Position numbers and translations under genes: made by a program. The notes below the pieces were generated by a model. The model was not told the origin of the DNA. It worked only from the letters and a program-made list of their open reading frames with translations, and searched no databases. From IMG/VR virus record IMGVR_UViG_3300027734_000092, positions 1-54,079 of that record: a DNA stretch of 54,079 nucleotides. One strand, written 5' to 3'. The DNA is from a virus. Taxonomy: Duplodnaviria; Caudoviricetes. Positions 1 through 54,079 of this stretch are shown one piece after another; within the stretch, counting starts at the first letter, position 1; every line of letters begins with the position of its first letter.

Positions 1-3
1 CTT

Positions 4-30
4 AAGCTCTATTCGTAGGGCTTTTATTTT
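4..30 (+). terminator. Probable intrinsic terminator
   Basis: AAGCTCTA-TTCG-TAGGGCTT hairpin followed by a T-rich run. Confidence 0.5.
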
Positions 31-208
31 GACCGACCTAATAGTAGCGACAAAAAAAATCCTACGCAAATTTTTCATAAGACCAAGATCTCGGCCCCTG
101 GTGATTACATCTAATGGGGGGTATTTACGGCATGCGCTTGCTTGCGCTTGCTTTGTTAGTTGTTGTTAGTGACCGGCCACCCCCCTGGGTACCCCGGCCA
201 CCGACCGC

Positions 209-526
209 TCATACTTCGCCGTCAAGTTCCTTAAGGTCGCTAGGCGCATACACATCAAAGCCTTCGTTCTCCAGTTCCTCTACAGCCGCATTAAAGTCTG
301 ACATCAGCTGACGGAGTGCGTCCGCTTTGCGTGTGTCCTTGTGCCGCTTGCGTAGTGCGCTACCCTTTACGTACATAAGAGCATAGTGCTCTGTACAGTA
401 GAGCGTACCGTTAGCTAGATCATGCTTGCCACAGTAAGGGCTAGGCCCTGTGTGTGAGCGTGCATCGTAGCTAGGGCCTAGGTATGTACAGCCGTAGGGC
501 TTAAGGACTGCATAGTCTTCGTTCAT
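209..526 (-). CDS. Hypothetical protein with Cys/His motif resembling the GcrA C-terminal region
   Basis: CTYLGP...YCGK...LYCTEH pattern; directly downstream of the AAA+ gene. Confidence 0.4.
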   Translation of the reverse strand: MNEDYAVLKPYGCTYLGPSYDARSHTGPSPYCGKHDLANGTLYCTEHYALMYVKGSALRKRHKDTRKADALRQLMSDFNAAVEELENEGFDVYAPSDLKELDGEV

Positions 527-527
527 A

Positions 528-1400
528 TTATACTCGCTTCATACATGTAGTCTTAGCCATAGCCTTCCAGCTGGTAGGAAAGCTCTTGCGCAGGTCTGCT
601 ATCTTGAGCACCATGCGCAAGCTCAGCTCACGCAACTTGGTCTTGTTCTCATCGATGAATGCTACGATCTCATCCTTGACACAGTCTTCAAACTCATATG
701 TGTCCAGCATGCCTGCTTCATTAACCACTTGCTTGATGCGCAGGATCTTCTCACGCTCTGTGTCCATCTGTAGGTCGATGTAGTGGCAACGTGACTCCAG
801 TGCATCCAAGTGATCACGCAACTTCTTTGAACGAACGTGCTCGAACTTGATGTTGGTAATAAAGATCGCGGCCCCTTTGAACTCAAACTTGTCTGGGATG
901 CCTTCTGAGCGTAGCAGGCGGCTGTCAGTGTTCCAAGCGATAGTACGCTTCTTAGAGCTGTCTAAGGCACCCTTAAGGATGTTCAGTGATAGCTCGTCCA
1001 TAAGCACAGAGTCGCAGTCATCGAACACGATAACGTTCTTGGCGTCTGCAAACTCGTACAGCTTTGCATAGAGTCCAAGTGCTGACATAGCACCTTTGAC
1101 GATTTCATAACGTGGCTTGCGCTCACCTAGCACATCAAACAGGCCGTCCTTTGACAGTACTTCTTCAACACCAAAGCTCTTGCCAACGCCTGGAGGGCCG
1201 CTGACAATCATAGCACGTACATCGCCTGACTTGACAGCTTTGGTCATCTCAGTGAGGATCTCAAAGCGTTCGCCCAAACGTTCCAGAATCTCTGCGTCAG
1301 ACTCCTTGGCAACTTCGAGCTCACGCTTCTTGATCGCATCGGTATCAAACTCTAGTACTGTAGTAGCGGGCATTGCCTTTTTTGCTTTTGCTGTAGCCAT
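528..1400 (-). CDS. AAA+ family P-loop ATPase
   Basis: Walker A GPPGVGKS, Walker B VIVFDDCD, sensor/Arg-finger-like ITN and ALESR; own promoter upstream. Confidence 0.85.
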   Translation of the reverse strand: MATAKAKKAMPATTVLEFDTDAIKKRELEVAKESDAEILERLGERFEILTEMTKAVKSGDVRAMIVSGPPGVGKSFGVEEVLSKDGLFDVLGERKPRYEIVKGAMSALGLYAKLYEFADAKNVIVFDDCDSVLMDELSLNILKGALDSSKKRTIAWNTDSRLLRSEGIPDKFEFKGAAIFITNIKFEHVRSKKLRDHLDALESRCHYIDLQMDTEREKILRIKQVVNEAGMLDTYEFEDCVKDEIVAFIDENKTKLRELSLRMVLKIADLRKSFPTSWKAMAKTTCMKRV

Positions 1401-1433
1401 TTGTGTGTGTCCTTTGTTAACGTTTAAATGTGT

Positions 1434-1462
1434 ATTATATGGTCTTTACTTGAGGTTGTCAA
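1434..1462 (-). promoter_or_regulatory. sigma70-type early promoter
   Basis: TTGACA-17-TATAAT. Confidence 0.85.
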
Positions 1463-1667
1463 GCATTAATTTTACCGAATCATCGATTGATTCGCACTCG
1501 TCGATCACAGCCAATTGCATCATCTCGATCACAGTTTCTGCATCGCGGCGAGTCAGTGGCTCCAAGCTGGCAATAAAGCGGAGTGCATCCGCTTTAGAGT
1601 TCATCAACCAAAGCACATCAGCGATTGCTCGCTGACGCTTGTTGAGTCCTTGAATTTCGATGCTCAT
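1446..1667 (-). CDS. Hypothetical protein
   Basis: 73-aa ORF, ATGA overlap with upstream gene. Confidence 0.7.
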   Translation of the reverse strand: MSIEIQGLNKRQRAIADVLWLMNSKADALRFIASLEPLTRRDAETVIEMMQLAVIDECESIDDSVKLMLDNLK

Positions 1668-1957
1668 GCCAATTCCTTTTCTTCAACTAGGGTCAGCATG
1701 TTGGCAGGCACCTTCCAGCTCCCCCAACCGGGTACCGAGACTGTCACATACTTGATGGCGATCTTAGTCACAGTGCCCACCATAGTACGACCAGTCTTGC
1801 TGGATGTAAACTTGACCATCTGCCCAGGCTTGAGCGTGTTCTTGACGTCTTTGGTAAGCTGGCCACGTGCCCACTTGACTGCATCGATCATGCTGGACAA
1901 CTCAGTGTTGGTCCAAGTGCCAAACATGATGGCGGTGTTGATTTGCTTGATATCCAT
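1664..1957 (-). CDS. Hypothetical protein, SH3-like C-terminus
   Basis: GGAG RBS; LKPGQMVKF...GTVTKI...WKVP pattern. Confidence 0.7.
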   Translation of the reverse strand: MDIKQINTAIMFGTWTNTELSSMIDAVKWARGQLTKDVKNTLKPGQMVKFTSSKTGRTMVGTVTKIAIKYVTVSVPGWGSWKVPANMLTLVEEKELA

Positions 1958-1967
1958 TTGGGGCTCC

Positions 1968-2096
1968 TTACTTGGCTAGTTCAGTGGATTGAGTTTTAAC
2001 TTGGTCAACGCCTTTGTCCAGCATCTTAGCAATGCCGCTGAAGCCAACGGTAGCAAGAACTAGACCAAATACTGTACCAATGATAAATGCTTTCAT
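1968..2096 (-). CDS. Small membrane protein (42 aa, not in ORF track)
   Basis: MKAFIIGTVFGLVLATVGFSGIAKMLDKGVDQVKTQSTELAK, preceded by promoter and GGAG. Confidence 0.7.
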   Translation of the reverse strand: MKAFIIGTVFGLVLATVGFSGIAKMLDKGVDQVKTQSTELAK

Positions 2097-2123
2097 GTCG
2101 CTCTCCTAAGTGTTTAAGTGTGT

Positions 2124-2152
2124 AGTATACAATCAAATGTCGCGGCTGTCAA
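2124..2152 (-). promoter_or_regulatory. sigma70-type early promoter
   Basis: TTGACA-17-TATACT followed by ACACACTTAAACACTTAGGAG leader. Confidence 0.85.
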
Positions 2153-2321
2153 GTACCCGTGTTGCTAGCAAGCCACAGTAGCTGGTCAGCAGGCCCACAA
2201 TAGCAACGAACATGCTACCCAACAGTTCTGTGTCAGTTTGGCTAACTTCGATGCCGCCCACACCAGCAAAGGTGATCAGGAAACCCACGAAGATCAAAAA
2301 TGTTGCGCCTTCTTTATTCAT
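2133..2321 (-). CDS. Small two-TM membrane protein
   Basis: Start reassigned to MNKEG after GGAG; two hydrophobic segments. Confidence 0.7.
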   Translation of the reverse strand: MNKEGATFLIFVGFLITFAGVGGIEVSQTDTELLGSMFVAIVGLLTSYCGLLATRVLDSRDI

Positions 2322-2347
2322 ATCAGCTCCTAAGTGTTTAAGTGTGT

Positions 2348-2376
2348 AGTATAGCACCAATTTACCAGTCTGTCAA
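2348..2376 (-). promoter_or_regulatory. sigma70-type early promoter
   Basis: TTGACA-17-TATACT plus shared leader. Confidence 0.85.
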
Positions 2377-2397
2377 CCCCGGGCGGAATAACCCTAC

Positions 2398-2652
2398 TCA
2401 ATCCCAGGACTTTTTGCCCCCAAATCGCTCGTTGTAGTCGTAGCCCGCTAGGTAAGCATCGATCTGTTCTGCAGTCATTTCACGCACCCCAACTTCGGTG
2501 TCAGAATAGCTTTCACCCCGGTAGTAGTGAGGATCTCTAGGACGGCTGTACCAACTGTCGGCACTACCGCGATCAAACGGTCCACCATGTCGGCTATCGT
2601 ACTTGACGCCGTTGAACTCGATAACGCAGAACTTGTCTTCTTGTAACATCAT
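2398..2652 (-). CDS. Hypothetical phage protein
   Basis: RHGGPFDRGSADSWY motif; coupled to upstream ORF. Confidence 0.7.
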   Translation of the reverse strand: MMLQEDKFCVIEFNGVKYDSRHGGPFDRGSADSWYSRPRDPHYYRGESYSDTEVGVREMTAEQIDAYLAGYDYNERFGGKKSWD

Positions 2653-2984
2653 ACAGTCTCCATGTCTAAGGTTAAACGGGTTGCTGGGTAGGCAATGCGC
2701 CCTTCGTAGTCCAACTGACTCTGCTCAAAGTCAGTGAGGTAGTCGTCTGCTACCACTTCCCAACCGATGATGTATTCGCGGAAGCCTTCGTTGTCTACAT
2801 CAATCTGGCCACGGAAGAACTCTACCAACTCAGCTAGGGCCTCTGCATTACGAGCAACAGAACCCAAGTCATACTTATAATCGTTGCCGCCTTTGAACTT
2901 CCAGTACTGTGGGCAAGCACCTGTGCCGTCCCAATCGTGGGCACCGTAGTTTTCCTGGATTTGTGTAGTGATTAGTAATTGCAT
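2649..2984 (-). CDS. Hypothetical phage protein
   Basis: Start reassigned to MQLLITTQ after GGAG; ENYGAHDWDG...PQYWKFKGG motif. Confidence 0.75.
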   Translation of the reverse strand: MQLLITTQIQENYGAHDWDGTGACPQYWKFKGGNDYKYDLGSVARNAEALAELVEFFRGQIDVDNEGFREYIIGWEVVADDYLTDFEQSQLDYEGRIAYPATRLTLDMETV

Positions 2985-3015
2985 ATGGGCTCCTGTTTTG
3001 CTAGTGTATGTGTAT

Positions 3016-3044
3016 ATTATACGGCCGGTTTTACCTTTTGTCAA
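3016..3044 (-). promoter_or_regulatory. sigma70-type early promoter
   Basis: TTGACA-17-TATAAT. Confidence 0.85.
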
Positions 3045-3241
3045 CCCCTAATTGCAGTAAAGATCGACTGTTGTAAATCTGCCACTTCGTCACGCTCGAC
3101 GTAGAAGTCTGTACGTGGATCCCAGTACTCGCCTGCTTTGGCATCATAGTACAGCACACGGCCGTTGGGATAGTGGAAAGGGCCTTCAAGTCCTAGACGT
3201 GGACCGTATTCCTGATTGTGTTTGAAAACCGTGTAAGCCAT
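3041..3241 (-). CDS. Hypothetical phage protein
   Basis: LEGPF...VLYYD..AGEYWDP motif; promoter and RBS upstream. Confidence 0.75.
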   Translation of the reverse strand: MAYTVFKHNQEYGPRLGLEGPFHYPNGRVLYYDAKAGEYWDPRTDFYVERDEVADLQQSIFTAIRG

Positions 3242-3266
3242 ATGCCGCTCTCCTTAGTGTCTGTGT

Positions 3267-3295
3267 AGTATAGCATCGGTTTTGCCTTTTGTCAA
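3267..3295 (-). promoter_or_regulatory. sigma70-type early promoter
   Basis: TTGACA-17-TATACT. Confidence 0.85.
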
Positions 3296-3414
3296 CCGGG
3301 GAGTGCCGGGGTGTTGTGAAAATACAACAAGGTGAACCCCACCGTATTTCACAATAGGGCGGGGTTCGGGGGTTGCCTAGGGACACTACCCCCTAGGACT
3401 TTGGAGCGACTGGA

Positions 3415-3693
3415 TTAGCCGTTGAGCGACATGCCCATTGACTTAGCAAGGTAACCAAGTGCAACGATTTCACGTGATGGGCGACCCAACTCGTATTCTG
3501 TTACGGTAGCATTGTTACCAGCAACACGGCTGTTGGCATAGACTGCGTAGCCTGCTTGGCGGATGCGGCTTGCTTCTGCCGACAAGTTCTTAACGCCGAA
3601 ACGCTTAAGAGCTTGGCTTGATGTCAACTTCTCACCAGCTTGGAGAGCTGAGAAAATCTTACCTGTTTTGGTTTCTAGATTGATTCTTTTCAT
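3415..3693 (-). CDS. Putative winged-helix DNA-binding protein
   Basis: Start MKRINL; LTSSQALKRFGVKNLSAEASRIRQAGY is HTH-like. Confidence 0.55.
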   Translation of the reverse strand: MKRINLETKTGKIFSALQAGEKLTSSQALKRFGVKNLSAEASRIRQAGYAVYANSRVAGNNATVTEYELGRPSREIVALGYLAKSMGMSLNG

Positions 3694-3737
3694 TTTTATG
3701 TTTCCTCTGTGTTTTGCTGTTCTCACAGCGTGTTACT

Positions 3738-3766
3738 ATTATACTGCCTAACCGAGCCCTTGTCTA
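3738..3766 (-). promoter_or_regulatory. sigma70-type promoter
   Basis: TAGACA-17-TATAAT. Confidence 0.65.
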
Positions 3767-4185
3767 GCCTTTTGGAGAGATTCGTTACGGGCCATTTCCC
3801 AAGCACGGTCTAGGTTGTTAGTGGTATAACCAAACCTATCGGTCAGCATATCAGCGATATTGCTGAACAAGGGCATCTGCAGACCCATTTCAACAGATCC
3901 TTCCCACCAACTGTAATCAATAGGAGGTTGTGGGCTCTGCTTGGTTACCTGCCGTAGACCTATCTCTTGGAGCCTAACACTCTGCTTCCACTTGCGTAGT
4001 AGTGTCTGCTCAATCATCGTCCAGTAGTTCTGTGCCCAAGGCCTCTTGGCCGACTTGACCATCTTACGGGCACGATCAAGTCGCTGACCTAACAGTTCGA
4101 TCTCATCGCTAGAATAAGCCCAATCCTTAAAGTGAATTAAGGATTCGAGCTCTGACTTAGCCTTTCTTGATCGACACATTAGCAC
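3748..4185 (-). CDS. Hypothetical protein
   Basis: 145-aa ORF in the co-oriented block; start uncertain. Confidence 0.6.
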   Translation of the reverse strand: MLMCRSRKAKSELESLIHFKDWAYSSDEIELLGQRLDRARKMVKSAKRPWAQNYWTMIEQTLLRKWKQSVRLQEIGLRQVTKQSPQPPIDYSWWEGSVEMGLQMPLFSNIADMLTDRFGYTTNNLDRAWEMARNESLQKARQGLG

Positions 4186-4351
4186 GGAAGAACGCTCCTA
4201 AGATAATTACAGCCAACCAGGTGTAGAAATCATAAGGTATAGCCGCGGCCGGGAATAGTGTGTTGAAGGCCCAAATAGTTAGCAGTGGCCCGATCGCAAG
4301 GACCAGAACAACCAACGCAATAAGACCTAGAACGGTTATAAAACTCTTCAT
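4157..4351 (-). CDS. Small membrane protein
   Basis: Hydrophobic 64 aa; GGAG RBS. Confidence 0.7.
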   Translation of the reverse strand: MKSFITVLGLIALVVLVLAIGPLLTIWAFNTLFPAAAIPYDFYTWLAVIILGAFFRANVSIKKG

Positions 4352-4367
4352 AGATTAACTCCGAAAT

Positions 4368-4389
4368 CGGGGCACTTTGAAATGCCCCG
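4368..4389. terminator. Intergenic hairpin, possible terminator
   Basis: CGGGGCA-8-TGCCCCG just after a stop codon; weak U-tract. Confidence 0.4.
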
Positions 4390-4394
4390 TTATA

Positions 4395-4790
4395 TTACAT
4401 CAACGCTTCGCCGACTTCTTTAGTCAAAGCCTCGATAGCACTTGCTTGCGACTGCACAGGCGCTTTGGTAGTCTTCACTACCGGAGTCTTCGTTGCTTTG
4501 GCAGGAGCCTTAGCAACAGGCTTAGAGACCTTAGCCTTTGGTGCAGTAATACCGCGCTTATCAGCCGCGGCCTCCAATGCGGCACGGACAGCCTTGTTAC
4601 CGTTGTCGAAATCAATCTTCAACAGGAACGCAACAGCATCTTCTTTAGTCATTGGGTTCTTCAACTCAATGATATCGATGTCCTTGTGACCATTCTTAGC
4701 AAGTACTTTGACTCGCATCATATCATTGGCGAAACGAACTTTGAATTCGCCGTTGAGCTTAGAAACGCCTGCATGTGAATAAACTGACAT
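4395..4790 (-). CDS. Hypothetical protein with Lys/Ala/Pro-rich histone-like tail
   Basis: KAKVSKPVAKAPAKATKTP tail; GAGG RBS. Confidence 0.75.
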   Translation of the reverse strand: MSVYSHAGVSKLNGEFKVRFANDMMRVKVLAKNGHKDIDIIELKNPMTKEDAVAFLLKIDFDNGNKAVRAALEAAADKRGITAPKAKVSKPVAKAPAKATKTPVVKTTKAPVQSQASAIEALTKEVGEALM

Positions 4791-4838
4791 AATTTACCTC
4801 TTTCTGTGTGTATGTTAGAACAATCTCTAACTGTTAAT

Positions 4839-4867
4839 AGTATAGCACCAAAGTGCCCAATTGTCAA
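4839..4867 (-). promoter_or_regulatory. sigma70-type early promoter
   Basis: TTGACA-17-TATACT. Confidence 0.85.
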
Positions 4868-4870
4868 CCC

Positions 4871-5062
4871 CTAACTGTTCATTGTTTGGTAAGGGCCAAA
4901 CTCTTCCTGTGGCGTTTCTACAACACCATTGATCTCCATCCAAGCATAGACGTACTCAACTGGTATGTCCAATGTCTTGGCAATGTTCTTCTCCGTCAAG
5001 CCCTCGATATAGAGTTGCTCGATGTCGTATGCATACATATCCAACTCGGCCATTTTACTCAT
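4871..5062 (-). CDS. Small HTH-like protein
   Basis: GLTEKNIAKTLDIPVEYV resembles an HTH. Confidence 0.55.
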   Translation of the reverse strand: MSKMAELDMYAYDIEQLYIEGLTEKNIAKTLDIPVEYVYAWMEINGVVETPQEEFGPYQTMNS

Positions 5063-5112
5063 TTGGTTTTTCCTTTAGAAGTTGTTGAACCATCCACTCA
5101 ATTACTTTGCTA

Positions 5113-5379
5113 TCATTCATCAAAGGCCTCCTCGCCCATTTCAGTTACTGTTTCTGTTACCACACCCAAATCGATGATGCGGGCTGTTTGATCTTCATTG
5201 CTTACACCTTGGAAGGCAGTACGGAACGACTGGTACTCTCCCAAGAAGTCAAACACATCAAGCCTATCCCACGACTCAGGGACTTCAAGTTCCTGCATCA
5301 GCTCTGTACGCACAATGACTTTCTTTGTGCCTTCTAGTTTAGCACGGGCCGAAGCCCGCTTGCTTTCAAAGCCTGTCAT
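5113..5379 (-). CDS. Hypothetical protein
   Basis: 88 aa; TAATG coupling to upstream gene. Confidence 0.65.
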   Translation of the reverse strand: MTGFESKRASARAKLEGTKKVIVRTELMQELEVPESWDRLDVFDFLGEYQSFRTAFQGVSNEDQTARIIDLGVVTETVTEMGEEAFDE

Positions 5380-5870
5380 TATGCAAACTCCTCTTCTTTA
5401 GCCTTAGCCTTTAGCGCAGTTGCCAAACGCTTCCAAGCGCCAGCACTACCCTTCTTGTAGAACCACTTGCCTGCTTGCTGATCTGCATCATAGCGGAACA
5501 AGTAGTAGTACTCAGCACCGCAATGCTCGTAATGTGTCACTGCCTCTTTGGCTGTGTCAAATCGTTTGTACTGTGTACCCTTCTCCTCGCGATCGCGTCC
5601 GTAAAAGGTAGTCATGTCGCCGTAGAGCTTATCGTAAGCATCGCCGTCCATTGGAACTTCCAACTTGCTAAAGGCGTGCTTCTCACCAATCTCTGGACGG
5701 AGCGAGCTGATGTCGCCCAGGGCAATGAGGTTGTTGACTTTGGGGCTTGCGGCATAGTGCTCGTTGAGGATAGCGCCGTTGTGCTCAATATAACCGTCCC
5801 AGTGGCAGTAGACTGCCTTGACTGCTTTGGTATTTGGATTTTCAATACCAATCATGCTTCGTGTTCCCAT
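5379..5870 (-). CDS. Hypothetical phage early protein
   Basis: MGTRS...VYCHWDGY motif; promoter and RBS. Confidence 0.75.
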   Translation of the reverse strand: MGTRSMIGIENPNTKAVKAVYCHWDGYIEHNGAILNEHYAASPKVNNLIALGDISSLRPEIGEKHAFSKLEVPMDGDAYDKLYGDMTTFYGRDREEKGTQYKRFDTAKEAVTHYEHCGAEYYYLFRYDADQQAGKWFYKKGSAGAWKRLATALKAKAKEEEFA

Positions 5871-5897
5871 TTCAGCTCCTTAAGTGTTTAAGTGTAT

Positions 5898-5926
5898 AGT
5901 ATAACACCAATTTACCAGTTTGTCAA
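5898..5926 (-). promoter_or_regulatory. sigma70-type early promoter
   Basis: TTGACA-17-TATACT plus shared leader. Confidence 0.85.
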
Positions 5927-6135
5927 CCATCGATCCAACAATCCCTGGCTAACTGTGTGGTTATTGTGTCCCCACCGATGTAGTCCCCAGAGAAGCCGTT
6001 GTTATTTTGCAACACCAAGCTCACGCCAATGTAGCTCTTTTTGATCTCTACAATTTTGCCTGACTGCTCTATGTCTGACTTGAAGCCCACGTAGTCTCCT
6101 ACGCTGACCTCTTGTCCCTCAACAAGTGCTTTCAT
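5923..6135 (-). CDS. Hypothetical protein, SH3-like
   Basis: Start MKALVE; VGDYVGFKSDIEQSGKI. Confidence 0.7.
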   Translation of the reverse strand: MKALVEGQEVSVGDYVGFKSDIEQSGKIVEIKKSYIGVSLVLQNNNGFSGDYIGGDTITTQLARDCWIDG

Positions 6136-6473
6136 TGTGCGTCCTCGCTTTCGCACTCTCCGTCAAACTCCATAAGATTTTCGATAGCGTCTGCAACACG
6201 ATCCGACTCTGTTGTGTAGAAAGTAAACTCGCCTAGCGTAGTGCGACCTTCGCCTTCTTTAATGTATTCGAAGCCACCGTAGTAGTCCAAACGCGAACCT
6301 GTGTACGACACAATCGTATCTTCGTCAACATACAACATACCGCAACGCTCGTCAAGGCCTAAACGGCTTGCGGGCTCTTTGCGCATACCCTGCACATGAC
6401 GGCTTACCACTTCGTTAATTGCATCCAGCAAGTCTGCGGAACTGTCAAATTCTGTGTCTGTAAAAAATCCCAT
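6132..6473 (-). CDS. Hypothetical acidic protein
   Basis: 113 aa; promoter and RBS. Confidence 0.7.
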   Translation of the reverse strand: MGFFTDTEFDSSADLLDAINEVVSRHVQGMRKEPASRLGLDERCGMLYVDEDTIVSYTGSRLDYYGGFEYIKEGEGRTTLGEFTFYTTESDRVADAIENLMEFDGECESEDAQ

Positions 6474-6500
6474 TTCGCTCTCCTAAGTGTTTAAGTGTGT

Positions 6501-6529
6501 AGTATAGCACCAATTTACCAATCTGTCAA
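6501..6529 (-). promoter_or_regulatory. sigma70-type early promoter
   Basis: TTGACA-17-TATACT plus shared leader. Confidence 0.85.
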
Positions 6530-6532
6530 CCC

Positions 6533-6730
6533 CTATTGTGCAAATATTTCCTTGCTAAGAATCTCGTCTTCTACAATTTGGTGGCAAGAGTTAAGGGTAA
6601 ATTGCATGATGAGATATGCAGTAGCTTTGGCCTCTGTAGGCATCATCTCAATGTATGCCTGTATTTCTGCAAGAGACTTCGTTGCAAAGAGTCCGCTACG
6701 GGGAATTGGGTTGTTTACGATATTGTACAT
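6533..6730 (-). CDS. Hypothetical protein
   Basis: 65 aa; promoter and RBS. Confidence 0.7.
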   Translation of the reverse strand: MYNIVNNPIPRSGLFATKSLAEIQAYIEMMPTEAKATAYLIMQFTLNSCHQIVEDEILSKEIFAQ

Positions 6731-6757
6731 GTGTCGCTCTCCTTAGTGTATGTGTAT

Positions 6758-6786
6758 ATTATAGCACAGGTTTTACCATTTGTCAA
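6758..6786 (-). promoter_or_regulatory. sigma70-type early promoter
   Basis: TTGACA-17-TATAAT. Confidence 0.85.
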
Positions 6787-6787
6787 C

Positions 6788-6816
6788 CAAAGACCCTACA
6801 CACAGTAGGGTCTTTG
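6788..6816. repeat. Perfect 12-bp inverted repeat (best copy of the ACCCT-N9-AGGGT palindrome)
   Basis: CAAAGACCCTAC-ACACA-GTAGGGTCTTTG. Confidence 0.8.
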
Positions 6817-6824
6817 TTGTTTAA

Positions 6825-7208
6825 TTACAACTCCATGCTCGCATAGCCGTCGTCTTGCATACCTTGTTCTGTAAAGCTAACGTCTGTCCCCAGCAAAGCA
6901 CTAATCGCATCGCTAAAACCGCTGTCCGTATACATACGCCAGCTCCCCTCTACTTCACTACCGTCTACACCGTCTACGTTATAGCAAACTGCAATGTGTA
7001 TGCTAGTGTCGCCACTGCCATCGCCGTAGTCTGTCTCGCTAATGTGTATGCTTGTAACTGTAACTGTCTCTAGCTCGCAGTCCCATATGCTGTCGCCTGC
7101 AAGTTGCACTTCTACGTTGCACTTGTACTCTGTGTTAGTAGTGTCGTCCTCTACTTCTGTGCTTACAAAAGTTAGTTTGTCGCTTACGTTAAATGTCGTT
7201 GCTTGCAT
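6825..7208 (-). CDS. Very acidic, proline-free hypothetical protein
   Basis: Start MQATTF after GGAG; about 26 D/E vs 3 K/R in 127 aa. Confidence 0.75.
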   Translation of the reverse strand: MQATTFNVSDKLTFVSTEVEDDTTNTEYKCNVEVQLAGDSIWDCELETVTVTSIHISETDYGDGSGDTSIHIAVCYNVDGVDGSEVEGSWRMYTDSGFSDAISALLGTDVSFTEQGMQDDGYASMEL

Positions 7209-7234
7209 ATTCGCTCCTAAGTGTTTAAGTGTGT

Positions 7235-7263
7235 AGTATAGCACAGTTTTTACCATTTGTCAA
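7235..7263 (-). promoter_or_regulatory. sigma70-type early promoter
   Basis: TTGACA-17-TATACT plus shared leader. Confidence 0.85.
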
Positions 7264-7295
7264 GTGCTGTGCTAATAACCCTGCTGTGTGTAGTG

Positions 7296-7472
7296 TTAAT
7301 CTATGTAGTAGTCAACCATTTGCACTAGTTCCGCATGTGTGTTAAACATCTCGTCACCCCATCGTGTGCCCGCTATTTGCTCGCCTTCGCAAGTTGCTTC
7401 TAGCAATAGTGTCTCCACTTGTGCAAGTAATTTAAAAATCTCCGCCTTTGCGTCTACATACTGTATTGTCAT
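7296..7472 (-). CDS. Small acidic hypothetical protein
   Basis: Start MTIQYV, TAATG-coupled to the upstream ORF. Confidence 0.65.
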   Translation of the reverse strand: MTIQYVDAKAEIFKLLAQVETLLLEATCEGEQIAGTRWGDEMFNTHAELVQMVDYYID

Positions 7473-7633
7473 TATACTTCCCCATCTGTTAATTCCCAAC
7501 CGTTTAGTTCCGTTGCATATACATTGTCCGCATATATGTCAACTGTGTCTGCAATAGCGTCTGCTTCTGCTTGCGTTTCTGCGTCTATGTGCAAATAATG
7601 TGTTTGTGTTTGTTTGTATACAAATGTCTGCAT
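7472..7633 (-). CDS. Small acidic hypothetical protein (53 aa, not in ORF track)
   Basis: MQTFVYKQTQTHYLHIDAETQAEADAIADTVDIYADNVYATELNGWELTDGEV; AGGAG RBS. Confidence 0.7.
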   Translation of the reverse strand: MQTFVYKQTQTHYLHIDAETQAEADAIADTVDIYADNVYATELNGWELTDGEV

Positions 7634-7642
7634 GTTTACTCC

Positions 7643-7912
7643 TTATGCTAAATCTGCTTTTACACGTACATAAGTTCCGCCCCATGTGCGTGTTATGTAA
7701 TCTCTAGCAACACAAGTCTGTGTTACTTCGTTTGCACAAGTAGCACGTAAATAGTTTGCTAAAGTGTCCGCATCCTGTGCATTGCTAAAACAAAATACTA
7801 CTGTACGTCTTTTGCTTGTTTTGTCTTTTTTATTTGTCCTGTCCGTATAACTTGCGCTTACGTTACTTACATTACGTGCTAATGCACGTATTTGCTTTGT
7901 GTTAAACAACAT
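7643..7912 (-). CDS. Basic hypothetical protein
   Basis: 89 aa, no Pro; promoter and RBS. Confidence 0.7.
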   Translation of the reverse strand: MLFNTKQIRALARNVSNVSASYTDRTNKKDKTSKRRTVVFCFSNAQDADTLANYLRATCANEVTQTCVARDYITRTWGGTYVRVKADLA

Positions 7913-7938
7913 ACTGCTCCTTTAGTGTTTAAGTGTGT

Positions 7939-7967
7939 AGTATAGCACACATTGTCCAAAATGTCAA
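7939..7967 (-). promoter_or_regulatory. sigma70-type early promoter
   Basis: TTGACA-17-TATACT plus shared leader. Confidence 0.85.
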
Positions 7968-7986
7968 GTGTGCTGTAAAATAACCC

Positions 7987-8265
7987 TTACGCTGGCAGGG
8001 TTTCTAATTCCAATACCTCTGCACTTGTTAGCACTTTGTAGCCCTGCTTCTCTAAGTAGGCAATGTATGTTGCATTTTTTTGTGCTTTTGCTTTTGCAAT
8101 AGCGGCGGGCATGGCTTTGTCTATTGCGTTATGTAATGCAGTTAAACCTTTGCCGTATTTTATATACGCATGTTGTGCGGGACCGGAAATGCGGGTACCC
8201 CCACCAAATACAAGTGCATTTGCTTTGTCTTCTGCTACTTGCTTAATAAAACTGTTCCAACTCAT
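7987..8265 (-). CDS. Hypothetical protein
   Basis: 92 aa; AGGAG RBS. Confidence 0.7.
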   Translation of the reverse strand: MSWNSFIKQVAEDKANALVFGGGTRISGPAQHAYIKYGKGLTALHNAIDKAMPAAIAKAKAQKNATYIAYLEKQGYKVLTSAEVLELETLPA

Positions 8266-8266
8266 C

Positions 8267-8669
8267 TGTGCTCCTGTTAAAAATGTATTATAACATAAAA
8301 CAAAAGCCCGCGCTTGTGGCGGGCTATTGTACTAACTGCAACAGAACATGTTGCTGTTAATTAACTTATTATTTTCAATGTAACGGAGTACGCTAATGTA
8401 ATACTCGCGTACTAGGGTGTCCTGATACATAATACTATTGTGTAACGCTTGTGCGTCTTTGTTTTTATTAAATGCAACTAAAGCATTAATATTATATGCA
8501 ACGTCGTCTGCGTACATACTTAAACTGCTACTGTCGTCTCCATCAGTAACAAAAGTATTAATATAGTCCTCTGTAGTTTTAAGCATTAAACGCTGTAGTT
8601 TTAAAAAATGGACTGCTGTAACTTTGCGCATAGTGTGTGCTCCTGTTAAAAATGTATTATAACATAAAA
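8267..8669. repeat. 34-bp exact direct repeat covering -10, leader and RBS, at 8267-8300 and 8636-8669
   Basis: TGTGCTCCTGTTAAAAATGTATTATAACATAAAA in both places. Confidence 0.85.
8332..8631 (-). CDS. Hypothetical protein
   Basis: 99 aa, no Pro; RBS and promoter. Confidence 0.7.
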   Translation of the reverse strand: MRKVTAVHFLKLQRLMLKTTEDYINTFVTDGDDSSSLSMYADDVAYNINALVAFNKNKDAQALHNSIMYQDTLVREYYISVLRYIENNKLINSNMFCCS

Positions 8670-8684
8670 TGGACTATTGTGCAA
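8656..8684 (-). promoter_or_regulatory. sigma70-type promoter
   Basis: TTGCAC-17-TATAAT with extended -10 TG. Confidence 0.65.
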
Positions 8685-8708
8685 GTGTATACACAATAGC
8701 CCTCCAAT

Positions 8709-8939
8709 TTAGTAGGGTACTACTGTGTTTGTGCGTAGTTGTGCTTTAGCGCGGAGAATAGCGTTGTTAATACTATATTGTACATATTCCGCAGAATCTG
8801 TAGTATTTGCTATGTCCCCTGTTATTAGTGCTGTATTTTTTACAGTAATACGATTGTATGCATCGAACGTAAAAACTACGCGATATGTTTTATTTTTGGT
8901 AGTTACTACTTTGTAGTACAGTTTGCAATTTGTTTGCAT
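8709..8939 (-). CDS. Hypothetical protein
   Basis: Start reassigned to MQTNCK after GGAG. Confidence 0.7.
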   Translation of the reverse strand: MQTNCKLYYKVVTTKNKTYRVVFTFDAYNRITVKNTALITGDIANTTDSAEYVQYSINNAILRAKAQLRTNTVVPY

Positions 8940-8966
8940 GTCTGCTCCTTTAGTGTTTAAGTGTGT

Positions 8967-8995
8967 AGTATAACACAAAAGGAAAAACCTGTCAA
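8967..8995 (-). promoter_or_regulatory. sigma70-type early promoter
   Basis: TTGACA-17-TATACT plus shared leader. Confidence 0.85.
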
Positions 8996-9007
8996 CCAAA
9001 GACCCTA

Positions 9008-9535
9008 TTAGGTGTAGGGCTTCTTGTAAAAGATGTGCTGGCCAATCTGTTGTATTTTCACAACACTCTTGGTCCATAGGGGCTTAACATAGTCCGCATG
9101 GTAGTAGGTGCTTTGGAACAATGAGGGAACACGGACTCCTTTATCTAGCACGGTTCTTGCTACCGTTAGACTCTCTGCCCATAGCTCGCCCTTAGGCTGT
9201 TCCCGGACCTTTCGCTTGTTCAGCGTCCATGAGAACTGAGCTTTCGCATAGACCACATCGCAGATTGAGTGACCCCAACGGCCGGTCTTGAGTCTGTTGA
9301 GGGTGACCTGGGCGACAGCGAACTTGCCTTCAATGGGTTCCACCCCTGCTTCGTGATAGATGTTCTTGGCCAGACATTGGGCGTCTGCTGTAGTATACTT
9401 GAGGCGCTCAGGGGTTCGAACCAGGAACTGTTTGATCTCTTGAACGTCATCATGTACCACCTGTATTTCCATTTGAATGAAACCTAGAACAGCCACTAGG
9501 GCTGTTCCGGTCACAATGGTCTGAACCTTATTCAT
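9008..9535 (-). CDS. SleB-like cell wall hydrolase (Hydrolase_2)
   Basis: CLAKNIYHEAG.E...AVAQVTLNR...QFSW...YYHADYVKP.W...IGQHIFY; N-terminal TM. Confidence 0.9.
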   Translation of the reverse strand: MNKVQTIVTGTALVAVLGFIQMEIQVVHDDVQEIKQFLVRTPERLKYTTADAQCLAKNIYHEAGVEPIEGKFAVAQVTLNRLKTGRWGHSICDVVYAKAQFSWTLNKRKVREQPKGELWAESLTVARTVLDKGVRVPSLFQSTYYHADYVKPLWTKSVVKIQQIGQHIFYKKPYT

Positions 9536-9650
9536 CCTCTTCCTCTTCCTCGCTAGGAGGATAGAACGCTACACTTACCCCGTCAAAGCCCTGTAGGCTA
9601 TCAACTTCATACTTCACTGGGCAGGATTGAAGCCATGTCCAAAAGTCCAT
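9528..9650 (-). CDS. Small hypothetical protein (40 aa, not in ORF track)
   Basis: MDFWTWLQSCPVKYEVDSLQGFDGVSVAFYPPSEEEEDE; GGAG upstream; fills the gap. Confidence 0.55.
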   Translation of the reverse strand: MDFWTWLQSCPVKYEVDSLQGFDGVSVAFYPPSEEEEEDE

Positions 9651-9651
9651 G

Positions 9652-10290
9652 TTACTCCTCCACTTTCAGTTCAATACCCTTCTTCTCTGCACCTTCTTTG
9701 GTCCAAGTGTAGAGCTCTTCGTCTTCTTGATTGTCTTCTTCCCACATACGCAGGTTCTCTACGATGCACATGCACTCGTCAACTTCATCATTAATGGCTT
9801 TATCTACTTCATCTGCACTCATGTCAGTGTAGTCAAAGTAGTCATCACCATTCTCATCAAAGATGCCGCAGTAGCACATGCCTGATTCCCAATAGATCAA
9901 CTTGACCTTAAAGCCCAAGTCCTGGAACTTCTCCATGGCCGCAATGGGTGGTGCCCAGGCTGAATCAAAGTTCAATTGGAGGTCGGTAGGGCTGTCCTGG
10001 CTAGCCTGACCATCTCCGCCTACATCCCACTTGGTTCCCCACTCGTTGACGCAGTAGTCATACCAGTTGGCATAGCCATGCACCTCTATGTTCCGGGCTG
10101 TATCCTCTTCCAGTTTCTTCTGTGCAGGGTCATTCTCGTCACCTACGCAACCTGCTACGATATGTAGGCTTGCTGGCACTGGGCAGAACTCTTCTAAGAG
10201 TTTACCATTAGTAAAGGCTGTCTTGGCCCGCTCAATCATAGCAGGGTCTTCGTGTTCTAGTTCGAGATAGTTGTTGCACCAATTAGGCAT
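9652..10290 (-). CDS. DUF1281/YubB ferredoxin-like domain protein
   Basis: MPNWCNN...WYDYCVNEWGTKWD...FDSAWAPP signature. Confidence 0.8.
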   Translation of the reverse strand: MPNWCNNYLELEHEDPAMIERAKTAFTNGKLLEEFCPVPASLHIVAGCVGDENDPAQKKLEEDTARNIEVHGYANWYDYCVNEWGTKWDVGGDGQASQDSPTDLQLNFDSAWAPPIAAMEKFQDLGFKVKLIYWESGMCYCGIFDENGDDYFDYTDMSADEVDKAINDEVDECMCIVENLRMWEEDNQEDEELYTWTKEGAEKKGIELKVEE

Positions 10291-10444
10291 TGTGAGGCTC
10301 CTCAATTTTTAGGTTGGACAAAAGTGCTTCTAGGACATCGTAAGCCATCTGCCAACGATCCCCGGGAATGTTATAGACTTGATTCGTTGCATCCTCAAGG
10401 GTAGCCAGGGCCTCCTTGATTCTGTATTGCTCAACAGTAAGCAT
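10283..10444 (-). CDS. Hypothetical protein
   Basis: Start MLTVEQ, TGATG coupling. Confidence 0.6.
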   Translation of the reverse strand: MLTVEQYRIKEALATLEDATNQVYNIPGDRWQMAYDVLEALLSNLKIEEPHNA

Positions 10445-10710
10445 CACACCCCCATCTCGTAGAACGAAACAGTAGGATCTACAGTCAGCAGTTCCTCTGC
10501 ACAACGAGTAAGAAAGCGGGCCTTCTCGCGAACCTGTGCACCACGCAACTCGCCATCGCAGGTCAAGTTCTCTGGGCTCATCTCGCTGTCAATGCTGTTG
10601 GCAATAGCCTGGCGATCTTGTTTATTCAGCAGGCTCAGTGGCTTCTGATTAAAAATGGCACGCCAGCGGTTCTTTTGCTCTACATAGGTTTCCAGTGCTT
10701 GAATGTTCAT
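10444..10710 (-). CDS. Hypothetical phage protein
   Basis: SPENLTCDGE motif; promoter and RBS. Confidence 0.75.
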   Translation of the reverse strand: MNIQALETYVEQKNRWRAIFNQKPLSLLNKQDRQAIANSIDSEMSPENLTCDGELRGAQVREKARFLTRCAEELLTVDPTVSFYEMGV

Positions 10711-10728
10711 CTATCGCTCCTTAAGTGT

Positions 10729-10971
10729 TTAAGTGTATAGTATAGCAGGTTTTACCAGTTCTGTCAACTTCTTTATAGGATCCTGTGGCCCTTTTGCAAC
10801 AACCTTAAAGTCTCTATGCTTAGGGTCAAAGCCTATAGGTTTGCTGAACATCTTGTGCTCGTTGGTGCGGGCTTTGATGTAACCATACATCACCCGCTTG
10901 TCGTCGCTGAGCAAGTAGATGTTATTGGGGATGTCATCTCCCCAATCTGTAGTTTCTAAGTAGAACTTCAT
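10729..10971 (-). CDS. Hypothetical phage protein
   Basis: ETTDW..PN..YLL motif; its C-terminus reads through the next promoter. Confidence 0.7.
   Translation of the reverse strand: MKFYLETTDWGDDIPNNIYLLSDDKRVMYGYIKARTNEHKMFSKPIGFDPKHRDFKVVAKGPQDPIKKLTELVKPAILYT
10739..10767 (-). promoter_or_regulatory. sigma70-type early promoter
   Basis: TTGACA-17-TATACT plus shared leader. Confidence 0.85.
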
Positions 10972-11234
10972 TACATTGACCAGTAAGATTCGCTGGATGG
11001 GCTACAGTAGTTGGGCGTGTCATAGCGTTCCATGAACTTGCCACCACCCATCATGTTGGTCCGCTCAACCATTGTAACATGAATCTCGTAGCGGTAGCCC
11101 TTGCTGGCCGGATACTGTGAATCATAGACTTCAGTCAGCACTGACTGGCTGTGAGTGCTGTGGTCTGTCTTCCGTACTAGACGCTCGCCTGAGTTCTTGC
11201 GCTTGTCTGCTTTATAAAGTTCTACTGTATACAT
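10971..11234 (-). CDS. Hypothetical phage protein
   Basis: C-terminal TP.YCSPSSESYWSM motif. Confidence 0.75.
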   Translation of the reverse strand: MYTVELYKADKRKNSGERLVRKTDHSTHSQSVLTEVYDSQYPASKGYRYEIHVTMVERTNMMGGGKFMERYDTPNYCSPSSESYWSM

Positions 11235-11262
11235 ATATCGTTCTCCTTAGTGTCTAGTGTAT

Positions 11263-11291
11263 AGTATAGCACAGGTTTTACCATTTGTCAA
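11263..11291 (-). promoter_or_regulatory. sigma70-type early promoter
   Basis: TTGACA-17-TATACT. Confidence 0.85.
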
Positions 11292-11361
11292 TCAAAAAAA
11301 GGAGGGTGTTGCGTATAAACAACAACACCCCCTAAAGGCCCGCACTACCGGGCCGGAGCAA

Positions 11362-11688
11362 TCAATCTAACCTGCTACCTGCGTAGGCCTCCAAGCCCAA
11401 CGAACGGAGGTACTCTGCCATAGCCTCTGCACCCGCTTCCAGGGTGTCCACATTCTGTACGAACATACCGCTTGGATTCCAAAGTTGGAGTCCGCCTGTG
11501 TAGCTCTTGCTGAAACCTTCTTTAACCAGCTCCTTGCCCTGCTTTGAGTTACTACGGACACCATGCACCGTTACCCAAGCAAAGCCACAAGCGAACTGAT
11601 CGCGCCCGCCCAGCTTCTCTTGAAAGAACTTGGCACTTGCCTTGTTAGCCAGTACCTTACCAACTTGAACTTGATCTGCTGTAATCAT
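11362..11688 (-). CDS. Hypothetical phage protein
   Basis: CGFAWV...EAGAEAMA...SRLD motif. Confidence 0.75.
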   Translation of the reverse strand: MITADQVQVGKVLANKASAKFFQEKLGGRDQFACGFAWVTVHGVRSNSKQGKELVKEGFSKSYTGGLQLWNPSGMFVQNVDTLEAGAEAMAEYLRSLGLEAYAGSRLD

Positions 11689-11716
11689 CTATCGCTCCTT
11701 AAGTGTTTAAGTGTAT

Positions 11717-11745
11717 AGTATAACATCAAAGGTTTTACCTGTCAA
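11717..11745 (-). promoter_or_regulatory. sigma70-type early promoter
   Basis: TTGACA-17-TATACT plus shared leader. Confidence 0.85.
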
Positions 11746-11966
11746 CCCCATACCTTGAATAACCCTACGGCGCATACGGCTATAGCTACAACGTTAACAA
11801 TCATCTGTGGCTTATTTGCCACACGTACAGTCCAAGCTAGATAGCACATCCCGCCCAGCAACCCAAAGAGCGGATCCAATTGGAACTCCCTGAAGAAGTT
11901 CATGAGCACGTACATTGCCAAGATGCATACAGTACCGGCCCACTGAAGTACTTCATTGATTCGCAT
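11742..11966 (-). CDS. Small three-TM membrane protein
   Basis: Hydrophobic 74 aa. Confidence 0.7.
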   Translation of the reverse strand: MRINEVLQWAGTVCILAMYVLMNFFREFQLDPLFGLLGGMCYLAWTVRVANKPQMIVNVVAIAVCAVGLFKVWG

Positions 11967-12177
11967 AAGACCTCAGAGCTTTCTGGTACTCCCGCCAATT
12001 GCCATAGCTCCTAGCATTACCTTGCCAAGCTACTACCACGGTGCCGCTGGGTTTAACACCCCAAAAGCGTCCTCGCCATGCTGGCCCATCTGTTCCTGTG
12101 TAGACCCACTGTCCGGGAGTCAGCTTTCGCATTTCATCTAGACCCATCGGGCCTATGTCAATAACCTTCTTGTACAT
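11953..12177 (-). CDS. Hypothetical protein
   Basis: 74 aa, coupled to upstream gene. Confidence 0.65.
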   Translation of the reverse strand: MYKKVIDIGPMGLDEMRKLTPGQWVYTGTDGPAWRGRFWGVKPSGTVVVAWQGNARSYGNWREYQKALRSYANQ

Positions 12178-12893
12178 TATGCCGCCTCCTTCAAACGGAT
12201 TACGAATCCGCTGTAGTCCTTCTTAGCCTTGCCCTTAGCCTTAAGGCCAGCAATCACACCTTTGGGATCTAAGAAGCGCAAGTCTGTTTCGTCAGCATTA
12301 ATAACAGTCTTGCCCTTGTAAGTCTCAGGCACTTCGTCAAAGACAGCGGCTACATTCATACCTTGTGCCATTGCTTTGGTTACGTCTGCTTCGTTGCCAT
12401 CTGCTTGGCTAAAGATTAAGAAGTAATTGTCATAGCCTGCCTTACGACCCAACACCTTAGTGTAGTCATAGAACTGAATGTCTGGGAAGCATTCAAATAC
12501 ATTCAAGCCCGGAAGCATGTCGTACTTCTCCCAGCTCAAGTCACTAGTACCGTTCAACCGGAACACTGGCTTCAAGCCCAGCTTAGCCGCTAGTTTAATG
12601 CCCTTCTCAATGTCGTGCTTCAAGTCTAACATGAAGTCCATACGAGCATCGTAGAAGTACTTGGTCTTGCGAATGCGAGCTTTCTGGATAGTATTGGTAC
12701 TCTCGCCGCGTTTGAACATGCCGCCGCGCCCTGCTGTATTAAGGCAAGCCGCTTTGCATCCTGCTGTAGCCTTAGGGCAAGTATTATGTCCGCTCAAGTC
12801 TGCTGGAGCAAGGTGTAAGATGAATGAAAGATAGCCCAGCTTCGTGCCCTTTTGGATCTTCGGGTTCGCTGTAGAAAGTAGTTTGAATGTCAT
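12177..12893 (-). CDS. GP88-family protein (Cys-rich, possibly Fe-S binding)
   Basis: CPKATAGCKAAC, RLNGTSD, FYDYTK, DLRFLD motifs. Confidence 0.75.
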   Translation of the reverse strand: MTFKLLSTANPKIQKGTKLGYLSFILHLAPADLSGHNTCPKATAGCKAACLNTAGRGGMFKRGESTNTIQKARIRKTKYFYDARMDFMLDLKHDIEKGIKLAAKLGLKPVFRLNGTSDLSWEKYDMLPGLNVFECFPDIQFYDYTKVLGRKAGYDNYFLIFSQADGNEADVTKAMAQGMNVAAVFDEVPETYKGKTVINADETDLRFLDPKGVIAGLKAKGKAKKDYSGFVIRLKEAA

Positions 12894-12920
12894 AGTCTGC
12901 TCCTTTAGTGTCTAGTGTAT

Positions 12921-12949
12921 AGTATAGCACGGTTTTACCACTTTGTCAA
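12921..12949 (-). promoter_or_regulatory. sigma70-type early promoter
   Basis: TTGACA-17-TATACT. Confidence 0.85.
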
Positions 12950-12968
12950 CCCCTAATGGAAAGACCCT

Positions 12969-13187
12969 TTAGCAGTCAGGGTCAAAGCTCATCCACTCGT
13001 CGTACTCGCTGGGCTGTCCGTCGTACTCCGGCTCGTCTGCTTCGCGGATCACCACTTCGCCATCGCTGTCCAACTCTACGAACGGATGACTGTATCCATC
13101 GTAGGTCTCGTCGCTTCCACGCAAGATAACGTGGGCGTCTTCAGGCATCTTGCTCAACGCCTCTATCAAGTCTTTTACGGTTGTCAT
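12969..13187 (-). CDS. Hypothetical protein
   Basis: Start MTTVKDLI after GGAG; C-terminal YDGQPSEYDEW.SFDPDC. Confidence 0.7.
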   Translation of the reverse strand: MTTVKDLIEALSKMPEDAHVILRGSDETYDGYSHPFVELDSDGEVVIREADEPEYDGQPSEYDEWMSFDPDC

Positions 13188-13227
13188 AATCTGCTCCTTT
13201 GTTTCTGTTTGCTTCTTTATTGTCTCT

Positions 13228-13256
13228 AGTATAACACCGGTTTTACCATCTGTCAA
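13228..13256 (-). promoter_or_regulatory. sigma70-type early promoter
   Basis: TTGACA-17-TATACT. Confidence 0.85.
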
Positions 13257-13275
13257 CCCCTAGTTTAAAGACCCT

Positions 13276-13464
13276 TCAATCTATCTGGATATCAACTAGT
13301 CTGCCGTCCCTAAAGATGTAGTACTCGTTGAGTTGACCGTAGTAGGCCCAGATGCAGTCGTTGCCCTGAGTGAGTGTATAGTTCTCAACACCCTTGTTCT
13401 GTAGATGCTCTGCTACAATCATCACTTCTAGTTCGTTTAGAGTCTTGTCTATCGTAATCATCAA
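13276..13464 (-). CDS. Hypothetical protein
   Basis: 62 aa; GAGG RBS. Confidence 0.65.
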   Translation of the reverse strand: MMITIDKTLNELEVMIVAEHLQNKGVENYTLTQGNDCIWAYYGQLNEYYIFRDGRLVDIQID

Positions 13465-13799
13465 TCACCTCTTGTATCTGTATTCAGCATGGGCTTGACT
13501 GCCCTGCGTATTTTAACTTCTTCTTTGTGAGCTTCTGCTTTACCGCGTATGACAGCATGAATCTTAATCTCAATTTCGTTCTTGTCGTTGAGCTTACGAA
13601 GTTCTGCGCAGAGCAACCAATCCTTGCCCTCTGTCTTAGCACGATAGAAATGCTTTGCGGCACGAGCACGAACGCTCTTTTGTATAGTAGTCTCAGTCTT
13701 AGCAGTCACGCCTATGTAGTTCTTGCCGTTAACGACAAGCTCGTAGACGATGTGATTGCGATCGACTCGTTTTTTGCGGGTGGCTTTTTCTAAGTTCAT
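13461..13799 (-). CDS. GIY-YIG-like nuclease domain protein
   Basis: HIVY...YIGVT, R..KH, EE and LN motifs; start MNLEK. Confidence 0.65.
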   Translation of the reverse strand: MNLEKATRKKRVDRNHIVYELVVNGKNYIGVTAKTETTIQKSVRARAAKHFYRAKTEGKDWLLCAELRKLNDKNEIEIKIHAVIRGKAEAHKEEVKIRRAVKPMLNTDTRGD

Positions 13800-13805
13800 G
13801 TGTGT

Positions 13806-13834
13806 AGTATAACACGGTTTTACCACCTTGTCAA
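13806..13834 (-). promoter_or_regulatory. sigma70-type early promoter (probably leaderless transcript)
   Basis: TTGACA-17-TATACT, then 6 nt, then ATG. Confidence 0.8.
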
Positions 13835-13907
13835 CCACTTTGATCTTACCCGAGTAGACTGTAGGGTCTTTGGTGTTGTTTTAGCGCCACACCGCCGGCA
13901 CTCCTAG

Positions 13908-13958
13908 ATGCGAATAGTTCTTATTACGATCTAGGCTAAATGCGAATAGTTCTTATTA
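13908..13958. repeat. 19-bp direct repeat, Fur-box-like
   Basis: ATGCGAATAGTTCTTATTA at 13908-13926 and 13940-13958. Confidence 0.8.
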
Positions 13959-13964
13959 AGGATA

Positions 13965-14042
13965 TGGTGGGCCCCCCGTGAGTCGAACACGGCACCAATG
14001 GATTATGAGTCCACTGCTCTAACCAACATGAGCTAGGGGCCC
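13965..14042 (-). tRNA. tRNA with CAU anticodon, most likely tRNA-Ile2 (lysidine type)
   Basis: GGGCCCC/GGGGCCC acceptor stem, encoded CCA, CCGTG-TTCGACT-CACGG T-arm, CTCATAA loop; resembles ileX rather than tRNA-Met; extended -10 TGCTATAAT just upstream. Confidence 0.9.
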
Positions 14043-14061
14043 TTGCTATATTATAGCAGGT

Positions 14062-15021
14062 TTACTTGCGCAATCCTAGCTGTTGCTGTAGCCTTTGGGC
14101 CGCATTGATAGTATTGTTGGTCTGTCCGTAGGGAGTATAAGTCTGCCCTGAACCACCGTTGACCTTGCCTGCTTGCTGTGGTCCCGCTGTGGGTGTAGGT
14201 GGATTCTGCGCTTCAGCTTGGGCACGAGCGTTCATATCCTGTAGGCCCATGTCCACTAGTGAGCGAACCTGTACACCTTCTGGATCTGCTATGTCTACGA
14301 ATGTCCAGTCGCCTAACAGCACAGGATTCCCGTCTACACGGCGATTCCACTTGCGCATATAGTAGCAGTCCTTGCCCTCTGTTAGGCCCAACTGATCAAC
14401 TAGGTTAGCAAACACTGAATCTACCAAGATCATAGTCTCAGCCCCTTCTAGTATCTTGATCCAGTCGAATATTGAATCTGTTACTGCCCTAATCTCTATA
14501 CACTGGACCTCGGGCTCAATACTGGACAAATCAACATCATATGTCATGTCACTAGCTACACCCTGATATACCATGTAGCGGGGTTTTTGTACCAGCTGGT
14601 TATACAGCGCCTCTTCCCTAGCCAAGTCCCTCTCTAAGCACTCAGCCAACTCCCACTTACGACCAAAGGCTACCCCAGCTTGAGCATACTTGTATTGATC
14701 GAACTTGAACTGTGCAAAGTGACTCTTGTTGGTATTTTCAGGATGACTACTTAGATATTGATACAGCCACAGCTCCTCAACCACCCCTATAGCCTGTAGT
14801 TGTCTAGCGGGGTTTTCATAAAAGAACCTACCAGCTTCATCTACGGGCACACTCATCCATCGTACCCAGGGAGCAACACGGGTCATTTGCTGGTAAAAGG
14901 GTTCACATACTGGCCAGTATACTTCATAACCTCTACGTGTATATTCTCGTGCAATAGGCAATGCTATAATGAGATCTCCAAGACCTCTACTTTGGATAAA
15001 ACCAATACGTTGTTGACTCAT
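14062..15021 (-). CDS. Glycosyltransferase, GT9/heptosyltransferase-like
   Basis: RGLGDLIIALP and ILVDSVFANL motifs. Confidence 0.65.
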   Translation of the reverse strand: MSQQRIGFIQSRGLGDLIIALPIAREYTRRGYEVYWPVCEPFYQQMTRVAPWVRWMSVPVDEAGRFFYENPARQLQAIGVVEELWLYQYLSSHPENTNKSHFAQFKFDQYKYAQAGVAFGRKWELAECLERDLAREEALYNQLVQKPRYMVYQGVASDMTYDVDLSSIEPEVQCIEIRAVTDSIFDWIKILEGAETMILVDSVFANLVDQLGLTEGKDCYYMRKWNRRVDGNPVLLGDWTFVDIADPEGVQVRSLVDMGLQDMNARAQAEAQNPPTPTAGPQQAGKVNGGSGQTYTPYGQTNNTINAAQRLQQQLGLRK

Positions 15022-15040
15022 AATTTATTATACTCTTTGT

Positions 15041-15199
15041 TTAACATTCAGTGGGATTCTGTAAGCAATACTTACCACCCCAACCATCCGGTGCTCGCAC
15101 ATATTGACGCGGAGGATCTGTATAAGCACAGTAGTCATTTGCTCTACAGCGATAGTCTTTGCCACTTATAGTAGTTAGACATCCTGTAAGACTCATACT
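15041..15199 (-). CDS. Possible small lipoprotein-like ORF
   Basis: LTGC lipobox-like, Cys-rich; start uncertain (ORF extends to 15265). Confidence 0.3.
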   Translation of the reverse strand, partial: SMSLTGCLTTISGKDYRCRANDYCAYTDPPRQYVRAPDGWGGKYCLQNPTEC

Positions 15200-15325
15200 C
15201 GCCAGGATTAGCACTATAGCTCTAATATAGTATAGCGGGGTTTTTGTATATATTACTATATGCATGTGACTTTCTCTACTTTCTCTATAGTGAACACTCT
15301 AGTATACGTTGTGTATATAAGCTAT

Positions 15326-15354
15326 ATTATACAGCCAGAGTGGTAAAAAGTCAA
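15326..15354 (-). promoter_or_regulatory. sigma70-type promoter
   Basis: TTGACT-17-TATAAT. Confidence 0.65.
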
Positions 15355-15613
15355 TGGAAAATGGTCGAAAATGGCCCAAGAATCAGGGATTTTGTGGCGA
15401 ATTCTATACGGATCGTGCGGTTTTTATGCTAAAAAATTTTGAGTGAGGGTGGGGGTGACAGGCATTACTATAATACTTTTCTACACAGATCCATATAAAA
15501 CCAAATAATTCTCTCGAATTCCCCACTACCCTACTATAGAGCACTATAATTCACTATAATCCACTATATAGTAGATCTTGGGTTCTTTATACAGCGGGGT
15601 TTTATCTATACTG

Positions 15614-15760
15614 CTAGTCTTCGGGTGTATGCTTAACCCACTGTACATAACTGCCGTATAGTTGTTTTGCCTGCGTGACTGCCTGCTCATATGATTCTGC
15701 TTGTATGGGTATTTGGTAAGTATCACCCGTAGCATTAATTAGTGTGGCCATATAGATCAT
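15614..15760 (-). CDS. Small hypothetical protein
   Basis: MIYMATLIN...AKQLYG; AGGAG RBS. Confidence 0.65.
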   Translation of the reverse strand: MIYMATLINATGDTYQIPIQAESYEQAVTQAKQLYGSYVQWVKHTPED

Positions 15761-15831
15761 TTGTGTATCTCCTATTCTATATTTACACAGTTTTTTCCTC
15801 ACTGGCGCAAGCTGGTATTAAATACTCCACT

Positions 15832-16311
15832 ATGAAGAAACACACTACAGAACCCTTATGGAAGAGTATACGCGGAATTGGTCGACCACCAGCTCACACA
15901 TATACGCACGACACAGATCTAGCTGTATACAATCCTGGAAAGTTAGCTGAATCTATAGATCGTATACAGCAGTTAGATCCAGGACCCATTGAGCATTTAC
16001 CAGTATGTGTACCAAAGTGTCAGCGTTGTGGACTGGACGCAGATGTAGACTGGCCCAATCGTTGGTGGTGTCACTACTGCTGGGAAGAAGTTAAGAGTCC
16101 CATGAATCCCAACGCTATGATACCCAAATCATATGCTACAGCCACTACACTAGCACCATCACTAAGTGATCCTAGAGGTACTGAAATATGTCCCAAGTGT
16201 GCAGTATCATTTCGCCCTAGACTAGACAACACAGGATTTACCTGTCCAAGCTGTGGAGAAACTCATCGTCCACCACCCGCTCCTAGAGCAAGCCCTACTA
16301 ACGGATTCTAA
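15832..16311 (+). CDS. Zinc-ribbon protein
   Basis: CQRC/CHYC and CPKC/CPSC pairs; start MKKHTT. Confidence 0.6.
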   Translation: MKKHTTEPLWKSIRGIGRPPAHTYTHDTDLAVYNPGKLAESIDRIQQLDPGPIEHLPVCVPKCQRCGLDADVDWPNRWWCHYCWEEVKSPMNPNAMIPKSYATATTLAPSLSDPRGTEICPKCAVSFRPRLDNTGFTCPSCGETHRPPPAPRASPTNGF

Positions 16312-16312
16312 T

Positions 16313-16963
16313 ATGTCATATAAACCACAAACTCTACACGCACAAGATCAAGTACAGTATCGCCTTAAGGGTGTACAGGATCGTTTCTTATACTCATCAA
16401 CTGGCTATTGGTTTAAACCAGAAGATCTAGCTCGTTTACGAAGTTTAGTAAGCATAGATCGATTGAGTCAGGGCACAGTAGCAGAAGCTCGTGAGGGCGA
16501 TCAGATAGCCAATGTTAATATACGTGATGCATGGGTAGAGTTTATTGAACCTAACGAGGATAGTCGTTGGTTATACGATCGTGTAGGTGAAATCATACGC
16601 TATCACAATCAAACCTACTATGGCTACGATCTTACTGGCATCGAAACTCTACAGTTTAGTGAATATCGAGCACCCGCGGGACATTATGGAGCACACCTAG
16701 ATTGGGGAAGTAGCCGTAATGGAGTACAAGTACAATCACGTAAGCTATCCTTTACTGTGCAGTTAAGTGATCCTGACTCGTATGAAGGTGGGGATCTAGT
16801 TATACACGATGGGCAGGAACAGGATCCTGAGATTGTTCTAAAACGCCGTGCATTAGGGAGCATTATAGTATTCCCTAGCTGGGTCTTACACGAAGTTACT
16901 CCTGTTACAAAAGGAACTAGACGCTCGTTGGTAGGATGGTGTGTCGGGCCCGAATTTCGTTGA
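16313..16963 (+). CDS. 2OG-Fe(II) oxygenase, PKHD/YbiX-like
   Basis: HLD, RKLSFTVQL, YEGGDL, FPSWVLHEVTPV, R.SLVGW. Confidence 0.9.
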   Translation: MSYKPQTLHAQDQVQYRLKGVQDRFLYSSTGYWFKPEDLARLRSLVSIDRLSQGTVAEAREGDQIANVNIRDAWVEFIEPNEDSRWLYDRVGEIIRYHNQTYYGYDLTGIETLQFSEYRAPAGHYGAHLDWGSSRNGVQVQSRKLSFTVQLSDPDSYEGGDLVIHDGQEQDPEIVLKRRALGSIIVFPSWVLHEVTPVTKGTRRSLVGWCVGPEFR

Positions 16964-17086
16964 TGTTTTTAAATCCGACGAGCAAGACGGCAGGTCGCTG
17001 ATGGCTTGTTCGGCTCAAAACTGTTCTACCGGATTTTTTTGCGCTATGCGCAGGCCACTTCGTGGCTACTACTTAGGTAACTAGCC

Positions 17087-17647
17087 TTGGAAAAACCACT
17101 AAGCGAAACACTCATAGCTGACAACCTGTTTGATCTGGTTGTAGGTTCTGTACTAGAGCTGGGTCCACATGATGGCTCTTGGTTTACTCGTAGACTAGTT
17201 GAGTTGTCGGATGATGTTGCTGTGATAGAATTGGACGGTATAGCAGTTGCTAGGCTACGCTGTGATTATCCCGGAGTAACAGTCATGCTAGCCGACTATC
17301 ATACTGCTGTACAGGGCTGTGGGCACTATGACTCTGTAGTGGCTTTTGGTGTGCTCACACATTCACATAGTCCCCTGGGCTTGATGGAGGACATCTGTAA
17401 CTATGTCAAGCCCCGTAGAATCTTTATAGAAGCAGAACCCGGTAATCAAGTACGCTGTCTACGTGAAGGTGTTAATCAGCCGGGACAGCGTCAGAGTCGT
17501 AGGCTTACCAGTGGTCTGAGCATACAGTTGGGTTCTAGAATATGGATTGATGCCCTGGCTAACTTGGGCTATAAAGTTATAAGACAGTATCAAGAAACCC
17601 AGGGCGATCGTGCTGGCCGTGAGTATCTTGTGTTTGAACTGGCTTAG
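17087..17647 (+). CDS. Class I SAM-dependent methyltransferase
   Basis: VLELGPHDG motif I, YDSVVAFGVLTH. Confidence 0.75.
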   Translation: MEKPLSETLIADNLFDLVVGSVLELGPHDGSWFTRRLVELSDDVAVIELDGIAVARLRCDYPGVTVMLADYHTAVQGCGHYDSVVAFGVLTHSHSPLGLMEDICNYVKPRRIFIEAEPGNQVRCLREGVNQPGQRQSRRLTSGLSIQLGSRIWIDALANLGYKVIRQYQETQGDRAGREYLVFELA

Positions 17648-18471
17648 AATACTGCGTTGTTACCACGCTCGGCCATAACATAGGGATTGTTCCACTGCTG
17701 TACGTTGTCCAAGCTCTGTACTAGATAGTGCTTGTTCAGGGCCTGTGCTATAGGAATAGCCCATCCACTGGTAGTGGCAATAACTTGATTCATGCCCGAT
17801 ATCCATTGGGCCAGTTCCGCAGGGTGATTGACTTCTTGATGATCTACTGTTAGTCCTGTGGACTGTGTAAATTCTCTATAGTCTTCTCTGGAACCCACAT
17901 ATAGTCCGTGAGCACCGATGCCTTGTGCTTGCCACTGCTGATAAGTTTCGCGGTCCTGCCATCCTGTGCCTGCGAACACTACACCCTTACCTGGTGGGCG
18001 TCCCGGAATAGCGGGTATGTCTAGCCAGCTGTTGATACGTAGCTGTTGCCACTGGGTCCAATGTAGCTTGGTGACTTTACCAAAGCGGTCCATTGGGTGC
18101 ATGTTGAATCTGTTGTCCATGTCAGTAGTATAGTCGATCTTGTCTAGATCGTGATCTACTACTTGTCCAGTCCATACAGTCACACTCTTGACCCACTTTT
18201 GATTCTGCACTAGGCTACAGATAACGTCAAAGTCATCTTGGTTTAATCGGTCTGTCCACTCGGGGGTAGCAAACTGGCCCTGATAGTAGATAGTCTTTGG
18301 GGGTATTAGTCCAAGGCCGATATACAGGTGCCCGCCACCTAATGCTTTAACATAGGCCAGGGCCTGTATGACTTCGATGGGTTTACCGGAAATTTTAAAT
18401 GTTGTGTCACCATAGTTTGCGCTAGGGTTAGACAGGGGGTTGGTTGATTGATCTTGGTGTTGTAGTTTCAT
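17644..18471 (-). CDS. Divergent glycosyltransferase-like protein (GT9-like)
   Basis: YVGS.ED, ELAQWISG..VIAT.SG..IAQAL pattern. Confidence 0.5.
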   Translation of the reverse strand: MKLQHQDQSTNPLSNPSANYGDTTFKISGKPIEVIQALAYVKALGGGHLYIGLGLIPPKTIYYQGQFATPEWTDRLNQDDFDVICSLVQNQKWVKSVTVWTGQVVDHDLDKIDYTTDMDNRFNMHPMDRFGKVTKLHWTQWQQLRINSWLDIPAIPGRPPGKGVVFAGTGWQDRETYQQWQAQGIGAHGLYVGSREDYREFTQSTGLTVDHQEVNHPAELAQWISGMNQVIATTSGWAIPIAQALNKHYLVQSLDNVQQWNNPYVMAERGNNAVF

Positions 18472-18495
18472 ATGATTATTTAAGTATCCTGATAA

Positions 18496-18524
18496 TTGAC
18501 AAGAAAATTTCTGTCGTGTATAAT
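18496..18524 (+). promoter_or_regulatory. sigma70-type promoter
   Basis: TTGACA-17-TATAAT. Confidence 0.85.
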
Positions 18525-18559
18525 AATAGCATAACTATTAGACAGGAGTCAATTAAAAA

Positions 18560-18748
18560 ATGTTAAAACCAACAGCAAGTTTCAAACTCAGCAAACAAAC
18601 CAAACGTTTCATGTGTACTATTCGTGACCCGGAACAGCGTAACGCTTTCAAACGTGCTATGATCCAAGCAGAACTAGCGGCATTGATACAGCCCAAGCGT
18701 GAGAAGCGTACTGGTCCACGAGATAATACCATTACTGCTGAAGAGTAA
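18560..18748 (+). CDS. Small basic hypothetical protein
   Basis: AGGAG RBS, promoter upstream. Confidence 0.7.
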   Translation: MLKPTASFKLSKQTKRFMCTIRDPEQRNAFKRAMIQAELAALIQPKREKRTGPRDNTITAEE

Positions 18749-19371
18749 TGCTGTTTGACTTTCAGGGTCTGGATAATGCAAGTATAGAAGAATTACAGGG
18801 TAGTAAGATCTATACACTGGACAACTTCTACGCTGACCCCCATGAAGTTCTAGCATATATACTGAAACATCCAGCTAACCCATGGAAGTTATGGGAAAAG
18901 CCCAGTAATAATGGCATTGAGTTTATAGATCGTAGGCATAATTTTGAAGATGCAAATGTAGCACCCGTAGTCAAGGCCATAGCTAGCCATATAGGGCAAG
19001 AACCCGTAGACAATAATGTTGTTACTAACTGTATGAACTTTAAACCTAGCCCATTTAACGATTATCAAAACTGTTATTGGGCCCCGCATACAGATCTAGG
19101 CTATACGGCATTGATATATCTAAACGAAGATTATCAAGGGCCTGGCACTAATTTGTATGAGCAGTTAGAATCAGACCCACGAGAAGGCCCTGAACATTTT
19201 AAACCCTGGAGGCCCCGTAGCCGCTACCGATTGTTAAAATGTTTAGAAGCTAAATGGAATAGATTGGTTTTATTTGATGGTAAAAAGTTTGCTCATGGAA
19301 TGGCTGTAGAAGATACAAACTTCTTTGGACAAGTTACTAGAATTAACCAAGCGGTGTTCTGTCAAGATTGA
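18748..19371 (+). CDS. 2OG-Fe(II) oxygenase-like (DUF6445-like)
   Basis: DNFYADP, PHTD, ALIYLN, GT, NRLVLFD, HG, R.NQ. Confidence 0.75.
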   Translation: MLFDFQGLDNASIEELQGSKIYTLDNFYADPHEVLAYILKHPANPWKLWEKPSNNGIEFIDRRHNFEDANVAPVVKAIASHIGQEPVDNNVVTNCMNFKPSPFNDYQNCYWAPHTDLGYTALIYLNEDYQGPGTNLYEQLESDPREGPEHFKPWRPRSRYRLLKCLEAKWNRLVLFDGKKFAHGMAVEDTNFFGQVTRINQAVFCQD

Positions 19372-19396
19372 CAAATTAGTAAACACCCACTATAAT
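19368..19396 (+). promoter_or_regulatory. sigma70-type promoter
   Basis: TTGACA-17-TATAAT. Confidence 0.75.
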
Positions 19397-19542
19397 GTAT
19401 GGATTTGTCGAAAAATGACTCATTTTTGCCCTATTATTTCGGATAAATTGAGCTAAACTATTAACTAAAACTACGCTCTTATATTTTTTGAGCACTAACA
19501 CACAGAGACAGGAGTTTTTAACCTAAAAAGGAGGACACATAT

Positions 19543-20223
19543 ATGTCTATAATACACAGAGTTTTAACTGTGCTAGTAGCATTATTGGCCCTGACTGTAA
19601 TAGCACCCAGTCATGCCGAGACCCCGACACAAGAGGGTCAAAACGTTGTAGTTGTTGCCATGGTAGGTGATAGACTACAAAATATAGTTGACGCAGTAAC
19701 TCGCCCGATCTTTGTTGATCCAAAAGAGTTAATGTGTTTAGCTCGTAATATTTTCTTCGAAGCCGGCTCAGAGCCAGTTGAAGGAAAAGTAGCAGTTGGA
19801 GTAGTTACTCTCAATCGACTACAAGATGGCCGATTCGGCCGTAGCCTATGCGGAGTAGTTGATCAAAAATTAACTACCTCTGTTCCACGTACAGTATATA
19901 AAGAAACTGTCGTGAATAAGTTCTTAACAACAGAAGTTAAGCGAGAGCCAATTACTGTTTACGAAAATCGTACAGTATGCCAATTCAGCTGGAATTGTAC
20001 AAAGGTATCTCTCCCTAAGAAAGATGACGAGCGTTGGATCGAAAGTCTACACGTAGCTAGAGAGCTATTGGTTAACGAATCAGCGTACCCTGATTATAGA
20101 TACAAATACGGAGAAGCCAAATGGTTCCACAACGTATTTGTTAAACCTACATGGGCTAAACAAAAAGAGCATGTGGCTAAAATAGGCGGACATCATTTCT
20201 ATGCAGAACGAGCAAACCGCTAA
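19543..20223 (+). CDS. SleB-like cell wall hydrolase (Hydrolase_2)
   Basis: CLARNIFFEAG.E, VTLNR, CQFSW, IGGHHFY; signal peptide; AGGAGG RBS. Confidence 0.9.
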   Translation: MSIIHRVLTVLVALLALTVIAPSHAETPTQEGQNVVVVAMVGDRLQNIVDAVTRPIFVDPKELMCLARNIFFEAGSEPVEGKVAVGVVTLNRLQDGRFGRSLCGVVDQKLTTSVPRTVYKETVVNKFLTTEVKREPITVYENRTVCQFSWNCTKVSLPKKDDERWIESLHVARELLVNESAYPDYRYKYGEAKWFHNVFVKPTWAKQKEHVAKIGGHHFYAERANR

Positions 20224-20231
20224 ATATTGAT

Positions 20232-20489
20232 ATGAGAGCTCGTGAATTCATATCAGAAAAAAATATCCCCAACCCCACCCGCAGTCAATGCAAAGGTGGG
20301 CGTAGTCTTAGCAATGTCCGTTATGGACAATGTGTGAGCCTAGGGTATCTAGCACATGACAGTGACCATACCGATGGTAATGGTAAACAAGGCGACGACG
20401 GCAGTGGAGTACATCTCCGCGGCAAGAAAGGCGCCAAGGGTCAAAGCGAAATACACGGTGGTATAGTAAAGGACTATGATGGGAAATAA
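20232..20489 (+). CDS. Hypothetical late protein
   Basis: MRAREFISE N-terminus; TAAATA upstream. Confidence 0.6.
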   Translation: MRAREFISEKNIPNPTRSQCKGGRSLSNVRYGQCVSLGYLAHDSDHTDGNGKQGDDGSGVHLRGKKGAKGQSEIHGGIVKDYDGK

Positions 20490-20620
20490 CAGGAGACTTT
20501 CATATGGTAGCAATACCAAATGTTCTAGCTGAAGCAACTAGAATATATTACTCACTAGGCGACCTTGTTCGATACCTAGCAACAAGATTAGCAATAATCA
20601 CCCGCAATAAAAAATAACTG

Positions 20621-21265
20621 TTAGTGTATAGTTTCAACACAGCCGTTTTTACTTTCGTCAAACGTTAGAATATAATCATAGACTTTGTTGAATACTTTAA
20701 GGTAAGCCTGCCGATCTTCATAAGGGAAATGCGGGCTTACTGAACTAGCAATGGCTCCTTTGTCATTATGATGGGCTAGTGCTACCATTAGATGTATTTG
20801 AGCGGCCTTTAATCCTGCATACCCTGCCATTGCTGTATAATCAGTACGATCGAATTTTAATGCCATGCCTGTAGTTAGGAACACTATCTTACTGCCTTTG
20901 GACATTTTCTTTAGTGCTTCTATTGATAATATATGGGGTAGTATTATGGTAAAGTGTAGATTAGTATGCCAACCAACAGAAGTAATTTTTGCTGTAGATG
21001 TAAAGTCTCTAGACATGGAGGCGTATCCATCCATGCGTCCATTGAATACAAAAATGTCTATGTTATCTATAGATTCAGTTAGCTTGTTGAATGCTTCAAC
21101 CATATACTGGCGTTCTGAATGATCTGCATATAGATGCTGAGGATCGCCTGTTCCATAATCTTTGTGAGATAGTATAAAAACATTATGGCCTTCTTGTCTT
21201 GCACGTAGGCAAAAGTCATTACCAAATTTACCAGGCTGACCGCCTCCAACTACTACTATATTCAT
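20621..21265 (-). CDS. Short-chain dehydrogenase/reductase
   Basis: VVVGGG..G.FG, IDIFVFNG, YAGLK (YxxxK). Confidence 0.8.
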   Translation of the reverse strand: MNIVVVGGGQPGKFGNDFCLRARQEGHNVFILSHKDYGTGDPQHLYADHSERQYMVEAFNKLTESIDNIDIFVFNGRMDGYASMSRDFTSTAKITSVGWHTNLHFTIILPHILSIEALKKMSKGSKIVFLTTGMALKFDRTDYTAMAGYAGLKAAQIHLMVALAHHNDKGAIASSVSPHFPYEDRQAYLKVFNKVYDYILTFDESKNGCVETIH

Positions 21266-21313
21266 ATCAATCCTTTACTATTAACAGCGTATTTAATTAA
21301 TATAAATACCCAT

Positions 21314-21934
21314 ATGAATTTTATTTGTAACATTCTTAATGAACAACGAGTCGTTGAGCTGGCATTGCCTGATACTCCTACTAAAATTGCTGTTTTTGTC
21401 AGCGGTGGGCTAGATAGTGCTATCCTATACTATCTCATACTGAAGGCTTCGATTGAACAAGGGGTTGCTCATCAAATATCTCCATTCGTGGTAAACAGGA
21501 CAGAGGGCTCTCGTTACTTTTCTAAGCTCGCTGTGGCACACGTTCACTCTCAATTTAACATGCCCTATGTTGATCCTATACTTGTCGGAGATCCTACTTT
21601 GCCCGGACACCTTCAAGTATTGTCTGGAGCTCAGAGTGCCCAATACATGGGATTTACACGCTTATATGGCGGTATAATTGCACAGCGTCCTGAACACACT
21701 ATTGGATACGAGCCACCACCAGCCGAGGAGACAGATATAATCAAACTGCCTTTTAAAGATTTAACTAAAGGGTATATAATTGATCTAATAGTACGTAATA
21801 AACAGGAAGCCTTGTTTTATCTTACACATAGTTGTTCAATATTGGAAATAGGCAAATGTAATACCTGCAACGGTTGTAATGAACGTAATTGGGGATTTGC
21901 TCAAGCAGGGCTAGTTGATCCAGGAACTATCTAA
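21314..21934 (+). CDS. QueC-like PP-loop ATPase
   Basis: SGGLDS; THSC-x7-CNTCNGC.ER zinc motif. Confidence 0.7.
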   Translation: MNFICNILNEQRVVELALPDTPTKIAVFVSGGLDSAILYYLILKASIEQGVAHQISPFVVNRTEGSRYFSKLAVAHVHSQFNMPYVDPILVGDPTLPGHLQVLSGAQSAQYMGFTRLYGGIIAQRPEHTIGYEPPPAEETDIIKLPFKDLTKGYIIDLIVRNKQEALFYLTHSCSILEIGKCNTCNGCNERNWGFAQAGLVDPGTI

Positions 21935-23010
21935 AAGTTATTGCGTTCAACAAACATTTCATTAGGCTTAGATATCTTTGATGACGTCCCACACATTACT
22001 ACACACATGGTCAATTGTTTGTTATTCCAAAATTTCTCCCAGGTGTTTTGATACAAGTCACTATTGATAATATCTTTAATAGAGTAGTGATAAGCATTTT
22101 GTGATGTAGTACCACCTAGAGCTTCGACTAGGGTGTGATATTCATTTAACATTTGCAACCTAATCTGAGTCATGCCAGCAATAGTATCTACCGGTATATA
22201 CGGTATTAGTCCTATATAACAACAAGGAAATACCTGACCGTATGAATCAATGTATATTTCATGTTGTTCCATCGATTTACATTCAATAACACTTTCTTTT
22301 GCAATATCTCGAAAATTAGTTATAGTGGTTCGATCGATAAATTTAATTTCGCTGTAACCGCTTGGCTCTAGAAGTCGGGTAGTATCCCCATTTTTATCAT
22401 AAACAGGAAAAGTTGGATCAAAGAAGAAACGGCCGCTGTCCTTCATCGAAAATGATTCAAATCCCAACTCATTAGCTAATTGCTTGACTTCGGCAACTTG
22501 ATGCTCATTGTGTTTAAATCGAATAAATGCCCACTCAGCAACACCACCGGCTTGTATAAAATCGTAAGCATTATCTATGATCTTATCAAAGTCAGTACCT
22601 ACCCGATACAAGCTGTGTGTATCTTCTAATCCGTCAATAGCAAAAACTACCCTATGATTTTTTGGCAGAGCTTTGGCTAACTGTTGCCACCAGTCCTTAG
22701 ATCTAAGGCTTCCGTTGGTATAGATCCATACGTGTAAATTGGGATTAACAGACACAGAGTATTCAATCATTGCGATTAGATCATTGTTTAGTAAAGGATC
22801 ACCAAAATTACCGCAGAAATAATACTTGTCAATTTGATTCAGTACATCCTCAGTCATAATACTTTTAAACTGTTCCAAAGACCAGCTAGATAATTTTATC
22901 AATGGATTAGCTAGTCCGCCATGTATATTTCGCTGACATTGAGGACAACTGGCTTGACAGTTATTAGTAATCTCAAGATGTATCTGTTTTAATTCATTAA
23001 ATTTAAACAT
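21931..23010 (-). CDS. Radical SAM enzyme with SPASM/twitch-like C-terminus
   Basis: CQASCPQC; G.VFPCC; terminal CVVMC. Confidence 0.9.
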   Translation of the reverse strand: MFKFNELKQIHLEITNNCQASCPQCQRNIHGGLANPLIKLSSWSLEQFKSIMTEDVLNQIDKYYFCGNFGDPLLNNDLIAMIEYSVSVNPNLHVWIYTNGSLRSKDWWQQLAKALPKNHRVVFAIDGLEDTHSLYRVGTDFDKIIDNAYDFIQAGGVAEWAFIRFKHNEHQVAEVKQLANELGFESFSMKDSGRFFFDPTFPVYDKNGDTTRLLEPSGYSEIKFIDRTTITNFRDIAKESVIECKSMEQHEIYIDSYGQVFPCCYIGLIPYIPVDTIAGMTQIRLQMLNEYHTLVEALGGTTSQNAYHYSIKDIINSDLYQNTWEKFWNNKQLTMCVVMCGTSSKISKPNEMFVERNNF

Positions 23011-23016
23011 ATTAGA

Positions 23017-23655
23017 TTATGGATGGTATTCTAGCAGTTCTTCAATAGATTTATTAAGGGCAACAGTAACTATCAATCTAGGTCCCGGAGTAAAATGCAC
23101 AGTATGAGCACAGTCTGTTTTGACAAATGCGCTAGGTGTGTATACGTTTCTTGCTACTAGCTCAGGAGCTCCTAGAAAAGCGTATCGTCCCTGTGTGTCT
23201 CCGCCCGGCACACTCTTGTTGGTATATTCTCGTCCGTTAGGTGCAAGAAATTTAGTTTCTTCTATCCTAGGGTCATCATACTCAAAACCGCCCCACCAAA
23301 TTAGAGGATTACCTGGATTTCCCATAATCATAACGTTTAACCTTGACCGTATTCTATAGACTGCTCCGGTATTAGGATCAACTTTTGTATCAATATGTGG
23401 ATCTGGATTACCTAACGTACACATAAAAACATTAATCCCACCAAATTCAGTATCACATCCGTATTGATTTAAAAAAGCATTTAGTTCTCGGCCTACGATG
23501 CTGTTACGCCATTCAGCCTGTGCTTCCGGAGAGTACTGAGTCAGATCAGTGTTATGTCCTATGTTGCCCGTTAATCGATCTTTATATCGATCCAACACCC
23601 ATCCCATGGCGTTGTTAGAAAAATTAAACGTTAGTGAATGATAGAATTTCGTCAA
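23017..23655 (-). CDS. Putative 2OG-Fe(II) oxygenase-like protein (paralog of 23624-24310)
   Basis: PHID...HTV...R facial-triad-like pattern. Confidence 0.55.
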   Translation of the reverse strand: MTKFYHSLTFNFSNNAMGWVLDRYKDRLTGNIGHNTDLTQYSPEAQAEWRNSIVGRELNAFLNQYGCDTEFGGINVFMCTLGNPDPHIDTKVDPNTGAVYRIRSRLNVMIMGNPGNPLIWWGGFEYDDPRIEETKFLAPNGREYTNKSVPGGDTQGRYAFLGAPELVARNVYTPSAFVKTDCAHTVHFTPGPRLIVTVALNKSIEELLEYHP

Positions 23656-24310
23656 TTGATTTATCCAATGGAACTGTTACTATTAGTCTAGGAGTAGGAC
23701 TACAATTTACAGTATGTGTACAATCTGTTTTAACAAACCCAGAAGGTGTTAGTATATTTTTTGCAATATGACTAGGCTCTCCGACAAATTTTAATCTATC
23801 TGCTTTATCATTACCCGGAACATTTCTACAGGTAAACGGAAATCCAGTACTTAGATCGATATAGTCAACATCTGCTAGTAACGGGTTGCCATAATGGAAT
23901 TGTTCCCACCACACCATTTCGTCCTCTGGATTACCTAGTACCATGATGTTTAATCTTGTCTTGATAACTCGTTCTGTGGTATAATCTGTACCCCAAACTT
24001 TATTGATAAGGCTTTTGCACAAGATATCAATATGTGGATTTCCTGGATAATATTCGTCTCTGTTACATATAAATGTAGTAATTCCTGCCATGCTGGTATC
24101 ACAGCCATAGGTTCTTAAAAAATCTTTAATTTCAGTACCTACTATGCTTGAATGCCATTCATCTTGTGCTTGTTGTGAAAACAGTTCTGATGTATCGTCG
24201 TGATGAAAGAATTTTTCTTTAAATTTTTCGTGGTATCTATCTAATACCCATTCTTTAGCTTTCGGAGAGAGATCGAAATCTAAGGAATGATAAAATGTTT
24301 CTGCGGTCAT
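23624..24310 (-). CDS. Putative 2OG-Fe(II) oxygenase-like protein
   Basis: Start MTAETFYHSL by alignment to its paralog; PHID...HTV...R. Confidence 0.55.
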   Translation of the reverse strand: MTAETFYHSLDFDLSPKAKEWVLDRYHEKFKEKFFHHDDTSELFSQQAQDEWHSSIVGTEIKDFLRTYGCDTSMAGITTFICNRDEYYPGNPHIDILCKSLINKVWGTDYTTERVIKTRLNIMVLGNPEDEMVWWEQFHYGNPLLADVDYIDLSTGFPFTCRNVPGNDKADRLKFVGEPSHIAKNILTPSGFVKTDCTHTVNCSPTPRLIVTVPLDKSIDEILSFTNV

Positions 24311-24314
24311 TGTG

Positions 24315-24938
24315 TTAGTCTCCAGTTGGCATGTTTTGCCATTCTTCTTCAGTGATGGATCGCTTGTCCCAGGACGCCCATGTTCCTGGAACATGTTCAT
24401 AATATACATGATATTGCCAGCATTTTTGCACATCATAAGGACAGGTTTGGATGTATCCTTCTCCCTTTTTAAAACCAGGAATAGCTTTAGATATTGCAGT
24501 ATGATACACTTTCCACCATCCTGCTGATTCTTTCTTTTCACGAGCTTGTATTGTTAGGAAATATGCATCGAACTGTTTGATCGCATTTAGTGGGGTCATT
24601 ACATGAACCTTTGCTAGATTGAACACATCGATCATTCCTCGAAAACTTCTTTGTCTATATTTAGGAAATAGGTATGTCCGGTGCATGTGTATAGCAATAT
24701 TGGATGGATATCGACCGTCATTGAACAGTCCTCCCATCCCAACTGGTTCGTGTGTAATTTTATCATAAATTACCACATACCCTACATGCTTTTCTAAAAC
24801 TAAAAATTTTGGAGTATAAATTTCTCGAAGCCAGTTATCCTCACTCAAGCATAGTTCTCGTACTTCTTCAAATTCAGCGCACGATTCGTGATATACCTTG
24901 TGATAAAAATTATCAGTGTTTAAAGACAGTGGATTCAT
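24315..24938 (-). CDS. GNAT-like acyltransferase
   Basis: PVGMGGL...HRTYLFPKYR resembles GNAT motif A region. Confidence 0.5.
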   Translation of the reverse strand: MNPLSLNTDNFYHKVYHESCAEFEEVRELCLSEDNWLREIYTPKFLVLEKHVGYVVIYDKITHEPVGMGGLFNDGRYPSNIAIHMHRTYLFPKYRQRSFRGMIDVFNLAKVHVMTPLNAIKQFDAYFLTIQAREKKESAGWWKVYHTAISKAIPGFKKGEGYIQTCPYDVQKCWQYHVYYEHVPGTWASWDKRSITEEEWQNMPTGD

Positions 24939-24977
24939 ATAGGAAATTATTTATTTTACGGTTGTGCTAGGCGACAA

Positions 24978-26243
24978 TCATTTGCTCTCCTGATGCATAC
25001 TATTCAATCTATTAAAATATACTCGATCAATACGACTCTCCTCTCCACAGATGCTGGAGCAGTAGGCCATCTTACCTTCTTTAACGCTGGGTTTTGTCCA
25101 CGAGTCGGCAAATACTCGATCTAGATGGCCTGCATCTAGTATCTCCGTTAAACTATGTTTATTAAGATCAAAATGATCCCACCCGTAGTCGCTCATATGT
25201 TTGTGTAATTGTAAACTTTGATAGTCTGTAAAAACTCCGCTGATGTGAGTTCCTATATAACAACAAGGTAATACTCTGCCAAAGTTATCAACAAATATTT
25301 CTTTGTCTTCGTTGAATATGTTGGCCTTGCACTTTACTTCGCAGGCATCAAATTTTTCTGTATTTTCCTTGTTGATGATTTCGTAGACCTTGTTGACCTT
25401 GTCCGAATAGTTGTCATTTGATTTGGTCTTCTTGAGTTCTCTATATTCGTCAAAGGTAAATGGAAGCATGCCTGTTTCTACTACGCCTGTAGGCTCTTTT
25501 AAATTCCTATACTCGGGATTCTTAGGAGCATTGATAGTGTACTCAATCTCACCGTTTTTGTTAACGGCATTCAATGCTTTGAGTTCTTTACCATTGTCTA
25601 CTCCTAAAGCCTTCTTAGGAACAAAAATTACAAAACCCAAGTCCTTGGACATCTGTCGAGCTTGTTCAACTTGATGTTCGTTGTGTTCAAATATTAGATA
25701 CTCCCATACAGCATTGCCACCTGCATCAATAAATGCCTTGACGTTGGCCATTAAGTTTTTCCATTTAACATTTCTTCGATATAGGTGATTAGTATCTTCT
25801 AGGCCGTCAATGCTGAATACCACACGCCAGCAGTCTAAACTCTTTTGATTATGTTTGGCAAATACTGCCCCTAGCTTTGCCCACCACTCAGGGTTACGCA
25901 TACCTCCGTTGGTGTGTATTTGCAGTACGAACTCGCTCTTTCGTTTCCTCCACCAAGAAGTTTTTGTATGCTTGTGGATGTATTCGCATATCTCTAGGGT
26001 GTCGCTGGCCATGCAAGGATCGCCCTGTGTTCCGCAGAACATTATCTTAACTAGACCGGATAACAACTTTGGAGGAAAGAACTCTTTGAACTTATCTAGT
26101 TTTATTTCTTGTATTGTTAGATCGGGGCGAGGCAACGGAGAGTTTCTAAAAAACCTTACACACATTGGACAGGCCGCGTTACAGGCATTGGTCAGCTCAA
26201 TGTGTATTTGTCTTACTTCTCTGGTTTTCCAAAAATCAGTCAT
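24978..26243 (-). CDS. Radical SAM enzyme with SPASM/twitch-like C-terminus
   Basis: CNAACPMC; GRVLPCC; CSSIC; paralogous to 21931-23010. Confidence 0.9.
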   Translation of the reverse strand: MTDFWKTREVRQIHIELTNACNAACPMCVRFFRNSPLPRPDLTIQEIKLDKFKEFFPPKLLSGLVKIMFCGTQGDPCMASDTLEICEYIHKHTKTSWWRKRKSEFVLQIHTNGGMRNPEWWAKLGAVFAKHNQKSLDCWRVVFSIDGLEDTNHLYRRNVKWKNLMANVKAFIDAGGNAVWEYLIFEHNEHQVEQARQMSKDLGFVIFVPKKALGVDNGKELKALNAVNKNGEIEYTINAPKNPEYRNLKEPTGVVETGMLPFTFDEYRELKKTKSNDNYSDKVNKVYEIINKENTEKFDACEVKCKANIFNEDKEIFVDNFGRVLPCCYIGTHISGVFTDYQSLQLHKHMSDYGWDHFDLNKHSLTEILDAGHLDRVFADSWTKPSVKEGKMAYCSSICGEESRIDRVYFNRLNSMHQESK

Positions 26244-27426
26244 TGGTCAATCCTATAATTCTTGCAAACTCAGGAAACACTTGTGTATAGTCCTGCTTTC
26301 TATATTCATCGTGTACTTTAATTTCTTCTAAGAACTTAGTCCACATATTTGCATCCGGTATACCGTTTTCAATAAACCCAACTATGCCCGGTAGCTGTCT
26401 CCATATAGAATCTTCTTCGGGCTTTGTTGGCTCCGGGATAGTCTTTAGTTTTTTAACGACTTCCTGTTTAACATCCTCAGGCATGATGCCGATATTAAAA
26501 TGTCTTGGAGCATGTACTAGATTTAAGAAACAACCAAACCCGTTATAGTTCTTGCGGAACTCCTCTATGATCTCTGGTAGATAGTATACATTTAAATTAC
26601 TTAAAGTAATAAACCATCCTAGTGTTAAATTGCCTGCTTGTGTCCTAGATTTGGCCATGTTGGCCTTAACCACTTCCCAGTCGGCCAGATAACGCATGAA
26701 TTCAAATTGCCGGTCTGTACCATCTATACTAAAATGTACAGATACCTTTTTAAAATGTTGCCATAGTTCTGTTTGCTTAGGCCACAGGGTTCCGTTAGTA
26801 GCATAGTGTACTTCTATATCTTTAGCATAACCTTTTTCAACAGCAAGCTCTAGAATGCCCCACATTTTTTTACTCATAAAAGGCTCGCCACCGTAGAACT
26901 CTAGATGTTTTATAGTATGCAGATGGCTTTCCAAGTCCGGCCAGAATGCGCTTTCATCTTCGAAGCTCTTGTAGAATTTTTTAATATGGGTTTGATACTT
27001 CTTAATGCTTAGAATTTTATTGTACTGTGTTTCAAAGCCCTCGTCGATCCATTGACTGCTCGAGTGCGGTCCGCAAGTCCTACATCGTATGTTACATTGA
27101 TTACCTAGGCTAGCTTCAAAGTAGACTAGACCTTGTTGTTGGTCAAGACGTTTGTTATCTCTAATACGTTTGCTTTCGCCGCCACCGTCTTCTTCTTCCC
27201 AGCAACGGACACAGCCTGGATTGCGTACATCATTGTTGCAGTCAGCTTGTAATTGTAGAAGCTCAGGATGATTAAGATGTTGCTCTATCGTCTTGTCGCC
27301 TAGGACATATTTTGCGTCCGGGTCTTGACTAACGTACATACAGCAGGGGCGAGTAGTACCATCGTTGCTTGCGCTTAAACTATGGAACGCATTTATGCAC
27401 CAAGTTTTCTTATTGTCCGGACTCAT
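26236..27426 (-). CDS. Radical SAM enzyme with N-terminal Cys-rich domain
   Basis: CNIRCRTC, GGEP; N-terminal WC...RPCC...CVRC. Confidence 0.9.
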   Translation of the reverse strand: MSPDNKKTWCINAFHSLSASNDGTTRPCCMYVSQDPDAKYVLGDKTIEQHLNHPELLQLQADCNNDVRNPGCVRCWEEEDGGGESKRIRDNKRLDQQQGLVYFEASLGNQCNIRCRTCGPHSSSQWIDEGFETQYNKILSIKKYQTHIKKFYKSFEDESAFWPDLESHLHTIKHLEFYGGEPFMSKKMWGILELAVEKGYAKDIEVHYATNGTLWPKQTELWQHFKKVSVHFSIDGTDRQFEFMRYLADWEVVKANMAKSRTQAGNLTLGWFITLSNLNVYYLPEIIEEFRKNYNGFGCFLNLVHAPRHFNIGIMPEDVKQEVVKKLKTIPEPTKPEEDSIWRQLPGIVGFIENGIPDANMWTKFLEEIKVHDEYRKQDYTQVFPEFARIIGLTND

Positions 27427-28768
27427 AGGTTTCCTTACATAACTGGTAGAAATCTTTGTACTCTGGAAATAGTTCCAACATGTTAGTACCTAATCTACGA
27501 TCGTTCTCTGTAAAAAACACATAGAAATCCCTACGACCTCTACGTATCTTGTCTGCATCAACTGGATTAGTTCTCATGTACTCGGTAACACGTTTAAACT
27601 TAACAATTTCTGATAGTTCAAACCACTCTGCATTGTCTTCCATATATTTGAGAGTACGATCCATGTAAGGCATGAAGTCCGGAGTAAGGATGTTGATCAT
27701 CCAATGCGGAGGGTCTTTAAGATAAGGTATATCTAAATGAAATAAGTCAGCGCCGTATTCTTTGCGCCATTCTACTACCTTCTCTAACAGGCTTTGGAAG
27801 TTGGTTACACACAGAACATTGAATGTACACATGAAGTTTACTCGCTTCTTCATCTTTACAATTTCTAACATATTGCGCTCCCAGTGAGCACAGTCTAATC
27901 CTGTGCGCATATACTCAGCTTGCGCTCCCCAACTGTCTATAGATGTAAACACATTGAGAGTTTTGATTTTCTTCTCTTGTGTGAGTTTCTTAACTTGTTC
28001 AATAAGCCTATCGACTCTGGAAAAACTCACACCCAAGTTACTATTAATACTAATTTCTAAGTTGGGTGCAGGCTCTCGATCTAATAGTTCAAAGAACTGC
28101 ATCGCCCCTTTGTTCATCAACGGCTCTCCACCGGTGATACGTAGGGTGTGCAGATCATTGCGTAGGCTAGGCCACCACTTCCAGAAAGCATCTATGTAAG
28201 GATTATCGTCCTTAGGTCCATAGTATGTTCCATGTTGTAAAAAATCTATGCTGTATTGCGGATGAGTGATATCATAATCACCGTGTTCTTTAACTTCTTC
28301 CATCCACATTGTGCTAGCCTGCGGGCCGCAATAACCACAACGGAAATTACAGTTGTTACCAAAACTTACTTCCAGATACTTTGGATTTATATCAGCATCC
28401 CAAGGTAACTGTGCAAGTTTCTCAATGGCTTGCTCTGCCCAAGGATTGCCGCCGCTGTGCAACACTCTATCACTAGCGTGTTCTCCTGGCAAATCTTCAA
28501 TGTTCCAGCAGTAGTAGCATTCTTTAGGACGCTCGCCCTCTAGCATCTGCTTGCGTTGTTCTTTCTTGTGTGCAGTATTGTGTAACGCCGCTGGGTTTAC
28601 TGCAATTTCTTCTAGTTGAATATGGTGTGGTTTAGGGTGGTAGCAACTGTGATTGTCCCCTGTATGCAAATACAAAGTTTGATGTAACCATTTCATAGTG
28701 CAATAACCAGGCCCTACGGTGTTTAATCTATCTTTTACATTCTTGAAAAATTGTATTTGTTGTTCCAT
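27410..28768 (-). CDS. Radical SAM enzyme with N-terminal Cys-rich domain
   Basis: CNFRCGYC, TGGEP; N-terminal YC...SCYH...CYYC; start MEQQIQ. Confidence 0.9.
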   Translation of the reverse strand: MEQQIQFFKNVKDRLNTVGPGYCTMKWLHQTLYLHTGDNHSCYHPKPHHIQLEEIAVNPAALHNTAHKKEQRKQMLEGERPKECYYCWNIEDLPGEHASDRVLHSGGNPWAEQAIEKLAQLPWDADINPKYLEVSFGNNCNFRCGYCGPQASTMWMEEVKEHGDYDITHPQYSIDFLQHGTYYGPKDDNPYIDAFWKWWPSLRNDLHTLRITGGEPLMNKGAMQFFELLDREPAPNLEISINSNLGVSFSRVDRLIEQVKKLTQEKKIKTLNVFTSIDSWGAQAEYMRTGLDCAHWERNMLEIVKMKKRVNFMCTFNVLCVTNFQSLLEKVVEWRKEYGADLFHLDIPYLKDPPHWMINILTPDFMPYMDRTLKYMEDNAEWFELSEIVKFKRVTEYMRTNPVDADKIRRGRRDFYVFFTENDRRLGTNMLELFPEYKDFYQLCKETYESGQ

Positions 28769-28823
28769 GTTAATATTTAAGTACAAACATAACTACTTGA
28801 TTGCATTCTGAATAAATAGCTGT

Positions 28824-29537
28824 ATGATCGATATATTAACTCAAAAACTACAATCCTGCATTGAACAAGATATTTGGAATTCTGACGATTCTGAAAATAC
28901 TAATTTGTTAATATCGCCTAACAAAGATGTTGTACTCGAATGGACAGACACAGGTTTTTTTGAAGTTAAAAAAGAAAGAGTTATGTTCAATAACTGTGTG
29001 ACCGGGCATACTTATTGCCTAAGAAAGGATGGAACCATAGATGAATGGACAAAATTTCAATTATGGTATTTGGAAGGAGTAAACAGTAAGTTGTTTAGAA
29101 CTGATGTTCCTTTGTTTAGAGATGAAGTTGAAATCAATAGCGAATCTTGGGATTATACTCATTGGATGAGACCGGGCGCTGGCGTAGGCGAGTTAACTAC
29201 TCATCAGGTTTTTTCTAATCCTGCCGCACTACCTGATTTTTTAAACGATGTTATTGACATATATTATGATGCTATGTTAGCAATTATTAAAGTTGCAGAA
29301 GAATATAACGATCCGAGAATTCCAGATATAACTTTTAGACAGGTTATGAAAGACGATCGAGGTTATTATTTTATTAATAATTTTGATACGTGGAATCGAA
29401 CTCCTTACAACGTTATTACAGCATCTATTAAATTAGGTCAAATGCTGATCGGATGGTTCGGACCTGCTATACCAGAATGGTTCCTCGATGACTGGACTGC
29501 CCGCGCATCAGCAAAATGGAACACTCTATATGAATAA
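28824..29537 (+). CDS. Hypothetical protein
   Basis: 237 aa; TAAATA upstream. Confidence 0.7.
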   Translation: MIDILTQKLQSCIEQDIWNSDDSENTNLLISPNKDVVLEWTDTGFFEVKKERVMFNNCVTGHTYCLRKDGTIDEWTKFQLWYLEGVNSKLFRTDVPLFRDEVEINSESWDYTHWMRPGAGVGELTTHQVFSNPAALPDFLNDVIDIYYDAMLAIIKVAEEYNDPRIPDITFRQVMKDDRGYYFINNFDTWNRTPYNVITASIKLGQMLIGWFGPAIPEWFLDDWTARASAKWNTLYE

Positions 29538-29697
29538 ATTAGATCATTCAATTCAGATTAAAATTATCAAAGACGGCAAAGAAAAACTATTCTATCTTCC
29601 ACCTGTTTGTGAAGATCGAGTGTGGTCTCAACTATTTGAAGATGTTACTGAACATACTGTTGAGATTTGGCCCTGGCATATTACTATCGCTAGTTAA
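29530..29697 (+). CDS. Small hypothetical protein
   Basis: Start MNKLDH overlapping previous stop. Confidence 0.5.
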   Translation: MNKLDHSIQIKIIKDGKEKLFYLPPVCEDRVWSQLFEDVTEHTVEIWPWHITIAS

Positions 29698-30239
29698 ACG
29701 ACTCCGATAGTCATATACCTAGTAAATTCCCAATCTGGGTAAACAAACTGCTTTTCGCCCGCAAATACATATTCGCTCAGCGGGTACTTTTCCTTAAACT
29801 CTTCTAAACTAGATACATTCCCAACATGATCACCGTGTTCCATGTTGTTGCCTTGTAGAACAACTTTGGTCCCTTTACTAAGATTATTAAACCAATCCAT
29901 GCTTTCAAAGTGTTCGGTGCTGGTGTTAATTACTAGTCCTCTAAACTCTGTTTGAAATGCATTGCAGTCACCTGTGATCGCTTTGAACTTCCAGTTCTGC
30001 CATACCCAATTCTCGTTAATCATATCTGCGATAGGTTCGCAACTAGGGTCGATATCTATACTACGAATTTTGTGTAGTTTAAATTTACCACGAGACAGCA
30101 ACAAGAATGCAGTCATAGCATGCCATCCGCCGTAGAGGTAAACATGATTAGCTTCCCAACCTGTTTTTTCTAGTTCTTCACAGAGCCAGACTTTGCTACC
30201 TATCTGTCCACTGCTGAAAGCATCTTTGTCTATGTGCAT
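29694..30239 (-). CDS. SAM-dependent methyltransferase-like protein
   Basis: LYGGW, SIDIDP, INTSTEH. Confidence 0.7.
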   Translation of the reverse strand: MHIDKDAFSSGQIGSKVWLCEELEKTGWEANHVYLYGGWHAMTAFLLLSRGKFKLHKIRSIDIDPSCEPIADMINENWVWQNWKFKAITGDCNAFQTEFRGLVINTSTEHFESMDWFNNLSKGTKVVLQGNNMEHGDHVGNVSSLEEFKEKYPLSEYVFAGEKQFVYPDWEFTRYMTIGVV

Positions 30240-31366
30240 GAGCGTTCTTCCGTAAACTTGCTAGACAACCAATCGTAATCATTTATTTTATTAAGGGCAA
30301 CAATATTGTTTTTGTTTGCATTGCCGTAACTAGCACCTGCCAAAGCACCAGCTATAGAATACTCACATCCTACAGTGGTCCAAGTACGTAATCTTTCTTC
30401 TGTTTCTTTGTCGTCTTGATTTGTAATAAGTTTTGAACTAAGTTTAACACACTCTCTAAATGCGCTCTTCCATGTGCTAAATGGATCAGTATCAAACCTA
30501 GTCTCACATGCAATAGTAGGCATGACTTTAACTGGACCTACGCTAGTTGATACATCAATGACGTTGTCCTTTACATCTTGAAAGTGTATCTTAGAGAATA
30601 ACTTAACTCCCCCATACCCATACTTTAATCCGTTAACAGGATTATGACTGTGCCATATATGAACTGTTTCTCTATCTTGGATAGGAGGAACATAGTCAAA
30701 TTGGAAGTTTTTAATATACGCATCGGCGTCGACTACATAAAACATATCAGTCTCTGCGATTAAAGATGCCGCGATGTGGGCATTATAAATTCCTTTTACA
30801 CCGATCACTCTTTTGGCTCTAGGGCATACAGCGTATAATCTTTTCCAGTTATCTTCTGTAGTTGTTTCATTATAAACTAAAAATATAACATCAAATCGAT
30901 TGTTGATGTATTCAGTATCAGCAACTCCGATAACTTTTCGTCCGCTAGCTGATTCTATATAGGATACAGTTACCGCATCGACTTCTTGCCCACCAGTTAA
31001 CGAAGTATCGTAAGTCCATACGTGCTTGTAAGGCAGATCCCAAGCAGGAACCTTATAGTCTAATATCTTTGAATTTACTATGGCATATTTGTTTGCCTCG
31101 ATAAGATGCGGAGTTAATCTTAGCTGGACGATTTGTACATGTCCGTTCCACTTTTTCGGGAACCGTTTAGCGATCCAGCCTTCACCGATTTTATATTTGA
31201 TACAGTTATCAGTTAATTGGATATCTATATCAATTAATTTTAGTATCGAAGGATCTAATTCTGGATTAACAACAATAAAATGTTCTTCATCTGTACACAG
31301 TTGACTCAGTACTTGGTCGCTCGACCAATCAGTAGATTTAACTAGGTTAGAATCGATTATCTTCAT
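30230..31366 (-). CDS. Glycosyltransferase-like (GT-A) protein
   Basis: DVIFL.Y.E, GVKGI..AH, VVDAD (DxD), GYGGVK. Confidence 0.65.
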   Translation of the reverse strand: MKIIDSNLVKSTDWSSDQVLSQLCTDEEHFIVVNPELDPSILKLIDIDIQLTDNCIKYKIGEGWIAKRFPKKWNGHVQIVQLRLTPHLIEANKYAIVNSKILDYKVPAWDLPYKHVWTYDTSLTGGQEVDAVTVSYIESASGRKVIGVADTEYINNRFDVIFLVYNETTTEDNWKRLYAVCPRAKRVIGVKGIYNAHIAASLIAETDMFYVVDADAYIKNFQFDYVPPIQDRETVHIWHSHNPVNGLKYGYGGVKLFSKIHFQDVKDNVIDVSTSVGPVKVMPTIACETRFDTDPFSTWKSAFRECVKLSSKLITNQDDKETEERLRTWTTVGCEYSIAGALAGASYGNANKNNIVALNKINDYDWLSSKFTEERSCT

Positions 31367-31367
31367 G

Positions 31368-31973
31368 TTATTCCCAAGGGACTATTTGGAAACTCATCAT
31401 TAGTATCTTTCTATCTTGAGATACCTTGTTTACCCAATGCCTGCTGTTTTCTGTGTTTAACCAAATAACGCCTCTACCTTTCTTCCCAGGTGCGCGGTAC
31501 TGAGATTCTTTTGTTTTTCCAAAAAATGTTTTTTTATTTGAACTTACTACAGTTAGTGATTCGTTATCGAATACGTTTAAGTATCCTGCCGCATAGACAG
31601 ATCTATTATCAAGATGTTGATCCATCTTATAGCCTTTTAGATCTGTTATTAATGCAAAATAAATGTTAATTTGCCTGGCTATTGGGATCGGAATATCTGG
31701 CCACCTTTTTTCCGTGTCGATATCTAAGAACTGATTGACTAACGAAAGTTTAGATTCCTCCATTCTTTGTTTAAAAATACTAAAAGCTGAATTATGTATT
31801 TTATTACTCTTAAGAATAAGTCGTTTATCTAATTCTTTATATTCGAGCCCCTTAATGTTATCCTCTGATCCCCACTCCGGGTAGTTAGCAAATAGCACTT
31901 GTAGATCGTCAACAGGATAGTCAAATTCTACTACTGGTGACTTCTCATTAGCTTTGATGAATTCTATAGTCAT
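31368..31973 (-). CDS. 2OG-Fe(II) oxygenase-like protein
   Basis: HLD...HWV....R. Confidence 0.65.
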   Translation of the reverse strand: MTIEFIKANEKSPVVEFDYPVDDLQVLFANYPEWGSEDNIKGLEYKELDKRLILKSNKIHNSAFSIFKQRMEESKLSLVNQFLDIDTEKRWPDIPIPIARQINIYFALITDLKGYKMDQHLDNRSVYAAGYLNVFDNESLTVVSSNKKTFFGKTKESQYRAPGKKGRGVIWLNTENSRHWVNKVSQDRKILMMSFQIVPWE

Positions 31974-33046
31974 AGATCAAGTAAATCCCAATTAGTATCT
32001 AGTTCTTTAACCATATGATCGTATCTAGGCGGGTTGACCCAAACTTCTTTAAAGAATCGACTCTGTTCCGGACTATAATATTGCATAGGTAATCCTAGTT
32101 TTAAATTTAACTGCTTGCCCAACATTACAATTTGTTCTAATGGATCGTTATAAGATTTCTCTTTAAACAACTCATTGAGATAATCAAAGTCTCGTACCTG
32201 CAGATAATCCCAGTCAGTGCAGTTAGTCATATAACATCCTAGTCTTGCACCGTATATTGCCCAAAGTCCTTGATCTACATCTGATCCTATATTACACCAT
32301 ATCAGCAATCGTTGATAGTTGCGTCGGACTAATTGATGTTTAGGATTAATAAAATTTTGTTTAACTCCGTTGTTCAGTGTCATCTTAACACCTTCACGGA
32401 ATCCTGCTCGCCACGCCTGTAGAGGACTTGCGTTGTTATAACTAACAGAATGCAAGTTAGCCATTTGTTTGTATCTATTGTTCCAGCAGAAATCTAACTG
32501 TGATGCAGGGTCTTCTGCTAGCTCGTGTGTCTTCATGCCCAACACAAAGTCCTTAGTCCAACACTTTAATCCGCCATTGCCATAGACTAGACCGTTAATG
32601 ATATTTTTACCGCACCAAGATAGTTGTTTGTCTTCTAAATCTGTTCCTGCAAAGTTTATTTCAACGTCAAAGAATTTTGGATCAACGATGTTATCCCCGT
32701 CCACAGTAATAAATCTATTAGTAGTACTAAGTTCAGCGGCCGCTTTGTGTGCGGCATCACTGCCTTTAACTCCGTGTACACGTTTTGCCCAAGGTGCTTT
32801 AGATAACAAGTCCGCCCAATTACGATCAGCATTGGGTTCGTCGTAGCTAATGAATATACAATCTATTTCGCTAAGATTAATTTTATTTACGATCGCCGGT
32901 CCTTCGTATAGATCGATAGTTAACGGGTTTAGGGCATGAAGTTGGCCATCAACTATTGTAAAATCTTCAACCTTCCAGTACCCTGATTTGAAATTATCAA
33001 TTTCAATATCAGATAGTTCGATTTTAAAATGCTCTTGATAATTCAT
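31970..33046 (-). CDS. Glycosyltransferase-like (GT-A) protein
   Basis: IFISYDEPNAD, GVKGSDAAH, TVDGD, YGNGGLK; paralog of 30230-31366. Confidence 0.7.
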   Translation of the reverse strand: MNYQEHFKIELSDIEIDNFKSGYWKVEDFTIVDGQLHALNPLTIDLYEGPAIVNKINLSEIDCIFISYDEPNADRNWADLLSKAPWAKRVHGVKGSDAAHKAAAELSTTNRFITVDGDNIVDPKFFDVEINFAGTDLEDKQLSWCGKNIINGLVYGNGGLKCWTKDFVLGMKTHELAEDPASQLDFCWNNRYKQMANLHSVSYNNASPLQAWRAGFREGVKMTLNNGVKQNFINPKHQLVRRNYQRLLIWCNIGSDVDQGLWAIYGARLGCYMTNCTDWDYLQVRDFDYLNELFKEKSYNDPLEQIVMLGKQLNLKLGLPMQYYSPEQSRFFKEVWVNPPRYDHMVKELDTNWDLLDL

Positions 33047-33171
33047 TAGGTTCCTTGTTTTTGTAGTTCACCGTTAACCACGATAAAATCTTCAAACTTC
33101 CAGTAACCCGATTTGAAATTAATAATTTCAATCTCAGATAGTTCGATTTTAAAATACTCTTGATAGTCCAT
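32937..33171. repeat. Imperfect ~110-bp tandem duplication
   Basis: MDYQEYFKIELSEIEIINFKSGYWKFEDF vs MNYQEHFKIELSDIEIDNFKSGYWKVEDF. Confidence 0.9.
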
Positions 33172-34266
33172 TAAGTCTCTTGCTATAGGGGAGCGAGTCC
33201 CATCTGGCATTTTAAATCCTTTAATACCTGCCAAGTTGACATAATATTTGATTTCCTCTTCATATTTTTTGGCAGTTGGTTCGTGCAAGTATGGTTGCCA
33301 GAATCCTTCTTGTAAATTACTATAATCGTGTTGAATACGATAACACAATCTGTCTTTAATATCTCCAAGCCTGCGATGCAATGTAATGCTGTTGTCAAAC
33401 AAACAAAAATCATTGTTGCTCTTGTACCAATGATCGTAAATGTATTTGTCTACAAACAATTCTTTATCAATTTCTGCAAACACACTATCACTTTCTTCTT
33501 TAGTCATTCCCTTAATACCGTAGATAGTATTAGCACTATAATGTAATCCAATAATACCACCTGGGCTACGCATAACGATAGGAATTTCGATATCATCTTC
33601 GGGACACATATTGGCATGCATGACTTCGTCTTGCTCCATGCGCAGTCCGGGATTGATACGTCCGGGCGTAAATCTATGTATTAGAATCATTTCATCTAAT
33701 TCACTTCGAAATGCATTGCTAACATTTTCATAATAATCGGGAGTGGTTAAAAATCCTGTGCTAGAACCAATCATGTTCTCTGCCCCTAACAATGCCACAC
33801 CTGGTGTAAATGTCAATGTACCACTTTCATTACTATGCCACAATAACTCACCTTCCGCAAACATGCCTAAGGCATTGCCTTTTTCGTCACGCTTGCCAGT
33901 GACCCGCATAACATGTTTCCCGTCGGGTGTTAGTTCTTGCATGTTGAATATACTTTTTAATCTAATGCGGTCAATTTCGTCTACGCTAGGATCATCTTGC
34001 ATAGCTAACTGTGCTACCTGGGTGAATGTTTTGCCAGGGTATTTTTTAAGTATTAGGTAACGGACACCGTATCTTGTATCACCAAACTTTGTACAAAAAT
34101 CAGTTTGCTTGTCCCAAGTTAGTTTGCAATCACGTATAATAGTGACTAGATTTTGTAGATGAAGTTTTCCAATCTCTGTCCACTCGTCGTCTGTGATAGT
34201 AGTAAAGTCTACATCATCTATAAAGATTCCAAATCTACCCAATCCTGGGATTTTGGTTACTTTCAT
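33046..34266 (-). CDS. TauD/TfdA family dioxygenase
   Basis: LWHSNE, ST.F, H.W..D..LFDN..TLHRR, R. Confidence 0.85.
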   Translation of the reverse strand: MKVTKIPGLGRFGIFIDDVDFTTITDDEWTEIGKLHLQNLVTIIRDCKLTWDKQTDFCTKFGDTRYGVRYLILKKYPGKTFTQVAQLAMQDDPSVDEIDRIRLKSIFNMQELTPDGKHVMRVTGKRDEKGNALGMFAEGELLWHSNESGTLTFTPGVALLGAENMIGSSTGFLTTPDYYENVSNAFRSELDEMILIHRFTPGRINPGLRMEQDEVMHANMCPEDDIEIPIVMRSPGGIIGLHYSANTIYGIKGMTKEESDSVFAEIDKELFVDKYIYDHWYKSNNDFCLFDNSITLHRRLGDIKDRLCYRIQHDYSNLQEGFWQPYLHEPTAKKYEEEIKYYVNLAGIKGFKMPDGTRSPIARDLMDYQEYFKIELSEIEIINFKSGYWKFEDFIVVNGELQKQGT

Positions 34267-34288
34267 ATTATCTCCTAATCAGAATAAA

Positions 34289-35005
34289 TTAAAACACTGA
34301 TGCAAGTTCGTCAACTATATCTTTGTCTACATAGTGCAAAATGCCTGTTTGTACATAATTACCTATTTTTACTTGACCCGGATGAACATTCAGAGTTTGG
34401 TAAGTTCTCCATGTTTCCGGTTTCATATGGGTAAATGTAGGATAATCCAAAGGAGTAAATGGATGTATTCCCATGTAGGCTACTGCAATGCCCATGGCAA
34501 TATCAATACTAGGGTGTGCTTGTCTATTAACCGGAGTATACCTCCAAGACCACTCGTCCCAATTGGCAACTATCTGCCTTAATACTCTAAAAAATTCTTC
34601 TGCTTGAGAGTTGCGATTAAAGTAGGCAAATGCAGTATAACAACTTGGTAAATTGTTACTAACAAACGTGATGCGATATGGACTGTTGGTAATTTGATTG
34701 TCTCTAAAGTCTCTTACTTTATTTGTTATTAGTAAAGGAAACTTGGCGAGATGATCCCACCAATGATCGATGTTGTCCAAAAATAACATATCCGCATCGA
34801 GAATCACAGTTTCATCATAAGGGCTTAATTCGTATGCTCTTGTACGTTCTAACATAATATCGGCCCCGCACTCTATCACAGTTACATTGTTGATAGTCTG
34901 TGTCGCTTTTATACTACGCTCTAACAACCGCGCCATGTTGACAAATTTCTCGCCATGAGCAAATATAATGTATCCTTTACTCACAGCCCAATTCCTTTCT
35001 AGCAT
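34289..35005 (-). CDS. Glycosyltransferase-like (GT8-like) protein
   Basis: ELSPYDETVILDADMLF; start may be a few codons downstream. Confidence 0.65.
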   Translation of the reverse strand: MLERNWAVSKGYIIFAHGEKFVNMARLLERSIKATQTINNVTVIECGADIMLERTRAYELSPYDETVILDADMLFLDNIDHWWDHLAKFPLLITNKVRDFRDNQITNSPYRITFVSNNLPSCYTAFAYFNRNSQAEEFFRVLRQIVANWDEWSWRYTPVNRQAHPSIDIAMGIAVAYMGIHPFTPLDYPTFTHMKPETWRTYQTLNVHPGQVKIGNYVQTGILHYVDKDIVDELASVF

Positions 35006-35759
35006 ATTCCATTAGGCTGAATTTATTCATAATATGAACATCCTGACCTTGTACTTTTACTCCGTTAACTACGACAGCATTCTGGTTCATATTAGATATA
35101 GTATCTTTATCTATAGAGTACCAAAGTGAAGTGGGGATCGACTTGCCCCCTAGCTCATGTACAGCTATACTCCAGACATGATCGTTACGTAGATAAGAAT
35201 CTCGTATGCCGTATTCTTTAATATAGTCTGTATAGTTGGTTTTTATGTGGGCGCACAGATCGAAAAATCTTTTCGATGTTGGATTCTTTTTAAAATAGAA
35301 TAGTGTTGCCCAGTAGAATTCTATACCTGTGTTATGCACGTATTTCAATGCCGACCAGTTTCTATTGAGCAGATCTTTACAATTCCTACAAACAAGATAA
35401 TCCTCTGCATTATTCCAAACAATGTTTAGCCTATCGGATTGGATAGCGATATCTGTATCTATTACTAGGGTTTCATCATACGGAGTTAGTTCGAATGCAT
35501 GGATCCTATTGATGTTTTTAAAAGTTAACAATCTATCAGTATAGGGTTTTTGTTGATCTGTATCGGCATCCGACAGGATAATGTGATCGAACTCTTGTTC
35601 TAGATCGTGCTGTCGAAGTACAGCAAGCGAATTGGCGTCTGTGACAAGGCTGACTGGTTTGTTCAACCATTTATGTATTCGTCTAGCTTGCCAAGCGGCT
35701 AGGAGGCTGTATTGTATTTGCTCGTTGTCGTGAGCAAATAATAGTATTCCCTGAGTCAT
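34977..35759 (-). CDS. Glycosyltransferase-like (GT8-like) protein
   Basis: ELTPYDETLVIDTD, RND, H.MNK. Confidence 0.65.
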   Translation of the reverse strand: MTQGILLFAHDNEQIQYSLLAAWQARRIHKWLNKPVSLVTDANSLAVLRQHDLEQEFDHIILSDADTDQQKPYTDRLLTFKNINRIHAFELTPYDETLVIDTDIAIQSDRLNIVWNNAEDYLVCRNCKDLLNRNWSALKYVHNTGIEFYWATLFYFKKNPTSKRFFDLCAHIKTNYTDYIKEYGIRDSYLRNDHVWSIAVHELGGKSIPTSLWYSIDKDTISNMNQNAVVVNGVKVQGQDVHIMNKFSLMEYARKELGCE

Positions 35760-36091
35760 AGGTCCAGTATTGTTTCAACAGACCGTTGCGATTTTAATTG
35801 GCTAAATGCAGTACCGTAATCAGACAAGGCTGTATAATAAACATTATACGCTTGTTCATAAAAAAATTCAACCTGGGGAATCCATATTGGGGTTTGGTTC
35901 ATATCCAAAACCCATTCTGCAGGCTGTTTGATTAATTTAAGTCCTGCTAGAAATTCTGGAGTGACTAAGAACAGTCCTCCGTTCCATGCCACAACGCATT
36001 GATCTTTAAATTTTTGATCAAGTATCTTTGTTTGCTGTGTGAACGCTGTACGGTAATTCACAGGATTACGCTGAATATGCCCAAGTACCAA
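35756..36091 (-). CDS. Hypothetical protein
   Basis: In operon; NGGLF.VT..F, LD.N..P pattern; start uncertain. Confidence 0.6.
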   Translation of the reverse strand: MVLGHIQRNPVNYRTAFTQQTKILDQKFKDQCVVAWNGGLFLVTPEFLAGLKLIKQPAEWVLDMNQTPIWIPQVEFFYEQAYNVYYTALSDYGTAFSQLKSQRSVETILDL

Positions 36092-36899
36092 AATCTACCG
36101 TAGGACTGATTACAGTTATACCTGGAGTATTGGACAGTAGTCGACTGATAGCAAAAGAAAGGCCAGCTAACACATTAGATGCCGCATTATTGTCGCCGCC
36201 GGTATCGTTACAGGTAATATTGAACGGCAGTAGATTACCTGACTGGGTGTAGATTGTTACCTTCACAAAGTCGGCACTATAAGGACTTGTTGGACTGTCG
36301 GCAGTGATGACTTTATTCACTCCTGCTCTAAAATCTGTTTGTGTATAGGTAAAGTTAATAGAAGAGGCCATGCTTCTGAAAGCATCAGATTTTGGATCTC
36401 CAGTACCACCTACTCCGCTTCCTACTACTGTTATAGTGTTATTTTGATTAAAATAATTACGAACAGCATTGGCGCTTGGGAACGTGAAATTGCCGCTCAT
36501 GCTAGCCACTCTATTACCGCTTTTATTCCCCCAACCGCTTGATAAAGTTGTTGTATCAGGTCCTACATTTTGTCTAGCGCCGCCATTTGTATCGGAGTTA
36601 GTGTTAATAAAACTTGCGGCAACTTGGAACTCTACAAATTTTGCCCAAGTGACCAAGCCTTTCTGACCAACTGGGTTTGTTCCTACTGAGTCAGTGTTAA
36701 CAATATGCCTGTAGCAAGCATCCATATCTGTTTTTAAATTAAAGAAATCAGCCGATTGTATTTTGTCGCCGACATTTACTGCGTAACTGGCTAATGGAGA
36801 ACCGTAACCTTTGTTACCAGAACCTACGCCTAACACGTTTGCAACAGCATTTCTAACTGTGTTGAATTCGTTTGCTAAAACTACTGAATATTGTGCCAT
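36066..36899 (-). CDS. Putative virion structural protein (paralog of 36926-37771)
   Basis: G/S/T/N-rich; VLG.GSG.KGYG, F...R.YFN. Confidence 0.65.
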   Translation of the reverse strand: MAQYSVVLANEFNTVRNAVANVLGVGSGNKGYGSPLASYAVNVGDKIQSADFFNLKTDMDACYRHIVNTDSVGTNPVGQKGLVTWAKFVEFQVAASFINTNSDTNGGARQNVGPDTTTLSSGWGNKSGNRVASMSGNFTFPSANAVRNYFNQNNTITVVGSGVGGTGDPKSDAFRSMASSINFTYTQTDFRAGVNKVITADSPTSPYSADFVKVTIYTQSGNLLPFNITCNDTGGDNNAASNVLAGLSFAISRLLSNTPGITVISPTVDFGTWAYSA

Positions 36900-36925
36900 T
36901 ATGTAATCCTAAATTAATCTGTAAG

Positions 36926-37771
36926 TTATGCGGAGTATGACCAAGCACCCCAAGAAACAGACGGCGTGTAAGTTGATATACCTGTAGTATTAGAAATGTT
37001 AAGCAGATTGATATAAAATGTTAGATCAATATCAACATTTGACGCCACATTACCATCTCCGCCCTTGTCACGGCATTGAATGGAACCGTTGAACACATTG
37101 GCACCAATAGCAGTAATGGTTGCAAACATGCCATCCGGATCACCTCCCAAGCTATAGGGACTTGTGCCAGTATACTGAGATTGTGTGCCTGGATCACCAG
37201 TTGTACGATAATTGGTTCGGTTGTAGGTATTAGAAACGCCATTAGCAAGCGTACCAAATGCATTGCTTTTTGGAGTACCACCAGTGGCCGCTCCAGATCC
37301 TGAAAGTGTTATATAACTATTCTGATTGAAAAAGTAACGCTTTGCTTCTGCATTAGTAAATGTAATAGTAAAGAGAGCTGTGGCTATTCTATTCCCGCTG
37401 GCATTACCCCAACCTGCAGGCAAAACTTTAGAAGTTTGTGAAGATGTTACGGCACCACCGTTAGTGTCTCTATTTGTGTCCACATAAGTAGCCGCAGTTT
37501 GATAAGAAACTAGATTAGCCCAAGTTATTTGACCACCAGTAACAACAGAATTTAATGTAGCATCACCGTTTGTAATGTGCCTGTAACAGCGATTGATATC
37601 GGTTTTCAGTGCAGTAAATTCGGCGGCGCCAATAGATCCTCCGGCGGCAACTGTATAGCTATCAACAGTACTGCCGTAGCCTCTAGTGCTAGACCCTGTG
37701 CCCAGCACAGTTGCTACTGTATTTCTTACAGCATTGAATTCGTTCGCTAAAACTGTGGTATATTGTGCCAT
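36926..37771 (-). CDS. Putative virion structural protein
   Basis: Full-length similarity to its neighbour; ATAAATA upstream. Confidence 0.65.
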   Translation of the reverse strand: MAQYTTVLANEFNAVRNTVATVLGTGSSTRGYGSTVDSYTVAAGGSIGAAEFTALKTDINRCYRHITNGDATLNSVVTGGQITWANLVSYQTAATYVDTNRDTNGGAVTSSQTSKVLPAGWGNASGNRIATALFTITFTNAEAKRYFFNQNSYITLSGSGAATGGTPKSNAFGTLANGVSNTYNRTNYRTTGDPGTQSQYTGTSPYSLGGDPDGMFATITAIGANVFNGSIQCRDKGGDGNVASNVDIDLTFYINLLNISNTTGISTYTPSVSWGAWSYSA

Positions 37772-37829
37772 TTTGCTTTCCTAATTGCTACCATATTTAT
37801 GTGCATATTTAAATGTTTTTATAAAACCA

Positions 37830-38156
37830 TTATACCCTAAAACTTTCCCCACAACCGCAACGATCTCGCTCATTCGGATTGATAAAATCAAATCCTTCGT
37901 TTAAGCCGTTGCGTACCCAATCCATCGTTAGTCCATTTAAGTAAGGTTCGTCTTTTGCACCTACCAAGACCACAAAGTCCTGTTGAGCATAATTAGTAAC
38001 ACCTACTTCGGACTTGTATTCGTCCACGTATTCTAGCACATACGCTAATCCGCTACATCCGGTAGTTTTAACGCCTATTCTAATACCAACGCCCTTGCCT
38101 CTTTTAGCTAGGTTTTGCGATACTCGGTCGACTGCTTCAGATGTTAAAATGATCAT
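37830..38156 (-). CDS. iscA: Fe-S cluster assembly A-type carrier IscA
   Basis: TTGCSGLAY and CGCGESF. Confidence 0.93.
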   Translation of the reverse strand: MIILTSEAVDRVSQNLAKRGKGVGIRIGVKTTGCSGLAYVLEYVDEYKSEVGVTNYAQQDFVVLVGAKDEPYLNGLTMDWVRNGLNEGFDFINPNERDRCGCGESFRV

Positions 38157-38207
38157 AATATGTTGCGATAAATACCTATAACATATTTAGCAGGCAAACT
38201 TACACCT

Positions 38208-38585
38208 ATGGCTTACTCAGATAAAGTGATTGATCACTATGAAAATCCGCGAAACGTGGGCAGTTTTCCAAAAGAAGACACCGATGTAGGTACTGGCATG
38301 GTCGGCGCACCTGCGTGTGGCGATGTAATGAAACTACAGATAAAGGTTGAAGATGGTATTATCACAGATGCGAAATTTAAAACTTACGGATGTGGCTCTG
38401 CAATCGCTAGCAGTTCGCTCGTTACGGAATGGGTCAAGGGCAAAACGCTGGAGCAAGCAGGAAGCATTAAGAATAGTGAGATTGCAGAAGAACTCGCACT
38501 ACCGCCAGTCAAGATTCATTGCAGTATACTTGCGGAAGATGCGATCAAAGCCGCAGTAAAAGATTACAAAGAAAAACACCAATGA
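38208..38585 (+). CDS. iscU: Fe-S scaffold IscU
   Basis: MAYSDKVIDHYENPRNVG, APACGD, GCGSA, LPPVKIHC. Confidence 0.97.
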   Translation: MAYSDKVIDHYENPRNVGSFPKEDTDVGTGMVGAPACGDVMKLQIKVEDGIITDAKFKTYGCGSAIASSSLVTEWVKGKTLEQAGSIKNSEIAEELALPPVKIHCSILAEDAIKAAVKDYKEKHQ

Positions 38586-39163
38586 AAATAGAAAGTTGGT
38601 TTAGTACTCCTGTAATCTATCACGATTTTGTAGGATCTCAGCTAGCAGACATTCAACAAGAAATAAAGATAACCGTGGAGCAGGTTAAACTGCAACCTAT
38701 GGGTACCCCTTGGGGTGATAAAACTTCGTCAACATTTAAACAAGAAGAATTAGTTAACGACATCAAAACCTACAACATGGTTAATCTAGAACGTGCAATT
38801 TTTCAATTGTCTGCAGAATGGTGCAGACAGCTAAGATATGTAGGAGCGGAATTTACATTACATGATTCTTGGTTAAATTTTGCAGAGCAAGGCGGCTTTC
38901 AGTTTGATCACAAACATCCAGGCAACAGAATTAGCGGATGCTACTATTATCAAACAACAGGCAATGACGGTAATATTAGATTTGAAAACCCTAACACCTA
39001 TGCATTAGCAGGCGGTTTCCCTTATGATAGTATTAACGCCGACGGAGTATTATATAAACCCGCAGTAGGCAGACTTATACTATTTCCTAGCTGGTTAACA
39101 CATCGAGTGAGTATCAACAAAAATCCAACGGAGCGCATTAGTTTAGCGTTTAATTTATCATGA
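38582..39163 (+). CDS. Putative 2OG-Fe(II) oxygenase (TIGR02466-like)
   Basis: SWLN, HKH, ISGCYY, FPSWLTH.V, RISLAFN. Confidence 0.85.
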
Positions 39164-39495
39164 TAGAAATAACACAATCTGCGTGTAACAAGATCGCCGA
39201 TCTTTTACTAGAAGAAAACAACCCCAAATTATCGTTACGTACATTTGTACAAGGTGGCGGTTGTTCTGGAATGAGTTACGGGTTTACATTTGACGAAGAA
39301 GTAAACGAAGACGATTTTGAAATACCAGTCGAATCGCCGCATGGAGAATTTAAAATTCTCATCGATTCTATGAGTATGCAATATCTTACAGGTGCAACAA
39401 TTGATTACAAGGAAGATCTAAATGGATCCCAATTTAATATTAAAAACCCCAATGCCCAGACCACATGCGGTTGCGGATCAAGCTTCTCAGTCTGA
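39160..39495 (+). CDS. erpA: Fe-S insertion protein ErpA
   Basis: QGGGCSG..YGFTFD and [12 protein letters not shown]. Confidence 0.9.
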
Positions 39496-40147
39496 GTGGC
39501 TCGACGGATGGTTTAAAGTTCGTAAAACAAATGTAGACATTGCGCCTCTACGTCAAACCTGTATGGGTGTAAAAAGTGTACTAGCTTCTAGATACGGTGA
39601 TAAAAAAACAGATAATGGTTATGAAAATCTAACTACTAATCTGTTTGGAAACTATAACCTGTTTATGTTTTCGTCTGCACCGTTGCACGGTGTGTTTAGA
39701 GAAATATGCAGTTTGTGGAATGCGGTCAAACCCGACGATGACATTTATTACTTACAAAGCTGGCTCAATGTTTACGACTCTAGCGAAAGCATTGGATGGC
39801 ACTATCATTGGACTGAAAAGTATAGCGCATGGCACGGACTGTTTGGAGTTGATGTTGATGTAAGTAAAACTAGCTATGCGCTACAGCCAAGACATTATCA
39901 AATAGCCAAAGAAAATCCGTACATGTACAATAACGACCCGATACTAGAATTTGATGAAAAGTATCAATTAGTAAACTACATTAACCGAGATGGGTTTTTG
40001 ATGATGAGTCCTAGTGCCGGTGATTGTCACAGGAACATTCCGTGGGGAATTAGTGACCGCCCGAGAATAACCATTGCATTTGACATTGTTCCAGGACGGT
40101 ACATCCAAAATGAAGATTGGGAAAATCACTGGATCCCATTAGCTTAA
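39422..40147 (+). CDS. Putative 2OG-Fe(II) oxygenase
   Basis: QSWLNV, WHYH, HR, RITIAFD; true start probably downstream. Confidence 0.65.
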
Positions 40148-40148
40148 T

Positions 40149-40397
40149 ATGTTATTCAAACAACTACATGTAAACACGATTGAATTGAGTAGTCGTGCTG
40201 TGCTAGACCAAAATTTTGGAGAAGGAGCGATCCTGGTACCTAGCCCTGATTCCAAAGTATTCTTACACTGGCTTACAGATAAAGGTAACATTCGTTCAAC
40301 ATTTACAATGACTTATGCTACCAGAGTGGAAGGAAAAGTGCGTTTAACCAACGGTTTGGACAAAGAAGTAGTTATTCAGGTCTTGACAAACTGGTAA
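40149..40397 (+). CDS. Hypothetical protein
   Basis: 82-aa ORF. Confidence 0.6.
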   Translation: MLFKQLHVNTIELSSRAVLDQNFGEGAILVPSPDSKVFLHWLTDKGNIRSTFTMTYATRVEGKVRLTNGLDKEVVIQVLTNW

Positions 40398-40411
40398 AAA
40401 TCAGTTATAAT
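40383..40411 (+). promoter_or_regulatory. Early-type sigma70 promoter for ligase
   Basis: TTGACA-17-TATAAT with the same GGTAAA spacer motif and AC-rich leader as the early block. Confidence 0.85.
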
Positions 40412-40439
40412 ATACACATACACTGATAGAAAGGTACCT

Positions 40440-41729
40440 ATGTTCCAAATTATTCAAGAGCTCGAAGCTGATAACAGTCGCCTTGCCAAAGAAGCGATTA
40501 TTGAACGTGAAAAAGATAACGCAGAACTTTTTGAAGGACTGCATCTTGCTCTAAGTCCCTATGTAACCTTTGGTGTTAAAAAGGTTCCTAAACACAGCGG
40601 TCCAGACGGTCAAGGGCTTCCTTGGGAAGCATTTAGAGAACTATGCCATTTGCTTAGTACTCGCCAACTTACAGGAGACGATGCTCGTTCAGCAATTGAA
40701 CTAGCCCTGTCAGCAAGTACTGGCGCACAGTGGAATGATTGGTATCGTCGAATTCTTATTAAAGATCTCCGTTGCGGTGTATCAGAAAAAACTGTAAATA
40801 AAATTAAGAAAAACGCCGTTCCGGTGTTTGAGTGCATGTTAGCACACGACGGAGCAAACCATGAGAAGAAAATTACAGGTGTACGACTCATCGAGCCAAA
40901 ACTGGACGGAGTACGATGCATCACGATCATTGACTATGAATCCAGAACTGTTGTTCAGTACACACGTAATGGAAAAGTATTGGAAAACTTCAGTCACATT
41001 ACTGACGCTTTACTGGCTAACATCGACGATTTTGGTCGAAGCTATGTTCTCGACGGAGAAGTTGTAAGCTCTAGCTTTCAAGAGTTAATGAAACAAGTCC
41101 ATCGCAAAGATGATGTAAAAGCTAGCGATGCCCGCTTGATGCTATTTGACATGATTCCGCTTTTTGAATTTAAAAACGGTAAAAGTGTTATGGGGCAAAA
41201 ACGCCGTTCTGCACTATTGCGTTCGTTTAAACCAGCGTTCAATAAATGTGGAAATATTGATGTAATTAAACAAGAAGAAGTTGACCTAGATAGTTACGTT
41301 GGGGAGATGCAGTTTAAACAATTTAATCTAGATGCCATCGAACAAGGCTTTGAGGGTATTATGATTAAAGTGCCCGATGCCGCTTATGAGTGTAAGCGTA
41401 GCACTAGTTGGTTAAAAATGAAACCATTTATAGAAGTTAGTCTTGCTATTGTTGACGTAGAAGAGGGTACAGGAAAAAATGAAGGTCGTTTGGGTGCTAT
41501 TATCTGTGAAGGTGAAGATGATGGGAAACAAATTCGTGTCAATGTTGGCTCGGGCTTTACTGATGATCAACGTGACGAATTTTGGTCCGATAGAAGTAGT
41601 ATCGTTGGTCAGATTGTTGAAGTGCGAGCAGATGCGGCAACTAGGAGCCAAGATAGTGAAGACCTATATAGCCTCCGGTTCCCTCGATTCCTTCGATTCC
41701 GCGGTTTTGCGAAAGGTGAGAAACTCTAA
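40440..41729 (+). CDS. ATP-dependent DNA ligase
   Basis: EPKLDGVR, LDGE, EGIMIK, WLKMK, VGSGF, SLRFPRF. Confidence 0.95.
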   Translation: MFQIIQELEADNSRLAKEAIIEREKDNAELFEGLHLALSPYVTFGVKKVPKHSGPDGQGLPWEAFRELCHLLSTRQLTGDDARSAIELALSASTGAQWNDWYRRILIKDLRCGVSEKTVNKIKKNAVPVFECMLAHDGANHEKKITGVRLIEPKLDGVRCITIIDYESRTVVQYTRNGKVLENFSHITDALLANIDDFGRSYVLDGEVVSSSFQELMKQVHRKDDVKASDARLMLFDMIPLFEFKNGKSVMGQKRRSALLRSFKPAFNKCGNIDVIKQEEVDLDSYVGEMQFKQFNLDAIEQGFEGIMIKVPDAAYECKRSTSWLKMKPFIEVSLAIVDVEEGTGKNEGRLGAIICEGEDDGKQIRVNVGSGFTDDQRDEFWSDRSSIVGQIVEVRADAATRSQDSEDLYSLRFPRFLRFRGFAKGEKL

Positions 41730-41730
41730 A

Positions 41731-41973
41731 ATGGATAGATCAGCAATTAAAGATTTTATATACGGAGGGCTCACAGAGCTCGTCCGTGATCGTAAGTACT
41801 ACTATCACAGCTCGGCCGGTTCGACTTATAGCCATCTTACTGAGGAAGGCAGAGTCGCCCTTGTAGAATATATGGAAATGGTTAGTTGGAAAATGCTCGA
41901 AGTCGAACGGACTGACATTGATAAACGAGCCAAAGAAATGGTATTGAGTGGGCTCAAGGGCGAAAGTGTCTAA
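41731..41973 (+). CDS. Hypothetical protein
   Basis: Start MDRSAI immediately after ligase stop. Confidence 0.65.
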   Translation: MDRSAIKDFIYGGLTELVRDRKYYYHSSAGSTYSHLTEEGRVALVEYMEMVSWKMLEVERTDIDKRAKEMVLSGLKGESV

Positions 41974-42574
41974 TATAATTGTAATGGATAATGTTATTTC
42001 CAAAGAGGAGCAGGATCGCCTTTGGGATTTTATACAAGACTATAGATTTTCCTGGCATTACGGTCCAAGCAATGTCTACGAAGATGATCGTAATAGGGGG
42101 CAATGTTTTCCTGATGAAAATACTGTTGACTCCTTTCAATTTACTCACCTGTTGTTAAATTCTCAAATCTCTTATAAAGAGCCTTTTTTCGATAATTTTA
42201 GAGAACCTATAATTACAATATTCAAATCTCTAGGATTGGAAAATCGAAATCTGTTTCGAGTTAAATGTAATATGTTAACCAATAATAGAAATTTTAAAGA
42301 AGGCGCATACAATCCAGCACACGTAGATGGTGAATTTGATCATTGGGTTGTTTTATACTATGTTAACGAATCTGATGGTGATACTGTAATTTTTAATGAA
42401 ACTTACGGATCAGCATTTGATAAACTTACCGTACAACAACGAGTCTCTCCTAAAATGGGCAGAGCTGTTGCTTTTCCTGGTAAGTATTTTCACGCAAGCT
42501 GTAATCCTATTAAATCGGATGTTCGGTGCGTAGTGAATATTAACTTGAGTGAATCAGGTAAAATTATCTTATAG
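41948..42574 (+). CDS. 2OG-Fe(II) oxygenase-like protein
   Basis: HVD, LYYVNESDGDT, FHAS, R.V.NIN; start between 41948 and 41984. Confidence 0.8.
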   Translation: MGSRAKVSNIIVMDNVISKEEQDRLWDFIQDYRFSWHYGPSNVYEDDRNRGQCFPDENTVDSFQFTHLLLNSQISYKEPFFDNFREPIITIFKSLGLENRNLFRVKCNMLTNNRNFKEGAYNPAHVDGEFDHWVVLYYVNESDGDTVIFNETYGSAFDKLTVQQRVSPKMGRAVAFPGKYFHASCNPIKSDVRCVVNINLSESGKIIL

Positions 42575-42589
42575 GAGATGTGAGTTAAA

Positions 42590-42805
42590 GTGTCAAAAGA
42601 AGACTGTATCGTATTAATTGGTACTGTAGATGAAGTACTACCTAATGCGATGTTTCGTATTACGCTCGAGAATGAGCAAAAAATCCTAGGACATATTTCT
42701 GGAAAAATGAGACAGAATAGAATACAAATTCTACTAGGTGACAAAGTCAAAGTCGAAATGAGCCCATATGACTTATCCAAGGGCAGAATCGTATACCGCC
42801 AATGA
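42590..42805 (+). CDS. infA: Translation initiation factor IF-1
   Basis: LPNAMFR..LEN...GHISGKMR...[18 protein letters not shown]; GTG start. Confidence 0.95.
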
Positions 42806-43620
42806 TCCCCATCATAACAGGCTCCGACGGATACATCGGAACTAACCTAGCCAACGTATTCAAAAAACATAACAAATCATTTATAGGGCTAGATCGCAAG
42901 TCGGGGCCTGATCTGCTAAGCCACGAAGGACGAGTACAGTTTCAAACTAGCCTGTATGATGCTGATGTGGTTATACATCTTGCGGCCGTGCCGCGTATCC
43001 CTGCAAGTTGGTACGAGACTGACAAGTATATCCGAGATAATATAGAACTAACTGAGTATGTGGCCAAGTGCTGTTCTCAGTATAACTGTCATTTGATTTT
43101 TGCCAGTTCTAGTTCTGTTTACGGCAACGGCAACGGTCCGTTAAATCCCTATGCCTGGACTAAAAAGGCCGGAGAAGATATAATAAAACTGTATGGACAG
43201 AACAATTTAGAATACACCATCGCCCGAATTTTTACAACTTACGGCAACAATGGACCGCTTGTTTTAGACACTTGGCTTAAACAAACTCTAAACGGACAAC
43301 CCATAACAGTGCGAGGAGATGGCTCGCAAATGAGAGATTTCATACATGTAGAGGATGTCGCTAGTGTGCTCTATTCTTTATATTTGAAGAAATTAGACAA
43401 GATTACACTAGATATCGGAACTGGAGTTAGTCATTCTCTAAACAACTTGGCTAGTTATTATACCGATAATACTGTCCAAGAACCTGAACTAGCAGGGTAC
43501 GCACACAGCACGAAAGCTGACGCCGATTATACAAAAGCCTTGTTAAATTGGACGCCGGCGTATTCGGCTGTGGATTGGATTAAATCTAGCTTAGATAAAT
43601 CGACCAGCTCGGATGGCTAG
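42802..43620 (+). CDS. NAD-dependent epimerase/dehydratase
   Basis: [32 protein letters not shown]. Confidence 0.9.
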
Positions 43621-44098
43621 CAGTAAAAGGCAGTTTTTTGCGCTTCTCGATCAATTCCCAATAGGTAGGTTTATAAGGTAATTTTTTGGGTTTAAAACCC
43701 GACTTATTACCTTTCGTTGCGTTACATGGTCCACACGCACACACTGAATTTTCCCATGTACTTTTTCCACCCTTAGAGCTAGGAATCAAGTGATCAAGGG
43801 TAGCAGATCTACGAGTTACGTCTGCACCGCAATATTGGCAAGTAAATTCGTCTCGTAAGAACACATTCGCTTTTGAATAGCGAATCGCAGTTTTCTTTTT
43901 CATATACTCCTTGACCATAATTACTGCGGGAACCGGAGTTTCCCAACGTGCAGACCTTACAATCCACTCGTCGTGCCATTCGAGCACAACAGCTTTGTTA
44001 AGTACCATATATTTTATCGCTTCTTGCCAAGTTACTACACTTAGCGGAAGCATTGAAACTGGACTTCCGTCCGTATTTAGAATTAAACAATCACTCAT
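43586..44098 (-). CDS. HNH endonuclease
   Basis: RD.FTCQYC, TLDH..P.SKGG...WEN.V..C..CN..K. Confidence 0.9.
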   Translation of the reverse strand: MSDCLILNTDGSPVSMLPLSVVTWQEAIKYMVLNKAVVLEWHDEWIVRSARWETPVPAVIMVKEYMKKKTAIRYSKANVFLRDEFTCQYCGADVTRRSATLDHLIPSSKGGKSTWENSVCACGPCNATKGNKSGFKPKKLPYKPTYWELIEKRKKLPFTASHPSWSIYLS

Positions 44099-44186
44099 GA
44101 TAACTTATTTATAGGTGGCTAAAACACACACTAGTTTAACATATCACAACGGTTTAATCAAGAGACAAAAGCAATAAATACCCAGT

Positions 44187-44411
44187 ATGAACCTCCAGAG
44201 AACTATTTTAACAGAGTATACCAGTGATGCAAAAGCGATCAAAGAAGCAAGATCGGCTCCTGTACCTGAGCCAGAAATTGACCGCAGTTTGGCTTTTTTA
44301 AGAGCCATCGTACTCGATTTGCCGATACAAACCGGCGGAATGGTGGAAGTACCCCAAACAATTAGCGAAGAGCAAATGACAGAAATGAAAAAATTAGCAG
44401 GATTAAAATAA
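44187..44411 (+). CDS. Hypothetical late protein
   Basis: TAAATA upstream; C-terminal MKKLAGLK. Confidence 0.6.
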   Translation: MNLQRTILTEYTSDAKAIKEARSAPVPEPEIDRSLAFLRAIVLDLPIQTGGMVEVPQTISEEQMTEMKKLAGLK

Positions 44412-46168
44412 TGACAACAGCTACAATACTTTATATCAATACAGGTACATCTGCTAATAAAGGAGACGGTGATAGCCTTCGATTAGCCTTCCATAAGGTT
44501 AATAAGAATTTTGAATTATTAGGAATTACTACCGGTTTTGATACTAACGCAGTAAAAGACTCAGTTGCTGAAATCTTCACCCAATCTACTCATTACGGAA
44601 TTGGATACATTTACAATACCAGTTCTCATGTTATCGTTAGTTCTTTGCTAACTGCTACTTCGACTCGAGTAGGCGGGATTAAACCTGGTGCAGGAATATC
44701 AATCACTGCCGATGGTACAATTAGTGCGGCAACAGCTTATGTATTACCGACAGCGACTAACGTAGTACTAGGTGGCATTCGAGTTGGCGTTGCATTGGCC
44801 GCAGACCAATATGGTGTTCTAAACAATACAGGTGTTACTGGAATTCGTCCTAGTGTTAGCCAACCTTATAGAACTGGGCAAGTAACATTATCACAGTCTG
44901 ATATTGATTATGCGCTAGGATATCCTGCCGCAAATGCAAACTTAATTGGAGCACTAGGTGGTCTTGCTACTCTAGACGGTGCTGGAAAAGTTCCATTAAG
45001 TCAAATGAACGAAGCTGTGCTCGGTGGTTTAAATTTCCAGGGCACATGGAACGCAAGTTCAAATCTTCCGCAGATCCAAAGTAGCACAGGAACAAAAGGA
45101 TATTATTATAAAGTTAGTATAGCAGGCACAACAAACATTGACGGCATTAATGTTTGGAACGTTGGAGATTTAATTTTATACAACGGTACGTCATGGTTAA
45201 AGATTGACGGTACGACTACAGAAGTTTTAAGCGTTGCTGGAAGAACTGGCGAAGTTGTTCTTAGTTTTGCAGATATTAACGGAAATATTTCTCGATCAGC
45301 ATTCTCAGCAACAAGTACTGCAACTACCCTAGCATTGGGAACAATTAAACTTGGCACTGGCTTGGTTGGGCTAGGTGATGGAACAGTTAATGTATCAGAA
45401 GCACTATTGGGTACAGCACAACCGGCGACCACATCAACACTTGGTGTTATTAAAGTTGGCCCAGGATTGTTAGTCACCCTAGACGGAACATTAAGTGCGG
45501 TAGTTGGAAGCTCAGGAAATATTACATTATCGGGTAATGAGATTCAAACAATTGAATTAAACACAGACCTGGTACTTCGTCCTACTAGTGGAACAACACG
45601 TTTCTACAATACCTTGTTACACATGGGCGGAAACAACAACCTAGTGTTAAGAACTAACCAGTTCTTGAACGCAGGCCTAGCAACAGACTCAACTAATTTC
45701 AGTTTACGAATTGTAGGCGATAGTAACGCAGGCACAACATTATTTGATGCTGGAGTATATAACAGTCCAATTGCCACGACAGGGTGGACTAGTAAATTTA
45801 TTGTTAAGAAATCCGGTGATGCAACTCTTCAAGGTAACTTAGAAGTTAAAGGAGCAAACGGCATTAAGTTTAGTGACGGTACTGTTCAAACCACAGCGGC
45901 CGCCTTAACAACAGCAACATTTGCGAGTGTTGGTGGTATTATTGTTGGAAATGGTTTACAGATTGCCGGAGACGGAACATTAAGTACAGTCTTAGGAACA
46001 TCAGGCGGTCAGGTAACAGACCTAGGTCCAGGAACGATTAATGCTAGTACTGATACAGGAAATCCAGGTGAAGTACAATATGACGGATCGTATATGTATC
46101 TTTGTGTTGCTACAAACAAATGGATAAGAATACCAATTACAACGTCCGATGTACCGGGCGCTTGGTAA
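44411..46168 (+). CDS. Tail fibre/baseplate-associated structural protein
   Basis: IN.GT.AN.GDGDSLR.AF.KVN.NF N-terminus; AT...LG.IK.G.GL...DG repeats; YLC...N.W.R C-terminus. Confidence 0.75.
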   Translation: MTTATILYINTGTSANKGDGDSLRLAFHKVNKNFELLGITTGFDTNAVKDSVAEIFTQSTHYGIGYIYNTSSHVIVSSLLTATSTRVGGIKPGAGISITADGTISAATAYVLPTATNVVLGGIRVGVALAADQYGVLNNTGVTGIRPSVSQPYRTGQVTLSQSDIDYALGYPAANANLIGALGGLATLDGAGKVPLSQMNEAVLGGLNFQGTWNASSNLPQIQSSTGTKGYYYKVSIAGTTNIDGINVWNVGDLILYNGTSWLKIDGTTTEVLSVAGRTGEVVLSFADINGNISRSAFSATSTATTLALGTIKLGTGLVGLGDGTVNVSEALLGTAQPATTSTLGVIKVGPGLLVTLDGTLSAVVGSSGNITLSGNEIQTIELNTDLVLRPTSGTTRFYNTLLHMGGNNNLVLRTNQFLNAGLATDSTNFSLRIVGDSNAGTTLFDAGVYNSPIATTGWTSKFIVKKSGDATLQGNLEVKGANGIKFSDGTVQTTAAALTTATFASVGGIIVGNGLQIAGDGTLSTVLGTSGGQVTDLGPGTINASTDTGNPGEVQYDGSYMYLCVATNKWIRIPITTSDVPGAW

Positions 46169-46187
46169 TATAATTTAGGATAGAAAA

Positions 46188-49100
46188 ATGGGAATTAAAA
46201 TATCACAACTGCCAACACTTGCACTGGGTAACATCAGAGATGCCAACCAATTGCCGGTAGTTGATACTCAAACACTAGGTACTAAAAAAGTCACCGTCGG
46301 TGACATTAAAAACTATACTAGACAAGGTCTAAGTACTGTAGCTTTTAGCGGCAGTTACATTGACTTAGATAATATACCCACAACTTTTCCTATTGCAACA
46401 GCAACAGCAAATCAGTTAGGTGGCGTTAAAATTGGAGCATTTTTAACTGTTGATGTTAACGGAGTGCTAAGTGCAACTCCAGGTTTCTTAAACATTAACG
46501 TTGGTAACGTTCAGCTAAGTTCTGTTATTGGTTCCCTTAATCTTATCGGTGGTAATAACGTTACTATTGATGCTGATGATCAAACTAACACTATTGTTAT
46601 TAACAGTAGTGGTGGTGGTGGCGGAGGATCTGGAAATGTAGGCAAAGGGTCAACTGGATCTTTTGCTGTTTATTTTAATACCGCCACAGTCACTGGGACA
46701 AACATTACCACAGACGGTGATAGCATTGTACTACCCGGAGTAGTTACTGCTTCTGGTTTAATTGCTGATCGATTTACGACAACATCTATTGTTACGACAG
46801 TAGGTGACTTAGTATTGTCTCCGAACTCAAACGTAAGCGTAACAGGTAAGCGTATTGTAAACATGGCAAGCCCAGTTGGTTCCAATGATGCGGCCACTAA
46901 AGCATACGTAGATGCACAGTCAAGTCGTGCTTTTGGTAAGGTCGGTGTACCTGGCCAAAGTTTAGTACTAGCAACATCTGCTACTGATACTGTTAACTTT
47001 GCGGCTGGTAATAACGTTACCTTAACAACAAACCCTGCAACAAAAACACTTACAATCTCAGTTAATAACACATTAAGTTTTGCTCTATTGCCTGCTACAA
47101 CATCAAGTATTGGTGGTATCATTGTTGGTAGTGGATTAACAATCGATGGCAACGGTGTACTAGGTGCAACAGCCCAAGCATTAACATCTGCTACAACAGC
47201 TACCCTAGGTGGCATTATTATCGGTGACGGCCTTTCAATTGACGGAACTGGTAAAGTTAGTGCGGCACAGCAGTTCTCATTAAATTCTGCAACATCATCT
47301 GTACTAGGTGGTGTTAAAATTGGTTTTGGTTTAAGCATTGATAGTACCGGTGTATTGAGTGTTCCTACACAAGTACTAACAACAGCAACTAAGTTCTTAT
47401 TAGGTGGTGTAAAAATTGGTAACTCAATAGCGGCCGCAGTTGACGGTACTATTGATGTTAATGCCTCTGGTTTATCTCCGGCAACTACTTCTACACTAGG
47501 TGTAGTTAAACCAGGATACGGTTTAAGTGTTCGCCCAGATGGCTCTTTAGATCTAGGTGTTAACGGAAACTTTACAATTACAGGTAACCTAAGTGTTAAC
47601 GGCGTAATCAGTGCAACTAATATTTTTACAACCGGCACAGCAGTTACAATTATTTCAAGTGCAAACGATCTACAACTACGTGCCGTTGGCCAAGTTATTA
47701 CTAACACAACATTATATGTAAACACATCAACTCCTGCTTCGAGTACTTCAACAGGCGCTCTACAAGTATGGGGTGGTATAGGTATTGGTAAGAATATTAT
47801 TACCGGTGAAGCAAGTATTATCAACGGTGTTTTGATCAGCGGTTCACAAAACAGCGGCGGCACTTATAATATTGCTATCGGTAGTGGGGCACTAAACATT
47901 AACAACGGTGGCTCGTACCAAACAGCTATTGGATACAATGCACTACAAAATTCAAATTCAAATGAAAATACTGCACTTGGTTATAATGCAGGTAACGGTA
48001 TAACATCTGGATCAAAGAATACAGCAGTTGGTATTAGTGCGGCCAGCGGTATGGCTTCAGGTACTTTTAACTCTGTATTTGGTCATCAATCATATGTTGG
48101 TCAAGGTGCAAGTTCTTATAATACTGTATTTGGTAGTAATATTAATGCTTCATCACAACAGCCACAAAGCTATAATACATTCCTTGGATATAATATAGCA
48201 AACAACTCTACTAAGATTGGTTCGTATAACATTGCTATCGGTGGCAATAACTTACAAGCAACTACCGGAACTAGTAACATTGTTATTGGTTATGGTGCTG
48301 GTAGCGGATTAACGTCGGCAACTAACCAAGTTATCATTGGCGGCTACAGTGGCAACACTATTGCAACGCAAACAGGCTACATCAGTATTGCAGATGGTAT
48401 AGGTACCCTACGTGCTCAGTGGGATAACAAGGGCCAAGTAACAATCTTTAACACAGCCACATTCTATTCAACAGCAAATGCAAGTAATTCTACCAACAGC
48501 GGTGCAGTGATTGTAGCCGGCGGTATGGGTGTTGGTCTAGATATGTATGTTGGTGGTTCGTTATATGTTGCTGGATCACAGGTTGTTACACAGGCATACT
48601 TGGGAACTCCAATCGGTACTGCGGTAGCTGGTACAGATACCAAGGCAATTACAATTGGTAGTACGCTGTACATTTGGAATACTAGTACACTCCAGACAAT
48701 TACTGAAAGAGGTAATTCAACTAACAACCAAGTTTATATCAATAGTGCGGCAGGCAGTACAGGAACTACAACAGGTGCGTTGATTGTTGTTGGTTCGATT
48801 GCCACAGCACAGGATTTAAATGTTGGTTCAAAAGTTAATGCAGGCTCCGACAGTACTGCTAGTTCAACAGCTACTACTATTGGTCTGTTTGATCGAGGCC
48901 GTCGTGTACTAACAAAAGCAATTTTAATTGGTGACTTAGGCATAGAAGTAACAACAGCATCTAGCACCGCAACTGAAATAAGTTACAATATTAAGAATAC
49001 TGGAGTTAGATTAATTGACGCCGGCAATGACATTGACATTTTATCTAACGGTACTTCTGTAGTAGGCTCAGCAACTGGTACCGTTACAATTAGTGCAACA

Positions 49101-50075
49101 AGTAACTTTGATACTGTTACACGTCGAGGAGCAACAGCAGGAGTACCTGTAAAAATTCTTTCAACTAGTTCAGTGTCAACAAGTACTAATACCGGTGGAT
49201 TGGTAGTAACAGGTGGTATGGGTTTAACAGGTGCGTTAAACATTTTAGGTAGTATTACACTTAACGGTGCGGCATTGACTACAGCATCTGTGTTTAACGG
49301 TGGAACTATTACTGGTGCATTGTTTGTAAACAACGTAACTAACTCAACTAGTACTAGTATTGGTACTAGTGGTAACGGAGCTATCAGTACACCTGGCGGC
49401 GCAAGTATTGCTCAAGACTTAAACATCGGCGGCAGAATTTTTATTAACGGTGTAACGATCAGTACAAGCACTACCTTTAACGGTGGTAGTATTACTGGTC
49501 AAACTACAATTAATAATGCCACAACAGCAACAAGTACTACATCAGGTGCATTGCAAATTATCAACGGTGGCGTCGGAGTTGGACATAGAATATATTCCGG
49601 TGCTGGATTTTATCAGACAACAGCAACTGGTGCGGCACTAATTGGTTATGGACCTGTATTCTCAGCATCTTTGAGCTCTACACAATCTATTGCTTCGGGC
49701 GTAGCTCCTACCAAAGTTACCTTCCAAACAAAAGATTTTGATCCGGGCGGCTTATACGACACTGCGTCAAACTTTAGATTTACACCAAACGTTGCTGGAT
49801 ATTATCAAGTAAGTGCAAGTGTGCTTGCTGGTGGTGTATCAGCTACGGGTTTCTCAGCAATCGCATTGTATAAAAATAGTGCGGCACACAAAGCAGGTAA
49901 TAGAGTAGCAAATAACGCGGCCGCTGTTACTGTTCAAGTATCAGCTATAGTTCAAATGAATGGATCTTCAGATTTCCTAGAAGTATTTTATGCACAAACT
50001 ACTGGCGGCGCAATGACACTACCAGTTAGTTCAACAGCAACATATTTTACAGCTTCATACATACGAGGCATCTAA
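46188..50075 (+). CDS. Large tail-fibre-like protein
   Basis: KISQLP N-terminus; ~32-aa AT..LGG.KIG.GL.ID..G repeats; N.A.G beta-solenoid repeats; C1q-like C-terminus (FTP.VAGYY). Confidence 0.8.
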   Translation: MGIKISQLPTLALGNIRDANQLPVVDTQTLGTKKVTVGDIKNYTRQGLSTVAFSGSYIDLDNIPTTFPIATATANQLGGVKIGAFLTVDVNGVLSATPGFLNINVGNVQLSSVIGSLNLIGGNNVTIDADDQTNTIVINSSGGGGGGSGNVGKGSTGSFAVYFNTATVTGTNITTDGDSIVLPGVVTASGLIADRFTTTSIVTTVGDLVLSPNSNVSVTGKRIVNMASPVGSNDAATKAYVDAQSSRAFGKVGVPGQSLVLATSATDTVNFAAGNNVTLTTNPATKTLTISVNNTLSFALLPATTSSIGGIIVGSGLTIDGNGVLGATAQALTSATTATLGGIIIGDGLSIDGTGKVSAAQQFSLNSATSSVLGGVKIGFGLSIDSTGVLSVPTQVLTTATKFLLGGVKIGNSIAAAVDGTIDVNASGLSPATTSTLGVVKPGYGLSVRPDGSLDLGVNGNFTITGNLSVNGVISATNIFTTGTAVTIISSANDLQLRAVGQVITNTTLYVNTSTPASSTSTGALQVWGGIGIGKNIITGEASIINGVLISGSQNSGGTYNIAIGSGALNINNGGSYQTAIGYNALQNSNSNENTALGYNAGNGITSGSKNTAVGISAASGMASGTFNSVFGHQSYVGQGASSYNTVFGSNINASSQQPQSYNTFLGYNIANNSTKIGSYNIAIGGNNLQATTGTSNIVIGYGAGSGLTSATNQVIIGGYSGNTIATQTGYISIADGIGTLRAQWDNKGQVTIFNTATFYSTANASNSTNSGAVIVAGGMGVGLDMYVGGSLYVAGSQVVTQAYLGTPIGTAVAGTDTKAITIGSTLYIWNTSTLQTITERGNSTNNQVYINSAAGSTGTTTGALIVVGSIATAQDLNVGSKVNAGSDSTASSTATTIGLFDRGRRVLTKAILIGDLGIEVTTASSTATEISYNIKNTGVRLIDAGNDIDILSNGTSVVGSATGTVTISATSNFDTVTRRGATAGVPVKILSTSSVSTSTNTGGLVVTGGMGLTGALNILGSITLNGAALTTASVFNGGTITGALFVNNVTNSTSTSIGTSGNGAISTPGGASIAQDLNIGGRIFINGVTISTSTTFNGGSITGQTTINNATTATSTTSGALQIINGGVGVGHRIYSGAGFYQTTATGAALIGYGPVFSASLSSTQSIASGVAPTKVTFQTKDFDPGGLYDTASNFRFTPNVAGYYQVSASVLAGGVSATGFSAIALYKNSAAHKAGNRVANNAAAVTVQVSAIVQMNGSSDFLEVFYAQTTGGAMTLPVSSTATYFTASYIRGI

Positions 50076-50076
50076 T

Positions 50077-51645
50077 ATGAAGTACAGATATTACGTAGTT
50101 GTAAACGATCCGCAATTTAAGGTCGCAATACATAGCGAGCTAGTTAGCAACTACGGTAGTGAATTTATTCCTTCACGAAGAATTGTAGCTGACGATCCTA
50201 TGCATCAAAGTGAATACAATGGTGTATACCTGTTAACCAAAGAAGAAGCAGATCAGATAAGACAAGATCCTAGAGTATTAGATGTTGAAAGAGATCCTGA
50301 AGAGATTGGTATTATTTTAAAACCACACGCTATACAAACAGGAACATTTGTAAAATATCAAACGTCGTTAACTGCTACAGATTTAAATTGGAGTTTAGGA
50401 CGTAGTATAAGTCTAACTGAAAATTTTGGTTCAAGCAATACAGTTACTAACTTTACTTACAACTTAGATGGAGAAGGTGTTGACCTTGTAGTTATAGATA
50501 CTGGAATTATCAAGTACCATCCAGAGTTTGCAGAAAATACAGACGGCACTGGTGGAACTAGAGTTATCGATATAAATTGGGCCAGCTATGGAGTTATTTC
50601 TAGCAACGGAACAGGTAGTTGGGTAGGAGACTTAGACGGACATGGTACTTGCTGTGCAAGTATTGCGGCTGGTAACAAAAATGGTTGGGCTAAAAAAGCA
50701 AAAATATATGCATTTAATATATTAGATCCTGCACTAACTGACACATACGTTAGCCCATTACTTGCATTACAAACAATGCGTCTTTGGCACAACGCAAAAC
50801 CCGTTGACGCTAATACTGGATACAAACGCCCAACAGTCTGCACTAACAGTTGGGGATATGAAATACCATATGTCAATATGACTGCTACAGTATGGAGAGG
50901 TACTAGCTTTGCGGTATCTGGTCCTGCAAATGCCTACGGACAGGTAAACTCCAGCGGCGGTGCTCCAATAGCAGATGACCCCAGCACTACACACGGATAT
51001 AGAAGTCCAAGCATTGAAGCCGAAATTGCCAGCTGTATATCAGCGGGAATCGTTTTTACAGGGTCTGCAGGTAACCAAGCAATTAAAATGGATATACCCG
51101 GAGGGCAAGATTACGACAATCGCTATATTGATACTAATCAAACATCTTGGTACTATCATAGAGGATCAACTCCCGGTGCAACTGAGGGGGTTATATGTGT
51201 AGGTGCTACAAGTTATAGTTTGCCTGAACATAAGATAAGTTTTTCAAATACAGGACCGAGAGTGGACATTTTTTCTCCAGGGGCCGCAATAATGAGTGCG
51301 TATATAAATGGTAGCTACGGCGGACAAGCCGCAGTGGTTGACTCTCGAAGCGGAACTGTTAGCACATCAACAAATACTATATTTTATCTAAACAAGATAA
51401 GCGGCACAAGTCAAGCGTGTCCCCAGGTTGCAGGTATTGTTGCCTGTTTGTTGCAAAGTCGTCCGTGGTATAAACAATGGCAAGCACGTCAATGGATTGC
51501 AGACGTTGCCGCAGTAAATACACTTAACGAAACATTTTATGGTGGGTCGGGGTACACACAATTTGCCGGTATGCAAGGTGCCGCAAACAAACAGCTATAT
51601 CAGCCGTTTAACAATCAGTATCCGTGGTCAATCAGTAGCACTTAA
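50077..51645 (+). CDS. Subtilisin-like S8 serine protease
   Basis: IDTG, HGT, SAGN and GTSQACPQVAG catalytic motifs; N-terminal prodomain. Confidence 0.92.
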   Translation: MKYRYYVVVNDPQFKVAIHSELVSNYGSEFIPSRRIVADDPMHQSEYNGVYLLTKEEADQIRQDPRVLDVERDPEEIGIILKPHAIQTGTFVKYQTSLTATDLNWSLGRSISLTENFGSSNTVTNFTYNLDGEGVDLVVIDTGIIKYHPEFAENTDGTGGTRVIDINWASYGVISSNGTGSWVGDLDGHGTCCASIAAGNKNGWAKKAKIYAFNILDPALTDTYVSPLLALQTMRLWHNAKPVDANTGYKRPTVCTNSWGYEIPYVNMTATVWRGTSFAVSGPANAYGQVNSSGGAPIADDPSTTHGYRSPSIEAEIASCISAGIVFTGSAGNQAIKMDIPGGQDYDNRYIDTNQTSWYYHRGSTPGATEGVICVGATSYSLPEHKISFSNTGPRVDIFSPGAAIMSAYINGSYGGQAAVVDSRSGTVSTSTNTIFYLNKISGTSQACPQVAGIVACLLQSRPWYKQWQARQWIADVAAVNTLNETFYGGSGYTQFAGMQGAANKQLYQPFNNQYPWSISST

Positions 51646-51657
51646 TTTGGAATAAAC

Positions 51658-54079
51658 ATGCCAGCAATTAAATTCAGTCAACTCTCAACACTAAACACAC
51701 TTCAATCCGGTGCTATTATACCGGTAGTTTATAACGGAACCAATTACAAACTCACTGTCGATTTGTTAAAGGGATATGTAACTCCTGTTTGGTCCGAAGT
51801 AAGAAATAAACCCACTTTTGCTGAAATAGCTTTCAGCGGTGATTACGCAGTATTAGTAAACAAACCCACAATTCCAACAAAAGTCAGCCAATTAGAAGTT
51901 GACGTTGATTTAGGCGATACAGCAGTATGGACCAGCATTATTGGCAAACCAACTTTTGCCACTGTGGCCACAAGTGGCAGTTATGCTGACCTAATCAATA
52001 AACCAAATCTAGCAGTTTATGTAACTGCTACTGGGTTAACATCGATATTAAGTTCCTATACTACACAGACCTACGTTACTAGTCAAGGATACATTACAAC
52101 CAGTAGCCTAACTTGGAACAACATCACAGGTAAGCCCGCATTTGCCACAGTTTCTACAAGTGGCAGTTATACTCATTTAACTAATACACCGGTGCTTGCT
52201 ACGGTGGCTACTAGTGGCCGTTACGGCGACCTATCAGACAAGCCGTTAAACTTATCTAATTTTAACAATGACATTGGCGTGGGCGGCGGCGGAGTTAGTA
52301 CTGCTACTGTAACAGCCTTAATAGCAAATAGTCTAACCAACAATCTTGCCACAGTTGCAAGAACTGGCAACTGGACTGATGTTGTGAACAAGCCAGCATG
52401 GTTTAGTACAACTGCAACAGGGTACTTGTATAGCGATGGTACTGGCACATTGGGTTTCCAATCTGTCCAAGGCGGCGGTGGATTTGCCACAACAAGTACA
52501 CTGGTCAACGGCACATATACCGTGGCATTGTCTACAACAGGGCAGTTAACATTGCCTGGATCAATTACATCACTTGACGGGCAATCTGTGGTGATGTTTG
52601 CTTCCTCAGGAACAGCCGCGATTGTATCAAACTACAGCGGAGGCAATCAATTATTTGTACAAGATGACGGTGCCTATGTACAAACCAGCGAAGTGGTAAC
52701 AACCAATCATACTATAGGGTCAAATGGTTCTCAGTTTTATACTGATATAAATATCGGTGGTTTTGGAGTTATAGACGGCTGGCGTCAACGTAATCCACAG
52801 CAAATTGAAGTTAATATTTTTACAGCACAGGCTCCAATATGGAGTGTATTGATTGGTGCGAGTTTAGGAGCAACTGTTATTGTTACTTACTCAACACTAT
52901 CAGGAAACCAAACGTTTACCAGTGTATTGAGTCAGCAATTTACTGGACAAGGACAGTATGATCCAGGTCATGACTATGGACAAAGATATAGCGGTAGAAT
53001 AAATGGAACATTGCCTGCAGGACAAACTGGAATTGTTAGTATCAACTTCCCAACATATACAACTAATTACAATAATTGGACATTTAGTAACACAGGTACA
53101 TTAACAGTCCCTGGTGATATTGTACTGCCCTACGGAACTATCGGTAGCGGCACTGGAGATGGTATTAAACTGACCACCGACCGTGGCACAGTACTGTTTG
53201 GTAACAGTCCTGAAATCTGTGGTCCTACCGCCGGATCACATTTCCACATAATGCGTGATGACCCTACCACTGTAGATCTATTCTTTGGTGATGACCTTAA
53301 CTACGTCAAGTTACCCTATGATTCAACTTTGACCAACGTGGGTGTACAGATTGGTACAGATGTGACAAATCTTTGGAGTTTTGGCAAAGATGGTCTACTA
53401 ACATTACCAAGTGGCAATACTCGTATTGGTAGTTTTGACGGTGGTGGCTCCGATAGTATTTTAGCAAGCACTGGTACTATTTTTGGTATTATTGCTCAAG
53501 GCGCTATGGGAACCGCTGGGATACAATGGATAGAGGACATATCAAGTATAGGTTCGACAAGCACACGAACTGCGGGGATAACAGTTAACCCTTTCGGCGT
53601 AACTACTGGTACCGTTCAAATAGTAACAGGAGTAACTACTGGTACTGGTGTTAGCAACACCTGGACATTTGGCACTGATGGTAGTTTGGCATTCCCAACA
53701 GCAGGGGCAGAATGGCCTGTAACAGAATATTATGTTCCCACTCTTATCGGTAAAGATCAAATAAGTTTTGCCACATACAATGCTGAAAATAGCACAAGTT
53801 CATATGCCGTATCAACTCAGGCTAACAAAAGTTGGGAGGTATTTGCTGAAGATGATTCAACACAGTTCTCTGGATGGGCATGGTTAAAGGTAGACTTACC
53901 CACAATAGATACCCCAATCGTGTTTATTCAAAATAGGAAAGGCGTTGATGGCATTAACCATACTTGGACATTTGACGCCAATGGTAAACTAACCGTACCA
54001 GACGACATACAAGATGCCAACGGTTCTGTGATCCGCGTAGCAACCACAAGCACAGCACCTACAAGAGTAGATGGACAGT
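51658..54079 (+). CDS. Tail-fibre-like protein, truncated by window end (not in ORF track)
   Basis: MPAIKFSQL...; KP.FATVA.SG.Y.DL repeats then W.F...G.L..P repeats; no stop seen. Confidence 0.8.
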   Translation, partial: MPAIKFSQLSTLNTLQSGAIIPVVYNGTNYKLTVDLLKGYVTPVWSEVRNKPTFAEIAFSGDYAVLVNKPTIPTKVSQLEVDVDLGDTAVWTSIIGKPTFATVATSGSYADLINKPNLAVYVTATGLTSILSSYTTQTYVTSQGYITTSSLTWNNITGKPAFATVSTSGSYTHLTNTPVLATVATSGRYGDLSDKPLNLSNFNNDIGVGGGGVSTATVTALIANSLTNNLATVARTGNWTDVVNKPAWFSTTATGYLYSDGTGTLGFQSVQGGGGFATTSTLVNGTYTVALSTTGQLTLPGSITSLDGQSVVMFASSGTAAIVSNYSGGNQLFVQDDGAYVQTSEVVTTNHTIGSNGSQFYTDINIGGFGVIDGWRQRNPQQIEVNIFTAQAPIWSVLIGASLGATVIVTYSTLSGNQTFTSVLSQQFTGQGQYDPGHDYGQRYSGRINGTLPAGQTGIVSINFPTYTTNYNNWTFSNTGTLTVPGDIVLPYGTIGSGTGDGIKLTTDRGTVLFGNSPEICGPTAGSHFHIMRDDPTTVDLFFGDDLNYVKLPYDSTLTNVGVQIGTDVTNLWSFGKDGLLTLPSGNTRIGSFDGGGSDSILASTGTIFGIIAQGAMGTAGIQWIEDISSIGSTSTRTAGITVNPFGVTTGTVQIVTGVTTGTGVSNTWTFGTDGSLAFPTAGAEWPVTEYYVPTLIGKDQISFATYNAENSTSSYAVSTQANKSWEVFAEDDSTQFSGWAWLKVDLPTIDTPIVFIQNRKGVDGINHTWTFDANGKLTVPDDIQDANGSVIRVATTSTAPTRVDGQ

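What the first reader, a model, noticed from the sequence alone, without database searches (positions are those of the whole stretch)
6810..7994. Strand-specific island with no GA or GG dinucleotide on the template strand, across four genes and two promoters
Seen: reading base by base, the + strand has no GA and no GG from 6810 to 7994, no GA from 6793 to 8180, and both stay scarce to about 8940. G is common here but is always followed by C or T. TC and CC are abundant on the same strand, so the effect is strand-specific. The mRNA strand therefore lacks TC and CC: the four proteins have no Pro and use only AGY for Ser, and codon junctions and intergenic DNA obey the rule too. Shared regulatory motifs are changed to comply. 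The spacer GCACAGGTTTTACC (6764, 11269) is GCACAGTTTTTACC at 7241, and the palindrome half-site AGGGT is AGTGT at 7292. Established, from memory: some phages place 7-deazaguanine (dPreQ0) in context-specific sites, GA and GGC in phage CAjan. Inference: virion DNA may carry a bulky modification at G-purine sites that impedes host RNA polymerase on the template strand, so the first-needed genes sit in an unmodifiable-template cassette. Alternatives are escape from a host YC-specific ssDNA/RNA-damaging enzyme, or removal of all palindromic restriction sites containing GA/TC/GG/CC.
Basis: partly seen in the sequence, partly recalled or inferred. Interest (0 to 1): 0.93.

Follow-up and report, generated by a model that had tools for sequence, protein, structure and literature searches.

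The report
Phage early genes banning pyrimidine-C
Four tiny first-expressed genes of an uncultured giant lake phage are written so that C never follows T or C on the message strand, a rule that selection keeps in dozens of related phages; something in the infected cell must read that two-letter step, perhaps the terminator Rho.

Summary
On the + strand, none of 216 G between 6810 and 7994 is followed by A or G (chance about 1e-52). The genes lie on the - strand, so their mRNA has no UC or CC (YC). The stretch covers two sigma-70-type promoters and four ORFan genes, and it ends in a stem-loop. It is the only such stretch in the window. There is also only one island locus in each of three large relatives.

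The rule holds at codon junctions and in untranslated regions. It is kept in 51 of 57 related loci, down to about 40% protein identity, and it flips with gene direction.

No DpdA/TGT gene was found in five relatives, two of them at least 98% complete.

My best reading (about 0.4) is that these transcripts are invisible to the host terminator Rho, whose RNA-binding clefts read 5'-YC. The likely host lineage (Burkholderiales) carries Rho.

Several results fit Rho poorly. The ban runs to the 3' end and into promoters, it shows no polarity, and T4 lacks it. An unidentified YC-reading enzyme therefore stays open.

This scan has already noted the same phenomenon on other DNA (17 notes, at least 16 genomes). 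I found no paper that describes it.

The parts
6810..7994 (-). Core island. There is no GA or GG on the + strand, which means no TC or CC (YC) on the - (mRNA) strand.
6793..8181 (-). Wider stretch with no GA on the + strand, which means no TC on the mRNA strand.
7939..7967 (-). Promoter P1: TTGACA, 17 nt, TATACT, with TG before the -10. Its spacer has no YC.
7643..7912 (-). Gene A, 89 aa, an ORFan. It has 0 YC (18.3 expected) and no Pro. The model shows a generic alpha/beta fold.
7475..7633 (-). Gene B, 53 aa, an acidic ORFan. It has 0 YC (10.9 expected).
7296..7472 (-). Gene C, 58 aa, an ORFan. Its ATG overlaps the stop codon of gene B by one base. It has 0 YC (11.6 expected).
7268..7295 (-). 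Degenerate stem-loop between genes C and D. The 5' arm on the mRNA reads ACACT instead of ACCCT, so the hairpin is lost and no CC is present.
7235..7263 (-). Promoter P2: TTGACA, 17 nt, TATACT, with TG before the -10. Its spacer reads AAAAAC where two sister promoters (spacer motif at 6764 and 11269) read AAAACC.
6825..7208 (-). Gene D, 127 aa, acidic. It is the core family of the island, with a conserved C-terminal motif FTEQGMQD..ASME. It has 0 YC (28 expected).
6788..6816 (-). 12-bp stem-loop where the island ends. The first CC and TC lie in its arms. The next promoter (6786-6758) follows directly.
7987..8631 (-). Two upstream genes that are partly purged. Gene 7987-8265 has a YC observed/expected ratio of 0.62 (TC 2, CC 13). 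Gene 8332-8631 has a ratio of 0.34 and no Pro.

Best explanation
The island is an immediate-early cassette. It consists of two strong host-type (sigma-70) promoters and four small ORFan genes. Purifying selection keeps the whole transcribed sequence free of the dinucleotides UC and CC.

Shown: the ban is real. It acts at the nucleotide level, not the codon level. It follows the coding strand, it is unique in the genome, and it is maintained by compensating substitutions across a wide clade of uncultured giant phages.

Inferred: The best-known reader with exactly this specificity is the transcription terminator Rho. Each of its six primary binding clefts holds a 5'-YC dinucleotide of nascent RNA. 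An RNA without YC offers no loading site, so these messages would be completed even when ribosomes lag behind the polymerase.

That step is speculative, and their function is unknown.
For: Reality and selection:
- 0 YC against 73 expected in the four genes.
- NYC codons are 0 of 70 C-ending codons in the island, against 366 of 951 outside. NRC codons are used freely.
- The base before a C-starting codon is a purine in 37 of 37 cases, against 306 of 573 outside.
- 51 of 57 related loci carry an island of 350-2250 nt.
- 30 of 37 distinct gene D sequences have 0 YC.
- Of 1288 pairwise differences to 17 relatives, 122 would create YC in the window's context, and 121 of those are neutralised by a neighbouring change.

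Follows the transcript:
- In L043 the ban switches strand with gene direction.
- Islands end in stem-loops or in the next promoter, and four first promoters carry YC in their spacers just upstream of the start.

One locus per genome: G001 (353 kb, 98% complete), G004 and G005.

Fit to Rho:
- The primary binding site reads 5'-YC (PMC12360218, passages).
- 'Up to six CC or UC dinucleotides', and composition-based Rho avoidance as a barrier for phages (PMC13323073, abstract, section 7 and passages).
- In T4, adding Rho restricts transcription in vitro to immediate-early RNA (PMC2988021, passages).

Host with Rho:
- The relative G001 carries a betaproteobacterial permuted tmRNA (102 bits against a threshold of 84).
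- It also carries a DnaK that is 65-76% identical to the 80 best bacterial matches, most of them Burkholderiales.
- 4 of 5 such genomes hold a Rho RNA-binding domain.
- No psbA was found in 10 island-bearing records.

A core host factor explains why the rule holds clade-wide better than a patchily distributed defence system would.

There is also a mild genome-wide YC deficit on coding strands: 0.89-0.91, against 0.98 for GA/GG (GR) on the same strands.
Against: 1. The ban runs to the last bases before the stem-loop. Rho loaded there could no longer matter, although module shuffling weakens this point because gene D is not always last.
2. Promoters at the island's upstream edge are YC-free in 22 of 26 cases, against 94 of 382 promoter-like sites elsewhere. 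An RNA-level reader does not predict this.
3. There is no 5'-to-3' polarity. The upstream flank is more depleted than the downstream flank in only 13 of 29 islands (p = 0.67).
4. T4, whose delayed-early RNA is Rho-limited, shows no purge in its first 50 kb. Across 77 genes the ratio runs from 0.70 upward with a median of 1.05, and the longest run is 111 nt.
5. Rho binds cooperatively through several YC, so a near-absolute ban (71 YC in 35,089 nt of islands) is stronger than expected.
6. C content is kept (17-19%), merely moved to AC and GC contexts.
7. Stretches in L043 that also lack GA and GG need a second explanation.
8. Residual YC are not preferentially base-paired.
9. The host is inferred, not known.
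Confidence: 0.4

Rival explanations
1. An unidentified single-hit reader of YC on the finished message. This could be an endoribonuclease or an RNA-modifying enzyme, and either a core host enzyme or one carried in by the virion for host shut-off. It would act at UC and CC. Only YC-free messages would survive until a cassette product or decay switches it off.
For: - The near-absolute ban fits a reader for which one site is enough. It runs to the 3' end and through untranslated regions.
- Damage at the RNA level is reversible. That would explain why only one cassette is purged and not the roughly 30 other early genes.
- A dinucleotide-specific RNA-directed defence has a precedent named in earlier notes: CmdT, which acts at GA in mRNA (I did not read the paper).
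- Contigs from RNA libraries cover island genes, so the genes occur in RNA libraries.
Against: - I know of no RNase or RNA modifier with YC specificity.
- Defence systems are patchy among hosts, yet the rule holds across a clade down to 40% identity.
- The comparison of G001, G004 and G005 against the island-less G002 gave 10 differential ORFs, none like a nuclease or transferase acting on RNA.
- It does not predict YC-free promoters.
Confidence: 0.25
2. Attack on single-stranded DNA. During heavy early transcription the non-template strand is exposed. A YC-preferring cytosine deaminase, or a dC-specific single-strand endonuclease of the T4 endonuclease IV (DenB) type, would damage it. A coding strand without YC cannot be hit.
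For: - It is strand-specific, bounded by the transcription unit and needs only a single hit.
- T4 DenB cuts single-stranded DNA 5' of dC, with dTdCdA preferred (PMC2095790 and PMC1635256, abstracts in the listing).
- TCA is the rarest context among residual YC: 4 of 71, against 18% in the background.
- A preference for pyrimidine before the target C is common among cytosine deaminases (recalled, no call).
Against: - No DenB homologue was found in the window or in 4 relatives. That search had no positive control.
- DNA damage is irreversible, so every strongly transcribed early gene should be purged, yet only one cassette is.
- The mRNA strand is A-rich, not T-rich, so the pattern is not the footprint of C-to-T decay.
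- It predicts a purge only from about -11, not through the -35 region.
Confidence: 0.15
3. Virion DNA carries a bulky mark on G in G-purine steps (or on the paired C) that stalls host RNA polymerase on the template strand. The cassette is a template that cannot be marked.
For: - The ban includes promoters (22 of 26) and runs to the end of the unit.
- L043 has stretches with neither YC nor GR on either strand, as a fully unmarked duplex would.
- The clade keeps arrays of radical-SAM paralogues of unknown role.
Against: - No TGT/DpdA gene in 5 of 5 relatives, with the control ringing in 14 of 14 genomes.
- The other early genes, driven by the same promoter type, have ordinary GA and GG on their templates, and they must be transcribed too.
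- The island's -35 hexamers (TTGACA) hold GA on the non-template strand.
- The radical-SAM arrays also occur in G002, which has no island.
Confidence: 0.1
4. Removal of restriction sites, or a codon- or tRNA-level effect such as avoiding proline or certain tRNAs.
For: - Many palindromic sites contain GA/TC or GG/CC.
- The proteins lack Pro, and Ser is never encoded by TCN.
Against: - The ban is one-stranded and flips with gene direction.
- It holds at codon junctions (37 of 37), in untranslated regions and in promoters.
- C-ending codons after a purine are used freely (70).
Confidence: 0.03

Closest known systems
Composition-based avoidance of Rho (purine bias of genes; Dierksheide et al., Nat Microbiol 2026, PMC13323073) and Rho's 5'-YC primary binding site (review PMC12360218)
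   Same: The coding strand is written so that nascent RNA offers Rho nothing to bind. The dinucleotides concerned are exactly UC and CC. The paper names phages as elements that face this barrier.
   Different: - The known case is a genome-wide statistical bias in bacteria with runaway transcription.
- Here there is a local, near-absolute ban: 0 of 73 expected in one 1.2-kb phage cassette.
- Protein sequences are rewritten and total C content is unchanged.
- Rho dependence is untested.
Immediate-early versus delayed-early transcription of phage T4 (PMC2988021)
   Same: Early genes are driven by strong sigma-70 promoters. Rho decides which early RNAs are completed before phage proteins are made.
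   Different: T4 shows no YC purge in its first 50 kb. In T4 the boundary is set by terminator positions and by translation, not by the composition of the message.
PeSL cassettes (promoter-early stem-loop) of T4-type phages (Arbiol et al. 2010, PMC2839356, abstract read)
   Same: The same unit of a strong sigma-70-like promoter plus a stem-loop recurs between small ORFans in a hyperplastic early region, and gene content is shuffled among relatives.
   Different: PeSLs were described as recombination modules. No dinucleotide ban was reported in the abstract I read. Inside the island the stem-loop is degraded because its 5' arm would need CC.
Motif-specific 7-deazaguanine DNA modification
   Same: A dinucleotide-scale G-purine context.
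   Different: The defining transglycosylase (DpdA/TGT) is absent from 5 of 5 relatives. No modification data exist for these phages.
T4 endonuclease IV (DenB), a dC-specific single-strand DNA endonuclease (PMC2095790, PMC1635256; abstracts)
   Same: A phage enzyme that reads pyrimidine-C (dT-dC-dA is preferred) on single strands only.
   Different: No homologue was detected here. CC is not its stated preference. In T4 the phage protects itself by replacing C, not by avoiding the motif.

Membership tests
Rho-evading (rut-free) transcript | Nascent RNA lacks the YC dinucleotides that Rho's primary binding site needs. | tested here: met
   0 YC in 1185 nt of mRNA strand, against 73 expected in the four genes.
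Rho-evading (rut-free) transcript | The host encodes Rho. | tested here: inconclusive
   - The host is unknown.
- A relative's tmRNA and DnaK point to Burkholderiales.
- 4 of 5 such genomes hold Rho_RNA_bind.
- The Polynucleobacter Rho ORF shows the motifs DGFGFLR, DIYISP and ERYFAL. I recall these as the E. coli YC-binding residues, but I did not align them.
Rho-evading (rut-free) transcript | Expression becomes Rho-dependent when YC is restored. | not testable with these tools
   This needs reporter assays with bicyclomycin or rho mutants, or in vitro termination assays.
Rho-evading (rut-free) transcript | Polar effect: sequence upstream in the same transcript should matter more than sequence downstream or at the extreme 3' end. 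| tested here: not met
   There is no upstream/downstream asymmetry of flank depletion (13 of 29, p = 0.67). The ban reaches the terminal stem-loop.
DpdA-type 7-deazaguanine DNA modification | A DpdA/TGT-family transglycosylase in the phage genome. | tested here: not met
   0 of 5 relatives, two of them 98-100% complete, while the control rang in 14 of 14 genomes. The window itself is only a 15% fragment.
DpdA-type 7-deazaguanine DNA modification | preQ0 pathway genes (FolE, QueD, QueE, QueC). | not tested
   The only signal is a weak QueE-like PHROG hit of one radical-SAM protein (E = 1.1e-4).
DpdA-type 7-deazaguanine DNA modification | Modified G present in virion DNA at the motif. | not testable with these tools
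   The runs found are held as contigs, not raw reads.
PeSL regulatory cassettes of T4-type phages | A strong sigma-70-like early promoter joined to a stem-loop, repeated between small nonessential ORFs. | tested here: met
   - 14 further copies of the promoter/stem-loop motif in the window.
- The sequence was read.
- The scan of 6400-8800 shows four - strand promoters with 11-12 of 12 matches, and three stem-loops, at 6788-6816, 8325-8305 and 8702-8671.
Evasion of CmdT-type GA-specific mRNA ADP-ribosylation | The mRNA lacks GA. | tested here: not met
   The mRNA strand of the four genes has GA+GG at 0.59-0.97 of expectation. GA is absent from the template strand, not from the message.
T4 endonuclease IV (DenB) self-protection | A DenB homologue in the phage. 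| tested here: inconclusive
   No match in the window or in 4 relatives, but the search had no positive control.

The most novel reading that the evidence does not exclude
It is a still-unknown enzyme, either a core host factor or a protein delivered by the virion for host shut-off. It cuts or marks single-stranded RNA or DNA at every pyrimidine-C step. The cassette is a self-immune first-wave operon, and its products then disarm the enzyme. This would be a new class of dinucleotide-specific nucleic-acid attack, and a new way for phages to write genes around it.
Probability: 0.3. Interest if true: 0.92.

Novelty: new variant of a known kind. Interest (0 to 1): 0.8.

Why it matters
A complete ban on a dinucleotide that rewrites four proteins is one of the strongest sequence-level selection signals seen in a phage. 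It is kept for as long as it takes proteins to drift to 40% identity.

It says that one factor in the infected cell reads UC/CC on these messages.

If that factor is Rho, phages can escape termination by spelling alone. The immediate-early class could then be recognised from sequence, and the cassette proteins become candidates for new Rho or host-takeover inhibitors.

If it is not Rho, an unknown dinucleotide-specific enzyme awaits discovery.

Either way the test is simple: put YC back by synonymous recoding.

Tried and rejected
Searches for relatives and function that gave nothing:
- Search for near-identical DNA and for gene D in cultured phages: no match. No cultured relative is at hand.
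- Pfam and PHROGs on the island proteins: nothing above threshold.
- Fold of gene D (pLDDT 88): no match in the PDB (best Foldseek E 0.25; best VIA Z 5.2, rmsd 4.0, 77 residues aligned). The only match is to unnamed viral models (TM 0.66).
- Fold of gene A (pLDDT 75): a generic alpha/beta fold, best E 0.014.
- ESM Atlas on gene D: no lead.
- Complex prediction of Polynucleobacter Rho with gene D: no answer, neither for nor against.

Searches of the relatives for candidate readers or host markers:
- Rho homologue in 5 relatives: none.
- DenB homologue: none, and the search had no positive control.
- psbA in 10 island-bearing records: none.
- ORFs shared by G001, G004 and G005 but absent from the island-less G002: 10 ORFs (MazG, cytidylyltransferase-like, phosphoribosyltransferase, cupin, six unknown). 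None looks like a reader. With one negative genome the power is low.
- The TauD-like gene is not conserved. The radical-SAM array is conserved also in G002, so neither tracks the island.

Tests on the islands themselves:
- Are residual YC hidden in RNA stems? No: mean pairing probability is 0.54, against 0.59 for control cytosines.
- Upstream polarity: none.
- Context of residual YC: CC 46, TC 25, and TCA rare. This is suggestive only.

Other checks:
- The GA-free runs in G002 at 130-141 kb are G-rich repeats that look like collagen-type (Gly-X-Y) coding repeats, not islands.
- RNA-library contigs cover both island and non-island early genes. Contigs cannot give starts, ends or levels.
- Parts of the stretch without cover, and small-share runs, are not used as evidence.

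Literature: five full-text searches found no description of a YC-free phage cassette. Supplements are closed, so I did not see any.
Full report
WHAT IS THERE.

The window is an IMG/VR virus record of 54,079 bases, estimated to be 15% of a genome. Relatives reach 265-400 kb, so this is a fragment of a giant phage.

On the + strand the longest run without GG is 6810-7994 (1185 nt; the next longest is 397). The longest run without GA is 6793-8181 (1389 nt; next 187).

The core stretch holds 216 G. 136 are followed by T, 79 by C and none by a purine. Window-wide, 42.6% of G are followed by a purine, so the chance of 216 misses is about 1e-52.

Of all 120 pairs of dinucleotides, GA+GG gives by far the longest free run (1185 against 161 for the next pair). 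TC and CC remain common on the same strand.

ANATOMY.

The genes lie on the - strand, so the message strand lacks TC and CC (YC). Read in the direction of transcription, the island holds:
- promoter P1 at 7967-7939 (TTGACA, 17 nt, TATACT, with TG);
- genes A (89 aa), B (53 aa) and C (58 aa);
- a degraded stem-loop;
- promoter P2 at 7263-7235;
- gene D (127 aa);
- a 12-bp stem-loop at 6816-6788, in whose arms the first CC and TC reappear.

Upstream, the island begins in the loop of a weak ACCCT...AGGGT hairpin.

The four genes have 0 YC against 73 expected from their composition. Among the 41 other - strand ORFs listed for 1-21 kb, the two genes just upstream are partly purged (0.62 and 0.34) and the other 39 have ratios of 0.53-1.12.

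The same unit of promoter plus stem-loop recurs through 2-14 kb. This is the PeSL architecture described for T4-type phages (PMC2839356, abstract).

THE RULE IS A NUCLEOTIDE RULE, NOT A CODON RULE.

In the island, C-ending codons with a pyrimidine in second place number 0 of 70. Outside the island they number 366 of 951.

C-ending codons after a purine (GAC, AAC, AGC, TAC, GGC) are used freely.

Every one of the 37 codons that start with C follows a codon ending in A or G, against 306 of 573 outside.

There is no Pro, Ser is encoded only by AGY, and Thr rises to 11.9%. Untranslated leaders and the internal promoter obey the rule too.

SELECTION AND SPREAD.

Gene D has relatives in 52 viral-contig loci, and gene A in 5. 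51 of these 57 loci (not de-duplicated) carry a YC-free or nearly YC-free island of 350-2250 nt on the coding strand around the homologue.

Of 37 distinct gene D sequences, 30 have 0 YC, four have 1-4, two have 8, and one (L060, with 6 prolines) has the ordinary number of 32. The family is therefore not intrinsically YC-free.

Between the window's island and 17 relatives there are 1288 pairwise differences. 122 of them would create a YC in the window's context, and 121 of those are neutralised by a change in the neighbouring base. The aligned spans of the relatives hold 2 YC in all. These counts are not phylogenetically independent.

In L043 a stretch free of GA and GG carries genes on the opposite strand, so the ban follows the coding strand.

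Gene content of the islands is mosaic. Gene D is the core, while A, B and C occur in 12, 7 and 14 loci, beside other small ORFans.

There is one island locus per genome:
- one run of 922 nt in G001 (353 kb, 98% complete; the next run for any dinucleotide pair is 263);
- one in G004;
- one cluster in G005;
- none in G002 (400 kb, 100% complete; longest run 224).

A DpdA/TGT transglycosylase defines all known 7-deazaguanine DNA systems. None was found in 5 of 5 large relatives, while the control rang in 14 of 14 genomes.

The island's own -35 hexamers contain GA on the other strand.

About 30 further early genes use the same promoter type and have ordinary templates.

A different DNA mark cannot be excluded. 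The clade keeps arrays of radical-SAM paralogues, but these also occur in the island-less G002.

WHICH READER?

Rho's primary binding clefts hold 5'-YC (PMC12360218, passages). [quoted passage not shown] In T4, adding Rho in vitro restricts transcription to immediate-early RNA (PMC2988021, passages).

A YC-free message is therefore the simplest way to be Rho-proof.

The host is probably a Rho-bearing betaproteobacterium:
- G001 carries a permuted tmRNA that fits the betaproteobacterial model (102 bits, threshold 84).
- G001 also carries a DnaK that is 65-76% identical to its 80 best bacterial matches, most of them Burkholderiales such as Polynucleobacter, Limnohabitans and Rubrivivax.
- 4 of 5 such genomes hold the Rho RNA-binding domain.
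- No psbA, a marker of cyanophages (whose hosts lack Rho), was found in 10 island-bearing records.

A core host factor also explains a clade-wide rule better than a patchy defence system does. Coding strands genome-wide show a mild YC deficit (0.89-0.91, against 0.98 for GA/GG) that T4 lacks (1.05).

WHAT SPEAKS AGAINST RHO.

1. The ban reaches the last bases before the stem-loop, where Rho could no longer act. Module shuffling softens this, because gene D is followed by further island genes in some relatives.

2. Promoters at the upstream edge of islands are YC-free in 22 of 26 cases, against 94 of 382 promoter-like sites elsewhere. The comparison set includes chance matches, and the island promoters share ancestry. 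In addition, 4 of the 26 do carry YC in the spacer, so this is a hint and not proof of a DNA-level rule.

3. Flank depletion shows no 5'-to-3' polarity (13 of 29, p = 0.67).

4. The first 50 kb of T4, rich in early genes, shows no purge.

5. A cooperative multi-site binder should tolerate sparse YC, yet islands hold 71 YC in 35,089 nt, about 2 per kb against roughly 90. Those YC are not preferentially base-paired.

6. C content is retained.

7. L043 has stretches that also lack GA and GG.

For these reasons I hold Rho at about 0.4. I keep three rivals:
- an unknown single-hit reader of YC on RNA (0.25);
- attack on the exposed non-template DNA strand by a YC-preferring deaminase or a DenB-type dC-specific endonuclease (0.15; no DenB homologue found);
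- a template-strand mark (0.1).

One general argument favours an RNA-level reader. Damage to RNA is reversible, which would explain why only the genes needed first are purged and not every early gene.

FUNCTION OF THE PRODUCTS.

Their function is unknown.
- There is no Pfam or PHROG family.
- Gene D folds confidently (pLDDT 88) into a beta-sheet with C-terminal helices. It has no match among solved structures.
- Gene A is a generic alpha/beta fold.

STANDING.

Contigs from lake metatranscriptome libraries cover gene A exactly, and cover relatives of gene D. This shows presence in RNA libraries only.

This scan has noted the same phenomenon on other DNA: 17 notes in at least 16 genomes held all the words of one of my look-ups, with readings that range from Rho to modified G.

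I reached the Rho idea before opening those notes. I took two paper leads from them and checked both myself.

Five full-text searches found no published description. Supplements were closed.

Noticed in passing
window 21931-43620: A dense cluster of four radical-SAM proteins (one with a SPASM domain), a TauD-like dioxygenase, four 2OG-Fe(II) oxygenases and an NAD-dependent epimerase. The radical-SAM paralogues form arrays of 3-11 copies in all five large relatives, including the island-less G002. Their role is unknown; it could be base, sugar or peptide modification.
   Followed up: partly
L043 7900-8100 and 8400-8700: Stretches that lack TC and CC and also GA and GG. They encode small proteins without D, E, G, P or W, and one of them has no Shine-Dalgarno sequence. 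This looks like a second dinucleotide ban laid over the first. It is not seen in the window.
   Followed up: partly
L067 4880-5227 (G001), L068-L069, L082: The near-complete relative encodes a permuted betaproteobacterial-type tmRNA, 32 tRNA genes, a full-length DnaK (633 aa) and a ClpB-like ATPase. These are unusual host-like chaperone and translation equipment for a phage.
   Followed up: partly
window 2088-13877: At least 14 further copies of one unit, a strong sigma-70 promoter joined to a stem-loop, lie between small ORFans on the - strand. This is PeSL-like architecture. The stem is usually GACCCTAC...GTAGGGTC.
   Followed up: partly
G002 130000-141000 (L172-L173): An 11-kb G-rich region with GA-free runs of 476-756 nt and about 75 GG per 500 nt. 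The repeats look like collagen-type (Gly-X-Y) coding repeats. It mimics an island in a naive scan but is a repeat artefact.
   Followed up: yes
window 13965-14042: A single tRNA-Met (CAT) gene on the - strand at the edge of the early region.
   Followed up: no
window 7643-8631: GA+GG on the message strand is also low (0.54-0.65 of expectation) in gene A and in the two genes upstream of the island. This is a weak echo of the double ban seen in L043.
   Followed up: no
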